A DNA stretch of 63,794 bases, counting the filler. It is 4 parts of 4 records of this genome, joined end to end, with 100 filler letters (N's around TTAATTAATTAA, not from the genome) between each part and the next. Parts side by side here need not be neighbours in the genome. Positions count along the whole stretch, not along the records: positions 1 to 27,975 come from DRR723986_7116; 3 more parts are not named here. One strand, written 5' to 3'. A program made the translations under genes and the position numbers. This document shows, one piece after another, positions 1 through 63,794 of this stretch; position 1 is the first letter of the stretch, and each line of letters begins with the position of its first letter. The notes beneath the pieces are model-generated. The model worked only from the letters and a program-made list of their open reading frames with translations. It was not told the origin of the DNA and ran no database searches.

Positions 1-534
1 GATGCGGTAGAGCGTATCCTTGTTGCCCTGCCACAGATAAAGCCCGCGCGCGCCGATCGGATTGCTCGGACCGCCGTCCTGCCCGTCGCGATATTTTGCC
101 AGTTTCGGATCCCGTTCGATCATCTCGTCCGGCGGAAACCATTTCGGCCACTCGCGCTTGAAGCGGATTTCCGCTTCACCGTTCCAGGCAAAGCCGGCGC
201 GACCGACACCGATGCCATAGCGGATGGCACGACCACCGGGCTGGATCAGGTAGAGATACTTGCTACCGGGATCGACAACGATTGTGCCGGATGGATACTT
301 GCTCGGATAGAACACCACCTGGCGCAGATATTTCGGGTCGAACTTCTGATACTGGATCGCCGGTATCGAAAACCCGCCATCGGTTCTGGCGGCATAGGCC
401 GTCGCATAATCCGGTGTCCCGTCAGCCAGCGGGGTCAACCCCGCCTGCACGGTTGAACTCTGCTGGCTCTGGCAGGCTGCCAGCAGCAGGGGTATTGCAG
501 CAACAAATGTGCGTCGGCTCATCGTGGAAGCCAT
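1..534 (-). CDS. L,D-transpeptidase (ErfK/YkuD family) lipoprotein, 3' end runs off the window
   Basis: Not in the ORF track. Manual minus-strand translation gives MASTMSRRTFVAAIPLLLAAC (RR motif plus lipobox) ... GTIVVDPGSKYLYL...AIRYGIGVGRAGFAWNG...WPKWFPP...GGPSNPIGARGLYLWQGNKDTLYRI, typical YkuD motifs. Confidence 0.9.
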   Translation of the reverse strand, partial: MASTMSRRTFVAAIPLLLAACQSQQSSTVQAGLTPLADGTPDYATAYAARTDGGFSIPAIQYQKFDPKYLRQVVFYPSKYPSGTIVVDPGSKYLYLIQPGGRAIRYGIGVGRAGFAWNGEAEIRFKREWPKWFPPDEMIERDPKLAKYRDGQDGGPSNPIGARGLYLWQGNKDTLYRI

Positions 535-705
535 ATTCGCGTCCTTTCAGCGGCGTGCTCGAACCGTCAAACTTGCAATAATACGGTTCTGACCGGATCA
601 GAAAATTCTAAAGACACATCACGCGATCCAGGAGCGAAAGCAACATATTTATGGTAAACAGTTGATTAAAATTGGGGCTTTTCTGCCGTTAGGTTACGCA
701 AACAA

Positions 706-1650
706 TCAGGCGCTCAACCTGTTGCGGCAGGCAATCAGGTCCATTCTTGTGACAGGCACCAGCGCTCCACGGCTGCCGATCACATGCGCGGCAAGGGCAC
801 AACCCGCACGAACAGCCTCACGCGTTCTTGCCCGTTCCATGTATTCGACCAGGAACGCCGCATTGAAACTGTCGCCTGCTGCCGTCGTATCGACGACCGT
901 GCTTGCCGGTTCCGGCTGATACTGAAAACTGTCGCCATCGGCCCCGCGCACAAGGATCGGCCCCGCCCCGTTCTTGACCACGACCAGCCTCGCCCCATTG
1001 GCGAGATAGCGCGCCGCGGTCGCCGCTTCGTCGGCATCCTTGAAATGGCTGGCTTCATCTTCAAACGACGGCAGCACGATGCCGGCGACGCTGGCCGCCT
1101 TCATCGTCCAGCGGCACATTTCGTCACTGGCCGGCCACAGGCGCGGCCGCAGGTTCGGGTCGAAGACGATTTCCGCGCCGCGCCCGGCAGCTGCCTGCAG
1201 GGCGGATAGCAGCCGGTCCCGGGCCGCTTCGGCAAGGATGGCCACGGTGATACCGGAAAAATAGAGCAGGTCCCCTTCCCCGGCTGTCTCCAGTGCTGTG
1301 AGATCGTCGGCAAGATGCCGGGCCGCGGACTGCGAGCGCCAGTACTGAAAGCTTCGTTCGCCTTCGCTCAGGAAGATCATGTACATGCCCGGCGCAGCAC
1401 CTGGCACCCTAGCCATCAAGGGCCTGATTCCTGCAGCTTCGATAAAGTCCGTCAGTTGTCCGGAAAGTGCGTCATCGCCGACAGCACTCAGGTACCCGAC
1501 ATCCAGCTTTTCGGTGTCCGTCAGCTGGCGCGCGTACCAGGCCGTGTTGAACGTATCGCCGGCAAAGCCGACGGCGTAGGTTCCTGACGGTGTCGGTGAA
1601 AACTCGACCATGCATTCGCCGATGGCGAGAAACCGCATCGGCATACTCAT
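706..1650 (-). CDS. kdgK: 2-keto-3-deoxygluconate kinase (PfkB family)
   Basis: IGECMVE, AGDTFNTAWY, FDPNLRPRLW and DTTAAGDSFNAAF PfkB motifs; uronate context. Confidence 0.88.
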   Translation of the reverse strand: MSMPMRFLAIGECMVEFSPTPSGTYAVGFAGDTFNTAWYARQLTDTEKLDVGYLSAVGDDALSGQLTDFIEAAGIRPLMARVPGAAPGMYMIFLSEGERSFQYWRSQSAARHLADDLTALETAGEGDLLYFSGITVAILAEAARDRLLSALQAAAGRGAEIVFDPNLRPRLWPASDEMCRWTMKAASVAGIVLPSFEDEASHFKDADEAATAARYLANGARLVVVKNGAGPILVRGADGDSFQYQPEPASTVVDTTAAGDSFNAAFLVEYMERARTREAVRAGCALAAHVIGSRGALVPVTRMDLIACRNRLSA

Positions 1651-2339
1651 TCCTCGAAATGGTCCAGGTTCTCGGAGCGGATGCGGCCGAGAATGGTGGC
1701 AATCCGGCCCAGGTGTTCGGTCAGCATGGATTCGGCCAGTTTGCCGTCCCGCCTGCGAATGGCCGACATGATACGGAAATGGTCGTCCAGTGCGACTTGC
1801 GCGCCGGACGCCAGCGACAGGAACCGCACCCGGTCCATATGCGCTTTCTGCTCGCGGATCAGCGCCCAGACATAGTCGTGGCCCGAGATTTCACAGATCC
1901 TCCGGTGAAACGTATCGTCAAGCGTGTGAAACAACTGGCGTTCGTTCGCATCCACCGCCGCCTGCTGCTGTGCAAGCAGCTCGTCCAGATCGTCGATCTG
2001 TGCGTCCGTGATGACTTCGATGGCGGCTCGCATGCAGGCAACTTCCAGCGCCGTCCGCACGAATTTGGCCTTCAGCACCGCAACTTCCGAGATCTTGGAG
2101 ATAACCGTTGCCCGTTGGGGCCGGATCAAAAGGAACCCGAGCTGCGACAGCCGGTAGAAGGCATCGCGCACGGGTTGGCGAGACACGCCGAAGGCCTTGG
2201 CCACTTCCGCTTCCGACATGCGCGTGCCCGGCGCCAGGTCCAGTGACAGGATCTGCTGGTGCAATTCCTCGAACACCGTATCTGCGACGGTCGGGATCTT
2301 GATCGGCTCGAGCACCTTCAGGGCGCTACTTTCTGACAT
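1647..2339 (-). CDS. GntR/FCD transcriptional regulator of the uronate operon
   Basis: N-terminal HTH (SEAEVAKAFGVSRQPVRDAF) and FCD domain (LDDTFH); divergent from uxaC. Confidence 0.9.
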   Translation of the reverse strand: MSESSALKVLEPIKIPTVADTVFEELHQQILSLDLAPGTRMSEAEVAKAFGVSRQPVRDAFYRLSQLGFLLIRPQRATVISKISEVAVLKAKFVRTALEVACMRAAIEVITDAQIDDLDELLAQQQAAVDANERQLFHTLDDTFHRRICEISGHDYVWALIREQKAHMDRVRFLSLASGAQVALDDHFRIMSAIRRRDGKLAESMLTEHLGRIATILGRIRSENLDHFEE

Positions 2340-2368
2340 CAGCGTTGTCTCCGTTGACTCGTCTACTC

Positions 2369-2393
2369 AACTAGCATATCAGTTTACTAGTAG
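2369..2393. promoter_or_regulatory. Putative GntR operator between gntR and uxaC
   Basis: AACTAGCATATCAGTTTACTAGTAG contains repeated ACTAG half-sites and the palindrome TACTAGTA in a short divergent intergenic region. Confidence 0.4.
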
Positions 2394-2431
2394 CAACATC
2401 AGCCTGCCCAAAGGCGCCACGGGAGAAACGA

Positions 2432-3874
2432 ATGTCACTGGAAAGAGCGGATGCACCGGATATTTCGGAACAGGGCCTTGACCCGCACCGCCTGTTTCCC
2501 GCCGATGCGACCTCGCGCAAGATCGCGACGGAGCTTTATGCCACCGTCAAGGATCTGCCGATCGTCAGCCCGCACGGGCACACGGATCCGCGCTGGTATG
2601 CCGAAAACGAAGCTTTCCCCGATCCGGCGCAACTGTTCATCGTTCCCGATCACTACGTCTTCCGCATGCTGTTCTCGCAAGGGATCGACCTCAGCCAACT
2701 GGGTGTACCGCGCATCGACGGCGGCTTGAGCGAGACCGACAGCCGCAAGATCTGGCGCACCTTTGCCGAGAACTTCCATCTTTTCCGGGCCACACCTTCA
2801 CGCATGTGGCTGGAGCATTCCTTCCAGGAAGTCTTCGGCTGGACCAAACGGATCTCCGCCAAAACCGCGGATGAAGCCTACGACCACATTGCCGATTGCC
2901 TGAGCCGCCCGGAATTCCGACCGCGTGCGCTGTTCGAGCGCTTCAACATCGAGGTGATCGCAACCACGGAATCACCGCTGGACGACCTGAAATGGCACCG
3001 ACAGATCCGGGACAGCGGCTGGAAAGGGCGGGTCGTCACGGCTTATCGCCCCGATGCGGTTGTCGACCCGGAGTTCGAGGGATTTAGCGCCAACGTCGAA
3101 AAATTCGGCGAGCTCGCCGGTGAAGACACCACCAGCTGGCAGGGCTACCTCAATGCCCACCGGGTGCGCCGAGCCTATTTCAAGTCCTTCGGTGCAACGT
3201 CGTCCGATCATGGTCACGCCACCGCGCGCACCGAGAACCTGCCGGCTGCGGATGCTGCAGCCCTGTTCCAGAAGGCCCTGAAGGGCGATTGCTCACCAGA
3301 GGAAGCCGACGCATTCCGCGGCCATATGCTGACGGAAATGGCACGAATGAGCCTCGAGGACGGGCTGGTTCTGCAGATTCATCCGGGCAGCTACCGCAAT
3401 CATTCGTCCGGCATCATGGCAGCGCATGGCCGGGACAAGGGTTTCGACATCCCCACCCAGACCAGCTACGTCAAGGCGCTCAAGCCGCTGCTGGACGCGG
3501 TCGGTCTGGAAAAGGACCTTTCGATCATTCTCTTCACGCTGGACGAAACGGCCTATTCTCGTGAATTGGCTCCGCTTGCCGGCGTCTATCCGACGCTCAA
3601 GCTCGGTCCGGCCTGGTGGTTCTACGACAGCCCGGAAGGCATGCGCCGCTACCGGGAACTGACCACGGAAACCGCGGGTTTCTACAACACAGTCGGTTTC
3701 AACGACGACACCCGCGCCTTCTGCTCGATTCCGGCCCGCCACGATGTGGCCCGCCGTGTCGATTGCGCTTACCTCGCATCGCTCGTGACATCCGGGAGGC
3801 TGGACGAGGACGAGGCATATGAGGTCGCTCACGACCTCACTTACAGGCTTGCCAAGCAGGCCTATCGGCTCTGA
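2432..3874 (+). CDS. uxaC: Glucuronate (uronate) isomerase
   Basis: [29 protein letters not shown] and [17 protein letters not shown] motifs. Confidence 0.95.
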
Positions 3875-3897
3875 CGAGCCAATTTCGGGAGGAGACT

Positions 3898-4878
3898 ATG
3901 AAAGTATTGAAGACCCTTGCGGCATCGCTTCTGGCCACCGCCGCGCTCACATCCGCATCGCTTGCATGCGAAGTGACACTGAAATCGTCCGACACCCATC
4001 CGGACGGCTATCCGACGGTGGAGGCCGTCAAGCAGATGGGCAAGCTGCTGGAAGAGCGCACTGACGGCCGCATCTGTGTCGAAGTGTTCCATTCCGCGCA
4101 GCTTGGCGAGGAAAAGGACACCATCGAACAGACCAAGTTCGGCGTCATCGACCTGAACCGCGTCTCCATGGGCCCGTTCAACAACCTGGTCGAGGAAACC
4201 AAGGTTGTCTCGCTGCCTTACATCTTCAAGGGCGTCGATCACATGCACACAGTGATGGACGGTCCGATTGGTGACGAGATCCTGGCGGCTTTCGAACCGC
4301 ACGGCTATGTCGGCCTTGCCTTTTACGACGGCGGGTCGCGCAGCTTCTACAACAAGGTCAAACCGATCAAATCGATTGAAGATCTTGAAGGCATGAAGGT
4401 TCGCGTCATGCAGTCCGACATCTTCGTCGACATGATGTCGGCGCTCGGTGCCAACGCGACGCCGATGCCCTATGGCGAAGTCTATTCGTCCATCCAGACC
4501 GGCGTTATCGACGGTGCGGAAAACAACTGGCCGTCCTACGAATCTTCCGGTCACTTCGAAGTTGCCGGCTACTACACTCTGGACGAACACCTGATCGTGC
4601 CGGAAGTGCTGGTGATGTCGAAGAAGTCCTGGGACAATCTGTCTCCGGAAGACCAGGCAGCCGTCCGCCAGGCTGCAAAGGACTCGGTCCCCTTCATGCG
4701 CGAACAGTGGCAGGCACGCGAAAAGGCGTCTGAAGAAAAAGTTCGCGCTGCCGGTGTCGAAGTCGTCACGGAAATCGACAAGGAGCCGTTCATGGCAGCC
4801 ATGGACAGCGTCTACGAGAAGCACGTGACCTCCGAAAATCTGAAGGATCTCGTCGCCCGCATCCGCGCGACCGACTGA
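3898..4878 (+). CDS. TRAP transporter substrate-binding protein DctP
   Basis: Signal peptide; [40 protein letters not shown]. Confidence 0.93.
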
Positions 4879-5000
4879 TCTTCGCAAGCCTGCAGCCGGC
4901 AAAGCTGTTTCGCGGTCCATCGACCGCGGAACGGCCCGGCTGGCTGCTGGCCGTTTTTCAGGATCCGCCTTGACCCGGTTCCCTGCTTCAGGATCTCGAC

Positions 5001-5528
5001 GTGCAGCCTCATCTCAAGTTCACCGCGCAGATGTTGCGCCATGTCTCCACGGCAGCGCTCTGGCTTGCCGGAGGCGGCCTCATACTCATGACCGTGTTCA
5101 TCACGGCGCAGGTCTTCATGCGCTACGTCATGAACGACAGTCTCGTCTGGTCGGAACCTGCTTCCGTCATCCTGATGGGCTGGTTCATCTTCCTGGGCGC
5201 CGCCGTCGGCATCCGTGAAGGTTACCATCTCAGTTTCGACGTCCTGCTCTACTTTCTGCCGCAGGGAGCCAAACTGGTGCTTTACAGCATCTCCGATGCC
5301 GTGGTCGCCGCCTTTGGCGCGGGCATGGCCTGGTACGGCGCGGAACTGGCGCTGTCGGCCTGGGATGTAAAACTGCCGTCGCTCGGCGTTTCAGGCGCGG
5401 TTGATTTCCTGCCGCTCGTTGGCGGCGGTTGCCTGGTTTTTCTCTTTTCCATCGAACGCCTGATGCGTCGCGCAGCCGGTCTGCCGACCGCACGCTTCGG
5501 CGAAGATCCCATCGAAGAGGCTGCTTGA
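5001..5528 (+). CDS. TRAP transporter small permease DctQ
   Basis: Four hydrophobic segments, QVFMRYV...WSE...W..FLGA..G.R.G.HL; lies between dctP and dctM. Confidence 0.9.
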   Translation: MQPHLKFTAQMLRHVSTAALWLAGGGLILMTVFITAQVFMRYVMNDSLVWSEPASVILMGWFIFLGAAVGIREGYHLSFDVLLYFLPQGAKLVLYSISDAVVAAFGAGMAWYGAELALSAWDVKLPSLGVSGAVDFLPLVGGGCLVFLFSIERLMRRAAGLPTARFGEDPIEEAA

Positions 5529-5529
5529 T

Positions 5530-6810
5530 ATGGAACCCGTAATCCTCTTCGGCACTTTCACGGTTCTGCTCCTGATCGGCACACCCGTCGCCTTCTGCCT
5601 GGGCGCAGCGTCGCTGGCCACCGTGCTCTACATGGGCCTGCCGCCCGTGGTCGTCTTCCAGCGCCTGAACTCGGGTGTCTCCGTTTTCGCGCTGATGGCG
5701 ATCCCCTTCTTCATTTTTGCCGGCGAACTGATGGTGCGCGGCGACATTGCCCGAAGGCTGGTGGCGCTCGCCGGGGCCGTGGTCGGGCATATGCGCGGCG
5801 GTCTCGGTCAGGTAAACATCACCGCCTCCGTGCTCTTCGGCGGCATCTCCGGCTCCGCCGCGGCGGATGCAACCGCCATCGGCGGCCTGATGATCCCGCA
5901 GATGAAGGAAAAGGGCTATTCGGTCGAATACGGTGTCAACGTCACCGTGGTCTCCTCGATCATTGCGCTGATGCTGCCGCCCTCGCACAACATGATCATC
6001 TATTCGATCTCGGCTGGCGGGCGTCTTTCCATCGCCGACCTGTTCACCGCGGGCATCCTGCCGGGCCTCTTGCTCGCAGTTTCCCTGATGGTCACTGCCT
6101 GGTTCGTTGCCCGCCGTGCCGGTTATCCGACGGAACGTTTTCCCGGCCTGTCGGCTCTTGGTGCGATGTTCATCAACGCCATTCCAGGCCTGCTGTTGAT
6201 CGGCATCATCTTCGGCGGCGTGCGCTCCGGTGTGTTTACCGCTTCCGAAAGCTCCTGCATCGCGGCCGTCTACGCGCTGCTGGTAACCACGCTTGCCTAC
6301 CGCACCATGCACTGGCCGGAATTCGTCGCCGCGACGAAAGCCGCGGTGCGCACCACCGCCATGGTGCTGTTGGTCATCGGTTGTGCGGCCTCCTTCGGCT
6401 GGCTGCTGGCCTTCTTGCGCATCCCTGCGGAACTGGTGGCATTCATGAAAGGCATTTCCGAGAACCCGCTGATCATCCTGCTGATGATCAACATCGTGCT
6501 GCTCTTCCTCGGCACCTTCATGGACATGTCGCCGCTGATCGTCATCACCACGCCGATCTTCCTGCCGGTTGCCACCGCTTTCGGTGTCGACCCGGTCCAT
6601 TTCGGTGTCATCCTGGTGCTCAACCTCGGTATCGGCCTGTGCACGCCGCCGGTCGGCACAGTGCTCTTTGTCGGCTGCGCCGTTGGCCGGATATCGGTCT
6701 GGGATGCGATCAGGACGATCTGGCCCTTCTACGGTGCCGCCATCTTCACATTGCTCCTGGTGACCTACATCCCGTCCCTGTCGCTGTGGCTGCCATCCCT
6801 GTTCCATTGA
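5530..6810 (+). CDS. TRAP transporter large permease DctM
   Basis: AIPFFIFAGELM, GGISGSAAADA, DPVHFG, GLCTPPVG. Confidence 0.95.
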   Translation: MEPVILFGTFTVLLLIGTPVAFCLGAASLATVLYMGLPPVVVFQRLNSGVSVFALMAIPFFIFAGELMVRGDIARRLVALAGAVVGHMRGGLGQVNITASVLFGGISGSAAADATAIGGLMIPQMKEKGYSVEYGVNVTVVSSIIALMLPPSHNMIIYSISAGGRLSIADLFTAGILPGLLLAVSLMVTAWFVARRAGYPTERFPGLSALGAMFINAIPGLLLIGIIFGGVRSGVFTASESSCIAAVYALLVTTLAYRTMHWPEFVAATKAAVRTTAMVLLVIGCAASFGWLLAFLRIPAELVAFMKGISENPLIILLMINIVLLFLGTFMDMSPLIVITTPIFLPVATAFGVDPVHFGVILVLNLGIGLCTPPVGTVLFVGCAVGRISVWDAIRTIWPFYGAAIFTLLLVTYIPSLSLWLPSLFH

Positions 6811-6820
6811 GGCAAAACCA

Positions 6821-7138
6821 ATGTTCGTGAAAACCTTTCCCGAAGTGACCGCCGATCCGGGCATCCGCCGGCAGGTGCTGTCCGACAGTCCCGACCTGAT
6901 GGTCGTCGCCTTCCGCTTCCAGCAGGAAGGTGCGGAAGGCAAGCTGCACAATCATCCACACGTCCAGTCGACCTACGTCGAAAGCGGCCGTTTCCGCTTC
7001 ACCATCGACGGCGAGAGCTTCGACGTCAGTCCCGGCGACAGCTTCGTCATCCCCTCCAACGCCCTGCACGGGTGCGTGTGCCTGGAACCGGGAACACTGG
7101 TCGACACCTTCACCCCGCGCCGCGACGACTTTCTTTGA
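6821..7138 (+). CDS. kdgF: Cupin protein, KdgF-like (unsaturated uronate linearization)
   Basis: HNHPHVQSTYVESGRF and C-terminal DTFTPRRDDFL; directly before kduI. Confidence 0.8.
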   Translation: MFVKTFPEVTADPGIRRQVLSDSPDLMVVAFRFQQEGAEGKLHNHPHVQSTYVESGRFRFTIDGESFDVSPGDSFVIPSNALHGCVCLEPGTLVDTFTPRRDDFL

Positions 7139-7165
7139 ACACCGCCTGCACCCAAGGACTTTGCC

Positions 7166-7990
7166 ATGCTGACCGTTGAAACCCGCTATGCCATCGACCC
7201 GGACACCGCCAAGACTCTCGACACCACGGGTCTTCGCAATCATTTCCACGCCGCCGGTCTTTTCCAGGATGGCAAGATCAACCTGATCTACACCCATTAC
7301 GACCGGTTGATCCTGGGCGGCGCTGTCCCCGGAACTGGCGAACTCGTTCTGGATGAAGTGAAGGAAGCCGGCACCCCGTCCCTTCTCGACCGCCGCGAAC
7401 TCGGCATTCTCAATATCGGGGAGGCCGGCACCGTAAAGGCGGGTGGCGAGACCTATCAGGTCGGCAAGGGAGATGTGCTCTACATCGGCATGGGCTCCGG
7501 ACCCGTCACCTTCTCCGGCCCGGGCCGCTTCTACATCCTGTCGGCGCCCGCGCACCGGGTCTGCCCAAGCAGGCTGATCACCGTCAAGGACGCGCGCCGG
7601 GTGGAACTCGGCTCGGCGGAAACCTCCAACGAGCGCGTCATCCTGCAATTCCTGCATCCGGAAGTCGCCGAAAGCTGCCAGTTGCTTATGGGCTACACCC
7701 AGTTTGCGCCCGGCTCGGTCTGGAACACCATGCCGGCCCATGTCCATGACCGGCGCATGGAAGCCTATCTCTATTTCGAGCTTGGCCCGGACCAGCGTGT
7801 GTTCCACTTCATGGGCAAGCCGGACGAGACCAGGCACCTGGTGATGGCCAACGAGGACGCCGTGGTCTCTCCGCCCTGGTCTATCCATTGCGGCGCCGGC
7901 ACGGGGGCCTACACGTTCTGCTGGGCCATGGCCGGCGATAATGTCGACTTCACCGACATGGACATGGTCGCCATGGGAGACCTGCGATGA
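7166..7990 (+). CDS. kduI: 4-deoxy-L-threo-5-hexosulose-uronate ketol-isomerase
   Basis: YTHYDR, RRELGILNIG, SVWNTMPAHVHDRRMEAYLYF, SPPWSIHCGAGT. Confidence 0.96.
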   Translation: MLTVETRYAIDPDTAKTLDTTGLRNHFHAAGLFQDGKINLIYTHYDRLILGGAVPGTGELVLDEVKEAGTPSLLDRRELGILNIGEAGTVKAGGETYQVGKGDVLYIGMGSGPVTFSGPGRFYILSAPAHRVCPSRLITVKDARRVELGSAETSNERVILQFLHPEVAESCQLLMGYTQFAPGSVWNTMPAHVHDRRMEAYLYFELGPDQRVFHFMGKPDETRHLVMANEDAVVSPPWSIHCGAGTGAYTFCWAMAGDNVDFTDMDMVAMGDLR

Positions 7991-8715
7991 GCCCGTTTTC
8001 CCTGGAAGGCAAACGCGCCCTGGTGACAGGCGCCAACACCGGCATCGGCCAGGCCATTGCCATCGCCATGAGCAAGGCAGGCGCCGAAGTTCTGTGCGCG
8101 GCCCGGCGCGACTGCGACGAAACGCTGGCCCAGATAACCAGAGGTCGCCATGTGCATCTCGATCTGTCCGACCCGATGGCTGCGATGCCACTGTTCGAGG
8201 CGGAACAGATCGACATCCTGGTCAACAATGCGGGCATCATCCGCCGCGGCACGGCGGACAGCTTCAGCGAAGCCGACTGGGACGACGTGATGGACGTCAA
8301 CCTGAAGTCCGTTTTCTTCACCTGCCAGGCTTTCGGCAATGCCGCGTTCAATGCCGGCCGGACCGGGGCAATCGTCAACATTGCCTCGCTGCTGTCCTTC
8401 CAGGGCGGTATCAAGGTCGCGTCCTACACCGCGGCCAAACACGGCGTTGCCGGCATCACCAAACTGCTGGCGAACGAATGGGCGGCGCGGGGCATCAATG
8501 TCAACGCCATTGCACCGGGTTACATCGCCACCAACAACACCGAAGCCCTGCGTGACGACCCGGAGCGCAGCCGGCAGATCCTGGAACGCATTCCGGCCGG
8601 CCGCTGGGGTGAAGCCAGCGACATTGGAGAAGCCGCGGTCTTTCTCGCTTCACCGGCTGCAAAATACATTCACGGCGCTGTCCTAAATGTGGATGGAGGC
8701 TGGCTTGCACGCTGA
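7987..8715 (+). CDS. kduD: 2-dehydro-3-deoxy-D-gluconate 5-dehydrogenase (SDR)
   Basis: TGANTGIG, NNAGIIRR, ASLLSFQGG, SYTAAKHG, VDGGWLAR; ATGA overlap with kduI. Confidence 0.94.
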   Translation: MSPFSLEGKRALVTGANTGIGQAIAIAMSKAGAEVLCAARRDCDETLAQITRGRHVHLDLSDPMAAMPLFEAEQIDILVNNAGIIRRGTADSFSEADWDDVMDVNLKSVFFTCQAFGNAAFNAGRTGAIVNIASLLSFQGGIKVASYTAAKHGVAGITKLLANEWAARGINVNAIAPGYIATNNTEALRDDPERSRQILERIPAGRWGEASDIGEAAVFLASPAAKYIHGAVLNVDGGWLAR

Positions 8716-10159
8716 CTTGCCGCGCCTTTCCAGAACAACACCGGCGGCAAAAGCCGGCATCGTTCATCTGGGGCTCGGAGCATTTTTCCGGGCCTTTGGA
8801 GCGATCTACATAGAAGAAGCCACGAAGGCTGCAGGCGGCACCGGACAGAACAACTGGGGCATCATCGGCGTCAGCCTGCAAAGCCCACGCATGCATGACC
8901 AGCTGGCTCCGCAGGACTTTGTCTACACAGCGCAGGAACTTGGCCCGGAAGGCGAAACCCTTCGCCAGGTAGAGATCATCCGGGATGTGCTGGTCGCACG
9001 GGAAAACCCGGAAGCCGTGCTGGCCGCGATGGCGGATCCCGACGTCAGGATTGTCACCCTGACCGTGACGGAAAAGGGTTATTGCCACGATCCGGCAACC
9101 GGCAGACTGAATGCCGATCACCCGGACATCACACACGACCTGAAAGCCGCGCTGCCTGTCTCCGCTCCGGGTTACCTTGTGCGGGCGCTTGCAAGACGGA
9201 AGGCCGCCGGCTTGCCGCCCTTTACCGTGCTCACCTGTGACAACCTGCCGGACAATGGCCGCCTGGTCCGCCGGATTGTCCTGGATCTTGCCGGGAGGCT
9301 CGATCCGGAACTGGCCGCGTGGATCGAAACCGAAGGCCGTTTCCCGTCAACCATGGTCGACCGGATCGTGCCTGCCACAAAACCAGAGGATATCGACGCC
9401 CTAGCCCGCAAGACCGGCCGCTACGATGCAGCCCCTGTGCTGCATGAGCCGTTCCGCCAGTGGGTGGTGGAAGATGATTTCGTCCCGGCTTACGGCGCGG
9501 ATGCGAGGCCGGACCTCGGTGCCGTAGGTGTCGAGCTTGTTGAGAGCGTCACCGCGTTCGAGCACATGAAGTTGCGTATGCTCAACGGCACGCATTCCTC
9601 GCTGGCTTACCTCGGCTATCTCGAGGGGCACGAGACGATCGCCGAAACCGTTGCAGATCCGCTGTTTGCCGGGTTCGTGAAAAACCTGTGGCGCCAGGAA
9701 ATCATTCCGTCCTTCGAGGCTCCGCCGGGTGTTGATCTGGAAGCCTACGCGGATGCGCTTTTCGAACGCTATGCAAATCCCGGCATCCGGCACCGCACCT
9801 GGCAGATCGCCATGGACGGCAGCCAGAAACTGCCTCAGCGCATTCTCGGCACCGTGCGCGACAACCTGACGAACGGTCGAAACTGCCCTGGCCTTTGCCT
9901 CGCGATTGCCGCCTGGATGATCTATGTCGGCGGCACCGATCTTAAAGGCAAGCCGATTGACGTGCGCGATCCGCTGAGCGATCGCCTCAAGTCTCTTGTC
10001 GGAGAAAGCGATGGCGACGCCGGCAAGGTGGCAGCGCTTCTGGGTGTCACCGAAGTCTTCGAACCCGACCTCGCCGCTGCCATTCTGGCGCCCGTCACCG
10101 CCGCCTATGCTGCCTTGAAGGCTGACGGTGTCGGCAAATCAATCGGAACCCTGTCATGA
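8687..10159 (+). CDS. uxuB: Mannitol dehydrogenase family, D-mannonate oxidoreductase (exact start uncertain)
   Basis: GIVHLGLGAFFRA, TLTVTEKGY, TCDNL, FPSTMVDRIVP, KLRMLNGTHS, QIAMDGSQKLPQR; precedes uxuA. Confidence 0.85.
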   Translation: MWMEAGLHADLPRLSRTTPAAKAGIVHLGLGAFFRAFGAIYIEEATKAAGGTGQNNWGIIGVSLQSPRMHDQLAPQDFVYTAQELGPEGETLRQVEIIRDVLVARENPEAVLAAMADPDVRIVTLTVTEKGYCHDPATGRLNADHPDITHDLKAALPVSAPGYLVRALARRKAAGLPPFTVLTCDNLPDNGRLVRRIVLDLAGRLDPELAAWIETEGRFPSTMVDRIVPATKPEDIDALARKTGRYDAAPVLHEPFRQWVVEDDFVPAYGADARPDLGAVGVELVESVTAFEHMKLRMLNGTHSSLAYLGYLEGHETIAETVADPLFAGFVKNLWRQEIIPSFEAPPGVDLEAYADALFERYANPGIRHRTWQIAMDGSQKLPQRILGTVRDNLTNGRNCPGLCLAIAAWMIYVGGTDLKGKPIDVRDPLSDRLKSLVGESDGDAGKVAALLGVTEVFEPDLAAAILAPVTAAYAALKADGVGKSIGTLS

Positions 10160-11343
10160 TCGAAGGTTGGCGCTGGTATGGCGGCTATGACCGCATCTCG
10201 CTTTCTGAAATCGCCCAGACCGGTGCTGTCAGCATCGTCACGGCACTGCACGAAATTCCCTACGGCCAGATCTGGCCTCGCGAAACAATCGCGAACACCA
10301 GGACCCGGCTCCACGCTGCCGGTTTCGACTGGACCGTGGTGGAAAGCCTGCCGGTTCACGAAGCCATCAAGCGCGGGGAAGGCGATCTTTCGGAACTCTT
10401 CGCCAACTACCGGCAATCGATGGCAAACCTGGCCGCTGAAGGCATAAAGGTCATCTGCTACAACTTCATGCCGTTGCTCGACTGGACCCGGACGGACCTG
10501 GCCGCGCCCGTGGCACGTGGCGGTACCTGCCTGCGGTTTTCCGCTGCCAGGATGGCGGCCTTCGAAATCTACATGGTCAAGCGACCCAAGGCGGAAGACG
10601 ATTATTGCGAACAGGTTCTGGTCGAGGCAAAACGCTGGTTTGATGCCGCAAAACAGCCGGACCTCGACCGCTTGACCCAGGCCATCATGGCGGGTCTGCC
10701 CGGGGCCTATGATCGTTACGACCCGAACGGCCTGCGTGAGGCACTGGTGCCCTATCAGGGACTCGACCGGGCGGCACTCAGACAAAACCACAAGCGCTTC
10801 CTGGAGGAAGTGGTCCCGGCGGCCGAAGAGCTTGGCCTGAAACTGGCGGTACATCCGGATGACCCGCCCCGGGATCTGCTCGGTCTTCCGCGGATCGTCT
10901 CGGATGCGGACGACATCGACTGGATCCTGTCGGCGGTGGACAGCCCGTCCAATGGCCTGACGCTGTGCTCGGGCTCACTTGGCGCCAACCCGAAGAACGA
11001 TGTCCCTGCAATCGCGGAACGCTTTGCCGGCAAGATCCATTTCGCCCATCTGCGCAATGTCGCGAAAGATCCGGATGGTTCGTTCGAGGAAGCAGCGCAT
11101 CTTGGCGGCGACACCGACATGCCTGCATTGCTCGGCGTTCTTCTTGGCGAAGAAGCCGGACGGCGACACGAGGGCCGTAAAGATGACGAAATCGTCTTCC
11201 GGCCAGATCATGGCCACGAGCTGCTGAGCGACGCCGACCGCGGTGCGCATCCGGGCTATCCCCTGATCGGGCGAATGCGCGGACTGGCGGAACTGCGCGG
11301 CGTTATCGCAGGTTTGACGGCTCGCCGCGCTGTCCAGGCCTAG
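10156..11343 (+). CDS. uxuA: Mannonate dehydratase
   Basis: WRWYG, VVESLPVHE, CYNFMP.LDWTRT, HPDDPP, RPDHGH, GYPLIGRMRGLAELRG. Confidence 0.95.
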   Translation: MIEGWRWYGGYDRISLSEIAQTGAVSIVTALHEIPYGQIWPRETIANTRTRLHAAGFDWTVVESLPVHEAIKRGEGDLSELFANYRQSMANLAAEGIKVICYNFMPLLDWTRTDLAAPVARGGTCLRFSAARMAAFEIYMVKRPKAEDDYCEQVLVEAKRWFDAAKQPDLDRLTQAIMAGLPGAYDRYDPNGLREALVPYQGLDRAALRQNHKRFLEEVVPAAEELGLKLAVHPDDPPRDLLGLPRIVSDADDIDWILSAVDSPSNGLTLCSGSLGANPKNDVPAIAERFAGKIHFAHLRNVAKDPDGSFEEAAHLGGDTDMPALLGVLLGEEAGRRHEGRKDDEIVFRPDHGHELLSDADRGAHPGYPLIGRMRGLAELRGVIAGLTARRAVQA

Positions 11344-12968
11344 CCGTTACACAGGACATGCCCTCGGACTTCGTCTTCGGGCACGCCCAGCGCCTTCAGA
11401 AGAGACGGATCGATAACGGTTTCGGAGCGGTTCAGCAGATCCTTGTTGGCCCGCCCGATGGCCTTGCGCGTGTTCGGGCCGAGCGACCCGTCCGGAGTAC
11501 CCACGTCGATGCCGCTGTTGTTGAGACCGGCCTGCACCAGCCGCACAAGACCGGCATCATATTCATCGACCTGACCGCAGAACTCCCGGGGCACCTCGGC
11601 AAAGGCGAGGCTTGCCGGGATGCGTTTGAAGGATGTCTCGAACGTTCCCATGTTTTCGGCGAACAGCTCGACAAAATAGAGCAGCGCAACCCGGTGATTG
11701 TACTCCTTCAGCGCCAGACCAACCTCGGTATTGTCGATCCCTGCGGCAATGTTCATCAAGGCCGACGCATCCCGGTCTCGAAACCCCGAAAGCTTGCCGT
11801 TGGCTTCCAGTTTGAACAACGCCACTTGCCCGAAGTCACCGAGCAGACATTTCGAACTGCCATCGCAGACGTAGGACCGCCAGCTGTCGCCATCCGGGCC
11901 CTTCACCCCCAGGCAGACAAAATTCTGCCCGGTGACATAGGTCAGGAAAGTGCGTTCGTTCGATTGCAGATTGGCCAGCAGGTCCTGCGACACGGTGTTG
12001 AAGCGTCCTTGATACAGGCTGGAACAATAGGACAGCATCTGGCTGCGGCTGAGATTTGACAGATCCTGCGGACGTCCAACGACGAAGATCCCTTCAGCAG
12101 CCATTTCCGCCAGCGACAAGTGATACATGGACCCGGGCTTCGTGCCGTACATGTTGCGCATGAAGCCGATGCCGATACCTGTGCTGAGGAAATAGTCCGT
12201 AACCTCGTTGACGCCCCGATTGATCAGCTGAACGACCTGCCCGACCTGCTCCGCGCTGTAGTTGCCCTCAGGAAGCTGGATATAAGGCTGATGAATGCCG
12301 AGACGGGCGGTTTCATGAGCAAAACGGCGAGGAAAGAAGAACCCCTCGTATCGCGTGTAGCCCGCCAGAAAGACCAGGGAACAGGCGGACTCGCAGACGG
12401 CATTTTCCGGCAGCAGCGTGATGAAGTTCTGCTCCGCGATGTATTTGCCGATTTCCAGCGCCTCGCGCAGGTTGCCGCCCGGGCTGTTGAGGGAAATCAC
12501 GTTGTTATAGGGGCAGTAGCCGGGTCTCAGGCAGTCCGAAAAGCCGGTGCGTTCCACAAGAGCCTTCAGGTGATCGAGGTCCCCCTTCTGGATCTGTCCC
12601 TCGATGGAAATGACCTTGCCCGTCTTTAGCCCACCCCAGGCCGGCACGATATGCAGTGTCTCATAGGTATGTGCGCCATCGCCCGCGATGCCGTTTTCGA
12701 AATAAGGCAATGATCCGTCCTTGACGGCGCTCTTCGATGTGAAGCCGTCTTCAACGCCCTTGGCGTGACCGACGGCTTCTGCGCTCACCGTCCCAAGGTC
12801 CAGAAGCTGGTAACCGGCAGCTGCTGCAGGATTGCTGTCGAGAAGACGCATTTCCGCAGCGTGGGCCGCCGAAAAGGCAGGAAAACATACAACCACCGAC
12901 GCAAGCGTCTGTATTACGCTTCGGGCAAAGCCTTTTCCCGCCACCGCCGCTACAGCGTTTCGCAACAT
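11340..12968 (-). CDS. Exported ClpP/crotonase-fold (COG3904-like) protein with C-terminal peptidoglycan-binding domain
   Basis: Signal peptide ending AHA-A; IEGQIQKGD, LNSPGG, CESAC, LGIHQP; C-terminal VQAGLNNSGIDVGTPDGSLGPNTRKAI matches PG_binding_1. Start taken at MLRNAV; the ORF track extends to 13091. Confidence 0.7.
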   Translation of the reverse strand: MLRNAVAAVAGKGFARSVIQTLASVVVCFPAFSAAHAAEMRLLDSNPAAAAGYQLLDLGTVSAEAVGHAKGVEDGFTSKSAVKDGSLPYFENGIAGDGAHTYETLHIVPAWGGLKTGKVISIEGQIQKGDLDHLKALVERTGFSDCLRPGYCPYNNVISLNSPGGNLREALEIGKYIAEQNFITLLPENAVCESACSLVFLAGYTRYEGFFFPRRFAHETARLGIHQPYIQLPEGNYSAEQVGQVVQLINRGVNEVTDYFLSTGIGIGFMRNMYGTKPGSMYHLSLAEMAAEGIFVVGRPQDLSNLSRSQMLSYCSSLYQGRFNTVSQDLLANLQSNERTFLTYVTGQNFVCLGVKGPDGDSWRSYVCDGSSKCLLGDFGQVALFKLEANGKLSGFRDRDASALMNIAAGIDNTEVGLALKEYNHRVALLYFVELFAENMGTFETSFKRIPASLAFAEVPREFCGQVDEYDAGLVRLVQAGLNNSGIDVGTPDGSLGPNTRKAIGRANKDLLNRSETVIDPSLLKALGVPEDEVRGHVLCNG

Positions 12969-13150
12969 GATCAGCCCCTCATTCAATCCAGTTGTCTGCA
13001 ATTTGATTTTGTAAGGCCGCAAATGTGGCAGGGATGATGGGACAGCGTCAAATACCCAACTGACGCAGTGGCCACTTTCATTTTTTGCCAACCGTATGGT
13101 AGAAGCGGATCAATCCGAGAAACGACCACGTAACGGTTCGGGATATTGCC

Positions 13151-13819
13151 ATGAAGCCTTTTGCATTTCTTTTGATTTTTATTTCCCTGGCTCTGCCTGC
13201 CGCGGCGCAAAGCACTATCACGCTTGAGGATTTCGATCTTGGCGGCGACACCAAACCCGCAACTTCCGCCTCGCGTGACGCCAGTGCCCCGGCGGAGACC
13301 GACATGGAAAAATGCCTGCTTGATCAGGCCGCCTGCAGCAACTCGGAATTCAAGTCAAACACCGCCCTCTCGATGGACGATGTAGTGAATCTCAAGCTTG
13401 TCGATCGAGAAGGTGCTGCCTCCACCCCGCCACCAGTCGGCGGCTCTTCGGAAACCGCGTCATCGGCACCACTGCCGACGATCGACATGGAAATCCTGTT
13501 CGACTACAACTCGGCGTCGCTGCGTCCGGACCAGGCCGCGAAGATTACCGAACTCTCGCGCATTCTGAGCCAGGACAAGTTCAAGAACTATCGCTTCCTG
13601 CTGCTTGGCCACACGGATGCAAAGGGCAGCGCACAGTACAATCTTGCCCTCTCGCAACAGCGCGCCCAGACGGTCGCAGGTTTCGTTGCAGCCTGGGGCG
13701 AGCTTTCAGAGCAGCGTGTTCTGGCAAGCGGAATGGGCGCCTCCAGACTGAAGGACCAGAGCGATCCCTACGGCGAACAGAACCGCCGCGTCCAGCTGGT
13801 CCTGCTGCCGGTCAACTGA
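13151..13819 (+). CDS. Exported OmpA-like C-terminal domain (peptidoglycan-binding) protein
   Basis: Signal peptide AAA-Q; ILFDYNSASL, GHTDAKGSAQYNLALSQQRA, QNRRV; no beta-barrel region. Confidence 0.88.
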   Translation: MKPFAFLLIFISLALPAAAQSTITLEDFDLGGDTKPATSASRDASAPAETDMEKCLLDQAACSNSEFKSNTALSMDDVVNLKLVDREGAASTPPPVGGSSETASSAPLPTIDMEILFDYNSASLRPDQAAKITELSRILSQDKFKNYRFLLLGHTDAKGSAQYNLALSQQRAQTVAGFVAAWGELSEQRVLASGMGASRLKDQSDPYGEQNRRVQLVLLPVN

Positions 13820-13966
13820 TCCTCACAAGAGGACCTGCCTACACAGTCGCCTCCCCGACGTCCTCCCGGCCAATCGAAGCGCGGGCTGGACTCGGGGATG
13901 CACAGGCCTTTCGGTCTCAGAGCGCGGGCGCATCTTCGTTGAAAGCGACTCGCCTCTTCTCCTGCG

Positions 13967-15178
13967 TCAGTTGATCTTGAACTCGGCAAAATGATAGGCA
14001 ACCCGTTCCGGGTCGGACCCGATGGTCCCGGACATCTCGTTTTGCGCGAGCTGTCCGTTGATCCGCCTGAGCACTTCCTTCTTCTGCTGATCGGAAAGAG
14101 CGGGTCCCATTGAGCAGAAGAAGCCGATACGGTTCGCCCCCTTCTCGTCCGCTTCTTCCACGACAAGGCCATAGCGCGAGCCGGGCGAGATTTCGTACCG
14201 GATCTTGCCGCCGCCGAGTTCAACCGTCTTGAAGTACGAAGTCGGGATCGGCGTCACCCGGTTTGACGGCGTTATATTAAAGAAATCCGGTGCGCACTGC
14301 TGCGGCACATCCGCCAGAACCGAGACTTCCTCGCCGGCACTGACCGAACCGGGATAGACCGCCAGCAAGGTCTGCTGATCATCTGTCTCCGGAGCGGCTG
14401 CGTTGGTGCGCTTGAAATAGAATTCCGTCTGCATCTGAGACAGCTGCTGCGGCCGCTGCTCGCCGTCGGTTTCGGCCATCACGTCACGCGTCACCCGCTT
14501 CATCAAGACGGAGACTTCCGCATCCGGTGTGGCGACATGGCGGGCTAGCGCCTTGGCGAAAGGCGAGTTCTGTCCGGCACCATCCTTTGCAACGGAATTC
14601 GGCAGGGTGGCGAAAGTGACCAGCATGTCGCCAACCGTGCGGATAGGGGCAAGCCCGCGGGTGATCCCGGCGGACCGCCCGTCGGAGGAGGACTGCGACA
14701 ACAGATGTTCGGCAAAGGGGTTGTTGCGGCAGGCATCAAGGAACAGGAGACTGATCGGCACCTCTTCCATCACCTCCATGAACGAACGCAGACTGACCGT
14801 TTCCCGTTCGATCGAGGTCGCAGATTTCAGTTGAGCATCCACGGGGATCAGAAAGTTCTCACCATCCTTCTGAATGCCATGGCCTGCGAAATAGAGCACC
14901 GCCACATCCAGGTCCGGAGCACGATCGGCAAGATCGTCCAGGACCTTGCCAAGACCGTCCTCATCAAGGTCGAAATGAACCGAAACTTCGAATCCGACCG
15001 CTTCCAGCGACTTGGCGACAAGATCCGCATCCCGTGCCGGGTTTCCGAGCCGGCCGATCTTCTCATAGGCCGAATTACCGATAACAAGCGCAAAGCGGTT
15101 TTCGTCCGCCTGCGCCAGACCGGCGGCCATCAGAAAAAGACAGCAGAACCCCGTCAAAAGCCTGACACATCTCGACAT
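13967..15178 (-). CDS. Exported caspase-family (peptidase C14) protein, orthocaspase/paracaspase-like
   Basis: Signal peptide AQA-D; RFALVIGNSAY, LYFAGHG (catalytic His), LDACRNNP (catalytic Cys), NSPFAKAL, QRP. The ORF track starts at 15238. Confidence 0.9.
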   Translation of the reverse strand: MSRCVRLLTGFCCLFLMAAGLAQADENRFALVIGNSAYEKIGRLGNPARDADLVAKSLEAVGFEVSVHFDLDEDGLGKVLDDLADRAPDLDVAVLYFAGHGIQKDGENFLIPVDAQLKSATSIERETVSLRSFMEVMEEVPISLLFLDACRNNPFAEHLLSQSSSDGRSAGITRGLAPIRTVGDMLVTFATLPNSVAKDGAGQNSPFAKALARHVATPDAEVSVLMKRVTRDVMAETDGEQRPQQLSQMQTEFYFKRTNAAAPETDDQQTLLAVYPGSVSAGEEVSVLADVPQQCAPDFFNITPSNRVTPIPTSYFKTVELGGGKIRYEISPGSRYGLVVEEADEKGANRIGFFCSMGPALSDQQKKEVLRRINGQLAQNEMSGTIGSDPERVAYHFAEFKIN

Positions 15179-15458
15179 TTGACCGCCCGGCACCACTGCA
15201 ACCTCATCCTTAGAAATCATCAATTTGAAATACCTCATGACGCCCTGACAATTGACTCAAGCGACCCTGCGTGATGTTGTCTTGCGAACAGATTGAAACG
15301 CAATAAGGAACGGAGAAGCAACCGGGATTTTACACCGGTGCGTCAGTTGCAACGTCTGCGAGCCTGGAAACAACCGCCCCTCAACCTTTCGCTGCAAACA
15401 CCCGCCAGACCGACCTATTTTATAATTTATCATGCAAGAGTTGGAGAGACTTTCCAGC

Positions 15459-16445
15459 ATGTCGCTTATCCGAACTGTTTTACCCGCCCGCCTTATGCAT
15501 CTGGCGGGTCTTGCCGTCTCCGCCGTCATCGCCCTGCCCCTCCTGACCACTGACGCTTCAGCACAACTCGTTTCATGCGAGAGCATTCAGAAGGACTGGC
15601 TTGCGATGCCGCTGAGCGCCGGTCACGAAGTCCGCGTCAGAATCTACGACCAGGCCTTCAATGACAGCGATTGCGACGGCATGGTGGTGGAAGGCTTCGG
15701 CAAGGAAATCATCGATGCCCGGCTCGACGTCATCGCGCCGTTTCAGGATCTTGAAGGCTATACCGGCAACCTTGAAACCCTGAAACAGGACCTGGCCGAC
15801 CTTCAGGAATTCGGCAGCCACTGGCGTATTTCCTATCTGCTCGGCGAAATTCTGCGCAAGCAGCAGCAAACCCTGCCCGCGTTCCGCGCCTATCAGGAAG
15901 CCCTTGGCCTGGTGGATGACACCGAGCTGACCCCTGCGGAACCGGCACATGCCATGATCGCCCGGCTGCGCGACCGCCTGGATGAACTGGCGGTGGTCGT
16001 TGCCCAGATTTCAGAGGAACCGGGAGACATCAAGATTCCGGTCACCCGCAGCGGACAGTCGATCTCGCAATACAGCTTTTCCACGCGCGGCTACAAACGC
16101 AAGAAGACCCTGGTTCCGATCCAGTTCGTCTACGATCAGGATGTCATGACCAAAGCCGGCCGAACCAGCTTTGAAGACGTGCAGGAAGCTCTGGAAAAGC
16201 AGGGCTCCCCGGACATCCAAGTCGTCGGCCACACCGATCCGGTCGGCTCTGATGCCTACAACATGCAACTGTCCATGAAGCGTGCCGAGGCCGTACGTAG
16301 CGCCTTGCTGGCAGCCGGATACTCCGGCTCCATCGAGGTGCTTGGCATGGGTGAAAGCCAGCCGTTCCAGTTCGACGATCCATCCCTCTACACCGAGGAC
16401 GTGCGCAATCAGGCGCACCGACGTGTTGAATTCGTCCAGAAATAG
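15459..16445 (+). CDS. Exported protein with a helical (TPR-like) N-domain and an OmpA-like C-domain
   Basis: GGAGAG RBS; signal peptide ASA-Q; WRISYLLGEILRKQ...AFRAYQEAL is TPR-like; GHTDPVGSDAYNMQLSMKRAEAV and HRRVEF. Confidence 0.82.
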   Translation: MSLIRTVLPARLMHLAGLAVSAVIALPLLTTDASAQLVSCESIQKDWLAMPLSAGHEVRVRIYDQAFNDSDCDGMVVEGFGKEIIDARLDVIAPFQDLEGYTGNLETLKQDLADLQEFGSHWRISYLLGEILRKQQQTLPAFRAYQEALGLVDDTELTPAEPAHAMIARLRDRLDELAVVVAQISEEPGDIKIPVTRSGQSISQYSFSTRGYKRKKTLVPIQFVYDQDVMTKAGRTSFEDVQEALEKQGSPDIQVVGHTDPVGSDAYNMQLSMKRAEAVRSALLAAGYSGSIEVLGMGESQPFQFDDPSLYTEDVRNQAHRRVEFVQK

Positions 16446-16455
16446 GCCGGCCCGC

Positions 16456-18060
16456 ATGACCAGATCCATTCTGCCGGCCTCCGCGGCTTTCCTGAAAAAG
16501 CGGGTGCCGGGATTTGCCCCTGCCCTCGTGCTTGCAGCAGGCCTTGCCGCGCCGCTTCCCGCATTTGCCGGCAATCTCTACGGCCTCGTCATCGGCATTG
16601 ACGACTATCAGCACATCACCGACCTCAAGGGCGCTGTCAATGACGCGAGAGATGTTGCCGGAACACTGGAAAAGCTGGAGGCCAGCAAGGTCATTCTGCT
16701 GACCGATGCCGAAGCCACGCGGGACAAAGTCTTTGCCTCGTGGCGGGAGCTGACGGAACTTGCCGGCCCGGGGGATACGCTGGTGTTTCATTATGCAGGT
16801 CACGGTGCCCGGCAGGAAGCGATCCTTCCCGGGCACGAAGAACTCGACAACATGTTCCTGCTGGCGGGCTTCGACGAAACCGGCCCGGGTGTCAACGAGC
16901 GTATCATCGACAACGAGGTCGGCCATCTGCTGGCCGAAGAAAAGGAAGCAACCGTCGTCTTCGTCGCCGACAGCTGTTTTGCAGGCGATATGGCCCGGGC
17001 GGCCGATTTCCGCGCCGAAGTAAATGTGCGCGTAGCCGATGTTCGGGTCGACAAATCCTCTGACAGGATCGCCGACCGGGTGAGGCAACTTGGCGAAGTT
17101 GAGGAAGATGCACTTCAAAATGTCATCTGGCTTTATGCCCAGGACCGCAACAAGGTCACCCAGGAAGTGCGGATCGGCGAAGAGCTGCGCGGTGCGCTCT
17201 CCTATGCCTTTTCCCGCGCTCTTGAGGGTGAAGCGGACGGTGACAGCGACAGCGTTTTGAACACGGCCGAACTGAAGCGTTACGTCAACAGCTCGGTCAA
17301 GCACCATACCGAACGGCGGCAACGGCCGGAAGTCAATGCCGGATCCAGGGACCTGGAAATCCTGCTGCATGATGCTGCCGGCACGCCTGCCCCGAGCGCC
17401 GGACTACCGGAACTGACGCTCTACGCCGCCCCCGGCGAGACAATTCCAGCCCTGTCAGGCATCCGCAAGGTCGACAGCAAGGCTGAGGCCGATCTGATTT
17501 ATGACGGCGACGGTTCTTCACTGGTCTACAAGACCGGTGACGTGATCGCCTCGTTTCCCGCCCCGCCTTCCGCCGAGGCCCTGCAGGCGACCGTCGACAA
17601 ATGGCGCTTCCTTGCCTTCCTGATCGGCTTTGCCGAAACTGAAGGTCCGGAACTGGACCTCTCCGACGGCAGCCGGACCTATATCGAAGGTGAGCAGGTG
17701 ACATTCTCGATCCGCTCGTCCGGCAACGAAAATGTGGTCCTGTTCAACCTCGCTTCAAACGGGGCAGTTCAACTGGTCGGCCCCGTTCGCAGAGGCAAGC
17801 GCGGCCTGGCTGCCGGCAAGCTCCGGCCTGGCCGGACGGACAGCTTCCGATCCGCGGTGATCCCGCCTTTCGGCGCCGACCATCTCATCGCCATCACCAC
17901 ACCGTCCCCCATGCCCGATCTCGTGGATGCGGTTCAGGACGCACAACAATACAACGATCTCGCCGCCCTGGCCAAGGAAATCGGCCACACGCTCGACGGC
18001 CAGTCCTTCGGCCTGGACTGGGTCGGGCTTTATACGCGCGCAAAGGGAGACCTTCAGTGA
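16456..18060 (+). CDS. Exported metacaspase-like C14 peptidase with C-terminal DUF4384-like domain
   Basis: Signal peptide AFA-G; GLVIGIDDY, LKGAVNDA, FHYAGHG, ADSCFAG; ADGDSDSVLNTAEL loop; tail TYIEGEQVTF...VLFNLASNGAVQL...PPFGADHLIAIT. Confidence 0.85.
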   Translation: MTRSILPASAAFLKKRVPGFAPALVLAAGLAAPLPAFAGNLYGLVIGIDDYQHITDLKGAVNDARDVAGTLEKLEASKVILLTDAEATRDKVFASWRELTELAGPGDTLVFHYAGHGARQEAILPGHEELDNMFLLAGFDETGPGVNERIIDNEVGHLLAEEKEATVVFVADSCFAGDMARAADFRAEVNVRVADVRVDKSSDRIADRVRQLGEVEEDALQNVIWLYAQDRNKVTQEVRIGEELRGALSYAFSRALEGEADGDSDSVLNTAELKRYVNSSVKHHTERRQRPEVNAGSRDLEILLHDAAGTPAPSAGLPELTLYAAPGETIPALSGIRKVDSKAEADLIYDGDGSSLVYKTGDVIASFPAPPSAEALQATVDKWRFLAFLIGFAETEGPELDLSDGSRTYIEGEQVTFSIRSSGNENVVLFNLASNGAVQLVGPVRRGKRGLAAGKLRPGRTDSFRSAVIPPFGADHLIAITTPSPMPDLVDAVQDAQQYNDLAALAKEIGHTLDGQSFGLDWVGLYTRAKGDLQ

Positions 18061-19502
18061 AAACAGGATACCTCAAGGCCTTCGCGGCAACCATGTGCCT
18101 GTGCCTGTCCGCCGGCACGGTTCACGCCGCGCAAAAGGCATTGCTGATCGGCGCCGGTGTCTACCCTTATCTGGAACCGGACGCGCAGCTTTCAGGCCCT
18201 GCGAACGACGTGCGCCAGATGGCGGATTTCCTCAAGGGCGACTGGGGCTTTGCATCTTCCGATGTCCGCATCCTGGTGGAAGAAGGCGCGGCCAAGAACA
18301 ACATTCTGGGTTCCATCACCGGTTGGCTCGCCAGTGAAACGCGGCCGGGTGACCGCGTCATCATTTATTATTCCGGTCACGGCTCCCAGGTTCCCGATCG
18401 CAATGGCGACGAAGAGGACGGCCTCGATGAAACCTTCGTCCCGACCGATTACGGCCGCAGGGGTGCAAGGGCCGAGGATATGCTCACCGACGACGAGATC
18501 GCCTCCGCGCTGTCCACGCTGAAGGGCCGCGAAGTGATCCTGATCGCCGATTCCTGTCATTCAGGTACGGTCAACCGCGATGTCGTGCCGGATCTTGTTT
18601 CCAAGGGTCTTGATGCGAAAGCGCGCTACCTGCCGTTCTCGGGCGTTTCCAGGTCCCTGCCGGTGGTACGTGACGAAGAGCCTCTGGCACGCGAAACCAA
18701 CGTGCACTTGACCCTGTCCGCTGCGCTGCCGCACCAGCTGGCCTGGGAAACCAACGGCTCGGGCATCTTTACCCAGAACCTGATCCGGGGTCTACGCACG
18801 CGCGAGGCCGACCTCAACGGCAATGGCCGTGTCACCACCGCGGAACTTCTGAACTATCTGCGTCCGCGGACCGAACAATGGTGCCAGCGCGTGAAGGATT
18901 GCCGTGATCTGCAGTTCACGCCCAACATGTCACCGCGCAACGAAGCCTTCATTCTGCAACCGGCTTCGGCCGAAGGCCCTGTCCAGACGGTAACCGGGAA
19001 TACGGCCGACGATGTTTCCGACGTACTTCCGGAACAATCCTCGCAGGAAATCAAGGTCTCCATCCTGCCCGGCTCCGTACACCAGATCGGTGACGAGGTG
19101 CAATTCCAGCTCACCAGCGCGGTCGATGGCTACCTGACCCTTTTCGACCTGACCGTCGAAGACGATCTGGTGCTTCTGTTCCCGACCGATGAGGATCGCT
19201 CCGCCGGCAAGACCGGCCGCATCCGTGCCAACTCCGCGCTCACGGTTCCCGACCCGTCCTACGGCTTCAGCTTCGAGGCAGAGGCACCGGCGGGCAAGGG
19301 CAAGCTGCTGGCGATCGTGACCGAGGATCCGGTGGATCTGGAAAACCTTCTTGCTGCCAACGGCGAATTCGAGCCGATTGGCGACAAGATCGATTTCATG
19401 AAGGAACTTTCCGGCCGCCTCAACAAGGTCTGGACCGCGGACAACGCCAATCGCAGCGCCCGTTGGGCGGCCGGTTATCAGGATTATGAAATCCGGCAGT
19501 AA
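18057..19502 (+). CDS. Exported metacaspase-like C14 peptidase with C-terminal DUF4384-like domain
   Basis: Signal peptide VHA-A; KALLIG, LSGPANDV, YYSGHGSQVPDRNGDEEDGLDE, ADSCHSGT; ADLNGNGRVTTAEL; tail IGDEVQF...DGYLTLFD...LLFP...PAGKGKLLAIVT; GTGA overlap with the upstream gene. Confidence 0.9.
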   Translation: MKTGYLKAFAATMCLCLSAGTVHAAQKALLIGAGVYPYLEPDAQLSGPANDVRQMADFLKGDWGFASSDVRILVEEGAAKNNILGSITGWLASETRPGDRVIIYYSGHGSQVPDRNGDEEDGLDETFVPTDYGRRGARAEDMLTDDEIASALSTLKGREVILIADSCHSGTVNRDVVPDLVSKGLDAKARYLPFSGVSRSLPVVRDEEPLARETNVHLTLSAALPHQLAWETNGSGIFTQNLIRGLRTREADLNGNGRVTTAELLNYLRPRTEQWCQRVKDCRDLQFTPNMSPRNEAFILQPASAEGPVQTVTGNTADDVSDVLPEQSSQEIKVSILPGSVHQIGDEVQFQLTSAVDGYLTLFDLTVEDDLVLLFPTDEDRSAGKTGRIRANSALTVPDPSYGFSFEAEAPAGKGKLLAIVTEDPVDLENLLAANGEFEPIGDKIDFMKELSGRLNKVWTADNANRSARWAAGYQDYEIRQ

Positions 19503-19636
19503 TCCCTTGCAGGCTTGCTCAAGCAGGCCTCACACTTCAACTTCAAGCATCGCAAACGGGCCCTTTCCCGGACCTCGTTTGGTCAAGATCATCGGGGCGG
19601 CCCGGCGCCCGCTTCATACAGCAGTCGACGGTACCC

Positions 19637-21079
19637 ATGTTGCTCAAATCCATCGTTTTCTGTCTTTCTCTGGTTTTCGCGGTTCCGCAGCTTTCCGCCG
19701 CCGAGATCACACAGCGTCCCGATCTCGCACCGCGATTGGCACAATTGAAACCGTTGTATCCGGGCAAACGGTCTGCCGGCAGCGTGGTCAATGAACTGCA
19801 GGGAACGATATTCCTGATTTCCGGTGTCATCGAAAAAGGCGATCTGGAAAAGCTGAAGGCTGCTCTCGACGGCACGTGGGGCAAATACATCGTCTTCGAC
19901 AGCCCCGGCGGCAGCTTTCTGGAAGGCATCCGCATCGGCCAGTATCTGCAATACAACGTCGGCTCGCAGGACCCGGATCTCAACGGTGTCTTCGTTCTCA
20001 ACGGTAACGAGTGCCTGTCCGCCTGCGCGCTCGCCTTCACCCTGGCAGCTACCCCGCGCAACGCTGTTTATGGCGGCGATATCCGCTTTCTGGAAGCTGG
20101 CGCGGCACTCGGGTATCACATGGCGTTCCTGCCGGAGGAGAAGGCCAACCAGCTTGTTGCGGTCAAGGAAGCCATGAACCTGGCCTACGAAGTGACGCAG
20201 ACCTACGTCAAGCTGATCAAGGGCGGCATTGCCCCGTCCATTCTGCTGCAGGAGGCGCTGTCCCACCGTACTGCCGACAGCTTCTTTTATCTGGCTGGCG
20301 GCATTCGGTCCTATGCGATGGGCCTGACGCCGGTTTCTGCCGGCACTATTGCCGACCCGATCAACAAGAGCGCCCTTTACATGGACACGGTTGGCGCCAT
20401 GTGCACGCAGCTTTTCCAGGCCGACAATTCAATCAGGAAATCTGAAGTCGAATATGAATTCGGCGCAATTGACGGATCTGGTCCGAACCCGCAGGAAACC
20501 AAGCTGGAAGATCTGATCCAGCAGCTGGGGTCACGCCGTATCGCCGCAAGCCACAATGGCGTTGCTTATTGCACGGTCGAACTTTCCGAAGACGGCACCG
20601 TCGGCATGCGCATCACCTCCGGTTCGCTACCCTGTGCGAAGGGCGGGTATGACGCCCCCACATGGTGCGCAATGCCGGGGCCCTTCGACGATACCCTGCC
20701 GAAAGTGACCAACGCGCTGCTTGCCGACGCAGCCAGTTGCCACGGCGGCAGGCTGACGACCGAATATGCCTACTGGACGAGCGATGTCATCGACTACGAC
20801 ATCGGCGAGGAAACACCGACAGCTCTGACGGACTGGAATTCGTGGGAGCGCACCATCGCGCGGGACGTCAACGTTCGCCAGAACCCGTCTCTCGACGCGG
20901 CAGCCGTTGGCCGGGTGCAGACCGGCGACAAGGTCAAGATTTCCGATTGCCGTATCGTCTCGGGGCCGCAAGGTGTCTGGTATCAACTGTCCACCGGCGG
21001 CTGGATCAGTGCCCGCTTCGTTTCCGAATTCGACCAGTTCACCCGTCCGGCAACAGAAGAAACCATGATAGGCCGATAA
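19637..21079 (+). CDS. Exported ClpP/crotonase-fold (COG3904-like) protein with C-terminal bacterial SH3 domain
   Basis: Signal peptide LSA-A; ISGVIEKGD, FDSPGG, CLSAC, LGYH; C-terminal VNVRQNPSLDAAAVGRVQTGDKV...WYQL...GWISARFV matches SH3b. Confidence 0.72.
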   Translation: MLLKSIVFCLSLVFAVPQLSAAEITQRPDLAPRLAQLKPLYPGKRSAGSVVNELQGTIFLISGVIEKGDLEKLKAALDGTWGKYIVFDSPGGSFLEGIRIGQYLQYNVGSQDPDLNGVFVLNGNECLSACALAFTLAATPRNAVYGGDIRFLEAGAALGYHMAFLPEEKANQLVAVKEAMNLAYEVTQTYVKLIKGGIAPSILLQEALSHRTADSFFYLAGGIRSYAMGLTPVSAGTIADPINKSALYMDTVGAMCTQLFQADNSIRKSEVEYEFGAIDGSGPNPQETKLEDLIQQLGSRRIAASHNGVAYCTVELSEDGTVGMRITSGSLPCAKGGYDAPTWCAMPGPFDDTLPKVTNALLADAASCHGGRLTTEYAYWTSDVIDYDIGEETPTALTDWNSWERTIARDVNVRQNPSLDAAAVGRVQTGDKVKISDCRIVSGPQGVWYQLSTGGWISARFVSEFDQFTRPATEETMIGR

Positions 21080-21131
21080 GGGCCTTGAACCCGTCTGCTC
21101 CTGTCAGGCAAGGCCTCTTCCTGCTTTGCCT

Positions 21132-22238
21132 TCAGGCTGCGGTTTTCACCTGTTCTGCTGCAGGAGACCCAACGACCGTCTGCTGCCGGGCGTCATAGCT
21201 TGTCAGCAGGCGGTCAGCAACACCGGCAGACAGCCAGATGGCGGTCAGGGTGATCCACGCCGTCAGCGCGAAGATGGAAGCTCCCGTGATACCGGCCCCG
21301 ACGGCACAGCCGCCGGCAAGCATGCCGCCGAACCCCATGAGCGTTGCTCCGGTGAGGTAGCGCGCCATCGACTTGCCGCCTTCGAACCCCTGCAGAGCCA
21401 GTTCCCGCGTCACGAAAGCCGCCAGGAACGAGCCCAGAAAGACGCCGGGCACCAAGCCGACATCGAAATCAAGCAGATCGCCCGGTGGTGACAGAACCAG
21501 CATCAGGGCATCGGCGGACGGTCCGGTGAAGGTTACCCCTTCCACCTGCACGGGGTCGAAAGCTTGCCGGGCCATGGCGGATGTGAACCACCAGGCCAGG
21601 GGAATTGCCAGCCCCGCGCCCGCTGCCGCCACCAGCTGCCAGACCTTCACCCTCGACCGCCAGGCAAAGACTAGCCCCGCCACCAGCCAGAGCGCCGTGA
21701 AACCAAGCGTCACGGATGTGCTCAGCCCCAGCATCTCGGTCAGATTGTTGCCGCCGATATCCCCTGTCGTCCAAAGACCTGCAAACCATTCGCGCACCGG
21801 TTTCAACAGGCCACGCAGGCTCGCCTGGGCGACGACGGCAAAGACCAGCCCGGACAATAATGCCCGCAGATTGCCGGTGGCCGAAAGCACCAGCAGACGG
21901 CTTGCGCATCCGCGTGCCAGCACCATGCCGGTGCCGAACATCAACCCGCCCAGCAAAGCTCCGGAGAGGCTTTGCGGCGATGCCAACTGGCGGGCTTCAT
22001 TTGCCTGCACTTCGCCCAGGTGAATCAACACTTGCGTGCACAGAACCGCCGCGGAAAAGGTCAGGAGCCAGACAGGCAACCGGTCCTTCGGCGCACCGCG
22101 AGAGAATTCCAGGCTGGCAGCGCGCAGGCAAAAGCGGCTTTGCTGGGCAAAGGCGCCAAAAAGGACGCCGACAACCAGCCCGCCGATTGCCAGCAACCAG
22201 GGCTCGGAAATTTCGTCCAGAAGAAATGTCAGGTCCAT
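21132..22238 (-). CDS. YeeE/YedE (SoxT-like) sulfur-compound transporter
   Basis: SRFC, GGLMFGTGMVLARGC, LMGFGGMLAGGCAVG: the three conserved Cys of YeeE. Confidence 0.88.
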   Translation of the reverse strand: MDLTFLLDEISEPWLLAIGGLVVGVLFGAFAQQSRFCLRAASLEFSRGAPKDRLPVWLLTFSAAVLCTQVLIHLGEVQANEARQLASPQSLSGALLGGLMFGTGMVLARGCASRLLVLSATGNLRALLSGLVFAVVAQASLRGLLKPVREWFAGLWTTGDIGGNNLTEMLGLSTSVTLGFTALWLVAGLVFAWRSRVKVWQLVAAAGAGLAIPLAWWFTSAMARQAFDPVQVEGVTFTGPSADALMLVLSPPGDLLDFDVGLVPGVFLGSFLAAFVTRELALQGFEGGKSMARYLTGATLMGFGGMLAGGCAVGAGITGASIFALTAWITLTAIWLSAGVADRLLTSYDARQQTVVGSPAAEQVKTAA

Positions 22239-22333
22239 GGGCCCCTCCCGGGCACACTGCGTCCTCGATTGCCACCAGCTTGGTGCCCTTTCGCTTCAAC
22301 GGGCATTGACCTCTCTCAATGAAACATAGATAA

Positions 22334-22349
22334 ATTCAAAAGTTTGAAT
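22334..22349. promoter_or_regulatory. SqrR/SoxR-type operator ATTC-N8-GAAT between divergent yeeE and MBL genes
   Basis: ATTC AAAAGTTT GAAT, a perfect inverted repeat; a two-Cys ArsR gene lies nearby. Confidence 0.6.
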
Positions 22350-22363
22350 ATGTGGAGGATGCC

Positions 22364-23302
22364 ATGTCCGGGCAATTTCGGAAAGATCTGACGAGACGCA
22401 ACGTTCTTGCCGGAGGCCTCGCGTTTGCGACCGCGGGTTTTGCCAGCCGGATAACGCCTGCCTTTGCAACCGCGAACCTGACCCTCGGCGCACACGACAT
22501 CACCGTTTTTTCCGACGGTCATCTGACCCTGCCGATGAACTTCATTTTGCCAGAACAAAGCGAAGAAGAGATCGCGGCGCTGCTGAAACCCCATGGCCTT
22601 GCCACGGACGCTCTGACGCCGGATTGCAACATCACATTGCTCCGCACCGGCGACCGCACAGTCCTCTTCGACGTCGGATCAGGCGCCAATTTCCAGTCGA
22701 CGGCAGGTGAGTTGCCGGGCCACCTGGCGGAAGCCGGTATCGATCCGTCGGACATCACCGACATTGTCTTCACCCACGCCCACCCGGACCATCTTTGGGG
22801 CATCCTGGACGATTTCGACGATCCGCTTTACCCGGAAGCGCAGATCTGGATGCCACAGGCCGAATGGGACTACTGGCGCGCCGACGATACGCTGGCCAAG
22901 ACGCCGGAGGAGCGCAAGAGTTTCGTGGTCGGGGCACAGGCGCGTTTCGACGTGATCGAAGACCGGGTGAACATGATCAAGCCGGGCCAGGAAGTGCTTC
23001 CAGGCGTTGAGGCGGTCGACACGGCGGGCCACACTCCGGGGCACATGTCCTACATGCTGCACGGCGGATCCGAGAGCCTGCTGGTGGTGGGCGACGCAAT
23101 TTCCAACACGGTGATTTCTTTCGAAAAACCCGGCTGGGCTTCCGGCTCCGATCAGGACCGCGACATGGGCATTGCCACTCGCAAGGCACTGCTCGACCGC
23201 CTGGCGCAAGATGGCTCCCGCGTCATCGGTTACCACTTCCCCCACCCCGGTGGAGGGCACGTGGAACGCACCGGCGATGCCTACAGTTTCGTCGCAGCCT
23301 GA
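22364..23302 (+). CDS. Tat-exported metallo-beta-lactamase-fold hydrolase, sox-associated
   Basis: GGAGG RBS; TRRNVL Tat motif; THAHPDH, GHTPGH, VGD, GYHFP. Confidence 0.85.
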   Translation: MSGQFRKDLTRRNVLAGGLAFATAGFASRITPAFATANLTLGAHDITVFSDGHLTLPMNFILPEQSEEEIAALLKPHGLATDALTPDCNITLLRTGDRTVLFDVGSGANFQSTAGELPGHLAEAGIDPSDITDIVFTHAHPDHLWGILDDFDDPLYPEAQIWMPQAEWDYWRADDTLAKTPEERKSFVVGAQARFDVIEDRVNMIKPGQEVLPGVEAVDTAGHTPGHMSYMLHGGSESLLVVGDAISNTVISFEKPGWASGSDQDRDMGIATRKALLDRLAQDGSRVIGYHFPHPGGGHVERTGDAYSFVAA

Positions 23303-23327
23303 ACTGCCGAATAAAAGGTGCCGGGTT

Positions 23328-24434
23328 TCACTCCGCCGCCGAGTGATGGGCACTACCCTGGTTGCGCTGGAAGGCGGCAAGGACGTTGCCTTCCACAAGC
23401 CAGGCAAGCCCGACCCGTGCACCGAATGCCATGGATACCATCACGATGGGCGCAGAAATCGCCAGCGTGGAAAAGCCGGTAATGCCCTGCCCCACCGTGC
23501 AGCCCATTGAAAACACGCCGCCGACACCCATCAGGGTGCCACCCAGAAGATGGCGGCCGAGTTCGCGTGCATCGTCGCACGCTTCCCAGCGGATATCCCG
23601 TTTCCACATGGCTGCGACCACGGCGCCGACCAGCGTACCGGCAATCAGACCGACACCATAATCCGGCAGGGTCCCCGTATAGGTGATCAGCTGCATGATG
23701 GTGTCACCAACCGGTACTACGAAGGATCCGGCCTCGATCTGGATCGGATCGAAGGAGCGTCCCGCAAGGAAGGTTGTCGCCCACCAGCCGAAGGCGATCA
23801 CGCTGCCGATGACAACACCGGTTCCGATCTTGCTCCATTGCCGGCGATAGGACGCCGATTTGAAGATCCAGAACAGACCGGCCAAAGCGAGCACGATGGC
23901 AACCACACCCTGCAGCTTCATGCCCACCAGGGTCGAGACAATGTCGCCCATGGACTGGCTGCCGCTTGCGGTGAAGGAAACGGCAAGATCATCGACGATC
24001 GGCACTCGCACGATGCCGACGATGCCCCTTTGGGCGGCCAGTGCCGACAGGCCGATGACCGTCAGCACCACAAGCGCCCTGAGGCTGCCGCCACCCAGAC
24101 GCAGAACCGCTCCGAAACCACAGGTGCCGACAAGCGCCATACCGATGCCGAACATGAAGCCGCCGAGAATGGCGCCCGTCCAGGCAAATTCCGGTGACAG
24201 GTAAAAGGAGGCAGCCGTGTCGGCCATGCCGAAGGCGACGAGCAGCTGTGTGCCGATCAGTGCGGATACGGAAGCAAGCACCCAGGTCCTGAGCGCGCTG
24301 CTGTCGCCCGCGTACCAGTGCCTTTCCAGTGCCGACAGCGTACAGAAGTGGTTTGACCTCGCAACGAACCCCAGCACGCACCCCGCGAGCACACCCAGAA
24401 GCGGTGTCAGCACCGCCGGATCGAGATTGACCAT
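23328..24434 (-). CDS. YeeE/YedE (SoxT-like) sulfur-compound transporter
   Basis: NHFC, GGFMFGIGMALVGTC, LMGVGGVFSMGCTVGQG; downstream of soxR. Confidence 0.88.
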   Translation of the reverse strand: MVNLDPAVLTPLLGVLAGCVLGFVARSNHFCTLSALERHWYAGDSSALRTWVLASVSALIGTQLLVAFGMADTAASFYLSPEFAWTGAILGGFMFGIGMALVGTCGFGAVLRLGGGSLRALVVLTVIGLSALAAQRGIVGIVRVPIVDDLAVSFTASGSQSMGDIVSTLVGMKLQGVVAIVLALAGLFWIFKSASYRRQWSKIGTGVVIGSVIAFGWWATTFLAGRSFDPIQIEAGSFVVPVGDTIMQLITYTGTLPDYGVGLIAGTLVGAVVAAMWKRDIRWEACDDARELGRHLLGGTLMGVGGVFSMGCTVGQGITGFSTLAISAPIVMVSMAFGARVGLAWLVEGNVLAAFQRNQGSAHHSAAE

Positions 24435-24578
24435 ACGCGTCCTACCCTCCGCCGGTTATTCCGGCCGCGTTTCCCGTACTCGCTCTTTCGGCGATTTTTC
24501 AAACCGTAGCAGGCAGCGAAATTTGCAGCAATCGAACTCGTTGCTGCATCGCACGCCCGTATGTTGCGCTACCTGCGT

Positions 24579-24929
24579 TTATTTTTCAGGTGCACGCACG
24601 TCCTTGCAGAACAGCTCGTAAAGGCTCGAAATGATCGAACTTACCTCATCGTTCATGAGGCTGTAGTAGATCATGCGCCCGTCGCGCCGCGACTGCACAA
24701 GGCCTTCCAGGCGAAGTCGAGCAAGCTGCTGGGAAACCGCGGCCTGCGGCATTGTCAGGATCTCTTCGAGCTCGGAAACCGACTTTTCGCCTTCAGACAG
24801 CAGACACAGGATGACAAGGCGCACTTCGTGCGAAAGGGCCTTGAGCAGATCGCTCGCCTTCCGCGCCTGCTCCATCAGCAGGTCGAGGTCCTTCGCATCC
24901 AGGTTCTTGTCAAAGGCCGGCAGTATCAT
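24579..24929 (-). CDS. soxR: ArsR/SmtB-family repressor SoxR (SqrR/BigR type)
   Basis: LKALSHEVRLVILC...VSQQLARLR...IYYSL...LYELFC with two sensor Cys; sox context. Confidence 0.85.
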   Translation of the reverse strand: MILPAFDKNLDAKDLDLLMEQARKASDLLKALSHEVRLVILCLLSEGEKSVSELEEILTMPQAAVSQQLARLRLEGLVQSRRDGRMIYYSLMNDEVSSIISSLYELFCKDVRAPEK

Positions 24930-25020
24930 CCGGAACCCACACCCTTTTCAGCATTGCCATTGCAGCGCACAAAACCGCTTTTCAGATTCATGCCTCAACT
25001 TCAGTACCGGATCAACAGCA

Positions 25021-25395
25021 TCACTTGCTCGTGTCCGGAAGCTTTCCCAACATATCGGTCAGCAGCGGCCAGAAGAAGTGCTCTCCCGGATAGCCGCGCA
25101 GACGGTCGATTTCAACGCCGTCGGCCACCAGAATGAAGGTTGGCGTCATCCGCTCTTTCGGTATGCCGGCCAGGTCCTGCGGCCAGGCGTCGGTAATATC
25201 GACGCGGCGCAACGGCGCTTGCCGGCCTTCCGACGTCTTCGGATAGGCGATGCCGATTTCCTCGTTCCAGCGCTTGCACCAGACACACCCCGGCTGTTCC
25301 AGCATGACCAGCTCGGCACTCCAGGCAGGCAACGCCTGAAACAGGCCGGAAACCAACACTCCGGCAAGGATCATCGCACGTGTCGCGACGGACAT
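25021..25395 (-). CDS. soxS: Periplasmic thioredoxin SoxS
   Basis: AELVMLEQPGCVWCKRW, TPTFIL, GYPGEHFFW; divergent from soxV. Confidence 0.85.
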   Translation of the reverse strand: MSVATRAMILAGVLVSGLFQALPAWSAELVMLEQPGCVWCKRWNEEIGIAYPKTSEGRQAPLRRVDITDAWPQDLAGIPKERMTPTFILVADGVEIDRLRGYPGEHFFWPLLTDMLGKLPDTSK

Positions 25396-25487
25396 TTTGC
25401 AGTCTCCACATTTCTTCCATTGCAATATATAGGAACTTTTGAATATTTTAAAGCAACCGAAGATCGAGTTTCTCTGGGAGGAAATGA

Positions 25488-26222
25488 ATGCTCGATGTTA
25501 CTCTGGGCGCTGCCTTTCTGGCAGGTCTGCTTTCATTCATTTCGCCTTGTGTCTTGCCGATTGTGCCGCCCTACCTGTGTTATCTGGCCGGTGTCAGCGT
25601 CGATGAACTGAAGGGCGATACGGCCACGGCCGAAACGGGTCGCCGGGTGATTCTGGCGGCGATCGCCTTCGTGCTCGGCTTTTCGCTCGTCTTTGTCGCC
25701 CTCGGTGCAACGGCCAGCGTCATCGGCCAGTCGATCGCCCGCTACTACGATATCCTGTCTTATGTTGCAGGCGCGATCATCATCGTCATGGGCCTGCATT
25801 TTCTCGGTGTCTTTCGCATCGGGCTCCTGTTCCGCGAAGCCCGCATTCATGTCGAACGCAAGCCCGCGGGTCTGGTTGGAGCCTTCGTCATGGGCCTGGC
25901 TTTCGCGTTCGGCTGGACACCGTGCGTCGGCCCGGTTCTGGCGGCAATCCTGTTCGTTGCCGGATCGTCGGACACCACCTGGCACGGCGCCGGACTGCTT
26001 GCGGTCTATGCACTCGGCATCGGTCTGCCTTTCATCCTGGCGGCAGCATTTGCCAGCCGGTTCCTGAAGGTGGCCGGACGTTTCCGCAAACACATGGGCA
26101 CGGTGGAAAAGATCATGGGCGGCCTCCTGGTGCTCACCGGCCTGTTGTTCATCACCGGGCAAATGTCGGCAATCGCCTTCTGGCTGCTCGAAACATTCCC
26201 GGTTTTCTCACAAATCGGCTGA
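25488..26222 (+). CDS. soxV: CcdA-like membrane disulfide reductase SoxV
   Basis: AGLLSFISPCVLPIVP and FGWTPCVGPVL. Confidence 0.88.
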   Translation: MLDVTLGAAFLAGLLSFISPCVLPIVPPYLCYLAGVSVDELKGDTATAETGRRVILAAIAFVLGFSLVFVALGATASVIGQSIARYYDILSYVAGAIIIVMGLHFLGVFRIGLLFREARIHVERKPAGLVGAFVMGLAFAFGWTPCVGPVLAAILFVAGSSDTTWHGAGLLAVYALGIGLPFILAAAFASRFLKVAGRFRKHMGTVEKIMGGLLVLTGLLFITGQMSAIAFWLLETFPVFSQIG

Positions 26223-26254
26223 CCGGCCATTTCCGGTCCAGGGAGGACAATGAC

Positions 26255-26848
26255 ATGCGTATCTGGAAACAATTGGTGCTGGCAGTCGAGCTCTTGGCGG
26301 CCCTGACCACAACGGCGCTCGCCGCAACGCTCGGCGACGATGGCCTGCACAAGCAGCCCTGGTTCACCGTAACCTTCCGCGACATAGGCGAAGACATTGA
26401 AACCGCGGCAGGAGAAGGCAAGCGCCTGGCAATCATCTTTGAACAACGCGGCTGCATCTATTGCCGCCAGATGCACGAAAAGATCCTCTCCGACCCGGAA
26501 GTGACCGACTACATCAAAGAGAACTTCATGGTCGTGCAATACAACATGTTCGGCGACGAGGAAGTGATCGACCTGGACGGCGAAGAACTGACCGAAAAGA
26601 CCGCCGCGCGCAAATGGGGCTATGTCTTCACACCCACAATCGTGTTCCTGCCGGACGAGGTTCCGAGCGAGGGAACGGTGTCGGAAGCGGCCGTCGCAAC
26701 GATGCCGGGCGCCTTCGGCAAGTGGACTTTCCTGAACATGTTTCGCTGGGTTCAGGAAAAAGGCTACGAAGGCGACGAGCATTTCCAGAAATATCATGCC
26801 CGCATAATCAACGAGTTGCGCGAAAAAGGCCGCCTCGATGCGGAATAG
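26255..26848 (+). CDS. soxW: Periplasmic thioredoxin SoxW
   Basis: GGAGG RBS; LGDDGLHKQPWF, EQRGCIYC, FTPT. Confidence 0.88.
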   Translation: MRIWKQLVLAVELLAALTTTALAATLGDDGLHKQPWFTVTFRDIGEDIETAAGEGKRLAIIFEQRGCIYCRQMHEKILSDPEVTDYIKENFMVVQYNMFGDEEVIDLDGEELTEKTAARKWGYVFTPTIVFLPDEVPSEGTVSEAAVATMPGAFGKWTFLNMFRWVQEKGYEGDEHFQKYHARIINELREKGRLDAE

Positions 26849-27025
26849 GAAGAGCGGATAAAACAGGTTTATGCCGGATACGGCAAAAGGCCTATTGCAT
26901 AACATATGCAAAAAATCATATCTTTTAATATGAGGAGGACAGGCAGGCTGGGGAATCGGACCTGCCGAAGGAACGCAAACGGCACGACAGCCGGCCGTTC
27001 CACACTGAGGAGGAAAGCCGACACA

Positions 27026-27505
27026 ATGTTCAAGGGCGCGACACATTTCAGCCTGCCGGCGGCCTTTGCCGGCCTAGCCGTCCTGGCCGCTTCCGCAGCG
27101 GCCGCCGGAACGGTTGCTCCGGACAGCGTTCCCATCGTCGATATGGAACTGTCCGAATCCCTGACGGGCGTTCAGGGAGACCCGCAGGCCGGACGCGAAG
27201 CCTTCGCCGATCGCAAGAAGGGCAACTGCCTGGCTTGCCATGCCAATGCCGATCTCAACGACCAGCTGTTCCACGGCGAAGTCGGCCCCGTCCTCGACGG
27301 TGCCGCCGACCGCTGGAACGAGGCGCAACTGCGCGCCATCGTGGTCAACAGCAAGGACGTCTTCGGCGAACAGACCATCATGCCCGGTTTCTACACCCTG
27401 AAGGTGGGCATCAACGTCGACGAGGAATTCGCCGGCAAAACCATCCTGTCAGCGCAAGAGGTAGAGGACGTCGTCGCCTATCTCATGACGCTGAAAGAGA
27501 ATTGA
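27026..27505 (+). CDS. soxX: c-type cytochrome SoxX
   Basis: GDPQAGR...KGNCLACH, FHGEVGP.L, TIMPGFY, ILSAQEVEDVVAYL. Confidence 0.92.
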   Translation: MFKGATHFSLPAAFAGLAVLAASAAAAGTVAPDSVPIVDMELSESLTGVQGDPQAGREAFADRKKGNCLACHANADLNDQLFHGEVGPVLDGAADRWNEAQLRAIVVNSKDVFGEQTIMPGFYTLKVGINVDEEFAGKTILSAQEVEDVVAYLMTLKEN

Positions 27506-27528
27506 TCTCGGGTTTCAAGGAGCAAGAG

Positions 27529-27975
27529 ATGAGCTTTACAAGACGCCAGGTGTTTGGTCTCACGATCGGAGCCGCTGCATTCGTGGCCGCCGGATCGCGG
27601 GTTTCCTTCGCCGCAACCGACCAGACCGAAGAGGCCATCAAGGCCTTCACCGACGGAGCAGATCCCAAGGAGGGAACAGTTTCCCTCGACACGCCGGAAA
27701 TTGCCGAGAACGGCAACACGGTGCCGGTCGGCGTATCCGTCGACAGCCCGATGACGGCAGACAGCTTCGTTGAATCTGTCCTGATCCTGGCCGACGGCAA
27801 CCCCAACCCGGCTGTTGCCACGTTCCACTTCACTGCCATGAGCGGTGTTGCCGAAGCCAAGACCCGCATCCGGCTCGCCAAGACGCAGAACGTCATCGCG
27901 GTCGCCAAGATGAACGATGGCTCCACCTTCATCGACCGCAAGGAAGTGAAAGTCACCATCGGCGGCTGCGGCGGC
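27529..27975 (+). CDS. soxY: Sulfur carrier SoxY (stop codon lost at the contig end)
   Basis: Tat signal TRRQ; PEIAENGNTVPV, TRIRLAKTQNV, terminal VKVTIGGCGG. Confidence 0.95.
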
Positions 27976-28075
27976 NNNNNNNNNNNNNNNNNNNNNNNNN
28001 NNNNNNNNNNNNNNNNNNNTTAATTAATTAANNNNNNNNNNNNNNNNNNNNNNNNNNNNNNNNNNNNNNNNNNNN
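27976..28075. other. Artificial contig linker
   Basis: Ns flanking TTAATTAATTAA (stops in six frames), 100 nt. Confidence 0.98.
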
Positions 28076-28366
28076 CCGACCCAGGGCATGCGCCAGGGCA
28101 ATGATACCGGTACCCAGTATCGCTCGGCCGTCTACGTGAGCGAAGGCGACGACCTTGCCGGAGCCGAACAGTCGAGGCAAGCTTATCAGGCCGCCCTGAA
28201 GGCCGGCGGCGTCGCAAGCACCATCACGACGGAAATCCGGGAGCTGGATACCTTCTATTTCGCCGAGGATTACCATCAGCAGTATCTGGCCAAGAACCCG
28301 GCCGGCTATTGCGGGATCGGCGGCACGGGCATCTCGTGCCCGGTCGGGCTGGGCCAGACCGCCTGA
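28076..28366 (+). CDS. msrA: Peptide methionine sulfoxide reductase A, 3' fragment
   Basis: [17 protein letters not shown]...[21 protein letters not shown]. Confidence 0.92.
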
Positions 28367-28403
28367 AGGCAGTCCGATCGCTAGCTTGGTTCCGGTTGAA
28401 TTC

Positions 28404-28444
28404 AAGACGGGGCAGTGCCAGAGACGGTGCTGCCCCGTCTTTTT
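28404..28444 (+). terminator. Intrinsic terminator after msrA
   Basis: AGACGGGGCAG...CTGCCCCGTCT followed by TTTT. Confidence 0.7.
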
Positions 28445-28662
28445 GCATTCTCCGGCGCCTGAAGCCGGCAGTGTTTCAACCGTTTCCCTGCCGAGGTTGG
28501 CCATATTGAAAGTCAGCTGGCGCGGGTCAAGAAAGTCAGGATCTACATAAGTACAATTTCGTACATAGCTTATATCTTTCAGTACCCTAGGGAAGTTTCA
28601 GGCTTTTTTAAATTTGCGCTGCGAGGATTGACCTGACGCATGGGCGTTTAAGGATCGACTTC

Positions 28663-28986
28663 GTGAGCCGTTCGGCAAAAATTTTTGCAACCGGATACTT
28701 CCTGGCCAGCTGCCTGTTGATGCTCGTCGGCTCGTTGATGCCAGCGCGCGAAGGGCCGGTCGCGGTATTCGCATGGCCCTGGGGTGAAAGCGCGGTCAGT
28801 GTCATCGCCAGATCGGGTGGCCCGGTACTGTTCGTCGGGGACAGAAGCTGGGTGGCGCTCACCGAAGCCGGTGAACAACAGTCCATCGCAAATCTTTACC
28901 GGTCAGGCGCCAGTTTTGTGGCGTCTTCCTTCATCGCGCAAGCCTGTGCGCGATTGAGCGGTGTCTCCCTGGAGCAGTTGAAATGA
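28663..28986 (+). CDS. Small hypothetical membrane-anchored protein coupled to the MCP
   Basis: N-terminal hydrophobic helix, [15 protein letters not shown]; stop overlaps the MCP start (ATGA). Confidence 0.65.
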
Positions 28987-30494
28987 ACGGTGTGGAAATG
29001 TCTCAAGCGGATCAGATGTCGGGTCAGCTTTCCGGTCTGGACCAGTTTCGGCAGAAGTTTGCGCGGATGCTGATCCATTTTATCTGGGTGAATGTCTTCC
29101 TGGTCATGGGAACGGCCTGGTGGGTTGGCTATGTTTCGCTCGTGGCGGTTTGCGGAGCAGCATTGCTCCTGGGTGTTGCGGCCACCGGTACATGGATCAA
29201 GTTCGGAGCCGGCGTCGAAACGCGCCTTGCCACCTCCATGTCCCTTGCCGGGCTGGTTGCCCTGTTCGTGGCCGCTCTGGCGACGCCGGATGGGCAGATC
29301 ACCTATCAGCTCGACGCGCATATGTATTTCTTCGCCGTTCTGGCGATCCTGGCCAGCTGGGTCGACTGGCGGGCGCTGGTTGCCTATGCAGCCGTCGTCG
29401 CCGTGCACCACCTTGTCCTGAATTTCGCCATGCCCTGGGCCGTTTTCCCCGGTGGGGCGGATTTCAGCCGCGTGGTCTTTCATGCGCTTGTCGTGGTTGC
29501 GGAAGTCGGCGCACTCTGGTGGATGACCGACAGCCTGGCACGAGCGTTCGCCGCTTCCGACAAGGCGCGCGAAGAGGCCGAAGCCGCGCGCGCCCAGGCA
29601 ATGGTGCTGCAGCACCGGACCGCTGAAAATGACGAAATGGAGCGCGCCAAGCAGAAGGTCATCAACGAACGCATCATGGCGTTTGAAAGTGATATCGCTG
29701 CCAAGCTGGACGGTGTCGGCCTGAAAGTGCGCGAAATGCGGGATGCCGCAACCGAGCTGGGCACAGTTGCCGAAAACACCTCGTCGCGTGCAGGCTCCGT
29801 ATCGGATGCGTCCGAAACGGCGTCCTCAAACGTGCAGATGGTTGCTTCCGCCGCAGAAGAGCTGTCGTCCTCGATCGCGGAGATTTCGCGCCAGGTCGAA
29901 CAGACCACCGGCATCGTCAACCGGGCGACGGAAAATGCGCAAACCAGCAACAGCAAGGTCGCGGGCCTTGCGAATGCGGCCAATCGGATTGGCGAGGTCG
30001 TTACGCTGATTCAGGCGATTGCCGAACAGACCAACCTTCTGGCTCTCAACGCCACCATCGAGGCGGCCCGCGCGGGCGAAGCTGGCAGGGGCTTTGCGGT
30101 TGTTGCCGCCGAAGTGAAGGAACTGGCGACACAGACGTCCAAGGCAACGGAAGAAATCGGCGCCCAGATCGCGGCGATCCAGGCGGAAACCAAGGACGCG
30201 GTGGAATCCATCGGAGTGATTGCGACGACGATGGACGAGGTCAACAGCTATACGGCCGCCATCGCTGCCGCCGTTGGCGAACAAGGCGCGGCGACCCAGG
30301 AAATCTCGCGCAATGTGGCGGAAGCCGCGGACGGCACGGGACGGGTTGCCAACAACATCGACGGTGTGCGGGAATCTGTCGAACGCACCAGCCACTCGGT
30401 CGGCTCCATGGTCGAGGCGGCCGAGACCCTCGATCTGGAGACCCAGGACATGCGCCGGGCAATCACCGCATTCCTGAAGGATGTCGCGGCCTGA
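28983..30494 (+). CDS. Methyl-accepting chemotaxis protein with a His-rich multi-TM sensor
   Basis: [34 protein letters not shown] signalling domain; N-terminal TM bundle with DAHMYFF, DWR and VHHL. Confidence 0.93.
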
Positions 30495-30525
30495 GAGTAC
30501 GGCCGCAACAGATCGTGATCTTCTG

Positions 30526-30553
30526 AAACCGGCGGCCAGTCCGCCGGTTTTTT
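30526..30553 (+). terminator. Intrinsic terminator after the MCP
   Basis: AAACCGGCGG-CCAGT-CCGCCGGTTTTTT. Confidence 0.75.
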
Positions 30554-30696
30554 CGTTCTTGGGGTGCTCTCCTGTCCTGCATGCTTGACCTGATGTCGCT
30601 TGAATGCCATGAGCCGCCCCTAACGAACCAGCGTTGCGGATGAAAACGCGCCACGCTGGCAGCATTCTTCACCCTTGCGGACACTGACGCCAAACG

Positions 30697-32553
30697 ATGC
30701 CTGCATCCTCCTTCGCGCCCGGAACGGTCCTGCTGCTGGACCTGTTGAAGCAGCGGTCTGCGCTGTTGTTTCAGGCGCCGGATGAGGTGATCACCTGCTC
30801 CCGGCTCGAGGAGGTTCAGGGCTGCCTCGAACAGCTTGAGGCCGCCCAGGCGGACGGGCGCCATGCGGCAGGCTACCTTGCCTATGAACTGGGTTTTGCC
30901 TTCGAGGAAAAGCTGCGGCAACGGTTTCATCAAACAAAAGAGCCGTTGCTCTGGTTCGGGCTGTATGGCGCGCCGGAGGAACTGGGTCTCGACGAAGCCA
31001 AAGCTATGCTGGAAAGCGTGGCTGGCGACGGCGAGGCTGCCATCGGCAAGCCGGAGTTCGATATGGACAGGGCCGCTTACGATACGGCCTTTGCCCGCGT
31101 CCGCGACCATCTGGCGAAGGGCGACATCTATCAGGTCAACCTGACCATGCGCGCGCGGTTCCGGCACCAGGGGGCTCCTGAACGGATCTTCCAGACCCTT
31201 CTGCGTCGCCAGCCGGTGGAATTTGCCGCTTTCCTGCGCCTTGAAGACCGGACGATCCTGTCTCTCTCGCCGGAACTCTTCCTGGAGCGCCGGGGCACCT
31301 GCCTGCGGACCAAACCCATGAAGGGCACCGCGCCCCGAGGGCGTTACGCTTCCGAGGACGCCACGATTGCGCGCACGCTTTCAAGCGATCCCAAGCAGCG
31401 GTCCGAAAACACCATGATCGTCGACCTGATGCGCAACGACCTTTCGCGCATCGCCGATACCGGCACGGTCAAGGTGACCAGGCTGTGCGAGGTGGAGCGC
31501 TACCAAAGCCTTCACCAGATGACCTCGACGGTCGAAGCTGAAGTTCCCGATGACGTCGGCTTTGCACGCATCGCCGAACATCTCTTCCCCTGCGGTTCGA
31601 TTACGGGAGCGCCGAAACTCAGCGCCATGCAGATTGCCCAGGATCTGGAAACCGGCCCGCGTGGCGTCTACACCGGTTCGATCGGCTATCTCGCTCCTGG
31701 AGGCGATTTCCGGCTGAATGTCGCCATCCGGACACTGGTGTTGCGAAACGACGGCAGCGGCGAAGCCGGAAGCGGGTCCGGTGTGATCTTCGACAGTGGC
31801 GCGTCTCCCGAATACGACGAATGCGCCTTGAAACTGAGGTTCATGAGCGAGGACACGCCGGGCTTCGATCTGATCGAGACGCTGGCTTATCACCCGGGCG
31901 ACGGCTACCTGCTTCTGGAACGGCACATGCAGCGCCTGCAGGCCTCATCTGCCTATTTCGGCTTTCCTTTCCGCGAAGAAGATGTGCGTGAGGAGCTTCT
32001 GCAGCATGTTCGCACCTTTGCCGGTTCAAGGCGTGTGCGGCTGTTGCTGTCGGCGGATGGCGGCATTTCGGTCACGTCGACGGATCTTCCGCCGGCCGGT
32101 CAGGAGGCCGTTTTCAATCTGGTGATTGCGCAAGAAACCACGTGGTCAACCGACAGGTTCCTGTTCCACAAGACCACCAACCGGGCCTTTTACGATGACA
32201 CGCGCCAGCGGTATCAGGCGGAAACCGGTTGCCAGGAGGTACTGTTCCTGAACGAGAACGGCTATCTCACCGAGGGCAGCTACACCACTCTTTTCGTGAA
32301 GCTGAACGGCAGCTTGCAGACGCCTGCGCTTCGTCACGGGCTTCTCCCCGGCACCTTTCGGGCGGGGCTTCTGGAACGTGGTCTGGCAAGCGAAGCAGAC
32401 CTTACGCTTCAGGATCTGCAAGAGGCCGAGGAAGTCTACGTCGGCAATTCCGTGCGCGGTCTGATACGCGCTCGCCTGCTTTCGGAACAAGCGAGTGGTT
32501 CGTGGCACATGGAAGCCGGGCAACACAAAGAAGCCACCCGCAAGGCAGGGTGA
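30697..32553 (+). CDS. pabB: Aminodeoxychorismate synthase component I fused to ADC lyase (PabB-PabC)
   Basis: GDIYQVNLT, SPELF, PMKGTAPRG, ENTMIVDLMRND, FPCGSITGAPK; C-terminal aminotransferase IV motifs HKTT, LTEGS, GLLPGTFR. Confidence 0.9.
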   Translation: MPASSFAPGTVLLLDLLKQRSALLFQAPDEVITCSRLEEVQGCLEQLEAAQADGRHAAGYLAYELGFAFEEKLRQRFHQTKEPLLWFGLYGAPEELGLDEAKAMLESVAGDGEAAIGKPEFDMDRAAYDTAFARVRDHLAKGDIYQVNLTMRARFRHQGAPERIFQTLLRRQPVEFAAFLRLEDRTILSLSPELFLERRGTCLRTKPMKGTAPRGRYASEDATIARTLSSDPKQRSENTMIVDLMRNDLSRIADTGTVKVTRLCEVERYQSLHQMTSTVEAEVPDDVGFARIAEHLFPCGSITGAPKLSAMQIAQDLETGPRGVYTGSIGYLAPGGDFRLNVAIRTLVLRNDGSGEAGSGSGVIFDSGASPEYDECALKLRFMSEDTPGFDLIETLAYHPGDGYLLLERHMQRLQASSAYFGFPFREEDVREELLQHVRTFAGSRRVRLLLSADGGISVTSTDLPPAGQEAVFNLVIAQETTWSTDRFLFHKTTNRAFYDDTRQRYQAETGCQEVLFLNENGYLTEGSYTTLFVKLNGSLQTPALRHGLLPGTFRAGLLERGLASEADLTLQDLQEAEEVYVGNSVRGLIRARLLSEQASGSWHMEAGQHKEATRKAG

Positions 32554-32586
32554 TAACCGGTACGCTAACAGAGCAGCGCTGACATC

Positions 32587-33231
32587 TCAGGCATTGTCCC
32601 AGGGAATGACTGTCAGCTCCGGCCAGAGGGCCTTCATCCGTGCCGCCTTTTCCGCATAGGTTTCCGGGTTCGGCTGTGTGTAATTGGGCACCAGCCGCAT
32701 GCCGAACAGGTTGGCAAGGCCGAAAGGCGCATGCAACACCATGCGCCCGTCCTTTTCGCGCCGTGCCGCCACCGAATGGGTGCGCGAGGCATAGGTCGTC
32801 AGCGAATCCATGGCACAGTCGAGAGGGCGGTATGGCCTGCCGAAACGGCTCTCGTACCACAGGTGGACACGAGCCTGATTTCTCACTTCCAGAAGGCTCG
32901 CCAAGTCGGGCAGGGCCTGGTTGACTTTGCCGATAACATCGTCCTCAGCCTCATAGGATAGATCGGTTCCGTCGAAATAGATGATGTCGAAATCCTTGAT
33001 GCCGTGCAGCAGGGGGCGGTTGGTGAGGACGTTCCAGACAGTCTGGTAGATACCGCCCGACACCAGCCAGGCATCAGGAAGGGCAAGGTTGCGGACGGTG
33101 GTCAGGATTTCCATTACATGAGGCACGGTCCTGAGGATCTGCTCAAGACCTGCCAACCGCGTCTCCTCGCTGGCCGCATAGGGATCGCCCAGCCTTGCGT
33201 CGCGTACATCCATCTGCAAATCGGCGGTCAT
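32587..33231 (-). CDS. Nucleotidyltransferase-fold protein (DUF925-like)
   Basis: LPDAWLVSGGIYQTVWN, IKDFDIIYFD, EVRNQARVHLWY, APFGL, WPEL. Confidence 0.8.
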   Translation of the reverse strand: MTADLQMDVRDARLGDPYAASEETRLAGLEQILRTVPHVMEILTTVRNLALPDAWLVSGGIYQTVWNVLTNRPLLHGIKDFDIIYFDGTDLSYEAEDDVIGKVNQALPDLASLLEVRNQARVHLWYESRFGRPYRPLDCAMDSLTTYASRTHSVAARREKDGRMVLHAPFGLANLFGMRLVPNYTQPNPETYAEKAARMKALWPELTVIPWDNA

Positions 33232-33425
33232 TTCCGGATCCTCTTTTCGCGAAGGGGCAACCTATCCGATTCTCAAGGTATCGCGCGCCGTGCATGATGA
33301 GGACCATGCACGCGAATGTGTCCTTCACAGATAAGTGCCGCCACCGGATGAGGGGGACACCGTCTTGACATGAAGCGGGTAGGCGCCATCTCCTTCGGAG
33401 ACGTTTGGTTTTTCAGGAATTGCCG

Positions 33426-33743
33426 ATGTACCTCTTGCCACGCACACAAATGATCGCCGCACTGGCCGCTTGCGGGGCGGTGCTTGTCACCGCTTTGCCA
33501 TCCGCTGCCCAATCCGGACGGCCGAATTCCACCGCCATGTCCTGCGGGCAGGTCCAGTCCATGATCAATCAGCGTGGGGCCGTCGTGCTCAGCACCGGGC
33601 GCTATACGTTCGACCGGTATGTGGCCAACCGGAGCTACTGCCAGCATGGCGAGGTCACGCGCCGGGACTACATTCCAACGAGGGACAATGCGAAATGCTA
33701 CGTGCTTCGCTGTATCAATCCCCAACCCTGGCGGTATGACTGA
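33426..33743 (+). CDS. Small secreted 4-Cys protein, paralog 1
   Basis: Signal peptide; RP..MSC...GAVVLSTG..TFDRYV...C...PTRDN..C....C. Confidence 0.8.
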   Translation: MYLLPRTQMIAALAACGAVLVTALPSAAQSGRPNSTAMSCGQVQSMINQRGAVVLSTGRYTFDRYVANRSYCQHGEVTRRDYIPTRDNAKCYVLRCINPQPWRYD

Positions 33744-33790
33744 GCCGTATCCGGGCCGGTTGCCTCCCGGACTTCAACAGGAGACGTCAT

Positions 33791-34111
33791 GTGAACCGAC
33801 TTTCCAGAAACGCATGTTTCGGCTTCCTGGCGTTTACCTGGCTCGGGGTCGCTGCCTCCGTAGAACCGGCCATGGCCCAGGCCGGGCGCCCGGACACGCG
33901 TTCAATGACATGTGCCCAGGCTCAGGAACTGGTCAGGAAAAGCGGCAGCATCGTCCTGACGACCGGCCAATCGACCTTTGACCGCTTCGTTGCAAACGGT
34001 AGCTATTGCCGGCCGCAAACGGGGCAGGTCCGTGCGAAATTTGCTCCCACGCGCGACAATCCGCAGTGCTCCGTCGGCTACAGGTGTTTCCAGAACCGGA
34101 CGCAGCGGTAA
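33791..34111 (+). CDS. Small secreted 4-Cys protein, paralog 2
   Basis: Signal peptide AMA-Q; RPD..MTC...GSIVLTTG..TFDRFV...C...PTRDN..C....C. Confidence 0.8.
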   Translation: MNRLSRNACFGFLAFTWLGVAASVEPAMAQAGRPDTRSMTCAQAQELVRKSGSIVLTTGQSTFDRFVANGSYCRPQTGQVRAKFAPTRDNPQCSVGYRCFQNRTQR

Positions 34112-34315
34112 ACGGGATCCTTCTGCAAAAACAGGATAAAGAGGCACAAGTCTTAACCGCCTTGCAGGCTTTTCTTGCTATTTCATGCGCGGACGGAGCA
34201 ACGCTGTGTTGCATTTGGAAACCGTTTCACAAATATAAAATACGGATTACCTACTGCTGGAAATCATAGCCATTTAATACATGACTTCGCCTGAATACTC
34301 AGGAAAGGCCTTGCG

Positions 34316-34654
34316 ATGAACGAGAATAATACAAGAAAACAACTGTTAATTGCGAAGTCCGCACTTCAGGCAGGCCTGTTTATGTGTGCGGCTCTTGTCC
34401 CTGTGCTGCAGGCGGAAGCGCAAACCAGGCGTCAGCCCGATACCACGCAACTGACCTGTGACCAGACGCAGGACCTGATCAAGAGATTCGGGGGCATCAA
34501 TCTGAAATCAGGCCCTTACAAGTTCGACCGGTTCGTCGTCGGCCGGAACCAGTGTTTCTCGGGCCAGACGGTGCGCCCGACATTCGTGCCGACCAAGGAC
34601 AACCCGAAATGTTCCGTCCTTGTCTGTGCAGAGATGGGGCAGGCCCGCCAGTAA
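34316..34654 (+). CDS. Small secreted 4-Cys protein, paralog 3
   Basis: Signal peptide AEA-Q; QPD..LTC...GGINLKSG..KFDRFV...C...PTKDN..C....C. Confidence 0.8.
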   Translation: MNENNTRKQLLIAKSALQAGLFMCAALVPVLQAEAQTRRQPDTTQLTCDQTQDLIKRFGGINLKSGPYKFDRFVVGRNQCFSGQTVRPTFVPTKDNPKCSVLVCAEMGQARQ

Positions 34655-34711
34655 AAAGGCCGCGCGATGGTGTTCGCGCAGCCTCTTTTTCCAGTCTTGC
34701 GAAACGCCGGT

Positions 34712-37129
34712 TCAGCCTCTCAGCGTGCCACCGGTTGCCTTCTCGACATTGGCAATGATCTTCTTTGCCACGGCGTCGATTTCCTCGTCCGTAAGGGTCT
34801 TCTGACGCGGCTGCAGTGTCACGTCGATGGCGACTGACTTCTGGCCTTCCGGCACACCCTGACCTTCGTAAATGTCGAATAGCGTGACATCGCTGACCAG
34901 CGTCTTTTCCGCGCCACGAGCCGCTTTGAGCAAGGCCTCGGCCGAAATGTCCTTGCCGACAAGGAACGCGAAGTCGCGTTGAACCGGCATGAGGCCACTG
35001 ACATTGAGGGCACCCTTGGAACGGCCACCCTTGCCTTTGGGTTCGGGCAACGCATCAAGGAAGATCTCGAAGGCGACCAGCGGTCCTTCGATGTCGAGCA
35101 GCTGCAGCGTGCGCGGATGAACTTCACCGAACACCGCCAGAACGTTTTTCGGGCCAAGCTTGAGACAGCCGGACCGGCCCGGGTGGAACGTTGCCGGGGC
35201 ATCTGCAGACACCATCAGTTTGTCTACCGGCGCGCCGATGGCCGCCAGCGCTGCTTCGGCGTCCGCCTTGGCGTCGAACACGTCGACGGCCTGGGAAACA
35301 CCCGACCAGTGCCGGCCTGAACCCTGAAGTTTCGCAGACCCGCGGCGCACGCCGGTTGCGACCATCTTCTGGCCTTCCGGAGTATCGTTCTCGAACACCT
35401 GACCGACTTCGAACAGGGCGACGTTGCCATAGCCCCGGTCGGCATTGCGCTGTGCCGCCAGCAAAAGGCCCGGAAGCAGGCTCGGGCGCATGTCGGACAT
35501 CTCGCTGGAAATCGGATTGGCCAGCGCAAGCGCAGCGCTGCCGCCACCGAAGAGTTCAGCGTGATCCTTGGCAATGAACGACCAGGTAACCGCTTCATTG
35601 AAGCCGCGGGCGGCCAGTGCCCGGCGCGCCTTGTTGCGGCGGATCTGTCCGGTGGTCAGCACCTTCTGGCCGACGGTACCGGTGCGCGGCAGTGGTGTGA
35701 ACGGAACACGCTCCAGACCGATGATGCGCACCACCTCTTCCACGAGGTCGGCCTTGCCTTCGATGTCCGGCCGCCAGCTGGGCGCGGCCACCTTGACCGT
35801 GTCACCGGCGCCGGAGATCCAGAAACCGAGCGACTTCAGGGTGACGTTTGCTTCAGCGGGCAGAACATCGACGCCGGACAGGCGCCTGATTTCCGAATAG
35901 GGGAAATCGATGATGTTGCTGGTATCCGGCACGGAACCGGCCTGCACCGTTTCGGACGGCTCGCCGCCGCACAGGTCCATGACCATGCGCGTGGCATATT
36001 CCAGACCCGGCATCATGTAGTTGGGATCGACACCACGTTCGAAACGATAGCGTGCGTCCGTATTGACGCCGAGCTTGCGCCCTGTGGCGGCAATGTCGTC
36101 CTCGTCCCAAAGGGCGGATTCGATCAGCACGTTGACAGTCTCTTCCGTGCAGCCGGAAGGCTCGCCACCCAGGATGCCGCCGAGACTTTCAACGCCGTTG
36201 TCGTCGGAAATGACGCAGATCGTGTCATCGAGCTCGTAGCTCTTGCCGTTGAGGCCGTCGATCTTCTCGCCCTGCTTGCCGCGGCGGACAACCAGATTGC
36301 CGTGAACCTTGTCGGCGTCGAACACGTGCAGCGGCCGGCCCTGATCGAATGTGATGTAGTTGGTCATGTCGACGAGGGCGTTGATCGGACGCAAGCCGAT
36401 GGCGGTCAGGCGGTCCTGCAGCCATTTCGGCGACGGGCCGTTCTTCACGCCCTTGACCAGGCGCAGGCCGAAGGCCTTGCACATCGGCTTGGTGTCGCCG
36501 AAATCGAGCGTCACGTCGACCGGGCAGGGGAAGCTGCCGCGAACCTGTTCGTTGCTGCGTTCCTTCAGCTTGCCGAGGCCGGCTGCGGCAAGATCACGGG
36601 CAATGCCGTATACGCCGGTGCAGTCCGGACGGTTCGGCGTCAGGCCGATTTCGATGACCGGCTCATCCAGGCCGGCCCATTCGGCATAGGCCATGCCGAC
36701 CGGCGCATCCGCCGGGAGATCTATGATGCCGTCATGTTCGTTGGAAAGTTCCAGCTCGCGCTCCGAGCACATCATGCCGAAGCTTTCCACGTCGCGGATC
36801 TTGCCGACGGAAAGCGTGACATCTAGGCCGGGAACATAGTCGCCCGGCTTGCCGAGCACGCCGACAAGGCCGGCGCGGGCATTCGGCGCACCGCACACAA
36901 CCTGCACCGGGTCGCCCTCGCCGGTGTCAACCTTCAGGACGCGCAGCCGGTCGGCATTCGGGTGCTGTTCGGCTTCCAGAACCTTTGCGATTCGGAACGG
37001 CTTCAGGCGGTCGGCGCGGTTGGTGACTTCCTCGACTTCCAGTCCGATCAGGGTGAGACGTTCAACGATCTCTTCCAGGCTGGCGTCGGTTTCCAGATGC
37101 TCCTTGAGCCAGGAAAGGGTGAATTTCAT
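34712..37129 (-). CDS. pheT: Phenylalanine-tRNA ligase beta subunit
   Basis: [47 protein letters not shown]. Confidence 0.97.
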
Positions 37130-37187
37130 CTTTCGATCTCTTCAAACTTGGTGCGGTCTCAGGACCGCGAAACGGGACGTGGAGGCC

Positions 37188-37841
37188 TCAGTTGCCGAGC
37201 CGGTCCACTTCGGGAATGATGGTCGCTGCGCCGTAGTTTTCGGCAAAGCGGCGGCCGATGTCGGAAAAGTCGCGGGTCCAGCCGCGCACGATCTCCGGCG
37301 TGATCTGCTGTTTGGTGGCAATCGCCTGGGCAGCTTCCGTCTCGATCCGGTCCCGCAGGATGCCGAGTTCGACCTGGGCCGCATATTCGGCCCGGTACTT
37401 GCCGAGCCAGCCCATGGCGACAATCAACACCATCACCAGAAGGGCCGCGGTGCTGGTCAAGCCGGCCCACTTGGCGGTACCGCCGATCCGCCGGTCGCTG
37501 GCGATCAGAACGATCGAAGCAATGGTCAGGAACGCCACGATATAGATTGCCTGCAGGAAGCTCTGGTACTTTTCGGCCGAGCTTGCCTCGTGGCCGGCAC
37601 GCAGACGCGTGATCCGGTCACGGAGATAAAGCAACGCGTCGGCTTCGGTGCCCAGCTTCTCCCGGAAGTAGGTATCGCAGAACCGCAGCCGGCCCCGGTT
37701 CTCGATCTTGTCCGCGCAGGCCTCGAGGAACGAGGTCGGCGTCGCGACGCGTGTTTCCTGGTCGCTGGTCTGCGCGGCTGCCGGCAACAGGGCGGCAACG
37801 GTCAGCATGGCGGCAAGAACGATGCGGATCAGCAATGACAT
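37188..37841 (-). CDS. Hypothetical membrane protein (signal peptide plus 2 TM, SLATT/DUF4231-like) between pheS and pheT
   Basis: AAA-Q signal, two Cys, two TM helices followed by GWLGKYRAEYAAQVEL. Confidence 0.7.
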   Translation of the reverse strand: MSLLIRIVLAAMLTVAALLPAAAQTSDQETRVATPTSFLEACADKIENRGRLRFCDTYFREKLGTEADALLYLRDRITRLRAGHEASSAEKYQSFLQAIYIVAFLTIASIVLIASDRRIGGTAKWAGLTSTAALLVMVLIVAMGWLGKYRAEYAAQVELGILRDRIETEAAQAIATKQQITPEIVRGWTRDFSDIGRRFAENYGAATIIPEVDRLGN

Positions 37842-37865
37842 GATGGCGCCCCCAAATTCAGGCGG

Positions 37866-38948
37866 TTAACTGGACAGACCGCCGAACAGTGTCGGCAGGT
37901 CGAGTGGGCGGAAGCCGTAATGCTGGATCCAGCGGACGTCGGCGTCGAAGAAGGCGCGCAGGTCCGGCATGCCGTATTTCAGCATCGCGATGCGGTCGAT
38001 CCCCATGCCCCAGGCAAAACCCTGGTAGACATCCGGGTCGAGGCCGCAGTTGCGGATGACGTTCGGATGAACCATGCCGCAGCCGAGAATTTCCAGCCAG
38101 TCTTCGCCCTGGCCGATCTTCACTTCGCCGCCGGACCGGTCACACTGGATGTCGACTTCCATGGACGGTTCGGTGAACGGGAAGAAGCTCGGGCGGAAGC
38201 GCATCTTGATGTCGTCGACTTCGAAGAAGGACTTGCAGAATTCCCGCAGCACCCATTTCAGATGACCGAAATGGCTGTCCTTGTCGATCACGAGGCCTTC
38301 CACCTGGTGGAACATCGGCGTGTGGGTCTGGTCACTGTCGCAGCGATAGGTCCGGCCCGGAATGATGACGCGGATCGGTGGTTCCTGATTGCGCATGGTG
38401 CGGATCTGCACCGGCGAGGTGTGCGTGCGCAGCAGCAGCCGTTCGCCGTCTTCCTTCGGATTGAAGAAGAACGTGTCGTGCATCTCGCGCGCCGGGTGGC
38501 CTTCTGGAAAGTTCAGCGCGGTGAAGTTCAGCTCGTCGGTCTCGATGTCCGGGCCTTCCGCAATGGAAAAGCCCATGTCGGCGAAGATCGCCGTCAGTTC
38601 GTCGATGACCTGGCTGACCGGGTGAATACGGCCGGTCTCCGCCGGTGTTGAGCGCAGCGGCAGGGTGATATCCACCTTCTCGCTGGCCAGCCGTGCTTCC
38701 AGGGCAGCTTCCGCCAGCACATCCTTGCGGGCGGCGATGGCGTCGGTGACCTTCGCCTTGAGGCCGTTGAGGGCAGGGCCCATCACCTGGCGCTCTTCAG
38801 GCGTCATCTTGCCGAGCGTTTTCATCTGCTCGGAAATTGAGCCCTTCTTGCCAAGGGCGGCAACGCGGATGTCTTCCAGGGCGGCTTCGGTCCCGGCGCC
38901 TTCGATGGCGGCCAGAAGATCGGATTCAAGTGTGTCGAGGTTGGACAT
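37866..38948 (-). CDS. pheS: Phenylalanine-tRNA ligase alpha subunit
   Basis: [53 protein letters not shown]. Confidence 0.97.
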
Positions 38949-39324
38949 GCGTACTCGGTCGTCGGTTCGCGCGGTGCGCGCGGAGGTGTCGAAACAGAAA
39001 GTCGGGGTCTTTTAGCGAATAATGGCGGTGATTGCCACGGCCTCATGCGCATTATTGCGTGAGTTCCCGAAGAGAAGAAAAGCGCCGGAATTAAAGCGCG
39101 TTAGCGCGTAAATCGACCGCAGGCGGGGCCCTGCAGCTCGATGAGGCGCACGTCGATCCCGGAAAGAGGCTGAGAGCCACTGCAAAGGCCGGAACGGCGG
39201 AAATGTGCGGTAAGGTCGCTCATGGGGCGTCAATGTAGCGAAAGGCGAGGCGTTGGCAAGCGGAAAAGGAGAGGCAGCCTTGCGCCTCAATCTGGCCAAC
39301 ACGTAGCGGCGAGCCCCAGGCACC

Positions 39325-39349
39325 GGAACTCAATCCCGACCCGGGCGTT
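39325..39349 (+). promoter_or_regulatory. Putative general-stress sigma (EcfG/RpoE2) promoter of yihY
   Basis: GGAAC-N16-CGTT, about 70 nt upstream of the ATG at 39422. Confidence 0.6.
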
Positions 39350-39421
39350 TACCTTCGAACTCCCTGCTGTTTGCCAAAGTCCGTGGACAGAAGGGCGTGG
39401 GCAGGCAACTGAGGGGGTAAC

Positions 39422-40375
39422 ATGGCACGTGGAAGAGATGCGGGCAGTCCGGAAAAGATCCCGCCAATGGGCTGGCTGGATATCAGCTACCGGGTGTGGA
39501 ACGCGGTCCAGCGCGACCACATCGACCTGATTGCCGCCGGCGTTGCCTTCTACGGTCTTCTTGCGATCTTCCCGACCATAACTGCGTTCACGGCGCTGTC
39601 AGGGCTTGTGGTTGAACCTGTCGAAGTCAGCCGTCAGCTTGAAATTATCGAGAACTTTCTGCCGAAGGAGGCGTCGCAAATAATTCTGGCGCAGGCCGCA
39701 GATGTAGCAGGCAGCGAGAATGCGGGGCTCGGATTTGCCTTCGTCATCGGCCTGGGCATCGCGCTCTATTCCACCTCCAAGGGCATGGCCAGCCTCATGG
39801 AAGGACTTAATATCGCCTATGACGAGGTTGAGAAGCGGGGTTTCATTGCGCTGAAAGCCCGAACCTTCGTGATGACGATCCTGCTTGTTTTCGCTCTGGT
39901 GCTGGGGTTGGTGTCCGCCCTTCTCCTGCCGGTTGTCTTCAGTTATCTCGCCTTGCCGGACTGGTTGGAGAAGGTCCTGTCATCGGCCCGCTGGATCATC
40001 CTGGGATTTCTGACCGTCACCGGTCTTTCCTTCGTTTACAGGTTCGGGCCGTCTCGAACCGATGCCAAATGGAAATGGATCACGCCCGGTGCGGTCATCG
40101 CCTGCCTCTTGTGGCTTGCCGCGTCCTACGGATTTTCGGTCTATGTGGCGAACTTTGCCAGCTACAACAAAACGTTCGGCAGCCTTGCCGGTGTCATCAT
40201 CCTGCTGATGTGGCTCTGGATTTCGGCCTATATCATCTTGCTCGGGGCCGAATTGAATGGCGAGATGGAAGCGCAGACTCGCCGCGACAGCACCGTTGGT
40301 CCCGACCGGCCAATGGGCACACGCGGTGCCGTGAAGGCCGACATACTGGGCAAATCCATTGCAGGTGCCGAGTAG
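39422..40375 (+). CDS. YihY/BrkB family membrane protein
   Basis: AAGVAFYGLLAIFP, LNIAY, YRFGP, TPGA, YNKTFGSLAGVIILLMWLWIS. Confidence 0.9.
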   Translation: MARGRDAGSPEKIPPMGWLDISYRVWNAVQRDHIDLIAAGVAFYGLLAIFPTITAFTALSGLVVEPVEVSRQLEIIENFLPKEASQIILAQAADVAGSENAGLGFAFVIGLGIALYSTSKGMASLMEGLNIAYDEVEKRGFIALKARTFVMTILLVFALVLGLVSALLLPVVFSYLALPDWLEKVLSSARWIILGFLTVTGLSFVYRFGPSRTDAKWKWITPGAVIACLLWLAASYGFSVYVANFASYNKTFGSLAGVIILLMWLWISAYIILLGAELNGEMEAQTRRDSTVGPDRPMGTRGAVKADILGKSIAGAE

Positions 40376-40399
40376 AGGTGCGCGACGAGCGAAAAACGC

Positions 40400-41317
40400 T
40401 CACGCCTCCACCATATCGGCTCCTTTCGGTCTGCCGATGGAGCCTTGCAGCTCCTCCCGCAGCCAGTCGCCGAAAGCCTTCTTGGCCTTTGTCTGAGGGG
40501 CGTTTTTACCACTGACCAGCCAGTAGGCGCTGCCCGTGGCGGGGCGCTCGGGGAAGGGGGCAATCACCTGGCCGGACTTCACAGCATAAACCGCAAGCGT
40601 TTCCCAGGCCAGAAACACCCCGTGGCCGGCAATTGCCGCATCCAGGCACAGTGAACCGTCTGAAAAGGTCGGTCCGTCCTGCAGGATGCTCTCATCGAGG
40701 CCGAAGAGATCAAGCCAGGTTTTCCAGGTAAACATTTGTCCGGGGTCACGGATGATCGGCAGCTTGCCGATGTCCTTCGGCTCCTTGATCTGTCTGGCCA
40801 ACGCCGGGCTGCAGACGGGAAACACCCGCTGGTGCAGCAACTGCTCTGCCTTGACGCCCGGATAGGGTCCCTTGCCGACACGGATACACAGATCGACATC
40901 GCTCATGTCCGGATCGACCAGGTCCACCGTCGCTTCCACCCGAACCCGGATCCCCGGATGCATCTTGTTGAAGTTCTTGAGATGCCAAACCAGCCATTTT
41001 CCGGCGAAGACCGGGGCAACCGAAATCGTCAGCGCATCTTCCCGTCCGCGCTGGGTGGTGGCGATCGCGGTCGAAAGCGAGGACATGGCGCTGGTCAGAT
41101 GTGGCTGCATTGCAAGCACATGAGCGGTTGGCAACAGCATACGGTTCTGCCGCTCGAACAGCTGCACGCCAAGCTGGGCCTCGGTCTTGTGAACCTGCTG
41201 GCTGACGGCGCCCACGGTAACGCCAAGTTCGTCCGCGGCCGCCTTGACAGAGCCCAGCCGGGCGACGGCTTCCACGGCGCGAAGGCCGGAGAGGTGAATG
41301 CGATTGAGGTTTTTCAT
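40400..41317 (-). CDS. LysR-family regulator (GcvA-like)
   Basis: LRAVEAVARLGSVKAAADELGVTVGAVSQQ; DVDLCIRVG; FPVCSP. Confidence 0.9.
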   Translation of the reverse strand: MKNLNRIHLSGLRAVEAVARLGSVKAAADELGVTVGAVSQQVHKTEAQLGVQLFERQNRMLLPTAHVLAMQPHLTSAMSSLSTAIATTQRGREDALTISVAPVFAGKWLVWHLKNFNKMHPGIRVRVEATVDLVDPDMSDVDLCIRVGKGPYPGVKAEQLLHQRVFPVCSPALARQIKEPKDIGKLPIIRDPGQMFTWKTWLDLFGLDESILQDGPTFSDGSLCLDAAIAGHGVFLAWETLAVYAVKSGQVIAPFPERPATGSAYWLVSGKNAPQTKAKKAFGDWLREELQGSIGRPKGADMVEA

Positions 41318-41417
41318 TTTAGAAAAGCTAAACTGAAAATCAGAATAAGTCGATTTTTTTAGCGAGTAGTGGCGTCTATATAAGGAGCATAGCTAAATTC
41401 AAAGAAGGAATTTGGCC

Positions 41418-41588
41418 ATGCAAAGAACAATAATAAGGAGAATGAAACTCATGATGAAACTGTTTATGCGCCGACACCTGACGGCTCGTCCGGCTTCCGC
41501 ATATGACCGCACCGACCCGATGTCCCATCCGGCAATCGTGCGCATGTCCCAGCGTGAACTGGCCGACCTTCCGCTCAACCGGCGCTAA
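41418..41588 (+). CDS. Unannotated 56-aa small protein, DUF1127-like C-terminus, divergent from LysR
   Basis: Manual translation MQRTIIRRMKLMMKLFMRRHLTARPASAYDRTDPMSHPAIVRMSQRELADLPLNRR; AAGGA upstream; terminator downstream; below the ORF-track cutoff. Confidence 0.65.
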   Translation: MQRTIIRRMKLMMKLFMRRHLTARPASAYDRTDPMSHPAIVRMSQRELADLPLNRR

Positions 41589-41674
41589 GGCTGAAGACCG
41601 GCTGAAAGGCCGGTCCCCAAACCTTCCGATCGACCCACCGCAAGGACAGGCCGGTTGGACAAGACTTCCAAACC

Positions 41675-41713
41675 AGAAAACGGCGCCTGGGCGGCAAGCC
41701 CGGCGCCGTTTCT
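41675..41713. terminator. Hairpin terminator between the small protein and the tautomerase
   Basis: AAACGGCGCC...GGCGCCGTTT inverted repeat. Confidence 0.6.
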
Positions 41714-41796
41714 GTCTTTGGGAGGCAATCCCGCATTTTAGTGCGTTCGCTATCTTGCCTGGTGATCAGGTCGACCGGCTTCCTGTCCGGTTCGGA

Positions 41797-42201
41797 TCAG
41801 ACGGCGACCGGTTGCCTGTCGGCATATTGCGCGACGCCATGGCCGAACGACCAGTTCTCAAGCCTTGTCTCGACCAGGTTGATGAAGATGTCTTCGGAAC
41901 GGATGCCGACTTCGCGGGCCAGGCCCTTTGCGATCCGGGCGAACAGCGCTTTCTTCTGGTCGACGCTGCGCGTATCGCTGACGGTCAGCTGGATGATGAT
42001 CAGATCATCCGACCGGTCGATATTCATGAAGTGGCGACCGAACAGGAAATCTTCGCGTGGATGTTCGGTGATCATCATGAACTTGTCGTCCTGCGGCACG
42101 CCGAAGGTCTCGCGCATTGCCTGATAGATCTCGTCCAGGATTGCTGATTTCTGTGCAGCGGTCCTGGAGCCTTTCAGCAGGGAAACATTGGTAAGCGGCA
42201 T
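41797..42201 (-). CDS. Tautomerase-family protein (Pro1 catalytic; 4-OT/MSAD-like)
   Basis: GGAGG RBS then MPLTNVSL; RSVDQKKALF, NWSFGHG.AQY. Confidence 0.85.
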   Translation of the reverse strand: MPLTNVSLLKGSRTAAQKSAILDEIYQAMRETFGVPQDDKFMMITEHPREDFLFGRHFMNIDRSDDLIIIQLTVSDTRSVDQKKALFARIAKGLAREVGIRSEDIFINLVETRLENWSFGHGVAQYADRQPVAV

Positions 42202-42303
42202 CTTGTCCTCCGTCATTCGGTGATGCTGCCAACCTTATTGCGGCACCAAAGATAACAGAAACAAATCTTTGATATTTCAAAAATCATAAATTAGAATGAT
42301 TGC

Positions 42304-43143
42304 ATGACCGATCTCGACATGGATCTCTTGCGCGCTTTTGTTCGAGTTGCCGAAACAGGCAGCTTTACCCGGGCAGGGCAGATGACGGGGGCAAGCCAGT
42401 CTGCTGTCAGCGTCAAGATCAAGAAACTGGAAGACCGTCTCGGCAGCGCCTTGCTCAGCCGATCGCCCCGGTCCGTCCGGTTGACGAGCTTCGGTGCTCG
42501 TTTTTTAAGTGACGCCCGCAGTCTGATCGACCTGCATGACAGGGTGACGGCCCGCGTTTCAGGTCCTTCCGTTCAAAAGCGGCTTCGGTGCGGTATCAGC
42601 GATCACGCCGCGGGAGACCGCCTCCCGGAGATTATCGCCTCCCTCAGCAAGGCCTTGCCGGAACATCGTCTCCATGTTGCGGTCGGTTATTCCGATACGC
42701 TGTACAATGACTTCAAGGCAGGTCTGTTCAGCGCGATCATGGTGCGCTCCGAGGACGTCGAGGGCACGGGTCATGTGGCTTTCGAGGAAAATCTCGTCTG
42801 GACTGCCGCCAGGGATTTCACCTGGGAAACCGGTACCCCGTTCCCCTTGGTGGCGCTTTCGGAAACCTGCGCCCTCCGCCGCCTGGCAACTGGCACGCTC
42901 AAGGATGCAGGGATCGCTTTTGAAGACGCCTTCACCGGCACCGGTGTCGGTGCCATACAGGGGGCCGTCAGCGCAGGGCTCGGCATTGCCTGTCTCGACC
43001 GGCGAAATATTCCGGAGGGATGCCGCGAAGTCGGGGAACTCTATCGGCTGCCCGAATTGCCGAAAACAAGGATGACGCTCTTCTGCCGGGAAGACCCGAC
43101 AATTGTTTCGGCTATCCTTCAGGTCTTCCGGGATGCGGCGTAA
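42304..43143 (+). CDS. LysR-family regulator divergent from the tautomerase
   Basis: LDMDLLRAFVRVAETGSFTRAG...QSAVS..IKKLED. Confidence 0.9.
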   Translation: MTDLDMDLLRAFVRVAETGSFTRAGQMTGASQSAVSVKIKKLEDRLGSALLSRSPRSVRLTSFGARFLSDARSLIDLHDRVTARVSGPSVQKRLRCGISDHAAGDRLPEIIASLSKALPEHRLHVAVGYSDTLYNDFKAGLFSAIMVRSEDVEGTGHVAFEENLVWTAARDFTWETGTPFPLVALSETCALRRLATGTLKDAGIAFEDAFTGTGVGAIQGAVSAGLGIACLDRRNIPEGCREVGELYRLPELPKTRMTLFCREDPTIVSAILQVFRDAA

Positions 43144-43185
43144 GCGCTCTCCCGGGGCGTGTTGATCAGCTCAGAAACGAGCTGA

Positions 43186-43770
43186 TCAGGCCTTCTTCAC
43201 GAACTCTGTCAGGATGACGATCCGCTGATCGTTCACGCGGCCTTCGATCTGGGTGGCATTGTCCGCAACAAGGGAGATGTTGCGCACTGCAGTGCCGCGC
43301 TTGGCGGTGAAGTTGGCGCCCTTGACCTTGAGATCCTTGATCAAGGTCACCGTGTCGCCAGCGGCAAGAATGGCGCCGTGCGTATCCTTGTGGATCACGC
43401 CGTCGTCACCTTCGCCCGCGCTGCCGCCAAGGCCGGCCTTGGCCCAGGCAAGCGTTTCGTCGTCCAGATACAGCATGTCCAGAAGATCGCGAGCCCGGCT
43501 TTCGTCCCGCATTCTTGAAAGCATGCGGTAGGCGACAACCTGAACCGGGGGAACCTGGCTCCAGGCGGCTTCGTTGAGACAGAGCCAATGCTTCGGGTCG
43601 ATATCGGCGGCACCTGAAATCTGGTCGGCACATGTGGCGCAGGCCAGAACCGCCATTTCGGCCGTGCCATCCGTATCGGGGCCGACATCCAGCGGCCGCA
43701 GAGCTTCGGTAGCGCCGCAGAACTCGCAAGCGTTGCCGGCGCGGTCGGAAAGGGTCTGTTCAATACTCAT
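43186..43770 (-). CDS. PhnA/YjdM zinc-ribbon domain protein
   Basis: CEFC and CATC; C-terminal GDTVTLIKDLKVKGANFTAKRGTAVRNI...TEFVKK. Confidence 0.85.
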   Translation of the reverse strand: MSIEQTLSDRAGNACEFCGATEALRPLDVGPDTDGTAEMAVLACATCADQISGAADIDPKHWLCLNEAAWSQVPPVQVVAYRMLSRMRDESRARDLLDMLYLDDETLAWAKAGLGGSAGEGDDGVIHKDTHGAILAAGDTVTLIKDLKVKGANFTAKRGTAVRNISLVADNATQIEGRVNDQRIVILTEFVKKA

Positions 43771-43813
43771 GGCAAGGCCTTGCTGGGATTGGCGCGGTGC
43801 GCCAATCGGTTTC

Positions 43814-43907
43814 TCACTCGTCCATCTTCAGGGCCTGGATAAAGGCTTCCTGCGGGATCTCGACCTTGCCGAACTGACGCATCTTCTTCTTGCCGGCCTT
43901 CTGCTTC
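43814..43907 (-). CDS. lepA: Elongation factor 4, 3' end only
   Basis: Manual translation [30 protein letters not shown], the canonical LepA C-terminus. Confidence 0.9.
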
Positions 43908-44007
43908 NNNNNNNNNNNNNNNNNNNNNNNNNNNNNNNNNNNNNNNNNNNNTTAATTAATTAANNNNNNNNNNNNNNNNNNNNNNNNNNNNNNNNNNNNN
44001 NNNNNNN
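43908..44007. other. Artificial contig linker
   Basis: Ns flanking TTAATTAATTAA. Confidence 0.98.
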
Positions 44008-44715
44008 CTTGCCGCCCTTGGTCATGCGGAAGATCTTCGGCATCGGCCAGGCCGGCGTATAGCTTTCGAGACGCTCGACCGCGCGCGGGCTGAGGATAAG
44101 CATGCCATGTGCAGCTTCCCCGCCCAGCACTTTCTGCCAGGAGAAGGTAACGACGTCGAGTTTGTCGAACGCAAGGTCCTGCGCAAATGCGGCGGAAGTC
44201 GCGTCGCAGATGGTCAGGCCTTCGCGATCGGCCGGGATCCAGTCGCCGTTGGGAACACGGACGCCGGAAGTGGTGCCGTTCCAGGTGAAAACAACGTCCT
44301 TGGAGAAATCGACCGAGGCAAGATCCGGCAGTTCGCCGTAAGGCGCTTCCAGGACCCGGGCATCATCGAGCTTGAGCTGTTTGATGACGTCGGTAACCCA
44401 GCCGGAGCCGAAGCTTTCCCAGGCGAGCATTTCGACGCCACGTGCACCGAGCAGCGACCAGAGCGCCATCTCGACAGCGCCGGTGTCGGACGCCGGGACG
44501 ATACCGATTCGATATCCGTCCGGCACGTTCAGCACCTTGCGGGTCAACTCGATGGCTTCGGCAAGTTTGGCCTTGCCGGGCTTGGCGCGGTGAGACCGCC
44601 CGAGCGGCGCATCGCCCAAGGCCTCAAGCGACCAGCCGGGACGCTTGGCACAGGGACCAGAAGAAAAATTGGGATTGGCCGGACGCACGTCCGGCTTGGC
44701 GGTGAGGTCTGTCAT
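44008..44715 (-). CDS. serC: Phosphoserine aminotransferase (alphaproteobacterial type), 3' truncated
   Basis: [51 protein letters not shown]. Confidence 0.95.
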
Positions 44716-44772
44716 ATCTGTCTACCCTCGCAGATAGTTGCCTCTCGTTGGGGAGAGGTGGCCCACCTATGG
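44716..44772 (-). ncRNA. serC leader RNA element (cis-regulatory)
   Basis: Minus strand GGTGGGCCA-CCTCTC-CCCAAC-GAGAGG-CAAC-TATCTG-CGAGGGTAGA-CAGATA-TG: two hairpins, the second covering the RBS, as in the alphaproteobacterial serC leader. Confidence 0.7.
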
Positions 44773-44943
44773 GGATAGGACCTTCCTGACCTTTGGTCAA
44801 TTCAAATCACGGGTGAACGGATAAATTCGGTCACGCCCCCTCGCCTTCCGGAAGCGTTCTCTCAGACAAGCCACCCGCACCTGAAATCAGGATTGGCTTC
44901 GCTTGGTTCAAGAGAACTCAAGGGAAAGTGTGGGCGCAAACAG

Positions 44944-44972
44944 GAAAAGGCCGGTCGATTGACCGGCCTTTC
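44944..44972 (-). terminator. Intrinsic terminator after the OMP gene
   Basis: GAAAAGGCCGGTC-GATT-GACCGGCCTTTC. Confidence 0.7.
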
Positions 44973-44991
44973 AAATTCGCTGATCGGAAGA

Positions 44992-45816
44992 TCAGAAGTT
45001 GCTGGTGATCGGACCCTGCGGCTCGTAGTAGACCGGGCCGGCCGGGGCAGCGTTCCGACCGAAGCTATAACGGACGCCCAACCGGATTTCCTGTGCTGTG
45101 AGATCATCCCATTCAACACGAGAATCAGGGCTGGCGGTGTTCTGAAGCTTCAGAGTTTTTGCCTTGCCCAAGTCTCTATACTGGTAACCTGCGTCAATCG
45201 ACCAGTTGTCAGTGACTGCATAAGAAGCACCTGCCATCAGTGCCCAAGCAAAATTCCATTCACCGTTGTCGCCGCTGTAGTTAAAGCGCCCGGTAGCAGG
45301 GTCGATCGAGTATGTATCGCTGGTGCGGACATACGCTGCACCGATACCAGCACCAACATACGGCGTGATTCGATTCCAGGTACCGATATCAACATAACCG
45401 TTCAGCATTACAGTCCAGACGTCGATATCCGTACCTTCGGTAGTGTACCCGCCAGTACATGAGGTCAAACACGCCGCGTAACCTTTGACCCCAGCTCTAG
45501 TTTCGTAATCCAGCGTAACATCTGACCTAAAGTAATCGTTGAACTGGTAACCAACACCAACGCCGATCATCCATGCGTTGTCCATGCTTTCGCGCTCGAA
45601 CCGAAGTTCGCGAAGGTTTCCATAGTCGTTGAAGCTACCACTAGGGTCGCCGTAGATCTTGTAACCAATATCACCCCGTAGATAGAGACCGCCACCAACG
45701 GCCGGGACTTCCGGGATGTGCTCGATGACCGGGGTTGGCAAATCCGCGGCATATGCAGCAGTGGAAAGCGCAACAGCAAAGCCGGTCAAAGACAAACGCT
45801 TAAAGAAATTGTCCAT
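44992..45816 (-). CDS. Outer-membrane beta-barrel protein (Omp25/RopB/opacity-like)
   Basis: Signal AYA-ADLP; LYLRGDIGY, GVGYQF, NGYVD, TPYVGAGIG, FAWALMAGASY, IDAGYQY, EIRLGVRYSF. Confidence 0.88.
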   Translation of the reverse strand: MDNFFKRLSLTGFAVALSTAAYAADLPTPVIEHIPEVPAVGGGLYLRGDIGYKIYGDPSGSFNDYGNLRELRFERESMDNAWMIGVGVGYQFNDYFRSDVTLDYETRAGVKGYAACLTSCTGGYTTEGTDIDVWTVMLNGYVDIGTWNRITPYVGAGIGAAYVRTSDTYSIDPATGRFNYSGDNGEWNFAWALMAGASYAVTDNWSIDAGYQYRDLGKAKTLKLQNTASPDSRVEWDDLTAQEIRLGVRYSFGRNAAPAGPVYYEPQGPITSNF

Positions 45817-45896
45817 GTCCTCGTCCTTTTCCAGTGAGCGTCCGCGTTAACCAATGCCGGACACATCAAACTTGAAAGCATACTGACGGGAATTCA

Positions 45897-45955
45897 TTAA
45901 TTGTGACTTAACTCTGTTCTTTAACCGCGTTTTTTTACCTTAAGGAAACCTTAAC
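45897..45955. promoter_or_regulatory. Two CtrA boxes upstream of the OMP gene
   Basis: TTAA-TTGTGAC-TTAAC (45897-45912) and TTAA-GGAAACC-TTAAC (45940-45955), both perfect TTAA-N7-TTAAC. Confidence 0.7.
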
Positions 45956-46199
45956 AGCCGAAGAAACGTCGAAAGATCAGAAACAGGCCTGCAAAATTAT
46001 CAGGCAGGCCGGGGACATAGCTGCCAGAGCCGCTTGTTGTCATCCAGGTCAAATGAAACACGATGCGGACCCGGGAGGCCACCTGTCGCCACGTTTTCAT
46101 GAACTTGTTAGGACTTCCCGAGAAAGTGGCATCCAGTCGCCCTGTCCAGAAGCTGTATTCCAGGTGTCATCCGGGGGTGTCCGCGGATAAGGGTGCAAT

Positions 46200-46229
46200 A
46201 AAAAAGCCGCCTCAAATGGGCGGCTTTTC
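46200..46229 (-). terminator. Intrinsic terminator after glmM
   Basis: AAAAAAGCCGCC-TCAAATG-GGCGGCTTTT. Confidence 0.75.
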
Positions 46230-46251
46230 TTATCACTTTTTGCCTCGCCGA

Positions 46252-47598
46252 TCAGGCCGCGGTTGTTGCCACCACGCCGGCGATATCATTGACCACCTGC
46301 TTGACCAGCTCCGCATCGTCGCCTTCCGCCATCACGCGGATCAACGGTTCGGTGCCGGAAGCTCGAATCACGAGGCGGCCGGAATTGCCAAGGCGGGCTT
46401 CGCCATCCTCGATCGCGGATTTGACCAGATCCTGCTCAAGCGGCTTGCCGCCCTTGTAGCGCACATTCTTGAGGATCTGCGGTACGGGCTCGAACCTGCG
46501 GCAGACTTCCGACACGGGCTTGTCCTGATCCTTGACGCACGCAAGAACCTGCAGGCCCGCGATCAGGCCGTCGCCGGTTGTGGCAAAGTCGGACAGGACG
46601 ATATGGCCGGACTGCTCGCCGCCGACATTGTAGCCGTTGGCACGCATATGCTCGACCACATAGCGGTCACCGACCTTGGTCCGGGCAAGGCCCAGCCCGA
46701 GGCTCTGAAGGTATCGCTCCAGCCCGAGATTGGACATGACCGTCGCCACGATCCCGGGCGCGGACAGGCGGTTGCTTTGCTGCCAGGACTGCGCCACCAC
46801 GGCCATCAGCTGGTCGCCATCCACCACTGAGCCGTTTTCATCGACGATGATGACCCGATCCGCATCCCCATCGAGCGCAATGCCGATGTCGGCGCGTACT
46901 TCATGCACCTTGCGGGACAAGGCATCGGTCGACGTCGAGCCGCATTCCTTGTTGATGTTGAAGCCATCCGGCGTGACACCCATGGTGATCACATCCGCAC
47001 CCAGCTCCCACAACGCCTCGGGCGCGACCTTGTAGGCAGCCCCGTTGGCGCAATCAATGACGACGCGCAGACCTTCCAGGCTCATTTCCCTTGGCAGCGT
47101 CCGCTTGGCAAATTCGATGTAGCGCTGCTGCGCACCGTCGATCCGCTTTGCACGGCCTAGCTCGCTGGCGCTCGGCAGGCGGGATGTCAGGTCGCTTTCC
47201 ATCAGCTCTTCGATCGTCTTTTCGATCTGGTCGCTAAGCTTGAAGCCATCCGGGCCGAAGAACTTGATGCCGTTGTCCTGGAACGGATTGTGCGAGGCAG
47301 AGATCATCACACCGAGATCGGTTCTGAGCGAGCGTGTGAGCATCGCGACCGCGGGCGTCGGCAGCGGGCCCAGCAGGAACACATCCATGCCGACCGAAGT
47401 GAAGCCTGCCACGAGGGCGTTTTCCAGCATGTAGCCGGAAAGGCGGGTGTCCTTGCCGATAACCACCCGGTGGCGGTGCCCGCCATTCTTGAAAGCCAAC
47501 CCGGCGGCCATGCCAACCTTCAGCGCCATCTCGGCGGTCATGGGATAGCTGTTCGCCTGACCGCGGATGCCGTCGGTGCCGAAAAACTTGCGCATCAA
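46252..47598 (-). CDS. glmM: Phosphoglucosamine mutase
   Basis: [44 protein letters not shown]. Confidence 0.96.
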
Positions 47599-47781
47599 AT
47601 ATGCCTTGCTGATCTATCTGTCTTGGTTGCGCTCTTTGTAACGCAATCAGCCGAAGTCACGATTCAAAATATGTGAGCAATTGTTACCATTCCCTGATGG
47701 CTGGCAACCCTGTTCTTTCACCGCAAACGAAGATGCCCGGCGCAGGCCGGGCATCTGGGTTGTTCAGAATATCGGAACCGA

Positions 47782-49701
47782 TCAGGACTGCGGCTGCGGC
47801 TCCATGCCACCGCTGGCCTCGTCGCCGCCACGCTTGGCACCGGCGGTCGGTACCGCGGACGACCGGCCGACCGGCTGGTCGTCGTCCGTGTCGCGCACCG
47901 GCGGCTTGCCATCGAGCAGACCCTTGATCTCGTCACCCGACAGGGTTTCGTACTCCAGGAGACCCTTGGCGATCGTATGCAACTGGTCTTCGTGGTCGCC
48001 CAGGATCTTCTTCGCGGTTTCATAGCCCTGGTTGACGAAGGACTTGATTTCCGCATCGACGATCTTCTGGGTTTCATCGGAAACGTGCTGGTTCTTTGCC
48101 ACGGAGTGTCCCAGGAACACTTCTTCCTGGTTTTCACCGTAAAGCAGCGGACCGAGCTTGTCTGACATGCCGAACTGGGTCGCCATCGCGCGGGCCAGCT
48201 TGGTGGCCATCTGGATGTCGCCGGACGCGCCCGATGTCACTTTCTCGTAGCCGAAGATCATTTCTTCGGCGACGCGGCCACCCATGGCAACAGCAAGGTC
48301 GGCCTTGCACTTGGCGCGGGTGAGCGACACCTGGTCCTTCTCCGGCAGGCGCATGACCATGCCAAGCGCACGTCCACGCGGAATGATGGTCGCCTTGTGG
48401 ATCGGATCGGAAGCTTCCTGGTGCAGAGCCACCAGCGCGTGACCGGCTTCGTGATAGGCGGTCAGCTTCTTTTCTTCCTCGGTCATCACCAGCGTGCGGC
48501 GTTCCGCACCCATCATGACCTTGTCCTTGGCGTCTTCGAACTCTGCCATGGTCACCAGTCGCTTGGAGCGGCGGGCAGCCAGAAGCGCGGCTTCGTTGAC
48601 AAGGTTCATCAGGTCCGCACCGGAGAAGCCCGGGGTACCGCGTGCCAGCGTCTTGACATCGACATCCGGTGCCAGCGGAACTTTCCGCATGTGCACTTTC
48701 AGGATCTTTTCGCGGCCGGTGATATCCGGGTTCGGCACAACGATCTGGCGGTCGAAACGGCCCGGGCGCAGCAGCGCCGGGTCCAGAACGTCCGGCCGGT
48801 TGGTCGCGGCGATGATGATGATGCCTTCGTTCGGCTCGAAACCGTCCATCTCGACCAGCAGCTGGTTGAGCGTCTGTTCGCGCTCGTCGTTACCGCCGCC
48901 GAGACCGGCGCCACGATGACGGCCGACCGCGTCGATTTCGTCGATGAAGATGATGCACGGAGCATTCTTCTTGGCCTGTTCGAACATGTCGCGGACGCGG
49001 GACGCACCCACACCTACGAACATTTCCACGAAGTCGGAACCGGAAATGGTGAAGAACGGGACGTTGGCTTCGCCGGCGACCGCACGCGCGGTCAGCGTCT
49101 TACCGGTACCCGGAGGGCCAACCAGCAGTACACCGCGCGGGATCCGGCCACCAAGACGCTGGAACTTCTGCGGGTCGCGCAGAAACTCGACGATTTCCTG
49201 AAGGTCTTCCTTGGCTTCGTCGATACCGGCCACGTCCTCGAAGGTTACCCGGCCGTGTGCCTCGGTCAGCAGCTTCGCCTTGGACTTGCCGAAGCCCATG
49301 GCCTTGCCGCCGGAACCCTGCATCTGGCGCATGACGAAAATCCAGATACCCAGGATGATCAGCATCGGCAGCCAGGAGAACAGCGCACCAAGCAACGGAG
49401 AGCTTTCCGCCGGCGGGCGGGCATTGATCAAGACGCCCTTGCTGCGCAGCTCATCGACATATTGCGCGCCGTCAGGAGCGTAGGTCTGGAAGGCACTGCC
49501 ACTGCTGTAGGTACCGGTGATCTTCTGTTCCTGAATGATGACCGATCGGATCTCGCCGTTGTCGACCTGCTTCATGAAGTCCGAATAAGCAATGTCATTC
49601 GTTGCGCCATGCTGCGCGGGACTTTGAAAAAGCTGGAACAATGCGATCAATAGCAGGGCGATGATCACCCAGAGAGCGAAGTTGCGAAAATGTGCGTTCA
49701 T
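47782..49701 (-). CDS. ftsH: ATP-dependent zinc metalloprotease FtsH
   Basis: [38 protein letters not shown]. Confidence 0.98.
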
Positions 49702-49760
49702 TTCGTTTCCTTAACCGCCCAACGCGACTAACTGCACGCGGTTACGTTTCTTTAGAGCGA

Positions 49761-49789
49761 AGATAGGTCGCCCAAAGCCCGCTGCCAAG
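49761..49789 (-). promoter_or_regulatory. Putative RpoH (sigma32) promoter of ftsH
   Basis: Minus strand CTTGGC-N16-CCTATCT, resembling the alphaproteobacterial CTTG...CCTATAT consensus. Confidence 0.5.
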
Positions 49790-49870
49790 GCGGTGCGCCA
49801 TAGTTGCGCAGATGCGCTGACTATTTTCTTAAGCACGGACCTCTAACAGATGTTCCAGATGGGGAAAACC

Positions 49871-51256
49871 TCAGATTTCCTCGTCTGCGTCCTCATTGTC
49901 CATAAAGTTATCCGGCAATTTACCTTGGATCGGCATTCGCTCCAAATTCAAATCTGCGCTGCTGCAGGAATCGCCAATGGTCAAAACAGCCGTTGCGGAA
50001 GCCGGGGTCAGGATCTCCCCTTCCCGCCACAGGACCGGCGCGCAGTCAAAGGCGGCCTTGGGCCAGCCCGCCGGCCAGTCGATTTCCCGGGACGCTACAG
50101 GCGCGTTCATCAGCGGCCCCAGGCACAAGGGGGCATCACTTTCGCCAACAGAACGTGTGGGGACCCGGTAAAGGAAGCGGCCATCCCATGTGCCGGTTCC
50201 AGCAAGACCCGTGAGAATGCCCGGCGGCTCGCGCCCCGGCTCTTTCCACACTCTGATGACGCTTGCGTCTGCGTCGAAAACCGATCCTTGAAAGGTCTGA
50301 CGCTTCGCCTCACCGGACATCAGAACCCCGTCCAGAGCCTGAAGCCTGGCAAGTCTTGGTCGGGAATTCTTGCCCGAGACACGCGCCATCAGATAGACGA
50401 GCAGCCGGAGACGGAGTTCTTCCGGCTGCTCGCGGTAGGCTTCACGCTCCAGGCGCGCGGGTCCTGCCGGGTGCTCGGTGATCAGCCGAGCGACCAGGTC
50501 ATCGGCGGTCCGCTCCAGGGCTTCCCGCGCCCGGCGGATATTGGCAGCGGTCTGCGCAAGACGCTCTGCGCTCAATCCCTCCTCGGCCAACAGCGACAAG
50601 ATGGCGCGGAGCCGGCTGCGCTTGTATTTCGGGTTCCGGTTCGAAGGATCCGTGCACCAGGAACGGCCGCGCTCTTCAAGCGTTGCCTCGAGGTCGGATT
50701 TCGAAACACTCAGGAGCGGACGCAGCAGGCGCAGACCTTCCGGACCGCAGCCTTCGTCAGCCGCCATCCCGCTGAGGCCGGTAACGCCGCTCCCCCGGGT
50801 CAGACGGTCCAGAAAAGTTTCCGCCTGATCGTCAAGGTGATGACCAAGAACAAGCGCCTCCGCGCCGATGTCCCGCATACGCGCTGCCATCAACCGGTAA
50901 CGGGCAACGCGTGCCGCTTCCTGGAGGTTTGCAGCCGGTTTGGTGCCGGTCCAGCGCAACACCGTGCAGGCAAGGCCGCACGCGCGCGCACTCGTCGCAA
51001 CGAATTCCGCCTCCTGACCGCTTTCAGGCCGGAGTTGATGATCCACACACAGCACTTCGGCGGCACCCTGCCAGCCGGTGCGTTTGCGCCATTCATCGAA
51101 AAGGACAAGAAGACAAAGGGAATCCGAGCCGCCGGACACTGCCAGCGCCAGATTGGAAAAAGAGCTTAGCTTTGAAAAAAGAGCATCGACTCGATCGGCC
51201 GGGAGCCTCTCGGGCTCAACCGGCCCGTCAGGAGCACTGGGCACGACGGCGTTCAT
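49871..51256 (-). CDS. tilS: tRNA(Ile)-lysidine synthetase
   Basis: AVSGGSDS PP-loop, VDHQLR, ARYR, GHHLDDQAET, LRPLL, DPSN. Confidence 0.92.
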   Translation of the reverse strand: MNAVVPSAPDGPVEPERLPADRVDALFSKLSSFSNLALAVSGGSDSLCLLVLFDEWRKRTGWQGAAEVLCVDHQLRPESGQEAEFVATSARACGLACTVLRWTGTKPAANLQEAARVARYRLMAARMRDIGAEALVLGHHLDDQAETFLDRLTRGSGVTGLSGMAADEGCGPEGLRLLRPLLSVSKSDLEATLEERGRSWCTDPSNRNPKYKRSRLRAILSLLAEEGLSAERLAQTAANIRRAREALERTADDLVARLITEHPAGPARLEREAYREQPEELRLRLLVYLMARVSGKNSRPRLARLQALDGVLMSGEAKRQTFQGSVFDADASVIRVWKEPGREPPGILTGLAGTGTWDGRFLYRVPTRSVGESDAPLCLGPLMNAPVASREIDWPAGWPKAAFDCAPVLWREGEILTPASATAVLTIGDSCSSADLNLERMPIQGKLPDNFMDNEDADEEI

Positions 51257-52175
51257 CCCGCGCCTGGGACAAAACGGCTGGAGCGGCATTCGGATATTTG
51301 TTCAGCAGTTCGGAAAACGTTGCGCAGGCCGCATCCGCTTCGCCGAGACCACGCAGCGAGACACCCAGCTTGAGCAGGCTGTCGGGGCTCTTGGCGTTGC
51401 CGGGATGATCCGTATAGGTCTTCAGGAAGGCATCGGCTGCCTCGCGGTAGTTCTGCTGCGCCAGCAGGCTTTCGCCCAGCCAGTATTGAGCGTTCGCCGC
51501 CTGTGCATCGTCGGGATAGGTTTCCAGAAAATTCCGGAATCCGCGCTCGGCACCCGCGTAATCGCCATTGACCGCCAGGGAATAGGCCTGATTGTAGTCA
51601 GAGCTCGGGTCGCCGCTGCCGATGACGCTGGCAATCTGGTCATCGTCGGTGGCAAGACCGGGATCGGGCGCGATTTCCTGACCGGTGCCAGGCAGATTTT
51701 CAAGCCCGTTGGCCAGCCGCGAAAGGTCGATCGGACCGTCGCTCGGCAAACCGCTTTCATAGCCGCCGGACTGATCCCAGTTGCCGTCTCCAGATCCGTC
51801 CGTAGGAAGGGTCGCAAAACCTCCACCCGGCGCGATAAGGTTGCCCGACTGCGGAGTACCGTCCGGGCCTAGGCCCGGAGCGGTCGATCCTGGCGCGACA
51901 TCCGAGCGCTTGCCCGGGGTGCCGCCTTCCAGCTGCTGGAAGCGGTATTCATTGTCTTCCTGCATGCGGCGCATCTGATCCTGCAATTCCCGCATCTGAT
52001 AGGACAACTGTTCGATCTGACCGGTCAAAACCCGGATCCGTTCCTCAAGCTGACCGATCCTTACGCTGGAATCGTCATTCTTGCGTCCGAACAGCTGGGC
52101 TTGCGACGGTGTGGCAGTGGCGAAGGTGATGACCAACGCCATGATGAGACCTGCCAGTCCCTTTAGTTTCAGCAT
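51228..52175 (-). CDS. cpoB: Tol-Pal system protein CpoB/YbgF
   Basis: Signal peptide, coiled coil LTGQIEQL, TPR ANAQYWLGES...KSPDSLLKLG...AC...YP. The ORF track starts at 52256. Confidence 0.92.
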   Translation of the reverse strand: MLKLKGLAGLIMALVITFATATPSQAQLFGRKNDDSSVRIGQLEERIRVLTGQIEQLSYQMRELQDQMRRMQEDNEYRFQQLEGGTPGKRSDVAPGSTAPGLGPDGTPQSGNLIAPGGGFATLPTDGSGDGNWDQSGGYESGLPSDGPIDLSRLANGLENLPGTGQEIAPDPGLATDDDQIASVIGSGDPSSDYNQAYSLAVNGDYAGAERGFRNFLETYPDDAQAANAQYWLGESLLAQQNYREAADAFLKTYTDHPGNAKSPDSLLKLGVSLRGLGEADAACATFSELLNKYPNAAPAVLSQARDERRRAQCS

Positions 52176-52371
52176 TCGCTCCTCCGGTTGGATTTGCTGT
52201 ACCAGTGTCTGGCCGTGGTCCGACAAACGCCAATACTCAAGCAGATCCACGCGCATGATGTCTTACCATGCCCGGCTTCTTACTCAAGTGCACAGAGCGC
52301 TTCGACTTCGGCCAAATTTTGACGTTACCGGCTGACATTGAAGTGATTTCGTCATTTCCGGCCGGCCCAAC

Positions 52372-52403
52372 AAAAAAGGCCGGGCAAGCTGCCCGGCCTT
52401 TTT
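52372..52403 (-). terminator. Intrinsic terminator after pal
   Basis: AAAAAAGGCCGGGCA-AGC-TGCCCGGCCTTTTT. Confidence 0.75.
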
Positions 52404-52420
52404 GTTCGGCATTTGCCGGA

Positions 52421-52906
52421 TCAGTTGGTCGCGTTGTTCAGGACCGTCACCGCGCGGCGGTTCTGCGACCAGCAGCTGTTGTCGTTACAGACAGCAACAG
52501 GTCGTTCCTTGCCGTAGGAAATCGTCCGGACACGCGAGGCGTTCACGCCCTGAGCCACCAGATAGTCACGTGCGGACTGGGCACGGCGTGCTCCCAGCGC
52601 GATGTTGTACTGACGCGTGCCGCGTTCATCCGCATGCCCCTCGATCGTGATCGTGTACTGGGGATAGCGGTTCAGCCACTTGGCCTGATTGGCAAGGGTT
52701 GCCTGACCTTGCGATGTCACCACCGACTGGTCTTCTTCGAAGAACACGCGGTCACCCACGTTTACGACGAAGTCCTGGCCCGTGCCCGGCTTCACATTGC
52801 TCGACAGCCCGTCCGGTTTGTTCTGGGCACATGCTGCTGCGAACAGAACCACGAAGCAGACTGCAATCCAGCGCGCGCCCCGTCCGGCGTTTAAACTCTT
52901 GAACAT
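52421..52906 (-). CDS. pal: Peptidoglycan-associated lipoprotein
   Basis: Lipobox AAAC; VGDRVFF, EGHADERGTRQYNIALGARRA, SYGKERP, QNRRA. Confidence 0.96.
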   Translation of the reverse strand: MFKSLNAGRGARWIAVCFVVLFAAACAQNKPDGLSSNVKPGTGQDFVVNVGDRVFFEEDQSVVTSQGQATLANQAKWLNRYPQYTITIEGHADERGTRQYNIALGARRAQSARDYLVAQGVNASRVRTISYGKERPVAVCNDNSCWSQNRRAVTVLNNATN

Positions 52907-53057
52907 TCCTGTCTCCTACACCCCAGCCCGCCAACCTGACATTTCATCCGTCCGGTTCTTGGTAAACGCTTTCTAGCCAAAACCGGTAAAAAACGCCTTT
53001 TCAAACATGGTTAGCGAAAGCTTAACACGGCCTGCCTTCACAGGCCGCATGTCTCCA

Positions 53058-54413
53058 TCAGTCGATCAGCGGCGACCAGGAGGGATCCGACGCGAAGGCC
53101 GGGGTCTCCACCCGCTGTTCGTTGTATCCTGTCAAGTCCACGGTCCAGACCTGCGGCCCGCCATTGGCACCCGGCGTATCCCGGAAAAACACCAGCACAC
53201 GGCCGTTCGGCGACCAGGCCGGACCTTCGTTGTGATAGCCCTCGGTCAGAATACGCTCACCCTTTCCGTCAGGCCGCATGACGCCGATCATGAATCGGCC
53301 CTGGTGCTGCTTGGTAAAGGCAATCAGGTCTCCACGCGGCGACCATACCGGCGTGGAATACCGGCCAGGCCCGAAGGAAATACGCTGCGCACCGCCGCCG
53401 CCTGCGCTCATCACATAAAGTTGTTGTGTGCCGCCGCGGTCGGATTCGAACACGATCTGGCGTCCGTCCGGTGAGAACGACGGGCTCGTGTCGATGGCCG
53501 CGTCGTTCGTCAGACGCGTCGTCTGGCGAGAGCGCAGGTCCATCTTGAAGATGTTGGCATTGCCACCCTGCTGCAGGCTCATCACCACGCTCTGGCCATC
53601 GGGCGAAAACCGCGGGGCAAAGGTCATGCCCGGAAAGTTGCCGACGATTTCGCGCTGACCCGTTTCAATATTCAGAAGATAGACACTCGGATCGGCACCG
53701 CCGTAGGACATGTAGGTGACTTCCTGGCTCGTCGGCGAGAACCGCGGTGTCAGCACCAGATCGTCGCCGCGAGTCAGGTAACGCACGTTTGCGCCGTCCT
53801 GATCCATGATCGCCAGGCGCTTGACGCGCTTGTCCTTCGGGCCGGTTTCATCGACATAGACGATGCGGGTGTCGAAGTAGCCCTTTTCACCGGTCAGCCG
53901 CTCATAGATCGCGTCAGCGATGATATGCGCCAGACGCCGCCAGTTTTCAGGTGTCGTGTAGAACTGCTGGCCGAGCATCTGCTCTGACGCGAAAACGTCC
54001 CACAGACGAAACTCCGCCCGCAGACGCCCGTCCGGCTGCTTGATCACCGTACCGGTGACAAGCGCCTGGGCACTGATCTGGCGCCAGTCGCCGAAACGCG
54101 GCGTGGAATTCACGCTCATGTTCTTCTGAATGAAGCTGGCCGGGTCAAGCGGCCGGAACAGGCCGGATCGTTTCAGGTCGGCGGCAATGACGTTGGTCAT
54201 GTCCGCGGCCAGCTTGCCGTCTCCGCCTTCGGCGGAAAACGACGGCAGTGCGATCGGCAAGGGCTCGATGTTGCCCTGGGTAATATCGATTTCGACAAGC
54301 GCTGCCGCCGGCAGCGGAGCAATCACCACAAAAGAAGCGAGAACAAATGCGAGCCCTCTGGCTTTCCGGCTTGTGAAAACAGAAAGTTTTTTCAGTATTC
54401 CGCGCATGAGCAC
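53058..54413 (-). CDS. tolB: Tol-Pal beta-propeller protein TolB
   Basis: [32 protein letters not shown]40 repeats ([19 protein letters not shown]). Confidence 0.96.
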
Positions 54414-54452
54414 AACAGCTCCCTTATGGACGTTTGAACTGGCCGGGCCAGT

Positions 54453-55403
54453 CTATCCCCCGAGCATCTCTCTGGGGTCGAAATTGATGATGACTTCCTG
54501 CCAAGCTTCATACTTGGAAATTGGCAGATTGTATGGCTGGCAGCGCATGATCGCGCGCACGGCACTGCTTGAGGCTGCTCCGAACGCCGGATTGCCGCTG
54601 GAATTCATGACTTCCGGCTGGCCAGAAACCTGACCGTCCTGGGAAAGATTGAAACGGACACGAACCTTCAGGTCTTCCGCACCGACGGCACCCACCGGCG
54701 GGTTCCAGCATTGCGCCACCATTCCGCGCAGCGCATCCAGCTCGGATTGGCTCATACGCACGTTCTGCTCCCCGCGCCGGGAACCGAGAGAGGCCGGGTT
54801 CTGGCTGGTTTCACCGGTCTGTTTGGCCGGTTCGACCTTGTTCAGAAGCGCAGCGATATCGGTGCTGTCGGAATTATCCTTCGGCGGCTCGGGCGCATTC
54901 CTCGGCGGCGTCGGCTTGGAGCGCGGCGAAACCTTGGTCACGATCGGCTGGGGCGCAGGCGCGGCCTCCTGCTGCGGCACAGGCTCCGGCGCGGGGGCAG
55001 GATCCGGTGCAGGAGCAGGTTCGGCCACCGGCGCTGGTTCGGGCGCAGGCGCCGGAGCCGGCTCCGGATCCGCAACGGGCGTTGGCTCCGGAGCCGGAGG
55101 AGGCGTCGGAGACGGCGAAGGTGTCGGCTGCGTCGGCTGCTCAACCTTGCTTTCGCCCGGCTTGTCGGCCGGTTTCGGAGGTTCTTCGGCCGGGGTTTCG
55201 CTTGGGTTCACCGCCGCGACATCCCGGACTTCGGCGGTCTTTTCGCCGACCCGAAGCCTGGTGATTTCCTCGATGGGCACCAGTTCGACAGGCAGAGAAT
55301 CCACCTGCGGAACCGCAAAGCTCTCAGCGTCCGGAAAGGCGATCAAGCCCCAGAGCAGGAAAGCCGAGTGACCGGCCAGAGACGCGATGAGACCTGCGCG
55401 CAT
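54453..55403 (-). CDS. tolA: TolA
   Basis: N-terminal TM with SxxxH (SLAGH), Pro/Ala-rich linker, C-terminal CWNPP...AVRAIMRCQPY..LP..KY..W...NFDP. Confidence 0.88.
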   Translation of the reverse strand: MRAGLIASLAGHSAFLLWGLIAFPDAESFAVPQVDSLPVELVPIEEITRLRVGEKTAEVRDVAAVNPSETPAEEPPKPADKPGESKVEQPTQPTPSPSPTPPPAPEPTPVADPEPAPAPAPEPAPVAEPAPAPDPAPAPEPVPQQEAAPAPQPIVTKVSPRSKPTPPRNAPEPPKDNSDSTDIAALLNKVEPAKQTGETSQNPASLGSRRGEQNVRMSQSELDALRGMVAQCWNPPVGAVGAEDLKVRVRFNLSQDGQVSGQPEVMNSSGNPAFGAASSSAVRAIMRCQPYNLPISKYEAWQEVIINFDPREMLGG

Positions 55404-55409
55404 GACGCG

Positions 55410-55862
55410 TTACGAGTCCCGTTCTTCCAGAGTGACAAGACCGAGGCGTTTAAACCCGGCCGCGCTGATGCGGCCCATCAGCTTCATCATGGTGCCGTAG
55501 TCGGCATCCTGATCGCCGCGCACGTAGATACGTTCCTCGTAACCATTGGCGGCAATGGCCTCGAGCTTTGGCACGATCTCCTCGATCGTGATCGGGGTGT
55601 CCTGGATGAAGATTTCACCAGCCGCGTTCACCGAGATGGTTATCGGCTCGGTATCGCCTTCCAGGGCCTTGGCGCTGGTCTCCGGCAGATCGATCGGCAC
55701 ACCGACCGTCAAGAGCGGAGCAGCCACCATGAAGATGATCAGGAGCACCAGCATCACGTCGACCATCGGCGTGACGTTGATTTCGCTCATGGGTGCATGG
55801 CGACGCCTGCGCCGCCCGCGCCGTCCGCTTCCTGCCTGACCTGAACCGACCTGCATGGCCAT
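55410..55862 (-). CDS. tolR: TolR
   Basis: SEINVTPMVDVMLVLLIIFMVAAPLL. Confidence 0.95.
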   Translation of the reverse strand: MAMQVGSGQAGSGRRGRRRRRHAPMSEINVTPMVDVMLVLLIIFMVAAPLLTVGVPIDLPETSAKALEGDTEPITISVNAAGEIFIQDTPITIEEIVPKLEAIAANGYEERIYVRGDQDADYGTMMKLMGRISAAGFKRLGLVTLEERDS

Positions 55863-55865
55863 GGA

Positions 55866-56570
55866 TCAGCCCCTCTCGTCGATCTGACGGGACAGGATGG
55901 CGGAGAACTCGTCCGCAAAGCCTTCCATGCGCGAAACCGCCTTGCCGACGTCGGCCGAAAACTTGTTGTAGGCGATAACAGCCGGAATGGCGGCCAGTAG
56001 ACCAAGCGCGGTCGCAAACAGCGCTTCGGCAATACCGGGCGCTACGACGGCAAGGTTGGTGCTTTCCGATGCCGCGATCGCCTGGAACGCCGTCATGATG
56101 CCCCAGACCGTTCCGAACAGACCGATGAACGGTGCCGCGGAGCCAACGGTTGCGAGGATCAGCAGCCGGCTTTCAAGCCGCTCGGCTTCTCGCTGGATGG
56201 TGACATCCATCACCCTGTCGATACGCTGCTGCAGGCTGCCGATGGCAGGCCGAGCGCCCTCGTGGCTGCGCTTCCATTCACGCATGGCCGCGACGAACAG
56301 TGCCGCCATCGAATGGTTCACACGATTGTGAAGCGTATTATAGAGTTCTTCGAGAGACTGACCGGACCAGAACACCGTTTCGAACCGGCTCATCTGGCGC
56401 CGTGTCCGGCCGACCAGCATGATCTTGTCGACGATGATCGCCCAGCACCACACCGAAGCGCCCAAAAGGCCGAGCATTACGACCTTGACGACGATATGCG
56501 CCTGCCAGAACAGCGCAAAAAACGAAATGCCGCTCTCTGGCGCCAATGTCGATTGGACAAGTGTTTCCAT
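55866..56570 (-). CDS. tolQ: TolQ
   Basis: LATVGSAAPFIGLFGTVWGIM, VVAPGIAEALFATALGLLAAIPAVIAYN. Confidence 0.96.
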   Translation of the reverse strand: METLVQSTLAPESGISFFALFWQAHIVVKVVMLGLLGASVWCWAIIVDKIMLVGRTRRQMSRFETVFWSGQSLEELYNTLHNRVNHSMAALFVAAMREWKRSHEGARPAIGSLQQRIDRVMDVTIQREAERLESRLLILATVGSAAPFIGLFGTVWGIMTAFQAIAASESTNLAVVAPGIAEALFATALGLLAAIPAVIAYNKFSADVGKAVSRMEGFADEFSAILSRQIDERG

Positions 56571-56835
56571 AAATTCAATGACCCCTTGGCCGTCTGACGC
56601 TGTTTTGCATTCAAGGTTTCGAAAACGACAGCGAGGAACCGGAATCAGCCGGCCGGCTCTTGTAACCTGCCGCCTCTCTGACGTTTGATTTTGTCAAAAC
56701 TGGGACTTTTCCAATCAAAGAAAGTCCCTCTCTAAAGGAATCAATTAAGGTTACTGCAAGATTAACGCAGTAATGGGTTTTGAAAGTATTTTACCGCCGC
56801 CAAGCAGCTTGCCTGCTCATTCAGAGCCAAACCCT

Positions 56836-57303
56836 TCAACCGTCGGTGTTTTCTCCAGGTGCATGCTGCACGAGTTTTTCCGAAAGGACCTGCGGCAGTC
56901 GGGTCGGACGTCCCTGCGAGGTGATGATCGCAACGGTGACGGCAGCCGAAATCAGCAACTCTTCGCCGCGGTAAATCAGCTGATCGAGCCGGATTCGGGC
57001 GCCTTTGTACTCCGCAAGGCTGGTATGAACTTCCAGCACATCGTCAATCCTGGCCGGTTTCTGGAAGTCCAGCGTCATTGTCTTGACTGCGAAGGCCAGC
57101 GAAGCACCGTGGGTACCTTCGGCCATCTCACGATGGTGAATTCCGATGAGACGGAGGAAATCCGACCTGGCGCGCTCGAAGAAGCGCACATAGGCACCGT
57201 GATAAACGATGCCTGTGAAATCCGTGTCCTCGTAGTAGACGCGAACAGGAAGCACATGACCGCCATCTTCCAGGCGGCCGGCGAGATCCGGCCAGTCCGA
57301 CAC
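56836..57303 (-). CDS. ybgC: Tol-pal-associated acyl-CoA thioesterase
   Basis: VRVYYEDTDFTGIVYH..Y.RFFERAR; PARIDD; upstream of tolQ. Confidence 0.92.
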   Translation of the reverse strand: MSDWPDLAGRLEDGGHVLPVRVYYEDTDFTGIVYHGAYVRFFERARSDFLRLIGIHHREMAEGTHGASLAFAVKTMTLDFQKPARIDDVLEVHTSLAEYKGARIRLDQLIYRGEELLISAAVTVAIITSQGRPTRLPQVLSEKLVQHAPGENTDG

Positions 57304-57387
57304 GCTTTGTCCCTCGAAAGCTGAATGAAAAAGCCCCCCGGTCGACCGACCGGGAGGCTCGTACCTGGCCCTTACGTAGGCCGTATC

Positions 57388-57862
57388 TTATGCAGCGGCA
57401 ACCTCGGAGAGGAATTTCTCGACGGACGCACGAAGCTGTTCCGCCTGCTGTTTCATCTCGATCGTCGCGTTCAGCATGTCGCCAACCGCTTCCGAGTTTT
57501 CGGCAACGCCTTCGTTCAGCGACGCCACAGTCTCCGCAACGCTGCGGGTACCTTCCGCGGCTTCTGCAACGTTTCTGGAAATCTCACCGGTGGCAGCGCC
57601 CTGCTGCTGCACGGCGTCCGAAATCGTGGTGGTGTAGGAGTTGACCTCCTCGACCGATTCCGACACCCGGGCAATCTCTTCCACCGCTTCGGTGGTGGAG
57701 GCCTGGATAGCCGCGATCTGCGCGGAGATTTCTTCCGTTGCCTTGGCAGTCTGGCCGGCGAGCGACTTGACCTCGGAGGCAACGACCGCAAAGCCCTTGC
57801 CGGCATCGCCCGCACGCGCAGCTTCGATCGTCGCGTTCAGCGCCAGCAGGTTGGTCTGTTCG
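57388..57862 (-). CDS. Methyl-accepting chemotaxis protein, 3' fragment
   Basis: [38 protein letters not shown]...[13 protein letters not shown]; cut by the linker. Confidence 0.9.
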
Positions 57863-57962
57863 NNNNNNNNNNNNNNNNNNNNNNNNNNNNNNNNNNNNNN
57901 NNNNNNTTAATTAATTAANNNNNNNNNNNNNNNNNNNNNNNNNNNNNNNNNNNNNNNNNNNN
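57863..57962. other. Artificial contig linker
   Basis: Ns flanking TTAATTAATTAA. Confidence 0.98.
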
Positions 57963-58001
57963 GAGACCGTCTCCAGGGTTCGAATCCCTGTCTGTCCGCC
58001 A
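57963..58001 (+). tRNA. 3' part of a tRNA, probably tRNA-Ser (long variable arm); likely island attachment site
   Basis: GAGACCGTCTC-CAGGG-TTCGAAT-CCCTG-TCTGTCC-G-CCA: T-arm, G discriminator and encoded CCA. The anticodon is not visible. Confidence 0.75.
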
Positions 58002-59385
58002 CTTGGGAACAAAAGCGGGAACTGGTGAGGTGACCGCGTCACCGCTCAAGATGGCCCGTTCCAATAGCGATTTGCGCCCCACTATCGTGATTTGATCAAC
58101 ACCCACTCTGATTTCATCGATGATCGCCCGAAGGAAACCCCGCTTTCCGGCAACTGACGGTTGCGCCAACGCCTCCTGCATACCGGAAACAAATGCTGAT
58201 ACCTTCTGGTGACTTACGCGAGCATCTGGAGTGAGTTCAGTCTCGACCTGATCTCGTTCTCTTTGAGCTCGCTGGTGATGTTCCTTCGCCGTCAGGAAAC
58301 GTTGTTTGAAGTCTTCTTCAGGAAGATCAACCAGCCCGTGCCGGATCATGTCGTACATGGCGTCGAGGTCTTTCTTGGCAGCCTGTACTTCGCCATCACG
58401 GGCAACCAGCCGCTCCGCTTGATCCTCCTTGGCCTTCTCCTGGCGGGTGCGCAAAGGGTCAAGCAACGCATTCATTTCTTCGGAGGTAATAAGACATTCT
58501 CGCACATGCTGAAGTACCAGTTTGTCGAGCGCCCCCATTGGGACTCGGTGACCTCGTGCCAGTACGCATTTCACTGGAGCAGGATTAGTAACGATACCTA
58601 CCACTTTTTGCGGTTTGAGTGGTCATTCCATTCCCGCAATGAGGACAAGTAACAAGTCCCGTCAATAAGACATCGCCTGTTACGATCCTCGGAGGTGTCC
58701 TCTTCGGATTTTTTGCATCAAGGAAATCACGCAGCCGCGGGAACTCGTCTGCAGAAACGATGGCTGGGACCTGCAGCGGAATCTCGACACCCTCGTTTTC
58801 ACCACTTCGAAATGTGAACTTGCCCGTGTAGGTTCGATCAGTGAGATGGCGGTGAATACCGCTCACTCTCCATTTTTTGCCCCTTCTGGTACGATATCCT
58901 CTTTCATTCAGCCAACAGACGATTGCCTTGATGCCCATAGGGCCGGAAGCCCGGTCTCCTTTGAGGGCAAGATCGAACATAAGTCGCACCACTGTTGCAT
59001 CATGCTCGTCAATCGTCAGACTTTTCTTCCGGGTTTTGCCGCGCCGTTCGATTTCCACGAGTTTGTATCCGAACGGTGTGACACCACCGTTCCAGAATCC
59101 TTGCAGGGCATTTTCGTGGAGGCTGCGCCTGACAGGTTTTGCCGTCTTGAGTGATTGGTATTCATCGACCATGGCCTAAAATCCCGGCCGCTTGTCGGTG
59201 GTGCCGCTCTTGGCGTCTTTAAACTCTTCAACGATGTTATACGCGTTATGTTTGCAATGTGCCCTGAGCTGCTTGCGCTGATCCGGAATGGACAGGTCCT
59301 TCTGGGCCTGCTTGCCTGTCGAAACTCACAGATAAATGACGGCGCGGCTGCCTGATGGGGCGGCAAATTGATTTTGCACGGCAAA
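57963..59385 (-). pseudogene. Large serine recombinase (integrase) pseudogene
   Basis: RAVIYL*VSTGKQ (TGA 59326-59328), KRPGF*AM (TAG 59176-59178), deleted mid-catalytic domain, GFWNGG.TPFGY, Y.G, LLTGLVTCPHCG..M, YRY* then a frameshift, coiled coil, ending VPKWRTDRDSNP antisense to the tRNA. Confidence 0.85.
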
Positions 59386-59421
59386 ACCTTTCGATGAAAT
59401 CGCAGTCGAGGCGAAGAATGT

Positions 59422-59988
59422 GTGCGGGATATCTACGACCTACTATATGTTGGCCTTGCCAAGGTCGGAGACAGTTTTGATAGACTTATCAAAAATGGGC
59501 ACAAGGCCCGAATGGAAATTCTCAGCAACGAGCCGCAGAGATATCCTGGCGCGCGTGTGTCAGGTGAAATTTATCTGTTTCTATTTAGCGTTCAGCCACT
59601 CATTATGACCACATTTGACCCCGAGCATGACTTTGAAAACGAAAAATTTTTTGAAGCGTATGATCAGAAACGCACTGTTGCTGACGCGGAGAAGGCATTC
59701 GTTAGCCTGCTAAAGCCCGAATACAATGTTATCAAGTTTGCCAAGTATCCCAAGGGCGCTGATGGGCTCTACGGTTCAGATTACGCTCGTTATGGCTATG
59801 CAATCTGCGAAAGCCTGTCTTTTAGTACTGTTTACGGAACAATCAAAGGCAGCCGAGATGTCGACACAGGATTTATCACAAACGATGCCGACAGCATTTT
59901 CCTGGAAGGGGAGGCTGTAAAGCTATTTGTCTCTGGTGCCGATTATCTAGGTGAGCCGCCTTGGACGGGTCCGGACATGGATCCATAA
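59422..59988 (+). CDS. GIY-YIG-like nuclease domain protein, probably 5'-truncated island cargo
   Basis: LLYVGLA...DRL...H...DAEKAFVSLLKPEYN resembles GIY-YIG motifs; weak start, directly adjoining the recombinase. Confidence 0.5.
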   Translation: MRDIYDLLYVGLAKVGDSFDRLIKNGHKARMEILSNEPQRYPGARVSGEIYLFLFSVQPLIMTTFDPEHDFENEKFFEAYDQKRTVADAEKAFVSLLKPEYNVIKFAKYPKGADGLYGSDYARYGYAICESLSFSTVYGTIKGSRDVDTGFITNDADSIFLEGEAVKLFVSGADYLGEPPWTGPDMDP

Positions 59989-60269
59989 AGGAAAAAGCGA
60001 GATAGAAACGGGAAAGGCAATGATTTTCTATGGTTCTAGAGGCGTTGTTTGGGGGCGCAAATCCGTGCACTCGGACTGAGCCAGCAGGTGTTTGATTGTG
60101 CGATTTAACCAAATCTATTTCTTCCCGTTTGAACGCCCATGAACCACATAAAGCCAGGCCTTGTCGACGGCGTTAACAGCCTGCTTTCGGCTCACTCCAA
60201 TCTTTTCTCGTGCAATCCCAATGATCTCCTTTCTGGGAAAGGTGTTTTCGCCGACCACCGGATCAGTGG

Positions 60270-60700
60270 CAAAGTTGCGTTCAACTTCAGCCTGAGCCAT
60301 TCGCATCGCACGATCAGAGAACGGCATTGTGTCCTATTGTCGGGTTTCTAACTGATGTTCAATTTCCTCCCGCATTCCAGGCAATCGTAATTCGTGCAAG
60401 AGATCAGAGAGTTGTGTATTTGCCATAATTGCGTTTCTTACGATTGAACTTCAGAATGTCGGAGAAGTATTGGCGACCACGAACGTTGCCGAAGGGCATC
60501 AGGGCTTCGGTCTCAGAGGATTCATCTGGTGAGAATGTCTGCAAACCAGCGTTGATAATTTCCTCAACTTTTCTCGGATTTAGGATGCCTAATATCACAG
60601 TCTTTTGGCACGCAGCGTCGACATCATCGGCTGCGTGCTGGTTAGCAAGCTGTATCAATTTTGTTGCGGCATTGGCGGTCTCGCTTGGTTTTTATGTCTC
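60270..60700 (-). mobile_element. IS21-family remnant (istA 3' end and istB 5' end)
   Basis: VDAACQK...GNVRGRQYF (IstA C-terminal motif), then MANTQLSDLLHELRLPGMREEIEHQLETRQ*DTMPFSDR...AEVER (IstB N-terminus with a stop). Confidence 0.65.
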
Positions 60701-60716
60701 CTGAAATGGTTGGATA

Positions 60717-61430
60717 TCAGTTGAATGGCGTTGTCCCCAACCTCGCGTACGGCTGCCTTCGCTCCCTCAAGACGCAACAACGATGCCTGCTGATGATTAC
60801 CCTCGCTTGATGATCAACCATTGCAATACTTTGGACGGAAACGGACAAACGATCCATCATTGCGCCAGAGCCGTCCTTTCGTTGGTTGTTTCGTTGGCAC
60901 TTTAAGCCCCTGACGTCGCCATATCGGCCGAACTGGCGCGTCAGCTCGATCATATCTGCGATCAGGCGTTCTTCGTCAGCACGCCCGCACGGTAGCCGTC
61001 TCTACGTTGACCGGTGCTGGCCCAACACGTGGCACACACGACGCTCGTAAACCTTCATCTTGCAGCCACATGATCAATGCAGGCCCGCCTACGTGAAGGG
61101 CTCAGAAGTTTTCCGATGCGGCCTCCTTCAAGATCAACTTGTCCAAAATCAGGTCAGAAACCTCATGCCTAACGCGCTCGTTGTCTTTCTGTAGCCGCTT
61201 CAGTTCCTTGAGTTGTTTCGTGCCCATTTCGCTATACTTCTTCTTCCAACGGTAAAAGGTATGTTCAGTCACGCTGATTTGACGGATAACATCGATCCTG
61301 GGCATGCCTTACCGCATCAGAACTTCAACCTGCCGTAACTTTACAAGAATCCCTTCCGGCTTGGGCCTCTTCATCGCCATCTTTGATCCTCTGATTTCCT
61401 AATCATAGGCGCGGGGGGGGATGGGTGCCA
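60717..61430 (-). mobile_element. IS3-family (IS407 group) remnant
   Basis: OrfA MAMKRPKPE..KLRQVEVL..*..VTEHTFYRWKKKY...KELKRLQKDN...LDKLILKEAA; OrfB start SPSRRRACI...ERRVC.VLGQHRST...ADMIELTRQFGRYG, then truncated. Confidence 0.8.
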
Positions 61431-61446
61431 GTTTCCTGGTTAGAAT

Positions 61447-62040
61447 TCATGTTGCTGAAGCGTAGATCTCAAAGTCTTTGGCGTGATGTTGGCGAAACTT
61501 TTGCTCTACCTCTGGGGACAAATGCAAACTCATTTCAGGGGACGTGTTTTCGCGCTTGAGCTCAAGATTTGTAGACAAGCGTTCTTCAAGATAGCGTACG
61601 GCCAAGTGCATCGAGTCATACTTGAATAAATGTGTCACGGGCGCACTCCCGTTAGGTGGTCGCAAGAAACGTTCTTGGCTGCCAACATTTGCGAATCCGG
61701 GGCGCGGAGACTCCATATACGCAAGTACAAAGTCGTCAAAACTGATCTCGTGTGTCGAATTTGGGCGGCCTTTCATATAGTGCCGCCGTCTGTAGCGATA
61801 CCAACTTCCAAGCCAGTCAATGGGCTCTCGCACCACCGCCATGGTTTCCATTTTTACGCCACTTACTTCTGAAAACATGGGTTTGAAAAACTGATTGTAT
61901 CTGTAAAGTGGCGTGTGTTTCAGCTCGGGTGGGTTGGCGATCACGATCTCGGCGCGATCACGCAAGGCAGTTTGAAGCGCAGTGGTACCTGTTTTGGGCA
62001 CAGAAAAAAGAACTAGACGTTCCTTAAAGAAAACAAGCAT
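61447..62040 (-). CDS. Sulfotransferase-like P-loop protein
   Basis: VPKTGTTAL (5'-PAPS loop) and REPIDWLGSWYRY (3'-phosphate motif). Confidence 0.7.
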   Translation of the reverse strand: MLVFFKERLVLFSVPKTGTTALQTALRDRAEIVIANPPELKHTPLYRYNQFFKPMFSEVSGVKMETMAVVREPIDWLGSWYRYRRRHYMKGRPNSTHEISFDDFVLAYMESPRPGFANVGSQERFLRPPNGSAPVTHLFKYDSMHLAVRYLEERLSTNLELKRENTSPEMSLHLSPEVEQKFRQHHAKDFEIYASAT

Positions 62041-62300
62041 TTGCTGAGCCCTTTTGAGTGATGACTAAGTGAAATATTGGCTTAATCTGGTTGTATAGGC
62101 AATGCGTCTTGGCTGACTTTCGGCGTTGTTTGGGTTCGGTAAACGGCAAGTCTTGGGGGGAATAGGCCTTAGGTCCAATTAGAGTTTATAAAGCGTTAAC
62201 CATCATCCTCTACTTTTTCTGGTGAAAGTAGACGACCGGGACCTCGGGAGGAGGGGTTGTGGCGTTAAAATCACCACAGTATCGAATATTTGTTTGAAAT

Positions 62301-62337
62301 GTTCTTGGTTTGGTCTTATTGAGAACGTAAGTGGAAC
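62301..62337 (+). promoter_or_regulatory. Alphaproteobacterial LexA (SOS) boxes upstream of recA
   Basis: GAAC-GTAAGTG-GAAC (62323-62337, perfect) and GTTC-TTGGTTT-GGTC (62301-62315, one mismatch). Confidence 0.8.
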
Positions 62338-62392
62338 AAACCTAGGATTGCCGCCCGACATCGGGTGTGACACAAGGAAGAGGAACGAGACA

Positions 62393-63463
62393 ATGGCGGA
62401 TCTTCTGACGATGAGCAACAAGCAGAACGAAGGCAAAAAAAAGGCGTTAGATAGCGCCCTGGCACAGATTGAACGTCAGTTTGGCAAAGGGTCAATCATG
62501 AAGCTGGGGGATGGCAACGCCATTCAGGAAATCGAAGCCAGCTCTACCGGTTCTTTGGGATTGGATATTGCGCTTGGCATTGGTGGTCTTCCGATGGGGC
62601 GTATCGTCGAGATTTACGGCCCGGAAAGTTCTGGTAAGACGACGTTGACACTGCATTGTGTGGCTGAGCAGCAAAAACGCGGCGGTGTTTGTGCGTTTGT
62701 GGATGCAGAACATGCGCTGGACCCTCTGTACGCACGCAAGTTGGGTGTCGATCTTGATGAGTTGTTGATTTCGCAGCCTGACACAGGTGAGCAGGCTCTG
62801 GAAATTACCGACACGTTGGTCCGGTCCGGTGCCGTCAATATGGTTGTGGTGGATTCAGTTGCAGCCCTGACCCCCAAGTCCGAACTCGAAGGTGATATGG
62901 GTGACAGCAGCGTTGGTGTACAGGCGCGCTTGATGAGCCAGGCCATGCGTAAACTGACCGGGTCGATCAGCCGTTCGAAATGTATGGTTATCTTTATCAA
63001 CCAAATCCGGATGAAAATCGGCGTCATGTTTGGCTCGCCGGAAACCACGACAGGTGGTAACGCGCTGAAGTTCTATAGCTCTGTTCGCTTGGATATTCGC
63101 CGTATTGGTCAGATCAAAGACCGCGACGAGGTTGTAGGCAATGCGACCCGCGTAAAGGTGGTCAAAAACAAAGTCGCGCCACCGTTCAAGCAGGTTGAAT
63201 TCGACATCATGTATGGCGAAGGGATCTCTAAAATGGGTGAACTTTTGGATCTGGGTGTCAAGGCAGGCGTCGTCGGGAAATCGGGTTCTTGGTTCAGTTA
63301 CGGTGATGAGCGGATCGGGCAAGGGCGTGAGAACGCAAAACAGTTCTTGCGAGATAACGAGCGAATGGCCTTTGATATCGAGGACAAGATCCGCGCCGCG
63401 CATGGGCTGGACTTTGAAATGCCGCCTGAATCTGATGCAGAGGATGACATCCTCGAAGGGTGA
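62393..63463 (+). CDS. recA: Recombinase A
   Basis: [63 protein letters not shown]. Confidence 0.98.
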
Positions 63464-63527
63464 AAATTCTGCTGTTCGGCTTGTTTGAAAAGCATGAATA
63501 GATGCGCGTTTAGTTTGAAAAATTCAG

Positions 63528-63557
63528 AACAAGACGGCCTTACGGGCCGTCTTGTTT
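63528..63557 (+). terminator. Terminator hairpin after recA
   Basis: AACAAGACGGCC-TTACG-GGCCGTCTTGTTT. Confidence 0.7.
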
Positions 63558-63623
63558 CGTTTCAAGGCTTGCGGACTGTGGACAGTCAGCAGGCGGGTCG
63601 ATAAACCTGCTCGGAACCAATAG

Positions 63624-63794
<171 letters not shown>

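Follow-up and report, generated by a model that had tools for sequence, protein, structure and literature searches.

Two conserved modules of putatively exported, peptidoglycan-tethered proteases set together in a marine Roseibium locus

Introduction

Seven contiguous genes of a marine Roseibium (g1 to g7) encode three caspase-like peptidases, two OmpA-domain proteins and two ClpP-like proteins, which raises the question as to whether they constitute a single cell-envelope protease system, as a first-pass annotation had proposed, and what such proteases would do at the wall. The window, i.e., the whole stretch of DNA that was analysed, measures 63,794 nucleotides (filler included). Instead of one seven-gene system, the locus turns out to be two separately conserved modules set together, A (g1, g2, g3 and g7) and B (g4-g5-g6); the ClpP-like genes group with g2 and g3, and the probable g4-g6 operon is inserted between g3 and g7. 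Both gene sets recur in other marine and soil Alphaproteobacteria.

Locus Organization and Predicted Export

Seven open reading frames were confirmed at 11340-21079, in the order and orientation first read: g1(-), g2(+), g3(-), g4(+), g5(+), g6(+), g7(+), with g2 and g3 converging. They are listed below, a slash marking the end of each predicted signal peptide (SP).

g1, 11340..12968, minus strand: ClpP-like protein, predicted to be exported, whose tail resembles PG_binding_1; 542 aa if translation starts at the ATG at 12968 (in its longest form the ORF runs on to 13091); SP ...AFSAAHA/AE
g2, 13151..13819, plus strand: small predicted exported OmpA-domain protein, 222 aa (Pfam OmpA E 1e-16); SP MKPFAFLLIFISLALPAAA/QS
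g3, 13967..15178, minus strand: predicted exported C14 caspase-like peptidase, 403 aa counted from the ATG at 15178; SP ...AAGLAQA/DE
g4, 15459..16445, plus strand: putative exported adaptor/anchor with a helical N-domain and an OmpA-like domain, 328 aa (alternative start at 15432)
g5, 16456..18060, plus strand: predicted exported C14 peptidase with DUF4384, 534 aa; SP ...PLPAFA/GN
g6, 18057..19502, plus strand: predicted exported C14 peptidase with DUF4384, 481 aa, a g5 paralogue; SP ...AGTVHA/AQ
g7, 19637..21079, plus strand: protein of ClpP fold, predicted to be exported, whose middle part is rich in Cys and whose tail is of the SH3b type, 480 aa; SP ...VPQLSA/AE

The locus is flanked on one side by hexuronate genes (UxaC, a TRAP transporter, KduI, UxuA) and on the other by sulphur-related genes (two Sulf_transp, DsbD_TM, cytochrome c). 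The two divergent promoters claimed at first come down to gene orientation only; promoter-like sites in a consensus scan numbered 2, with 2.4 expected. g5 starts 10 bases behind g4 and overlaps g6 by 4 bases, and RNA-library contigs from one study of cultures of a close relative span 15326-19497 and 15300-20339; these contigs weakly hint at a single transcript, and g4-g5-g6 is probably one operon. Neither a substrate nor a sensor nor a transcription regulator can be seen within the window.

A signal-peptide-like N-terminus is present on all seven proteins (7/7), in agreement with the earlier reading, as judged by a heuristic of our own (basic n-region, hydrophobic core, AxA-type site and plausible start codon); by the same heuristic, almost every protein of six related loci, core or accessory, carries a leader like a signal peptide. 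In alignments of relatives, the invariant Cys come in even numbers, and such pairs agree with an oxidising compartment. Judging from these sequence features, both modules would be exported and tethered to peptidoglycan.

Module A: ClpP-Like Proteins, a Small OmpA Protein and an Exchangeable Endopeptidase

In its AlphaFold2 model (pLDDT 89.1), g7 has a ClpP fold: the top Foldseek matches are all ClpP (E 2e-6, TM on target 0.56-0.67), and hhalign (E 5.4e-5) places S128 and H161 on the ClpP Ser and His, the equivalent of the ClpP Asp falling outside the match. Among 43 sequences of the g7 family, G91, G92, S128 and H161 are invariant, S89 and P90 nearly so, and eight Cys are invariant; the ClpP-like proteins do not reach Pfam CLP_protease (E 0.061). 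By BLASTP (E 3e-11), g1 and g7 have paralogous N-domains; the two are only 29% identical and therefore not recent tandem copies. Because g1 is paralogous to g7 and also matches ClpP weakly in hhalign (E 0.0018, probability 15%), it presumably shares the fold; in this same weak match, its motifs SPGG, CESAC and GIHQP align with the ClpP Ser and His, and from a reading of its sequence g1 seems to lack an equivalent of the ClpP Asp. Of the wall-binding tails ascribed to both proteins, that of g7 scores above the SH3_3 cut-off (E 4.5e-9, 36.8 bits versus 27), whereas that of g1 stays under the PG_binding_1 cut-off (20.1-22 bits versus 23); a further match of the g1 tail is to the C-terminal portion of the HxsA model (E 1.2e-5, 25 bits versus a cut-off of 122). 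The supposed ClpP-fold bookends are indeed paralogous end genes, one of them with the fold in its model, but they bracket no unit.

g3 matches Peptidase_C14 (E 2.9e-35) and, as read originally, it shares intact His/Cys motifs with g5 and g6 (YFAGHG/LDAC, HYAGHG/ADSC and YYSGHG/ADSC, respectively); both residues are also kept in 7/7 g3-like relatives. Its C-terminal domain (~150 aa) has two invariant Cys and no Pfam match at E<=1.

The first-pass annotation had staked its proposal on co-occurrence, and the genes do recur together in other genomes. A C14 or g3-type match is found in 25 of 43 further full-length g7-like loci, as compared with C14 in 3 of 30 distant loci matched by the N-domain only, the module-A count including several Mameliella and Antarctobacter loci that are not independent. 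A g3 relative at >=45% identity is present in 13/43 loci, only the C-terminal domain of g3 is matched in 9/43, another C14 occurs in 3/43, and a caspase or g3-type neighbour is absent in 18/43. Five of the tail-only proteins were inspected and all (5/5) carry trypsin motifs on the same g3-type C-terminal domain, with Trypsin_2 at E 6e-19 and 4e-17 in the two scanned with Pfam (2/2); such trypsin-like proteins occur in Mameliella-type loci. Full-length g2 relatives (38-56% identity) adjoin g7-like genes in 18/43 loci, and a full-length g1 relative (50% identity) adjoins g2, g7 and g3 relatives in locus L147. In the nearest genome the ClpP-like family is matched 6 times, and four of these genes lie elsewhere in unrelated contexts (Mla/Mce, vWA, AcrB/FtsK); the family as a whole is therefore not bound to caspases.

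Module B: A Putative OmpA-Like Anchor and Two Old Caspase Paralogues

The OmpA domains claimed for g2 and g4 were both recovered, that of g4 at Pfam E 5.5e-15. The AlphaFold2 model of g4 (pLDDT 87.5) has helices at 40-191 and a C-domain resembling OmpA, Pal and YfiB structures (Foldseek E 4e-7, VIA Z 11.4), so that the structural check suggested at the outset bears out both this domain and the ClpP fold of g7. The N-domain resembles TPR at Z 6-7 only, which is under a safe Z for helical proteins. The GHTD...R motif of g4 is invariant among relatives; in OmpA-like domains, this motif binds diaminopimelate.

Pfam assigns C14 and DUF4384 to g5 (E 3.5e-17; 29.8 bits) and g6 (E 1.1e-23; E 1.2e-15), both DUF4384 matches being above the gathering score, and EF-hand_1 to g6 below the cut-off (E 0.0023). 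g5 and g6 are old paralogues: orthologues of either are 44-66% identical across genera versus 24-27% between the paralogues. The catalytic His and Cys are kept in 15/15 relatives of g5, while both are lost in 3/15 relatives of g6 (L032, L033, L037), g6 itself being intact in this window.

Collinear g4-g5-g6 is found in Roseibium, Boseongicola, Cohaesibacter, one Rhodobacteraceae MAG and Hyphomicrobiales MAGs, and a rearranged version in Bauldia and Hyphomicrobiaceae. A C14 gene lies within 10 kb in 17 of 18 loci that match the g4 N-domain versus 1 of 61 control loci matching the OmpA domain only, a count that includes non-independent kin loci (four Roseibium, two Boseongicola, two Cohaesibacter). 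Modules A and B lie <=10 kb apart also in Sulfitobacter (L136) and Roseobacter (L138).

Distribution and Variable Partners

Both modules are rare: g7 orthologues occur in 2 of 25 same-genus genomes, and among 401 class-level genomes the g7 profile is matched in one and the g4 N-domain profile in three. The locus sits at a synteny break within the genus, where, in six genomes that have a uxuA orthologue, none of the seven genes is present within 14 kb, and a third ClpP-like gene is gained or lost at strain level. Partners in related loci comprise WD40-C14, trypsin, serpin, papain-DUF4384, TPR-CHAT and C14-PAN proteins, and L141 also has a D-Ala-D-Ala dipeptidase (Peptidase_M15) and a GH3 enzyme, two wall-turnover families. 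The suggested link to defence islands was not found: PADLOC gave domain-level matches only on the seven proteins, with no defence model fitting, and in the flanks of 10 related loci 8 of 107 proteins matched, all to generic ATPase- or hydrolase-type models, with no consistent defence genes beside these loci.

Comparison with Known Systems

Prokaryotic caspase homologues (orthocaspases or bacterial metacaspases, MEROPS C14) have a Peptidase_C14 domain with a His-Cys dyad, as here. One of them, MaOC1, is presumably cytoplasmic, unlike the predicted exported proteins of this locus. It was characterised alongside a toxin-antitoxin module (PMC7935541). No published description of either module was found in the literature searched, but the locus is not without precedent: the 2012 survey of Asplund-Samuelsson et al. 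(PMC3501461) already remarks of N-terminal helices that they “might in fact be a signal peptide”, and it records Alphaproteobacteria whose operons hold several metacaspases, 14 metacaspase operons that include OmpA, and fusions with peptidoglycan-binding domains. In their accessible parts, this survey and its 2016 successor (PMC4933709) define neither the g4-g5-g6 triad nor the ClpP-like/OmpA/protease module, and do not test function. Pseudo-orthocaspases (Klemencic et al. 2019, PMC6426788) are caspase paralogues without the His and Cys, like the g6 counterparts in the three loci above; there, the replacements are Tyr and Ser and a role in photosynthesis is suggested, whereas the dead copy among g6 relatives is a predicted exported partner of an active paralogue. 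The type III-E CRISPR Craspase (Csx29 and Csx30; bioRxiv 10.1101/2022.08.17.504292) likewise links a caspase-fold protease to DUF4384, as described in the sections available, but is cytoplasmic and RNA-guided with a CHAT instead of a C14 domain; CRISPR genes are absent here. The HXS anti-phage system (bioRxiv 10.64898/2026.01.06.697848), as far as its accessible text goes, offers an earlier case of a periplasmic effector that a peptidoglycan-binding domain fixes to the wall; its match to g1 is at domain level only, its radical-SAM genes and His-Xaa-Ser repeats are absent here, and its effector logic is DNA binding as opposed to proteolysis.

With ClpP (S14), g7 has in common the modelled fold, an SPGG-type motif and Ser and His at the catalytic positions, a likeness that may extend to the wider ClpP/crotonase-fold peptidases such as SppA (S49). 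By comparison with ClpP, g7 is predicted to be exported, an ATPase partner being impossible in the periplasm, and g7-like proteins extend over ~290 more residues, in which lie the eight invariant Cys and a tail of the SH3b or PG-binding type. The C-domain of g4 superposes on the OmpA-C, Pal and YfiB anchors; unlike YfiB and Pal, g4 has no lipobox and carries a helical N-domain of ~180 residues, which belongs to no Pfam family and is nearly confined to the neighbourhood of C14-DUF4384 genes.

Discussion

The best explanation of the locus is that two conserved, Sec-exported, peptidoglycan-tethered protease modules would serve an accessory role in envelope conflict or surveillance, a reading whose correctness we regard as an even call.

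Envelope housekeeping is possible but rather unlikely. The proteases would then bring to maturity or recycle proteins that the cell itself has in the periplasm, in the outer membrane or at the wall, e.g., in stationary phase or while cells grow and divide, and their OmpA, SH3b and PG-binding domains would only localise them to the sacculus. A wall-binding or export feature on every protein, the wall-turnover families of L141, the RNA-library contigs covering the locus in the close relative and the defence linkage not found with PADLOC or in the 10 related loci would all suit this role. Such rarity, however, is seldom seen in housekeeping systems (1/401 and 3/401 in the class, 2/25 in the genus), and the swap of catalytic class on a constant tail is more typical of accessory, fast-changing systems, as are the serpin and extra proteases of relatives and the strain-level turnover of the third ClpP-like gene.

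Nutrient scavenging, in which a marine heterotroph would digest environmental proteins and peptides at its surface for uptake, appears quite improbable: peptidoglycan anchors would confine the proteases to the inner side of the outer membrane, the window shows neither a linked peptide transporter nor a linked outer-membrane channel, and the dead caspase partner and serpin point to regulated, limited proteolysis instead of bulk digestion. This stands despite the multiple protease classes found together, the marine heterotrophic hosts and the speculation, in the accessible part of PMC4933709, that bacterial metacaspases degrade extracellular protein; the same metagenome survey counts Labrenzia, since renamed Roseibium, as one of the ten genera richest in metacaspases. 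That richness, the four ClpP-like genes in unrelated contexts and the synteny break could also mean that exported C14 and ClpP-like paralogues clustered by chance or local duplication, but this is very improbable and already disfavoured by the same partners in conserved order across families and orders (17/18 vs. 1/61, 25/43 vs. 3/30), by the divergence of g1 from g7 and by g5 and g6 orthologues being far closer than the paralogues.

Under the envelope-conflict or surveillance explanation, we infer a pairing, an order of action and a biological role for the two modules. In module B, the OmpA-like domain of g4 would hold the sacculus and its helical-repeat N-domain offer a docking surface, while g5 and g6, each with C14, DUF4384 and an EF-hand-like loop, would act as a pair in which g6 turned into a dead partner in some lineages and g5 stays catalytically intact. 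Module A would bring together the small OmpA protein, the ClpP-fold proteins, which retain Ser and His and end in SH3b or PG-binding tails, and an endopeptidase that is a caspase in this locus and trypsin-like in others but keeps the same C-terminal targeting domain. Such C14 enzymes cleave after Arg or Lys, and the caspases may be gated by calcium. The endopeptidases would cut envelope or incoming proteins at the wall to a limited extent, and the ClpP-like proteins would then trim or degrade the products. A cascade in which one protease activates another, envelope-damage sensing and a defence role, as suggested at first, are conjectural. Because they are rare, patchy and built of swappable parts, with exported proteases and a serpin in relatives, their role would be one of accessory envelope conflict or surveillance, not housekeeping.

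Seven Probably Exported Proteins at One Locus

The host is a Roseibium close to R. aggregatum, in which seven genes at 11340-21079 lie downstream of genes for hexuronate catabolism and upstream of sulphur-related genes. ORF calling bore out the seven ORFs of the first-pass annotation in both order and orientation, and its reading of three C14 peptidases with intact dyads and two OmpA-domain proteins is upheld; in the Pfam scan every one of these domains scores well above its gathering score.

The seven genes at 11340-21079 in order, with Pfam matches (gathering scores: OmpA 27.2, Peptidase_C14 21.4, DUF4384 (PF14326) 27, SH3_3 27, PG_binding_1 23 bits)
g1, minus strand: ClpP-like protein; PG_binding_1 tail just under the cut-off at 20.1-22 bits (22 bits with the tail scanned alone)
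g2, plus strand: OmpA-domain protein; OmpA 61.5 bits
g3, minus strand: caspase-like protein; Peptidase_C14 122.5 bits
g4, plus strand: OmpA-domain protein; OmpA 55.9 bits
g5, plus strand: caspase-like protein; Peptidase_C14 63.3 bits, DUF4384 29.8 bits
g6, plus strand: caspase-like protein; Peptidase_C14 84.6 bits, DUF4384 57.7 bits
g7, plus strand: ClpP-like protein; SH3_3 36.8 bits

The catalytic His and Cys of g3, g5 and g6 lie in GHG and D[AS]C motifs that align with those of relatives. The conserved Asp and Arg of OmpA-like domains bind diaminopimelate; in g4, these two residues of the peptidoglycan-peptide site (D260 and R275) are invariant in 13 relatives, and g2 carries the same GHTD...R motif. 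The g7 tail is matched by profile to the SH3b domain of the lysozyme 4krt (E 3.9e-7), and the g1 tail resembles the end of the HxsA model (E 1.2e-5), while no NCBIfam model reached its cut-off for any of the seven proteins. All seven proteins begin with a signal-peptide-like segment, as had been proposed: behind plausible start codons, a heuristic reading of the N-termini, as opposed to a dedicated predictor, shows a basic segment that leads into a hydrophobic core and then an AxA-type site. Elsewhere in the window, the G+C content drops from about 0.60 to 0.50-0.55 at 56000-62000, where the GC3 of ORFs falls to 0.48-0.59 and the DNA may be foreign; a tRNA scan of the whole window returned zero tRNA genes.

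Two Modules Rather than One System

The first-pass annotation had claimed a single seven-gene envelope protease system. Conserved sets of protease genes do recur in other genomes, but neighbourhood surveys resolve them into two modules, g4-g5-g6 (module B) and g1, g2, g3 and g7 (module A), instead of one. For module B, an alignment of g4 relatives retrieved 79 loci with 10-kb flanks; a C14 gene lies within the flank in 17 of the 18 loci matching the g4 N-terminal domain, against 1 of the 61 matching the OmpA domain only, the module-B loci being kin and not independent. Full-length g4 relatives occur in Roseibium, Rhodobacterales, Cohaesibacter and other Hyphomicrobiales, and collinear g4-g5-g6 sets are found in Roseibium, two Boseongicola MAGs, two Cohaesibacter MAGs, a Rhodobacteraceae MAG, a Hyphomicrobiales MAG and a MAG labelled Gammaproteobacteria. 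In Bauldia, Hyphomicrobiaceae and related MAGs, the order is instead g5, g6, a protein of about 800 residues and g4. This protein of the soil-type module is exported and encoded between the pseudo-caspase and the OmpA anchor; the one copy scanned (L033) matches DUF4384, and two CxxCH haem motifs are present in three of the four copies checked.

Additional genes at module-B loci of other genomes
L032:7431-9728, L033:7443-9971, L034:6681-9761: insert of about 800 residues
L026:1230-2217, L027:8957-9944, L028:8626-9941, L030:8892-9974, L031:8896-9546: protein of about 200 residues upstream of g4, with its follower where present

In loci of Rhodobacterales and Cohaesibacter, the second of these additions immediately precedes g4; it has no signal peptide, matches no Pfam family, shows the motif IAEFFFLLK in both copies read and might be a regulator. 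A protein of about 125 residues comes next in four of the five loci, with a signal-peptide-like leader in the L030 copy that was read. The window encodes neither protein.

Each of g5 and g6 is 44-66% identical to its own counterpart across genera and 24-27% identical to the other, and on these identities the two are old paralogues. His and Cys are kept in all 15 g5-type relatives, and both are gone in 3 of 15 g6-type relatives (L032, L033 and L037). In the g4 model (pLDDT 87.5), seven helices form a bundle ahead of an OmpA-like domain, for which the structures of OmpA-C, Pal and YfiB are good matches (Foldseek E 4e-7; VIA Z 11.4, rmsd 2.7 over 115 residues); the likeness of the helical part to TPR proteins (Z 6-7 only) is not decisive. 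A complex prediction for mature g4 with mature g5 gave a median score of 0.31 against a mark of 0.34, which speaks neither for nor against binding.

Several smaller features accompany the module. After the catalytic domain, g5 (DGDSDSVLNTAE, about 17200-17260) and g6 (DLNGNGRVTTAE, about 18800-18860) carry an EF-hand-like loop, with a Pfam EF-hand_1 match in g6 no better than E 0.0023 and with Gly, Ala and Glu beside the g5 loop invariant in 15 g5 relatives; such loops may place the two proteins under calcium control. The linker between the helical and OmpA domains of g4 (residues 197-215 approximately, window 16050-16110) contains a conserved basic stretch, VTRSG..ISQYSFSTRGYKRKK, at which a peptidase specific for Arg/Lys might plausibly cut. 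The 431-residue metagenome protein P0182 runs straight from a g4-like part (49% identity over 263 residues) into the N-terminus of a g6-like caspase (60% identity over 157 residues); either g5 was lost in a natural fusion, or the join is an artefact of assembly or gene calling.

Module A emerged from a survey outward from g7, in which an 11-row alignment retrieved 43 further loci with a full-length g7 relative. A g3 relative with at least 45% identity is present in 13 of them, the C-terminal 150 or so residues of g3 only in 9, another C14 protein in 3 and none of these in 18; 18 of the 43 contain a full-length g2 relative. Among 30 loci sharing only the ClpP-like N-terminal domain, three show a C14 match. 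In the Hyphomicrobiales MAG locus L147, g2, g7 and g3 relatives are accompanied by an adjacent full-length g1 relative (50%). The same survey overturned an alternative reading of the ClpP-like genes as additions confined to Roseibium, which had been based on their presence in 3 of 18 module-B loci and on paralogues elsewhere in the nearest genome. An uncultured Roseibium (L024) combines g4-g5-g6 with a g3-like gene and lacks g1, g2 and g7, and a Sulfitobacter (L136) and a Roseobacter (L138) likewise have both modules no more than 10 kb apart. Since the survey from g7 groups g1, g2, g3 and g7, module B here splits module A, with g3 on one side of it and g7 on the other.

Where only the C-terminal domain of g3 is shared, as in Mameliella, Maliponia and Antarctobacter, the protein is a trypsin-like, exported enzyme with a g3-type tail: Trypsin_2 was matched in the two proteins scanned (E 6e-19 and 4e-17), and the His, Asp and Ser motifs are present in the five that were read. 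The tail itself has two invariant Cys and no Pfam match at E<=1. Its assignment to DUF4384 was considered and rejected, as hhalign against the g5 alignment gave a probability of 0.3% and detected no link.

The ClpP-like Proteins

The N-terminal domain is common to g1 and g7 (BLASTP E 3e-11, 29% identity), which belong to a family that may correspond to COG3904; among 1.84 billion representatives searched, the domain was found in 312 proteins at E<=0.001 and in 40 at E<=1e-30. Across g7 and 42 full-length relatives, G91, G92, C126, S128, C130 and H161 never vary, while S89 and P90, which complete an SPGG motif, hardly do. The Pfam CLP_protease model gives 13.6 bits for the g1 domain, under its gathering score of 20.2 (E 0.061), and does not match the g7 domain; sequence searches of the PDB with g7 and g1 returned nothing useful, and a PDB profile search with g7 returned the SH3b tail plus ClpP at E 0.34 only. 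A profile-profile comparison of g7 with ClpP, the latter represented by 15 ClpP sequences from the same order, aligns 127 columns (E 5.4e-5, probability 66%) and places g7 S128 and H161 on the invariant Ser and His of ClpP. With the AlphaFold2 model of g7 (pLDDT 89.1, pTM 0.89) as query, all top Foldseek matches are ClpP (E 2e-6 to 7e-6, TM on target 0.51-0.67). The ClpP fold announced by the first-pass annotation is thus supported by model and structure search for g7, while for g1 we infer it from paralogy with g7 and a weak hhalign match. The Asp of ClpP falls outside the aligned stretch; D214 of g7 is nearly invariant and, by the likeness of its motif, a candidate for the triad Asp. Close relatives of g7 share eight invariant Cys, consistent with an oxidising compartment. 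Outside the cytoplasm, an AAA+ unfoldase or other ATPase partner for g1 and g7 would be implausible.

The family is expanded in Roseibium. The genome nearest to the window (G001, loci L015-L018) has six matches, and the tails of its paralogues include SH3_3 and PAN; four other paralogues in this genome adjoin a Mla/Mce-type transporter, vWA (YfiB... YfbK-like protein), AcrB/FtsK and unrelated genes. A third ClpP-like gene, coding for an exported protein of about 480 residues, lies between g6 and g7 in R. aggregatum IAM 12614 and two other Roseibium. The gap between g6 and g7 in the window measures 135 bases, in which blastn found no remnant of this gene.

Third ClpP-like gene
L011:8296-10000 (R. 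aggregatum IAM 12614), minus strand: ClpP-like gene between g6 and g7; counterpart interval, window 19503-19636

Distribution, Neighbours and Transcription

Both modules are rare. Of 25 same-genus genomes, 2 have a g7 orthologue and one more has a weak match only; at class level, the g7 profile matches 1 of 401 genomes and the g4 N-terminal domain profile 3 of 401. In six same-genus genomes, the seven genes and the downstream flank are absent within 14 kb of the orthologous uxuA, and these six define no empty insertion site. The exported proteins encoded beside both modules vary between loci, and almost every one that was checked has a signal-peptide-like start. They include WD40-C14 giants, a TPR-CHAT giant, a D-Ala-D-Ala dipeptidase and C14 proteins with SH3, PAN or F5/8-type tails, as well as a trypsin, a serpin, a DUF4384-only protein and a small OmpA protein in Cohaesibacter, and papain-DUF4384 and Trypsin_2 proteins in a Rhodobacteraceae MAG.

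The stretch is present in public runs of 11 studies. In two RNA libraries of one study, contigs span 13137-15252 (g2 and g3) and 15326-19497 or 15300-20339 (g4-g6); their breaks coincide with the divergent intergenic regions, a weak hint of transcription units. In the RNA runs X5 and X16, the locus lies inside contigs of 29 and 76 kb, which are uninformative on transcription, as was a promoter and terminator scan of the locus; contig depth cannot rank the genes by expression. All covering RNA-library contigs have one base fewer than the window at 16447 (four runs) and 19601 (three runs), both intergenic (g4/g5 and g6/g7), reflecting either a strain difference or an error in the assembly of the window.

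Relation to Known Systems and Possible Function

With PADLOC-DB 2.0, matches of the seven proteins were limited to ZorB models, in their OmpA-like part, and to a generic "caspase" model, and no ZorA-like partner was found among the ORFs of the locus. Of the 107 flanking proteins of ten related loci, eight had PADLOC matches at E<=1e-10; every model concerned was of a generic ATPase or hydrolase type. The gene survey of the window agrees with the earlier remark that no kinase, NLR-type or pore-forming gene lies nearby. A defence role is therefore argued from rarity, modularity and the serpin, not from linkage. That a wall-anchored periplasmic anti-phage effector can exist is indicated by the parts covered of a description of the HXS system (bioRxiv 10.64898/2026.01.06.697848), whose likeness to g1 is confined to the binding domain.

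No published description of module A or B was found in the literature searched, although supplements might list such operons. In the parts covered, a 2012 survey describes N-terminal helices of 46 metacaspases as possible signal peptides, records 14 metacaspase operons with OmpA and notes that Alphaproteobacteria have operons containing several metacaspases (PMC3501461); a 2016 survey places Labrenzia among the most metacaspase-rich genera (PMC4933709); and Kato et al. report that DUF4384 is often fused to protease domains (bioRxiv 10.1101/2022.08.17.504292). In the sections covered, neither of two comparative-genomics studies of conflict systems and polymorphic toxins (PMC3482391, PMC7159879) describes the arrangement.

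The gene sets are real and conserved, with products that are very probably extracytoplasmic and tethered to the wall. Their function is read here as an accessory role in envelope conflict or surveillance, exerted by tethered endopeptidases on adaptor or targeting domains together with a caspase pair and ATP-independent ClpP-like partners, a reading that we regard as evenly poised. The endopeptidases would be held at the wall by the adaptor or targeting domains, caspases of the g5/g6 type would act as a pair and the ClpP-like partners would act without ATP. Housekeeping in the envelope is an unlikely alternative account of the same proteins, nutrient scavenging is quite improbable, and a chance clustering of genes that form no system is very improbable. 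A more ambitious reading is rather unlikely: the modules would be a mobile, modular family of peptidoglycan-tethered protease cascades of marine and soil Alphaproteobacteria, with a catalytic class, caspase or trypsin-like, swappable on a constant targeting domain, a caspase/pseudo-caspase pair docked on a helical-repeat-OmpA adaptor and ATP-independent ClpP-fold chambers that complete the proteolysis, guarding the periplasm. If true, the threats warded off there would be predatory bacteria, injected effectors or the entry proteins of phages and, with the serpins of some relatives, the cascades would be bacterial equivalents of the extracellular protease cascades that inhibitors control in animal immunity.

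To our knowledge, caspase homologues occur widely in bacteria, a substrate or role is known for hardly any of them, and those that have been studied are cytoplasmic. The partners at this locus are defined and conserved, comprising an anchor that has a docking domain of its own, an active/inactive pair of caspases, a targeting domain that takes either a caspase or a trypsin-like enzyme, and ClpP-fold proteins that would have to work without ATP. The ClpP-like family, with its approximately 312 representative clusters, forms an uncharacterised group of likely periplasmic serine peptidases. As the marine host is culturable and non-pathogenic and RNA libraries contain the locus, the substrates and purpose of exported caspases become directly testable.
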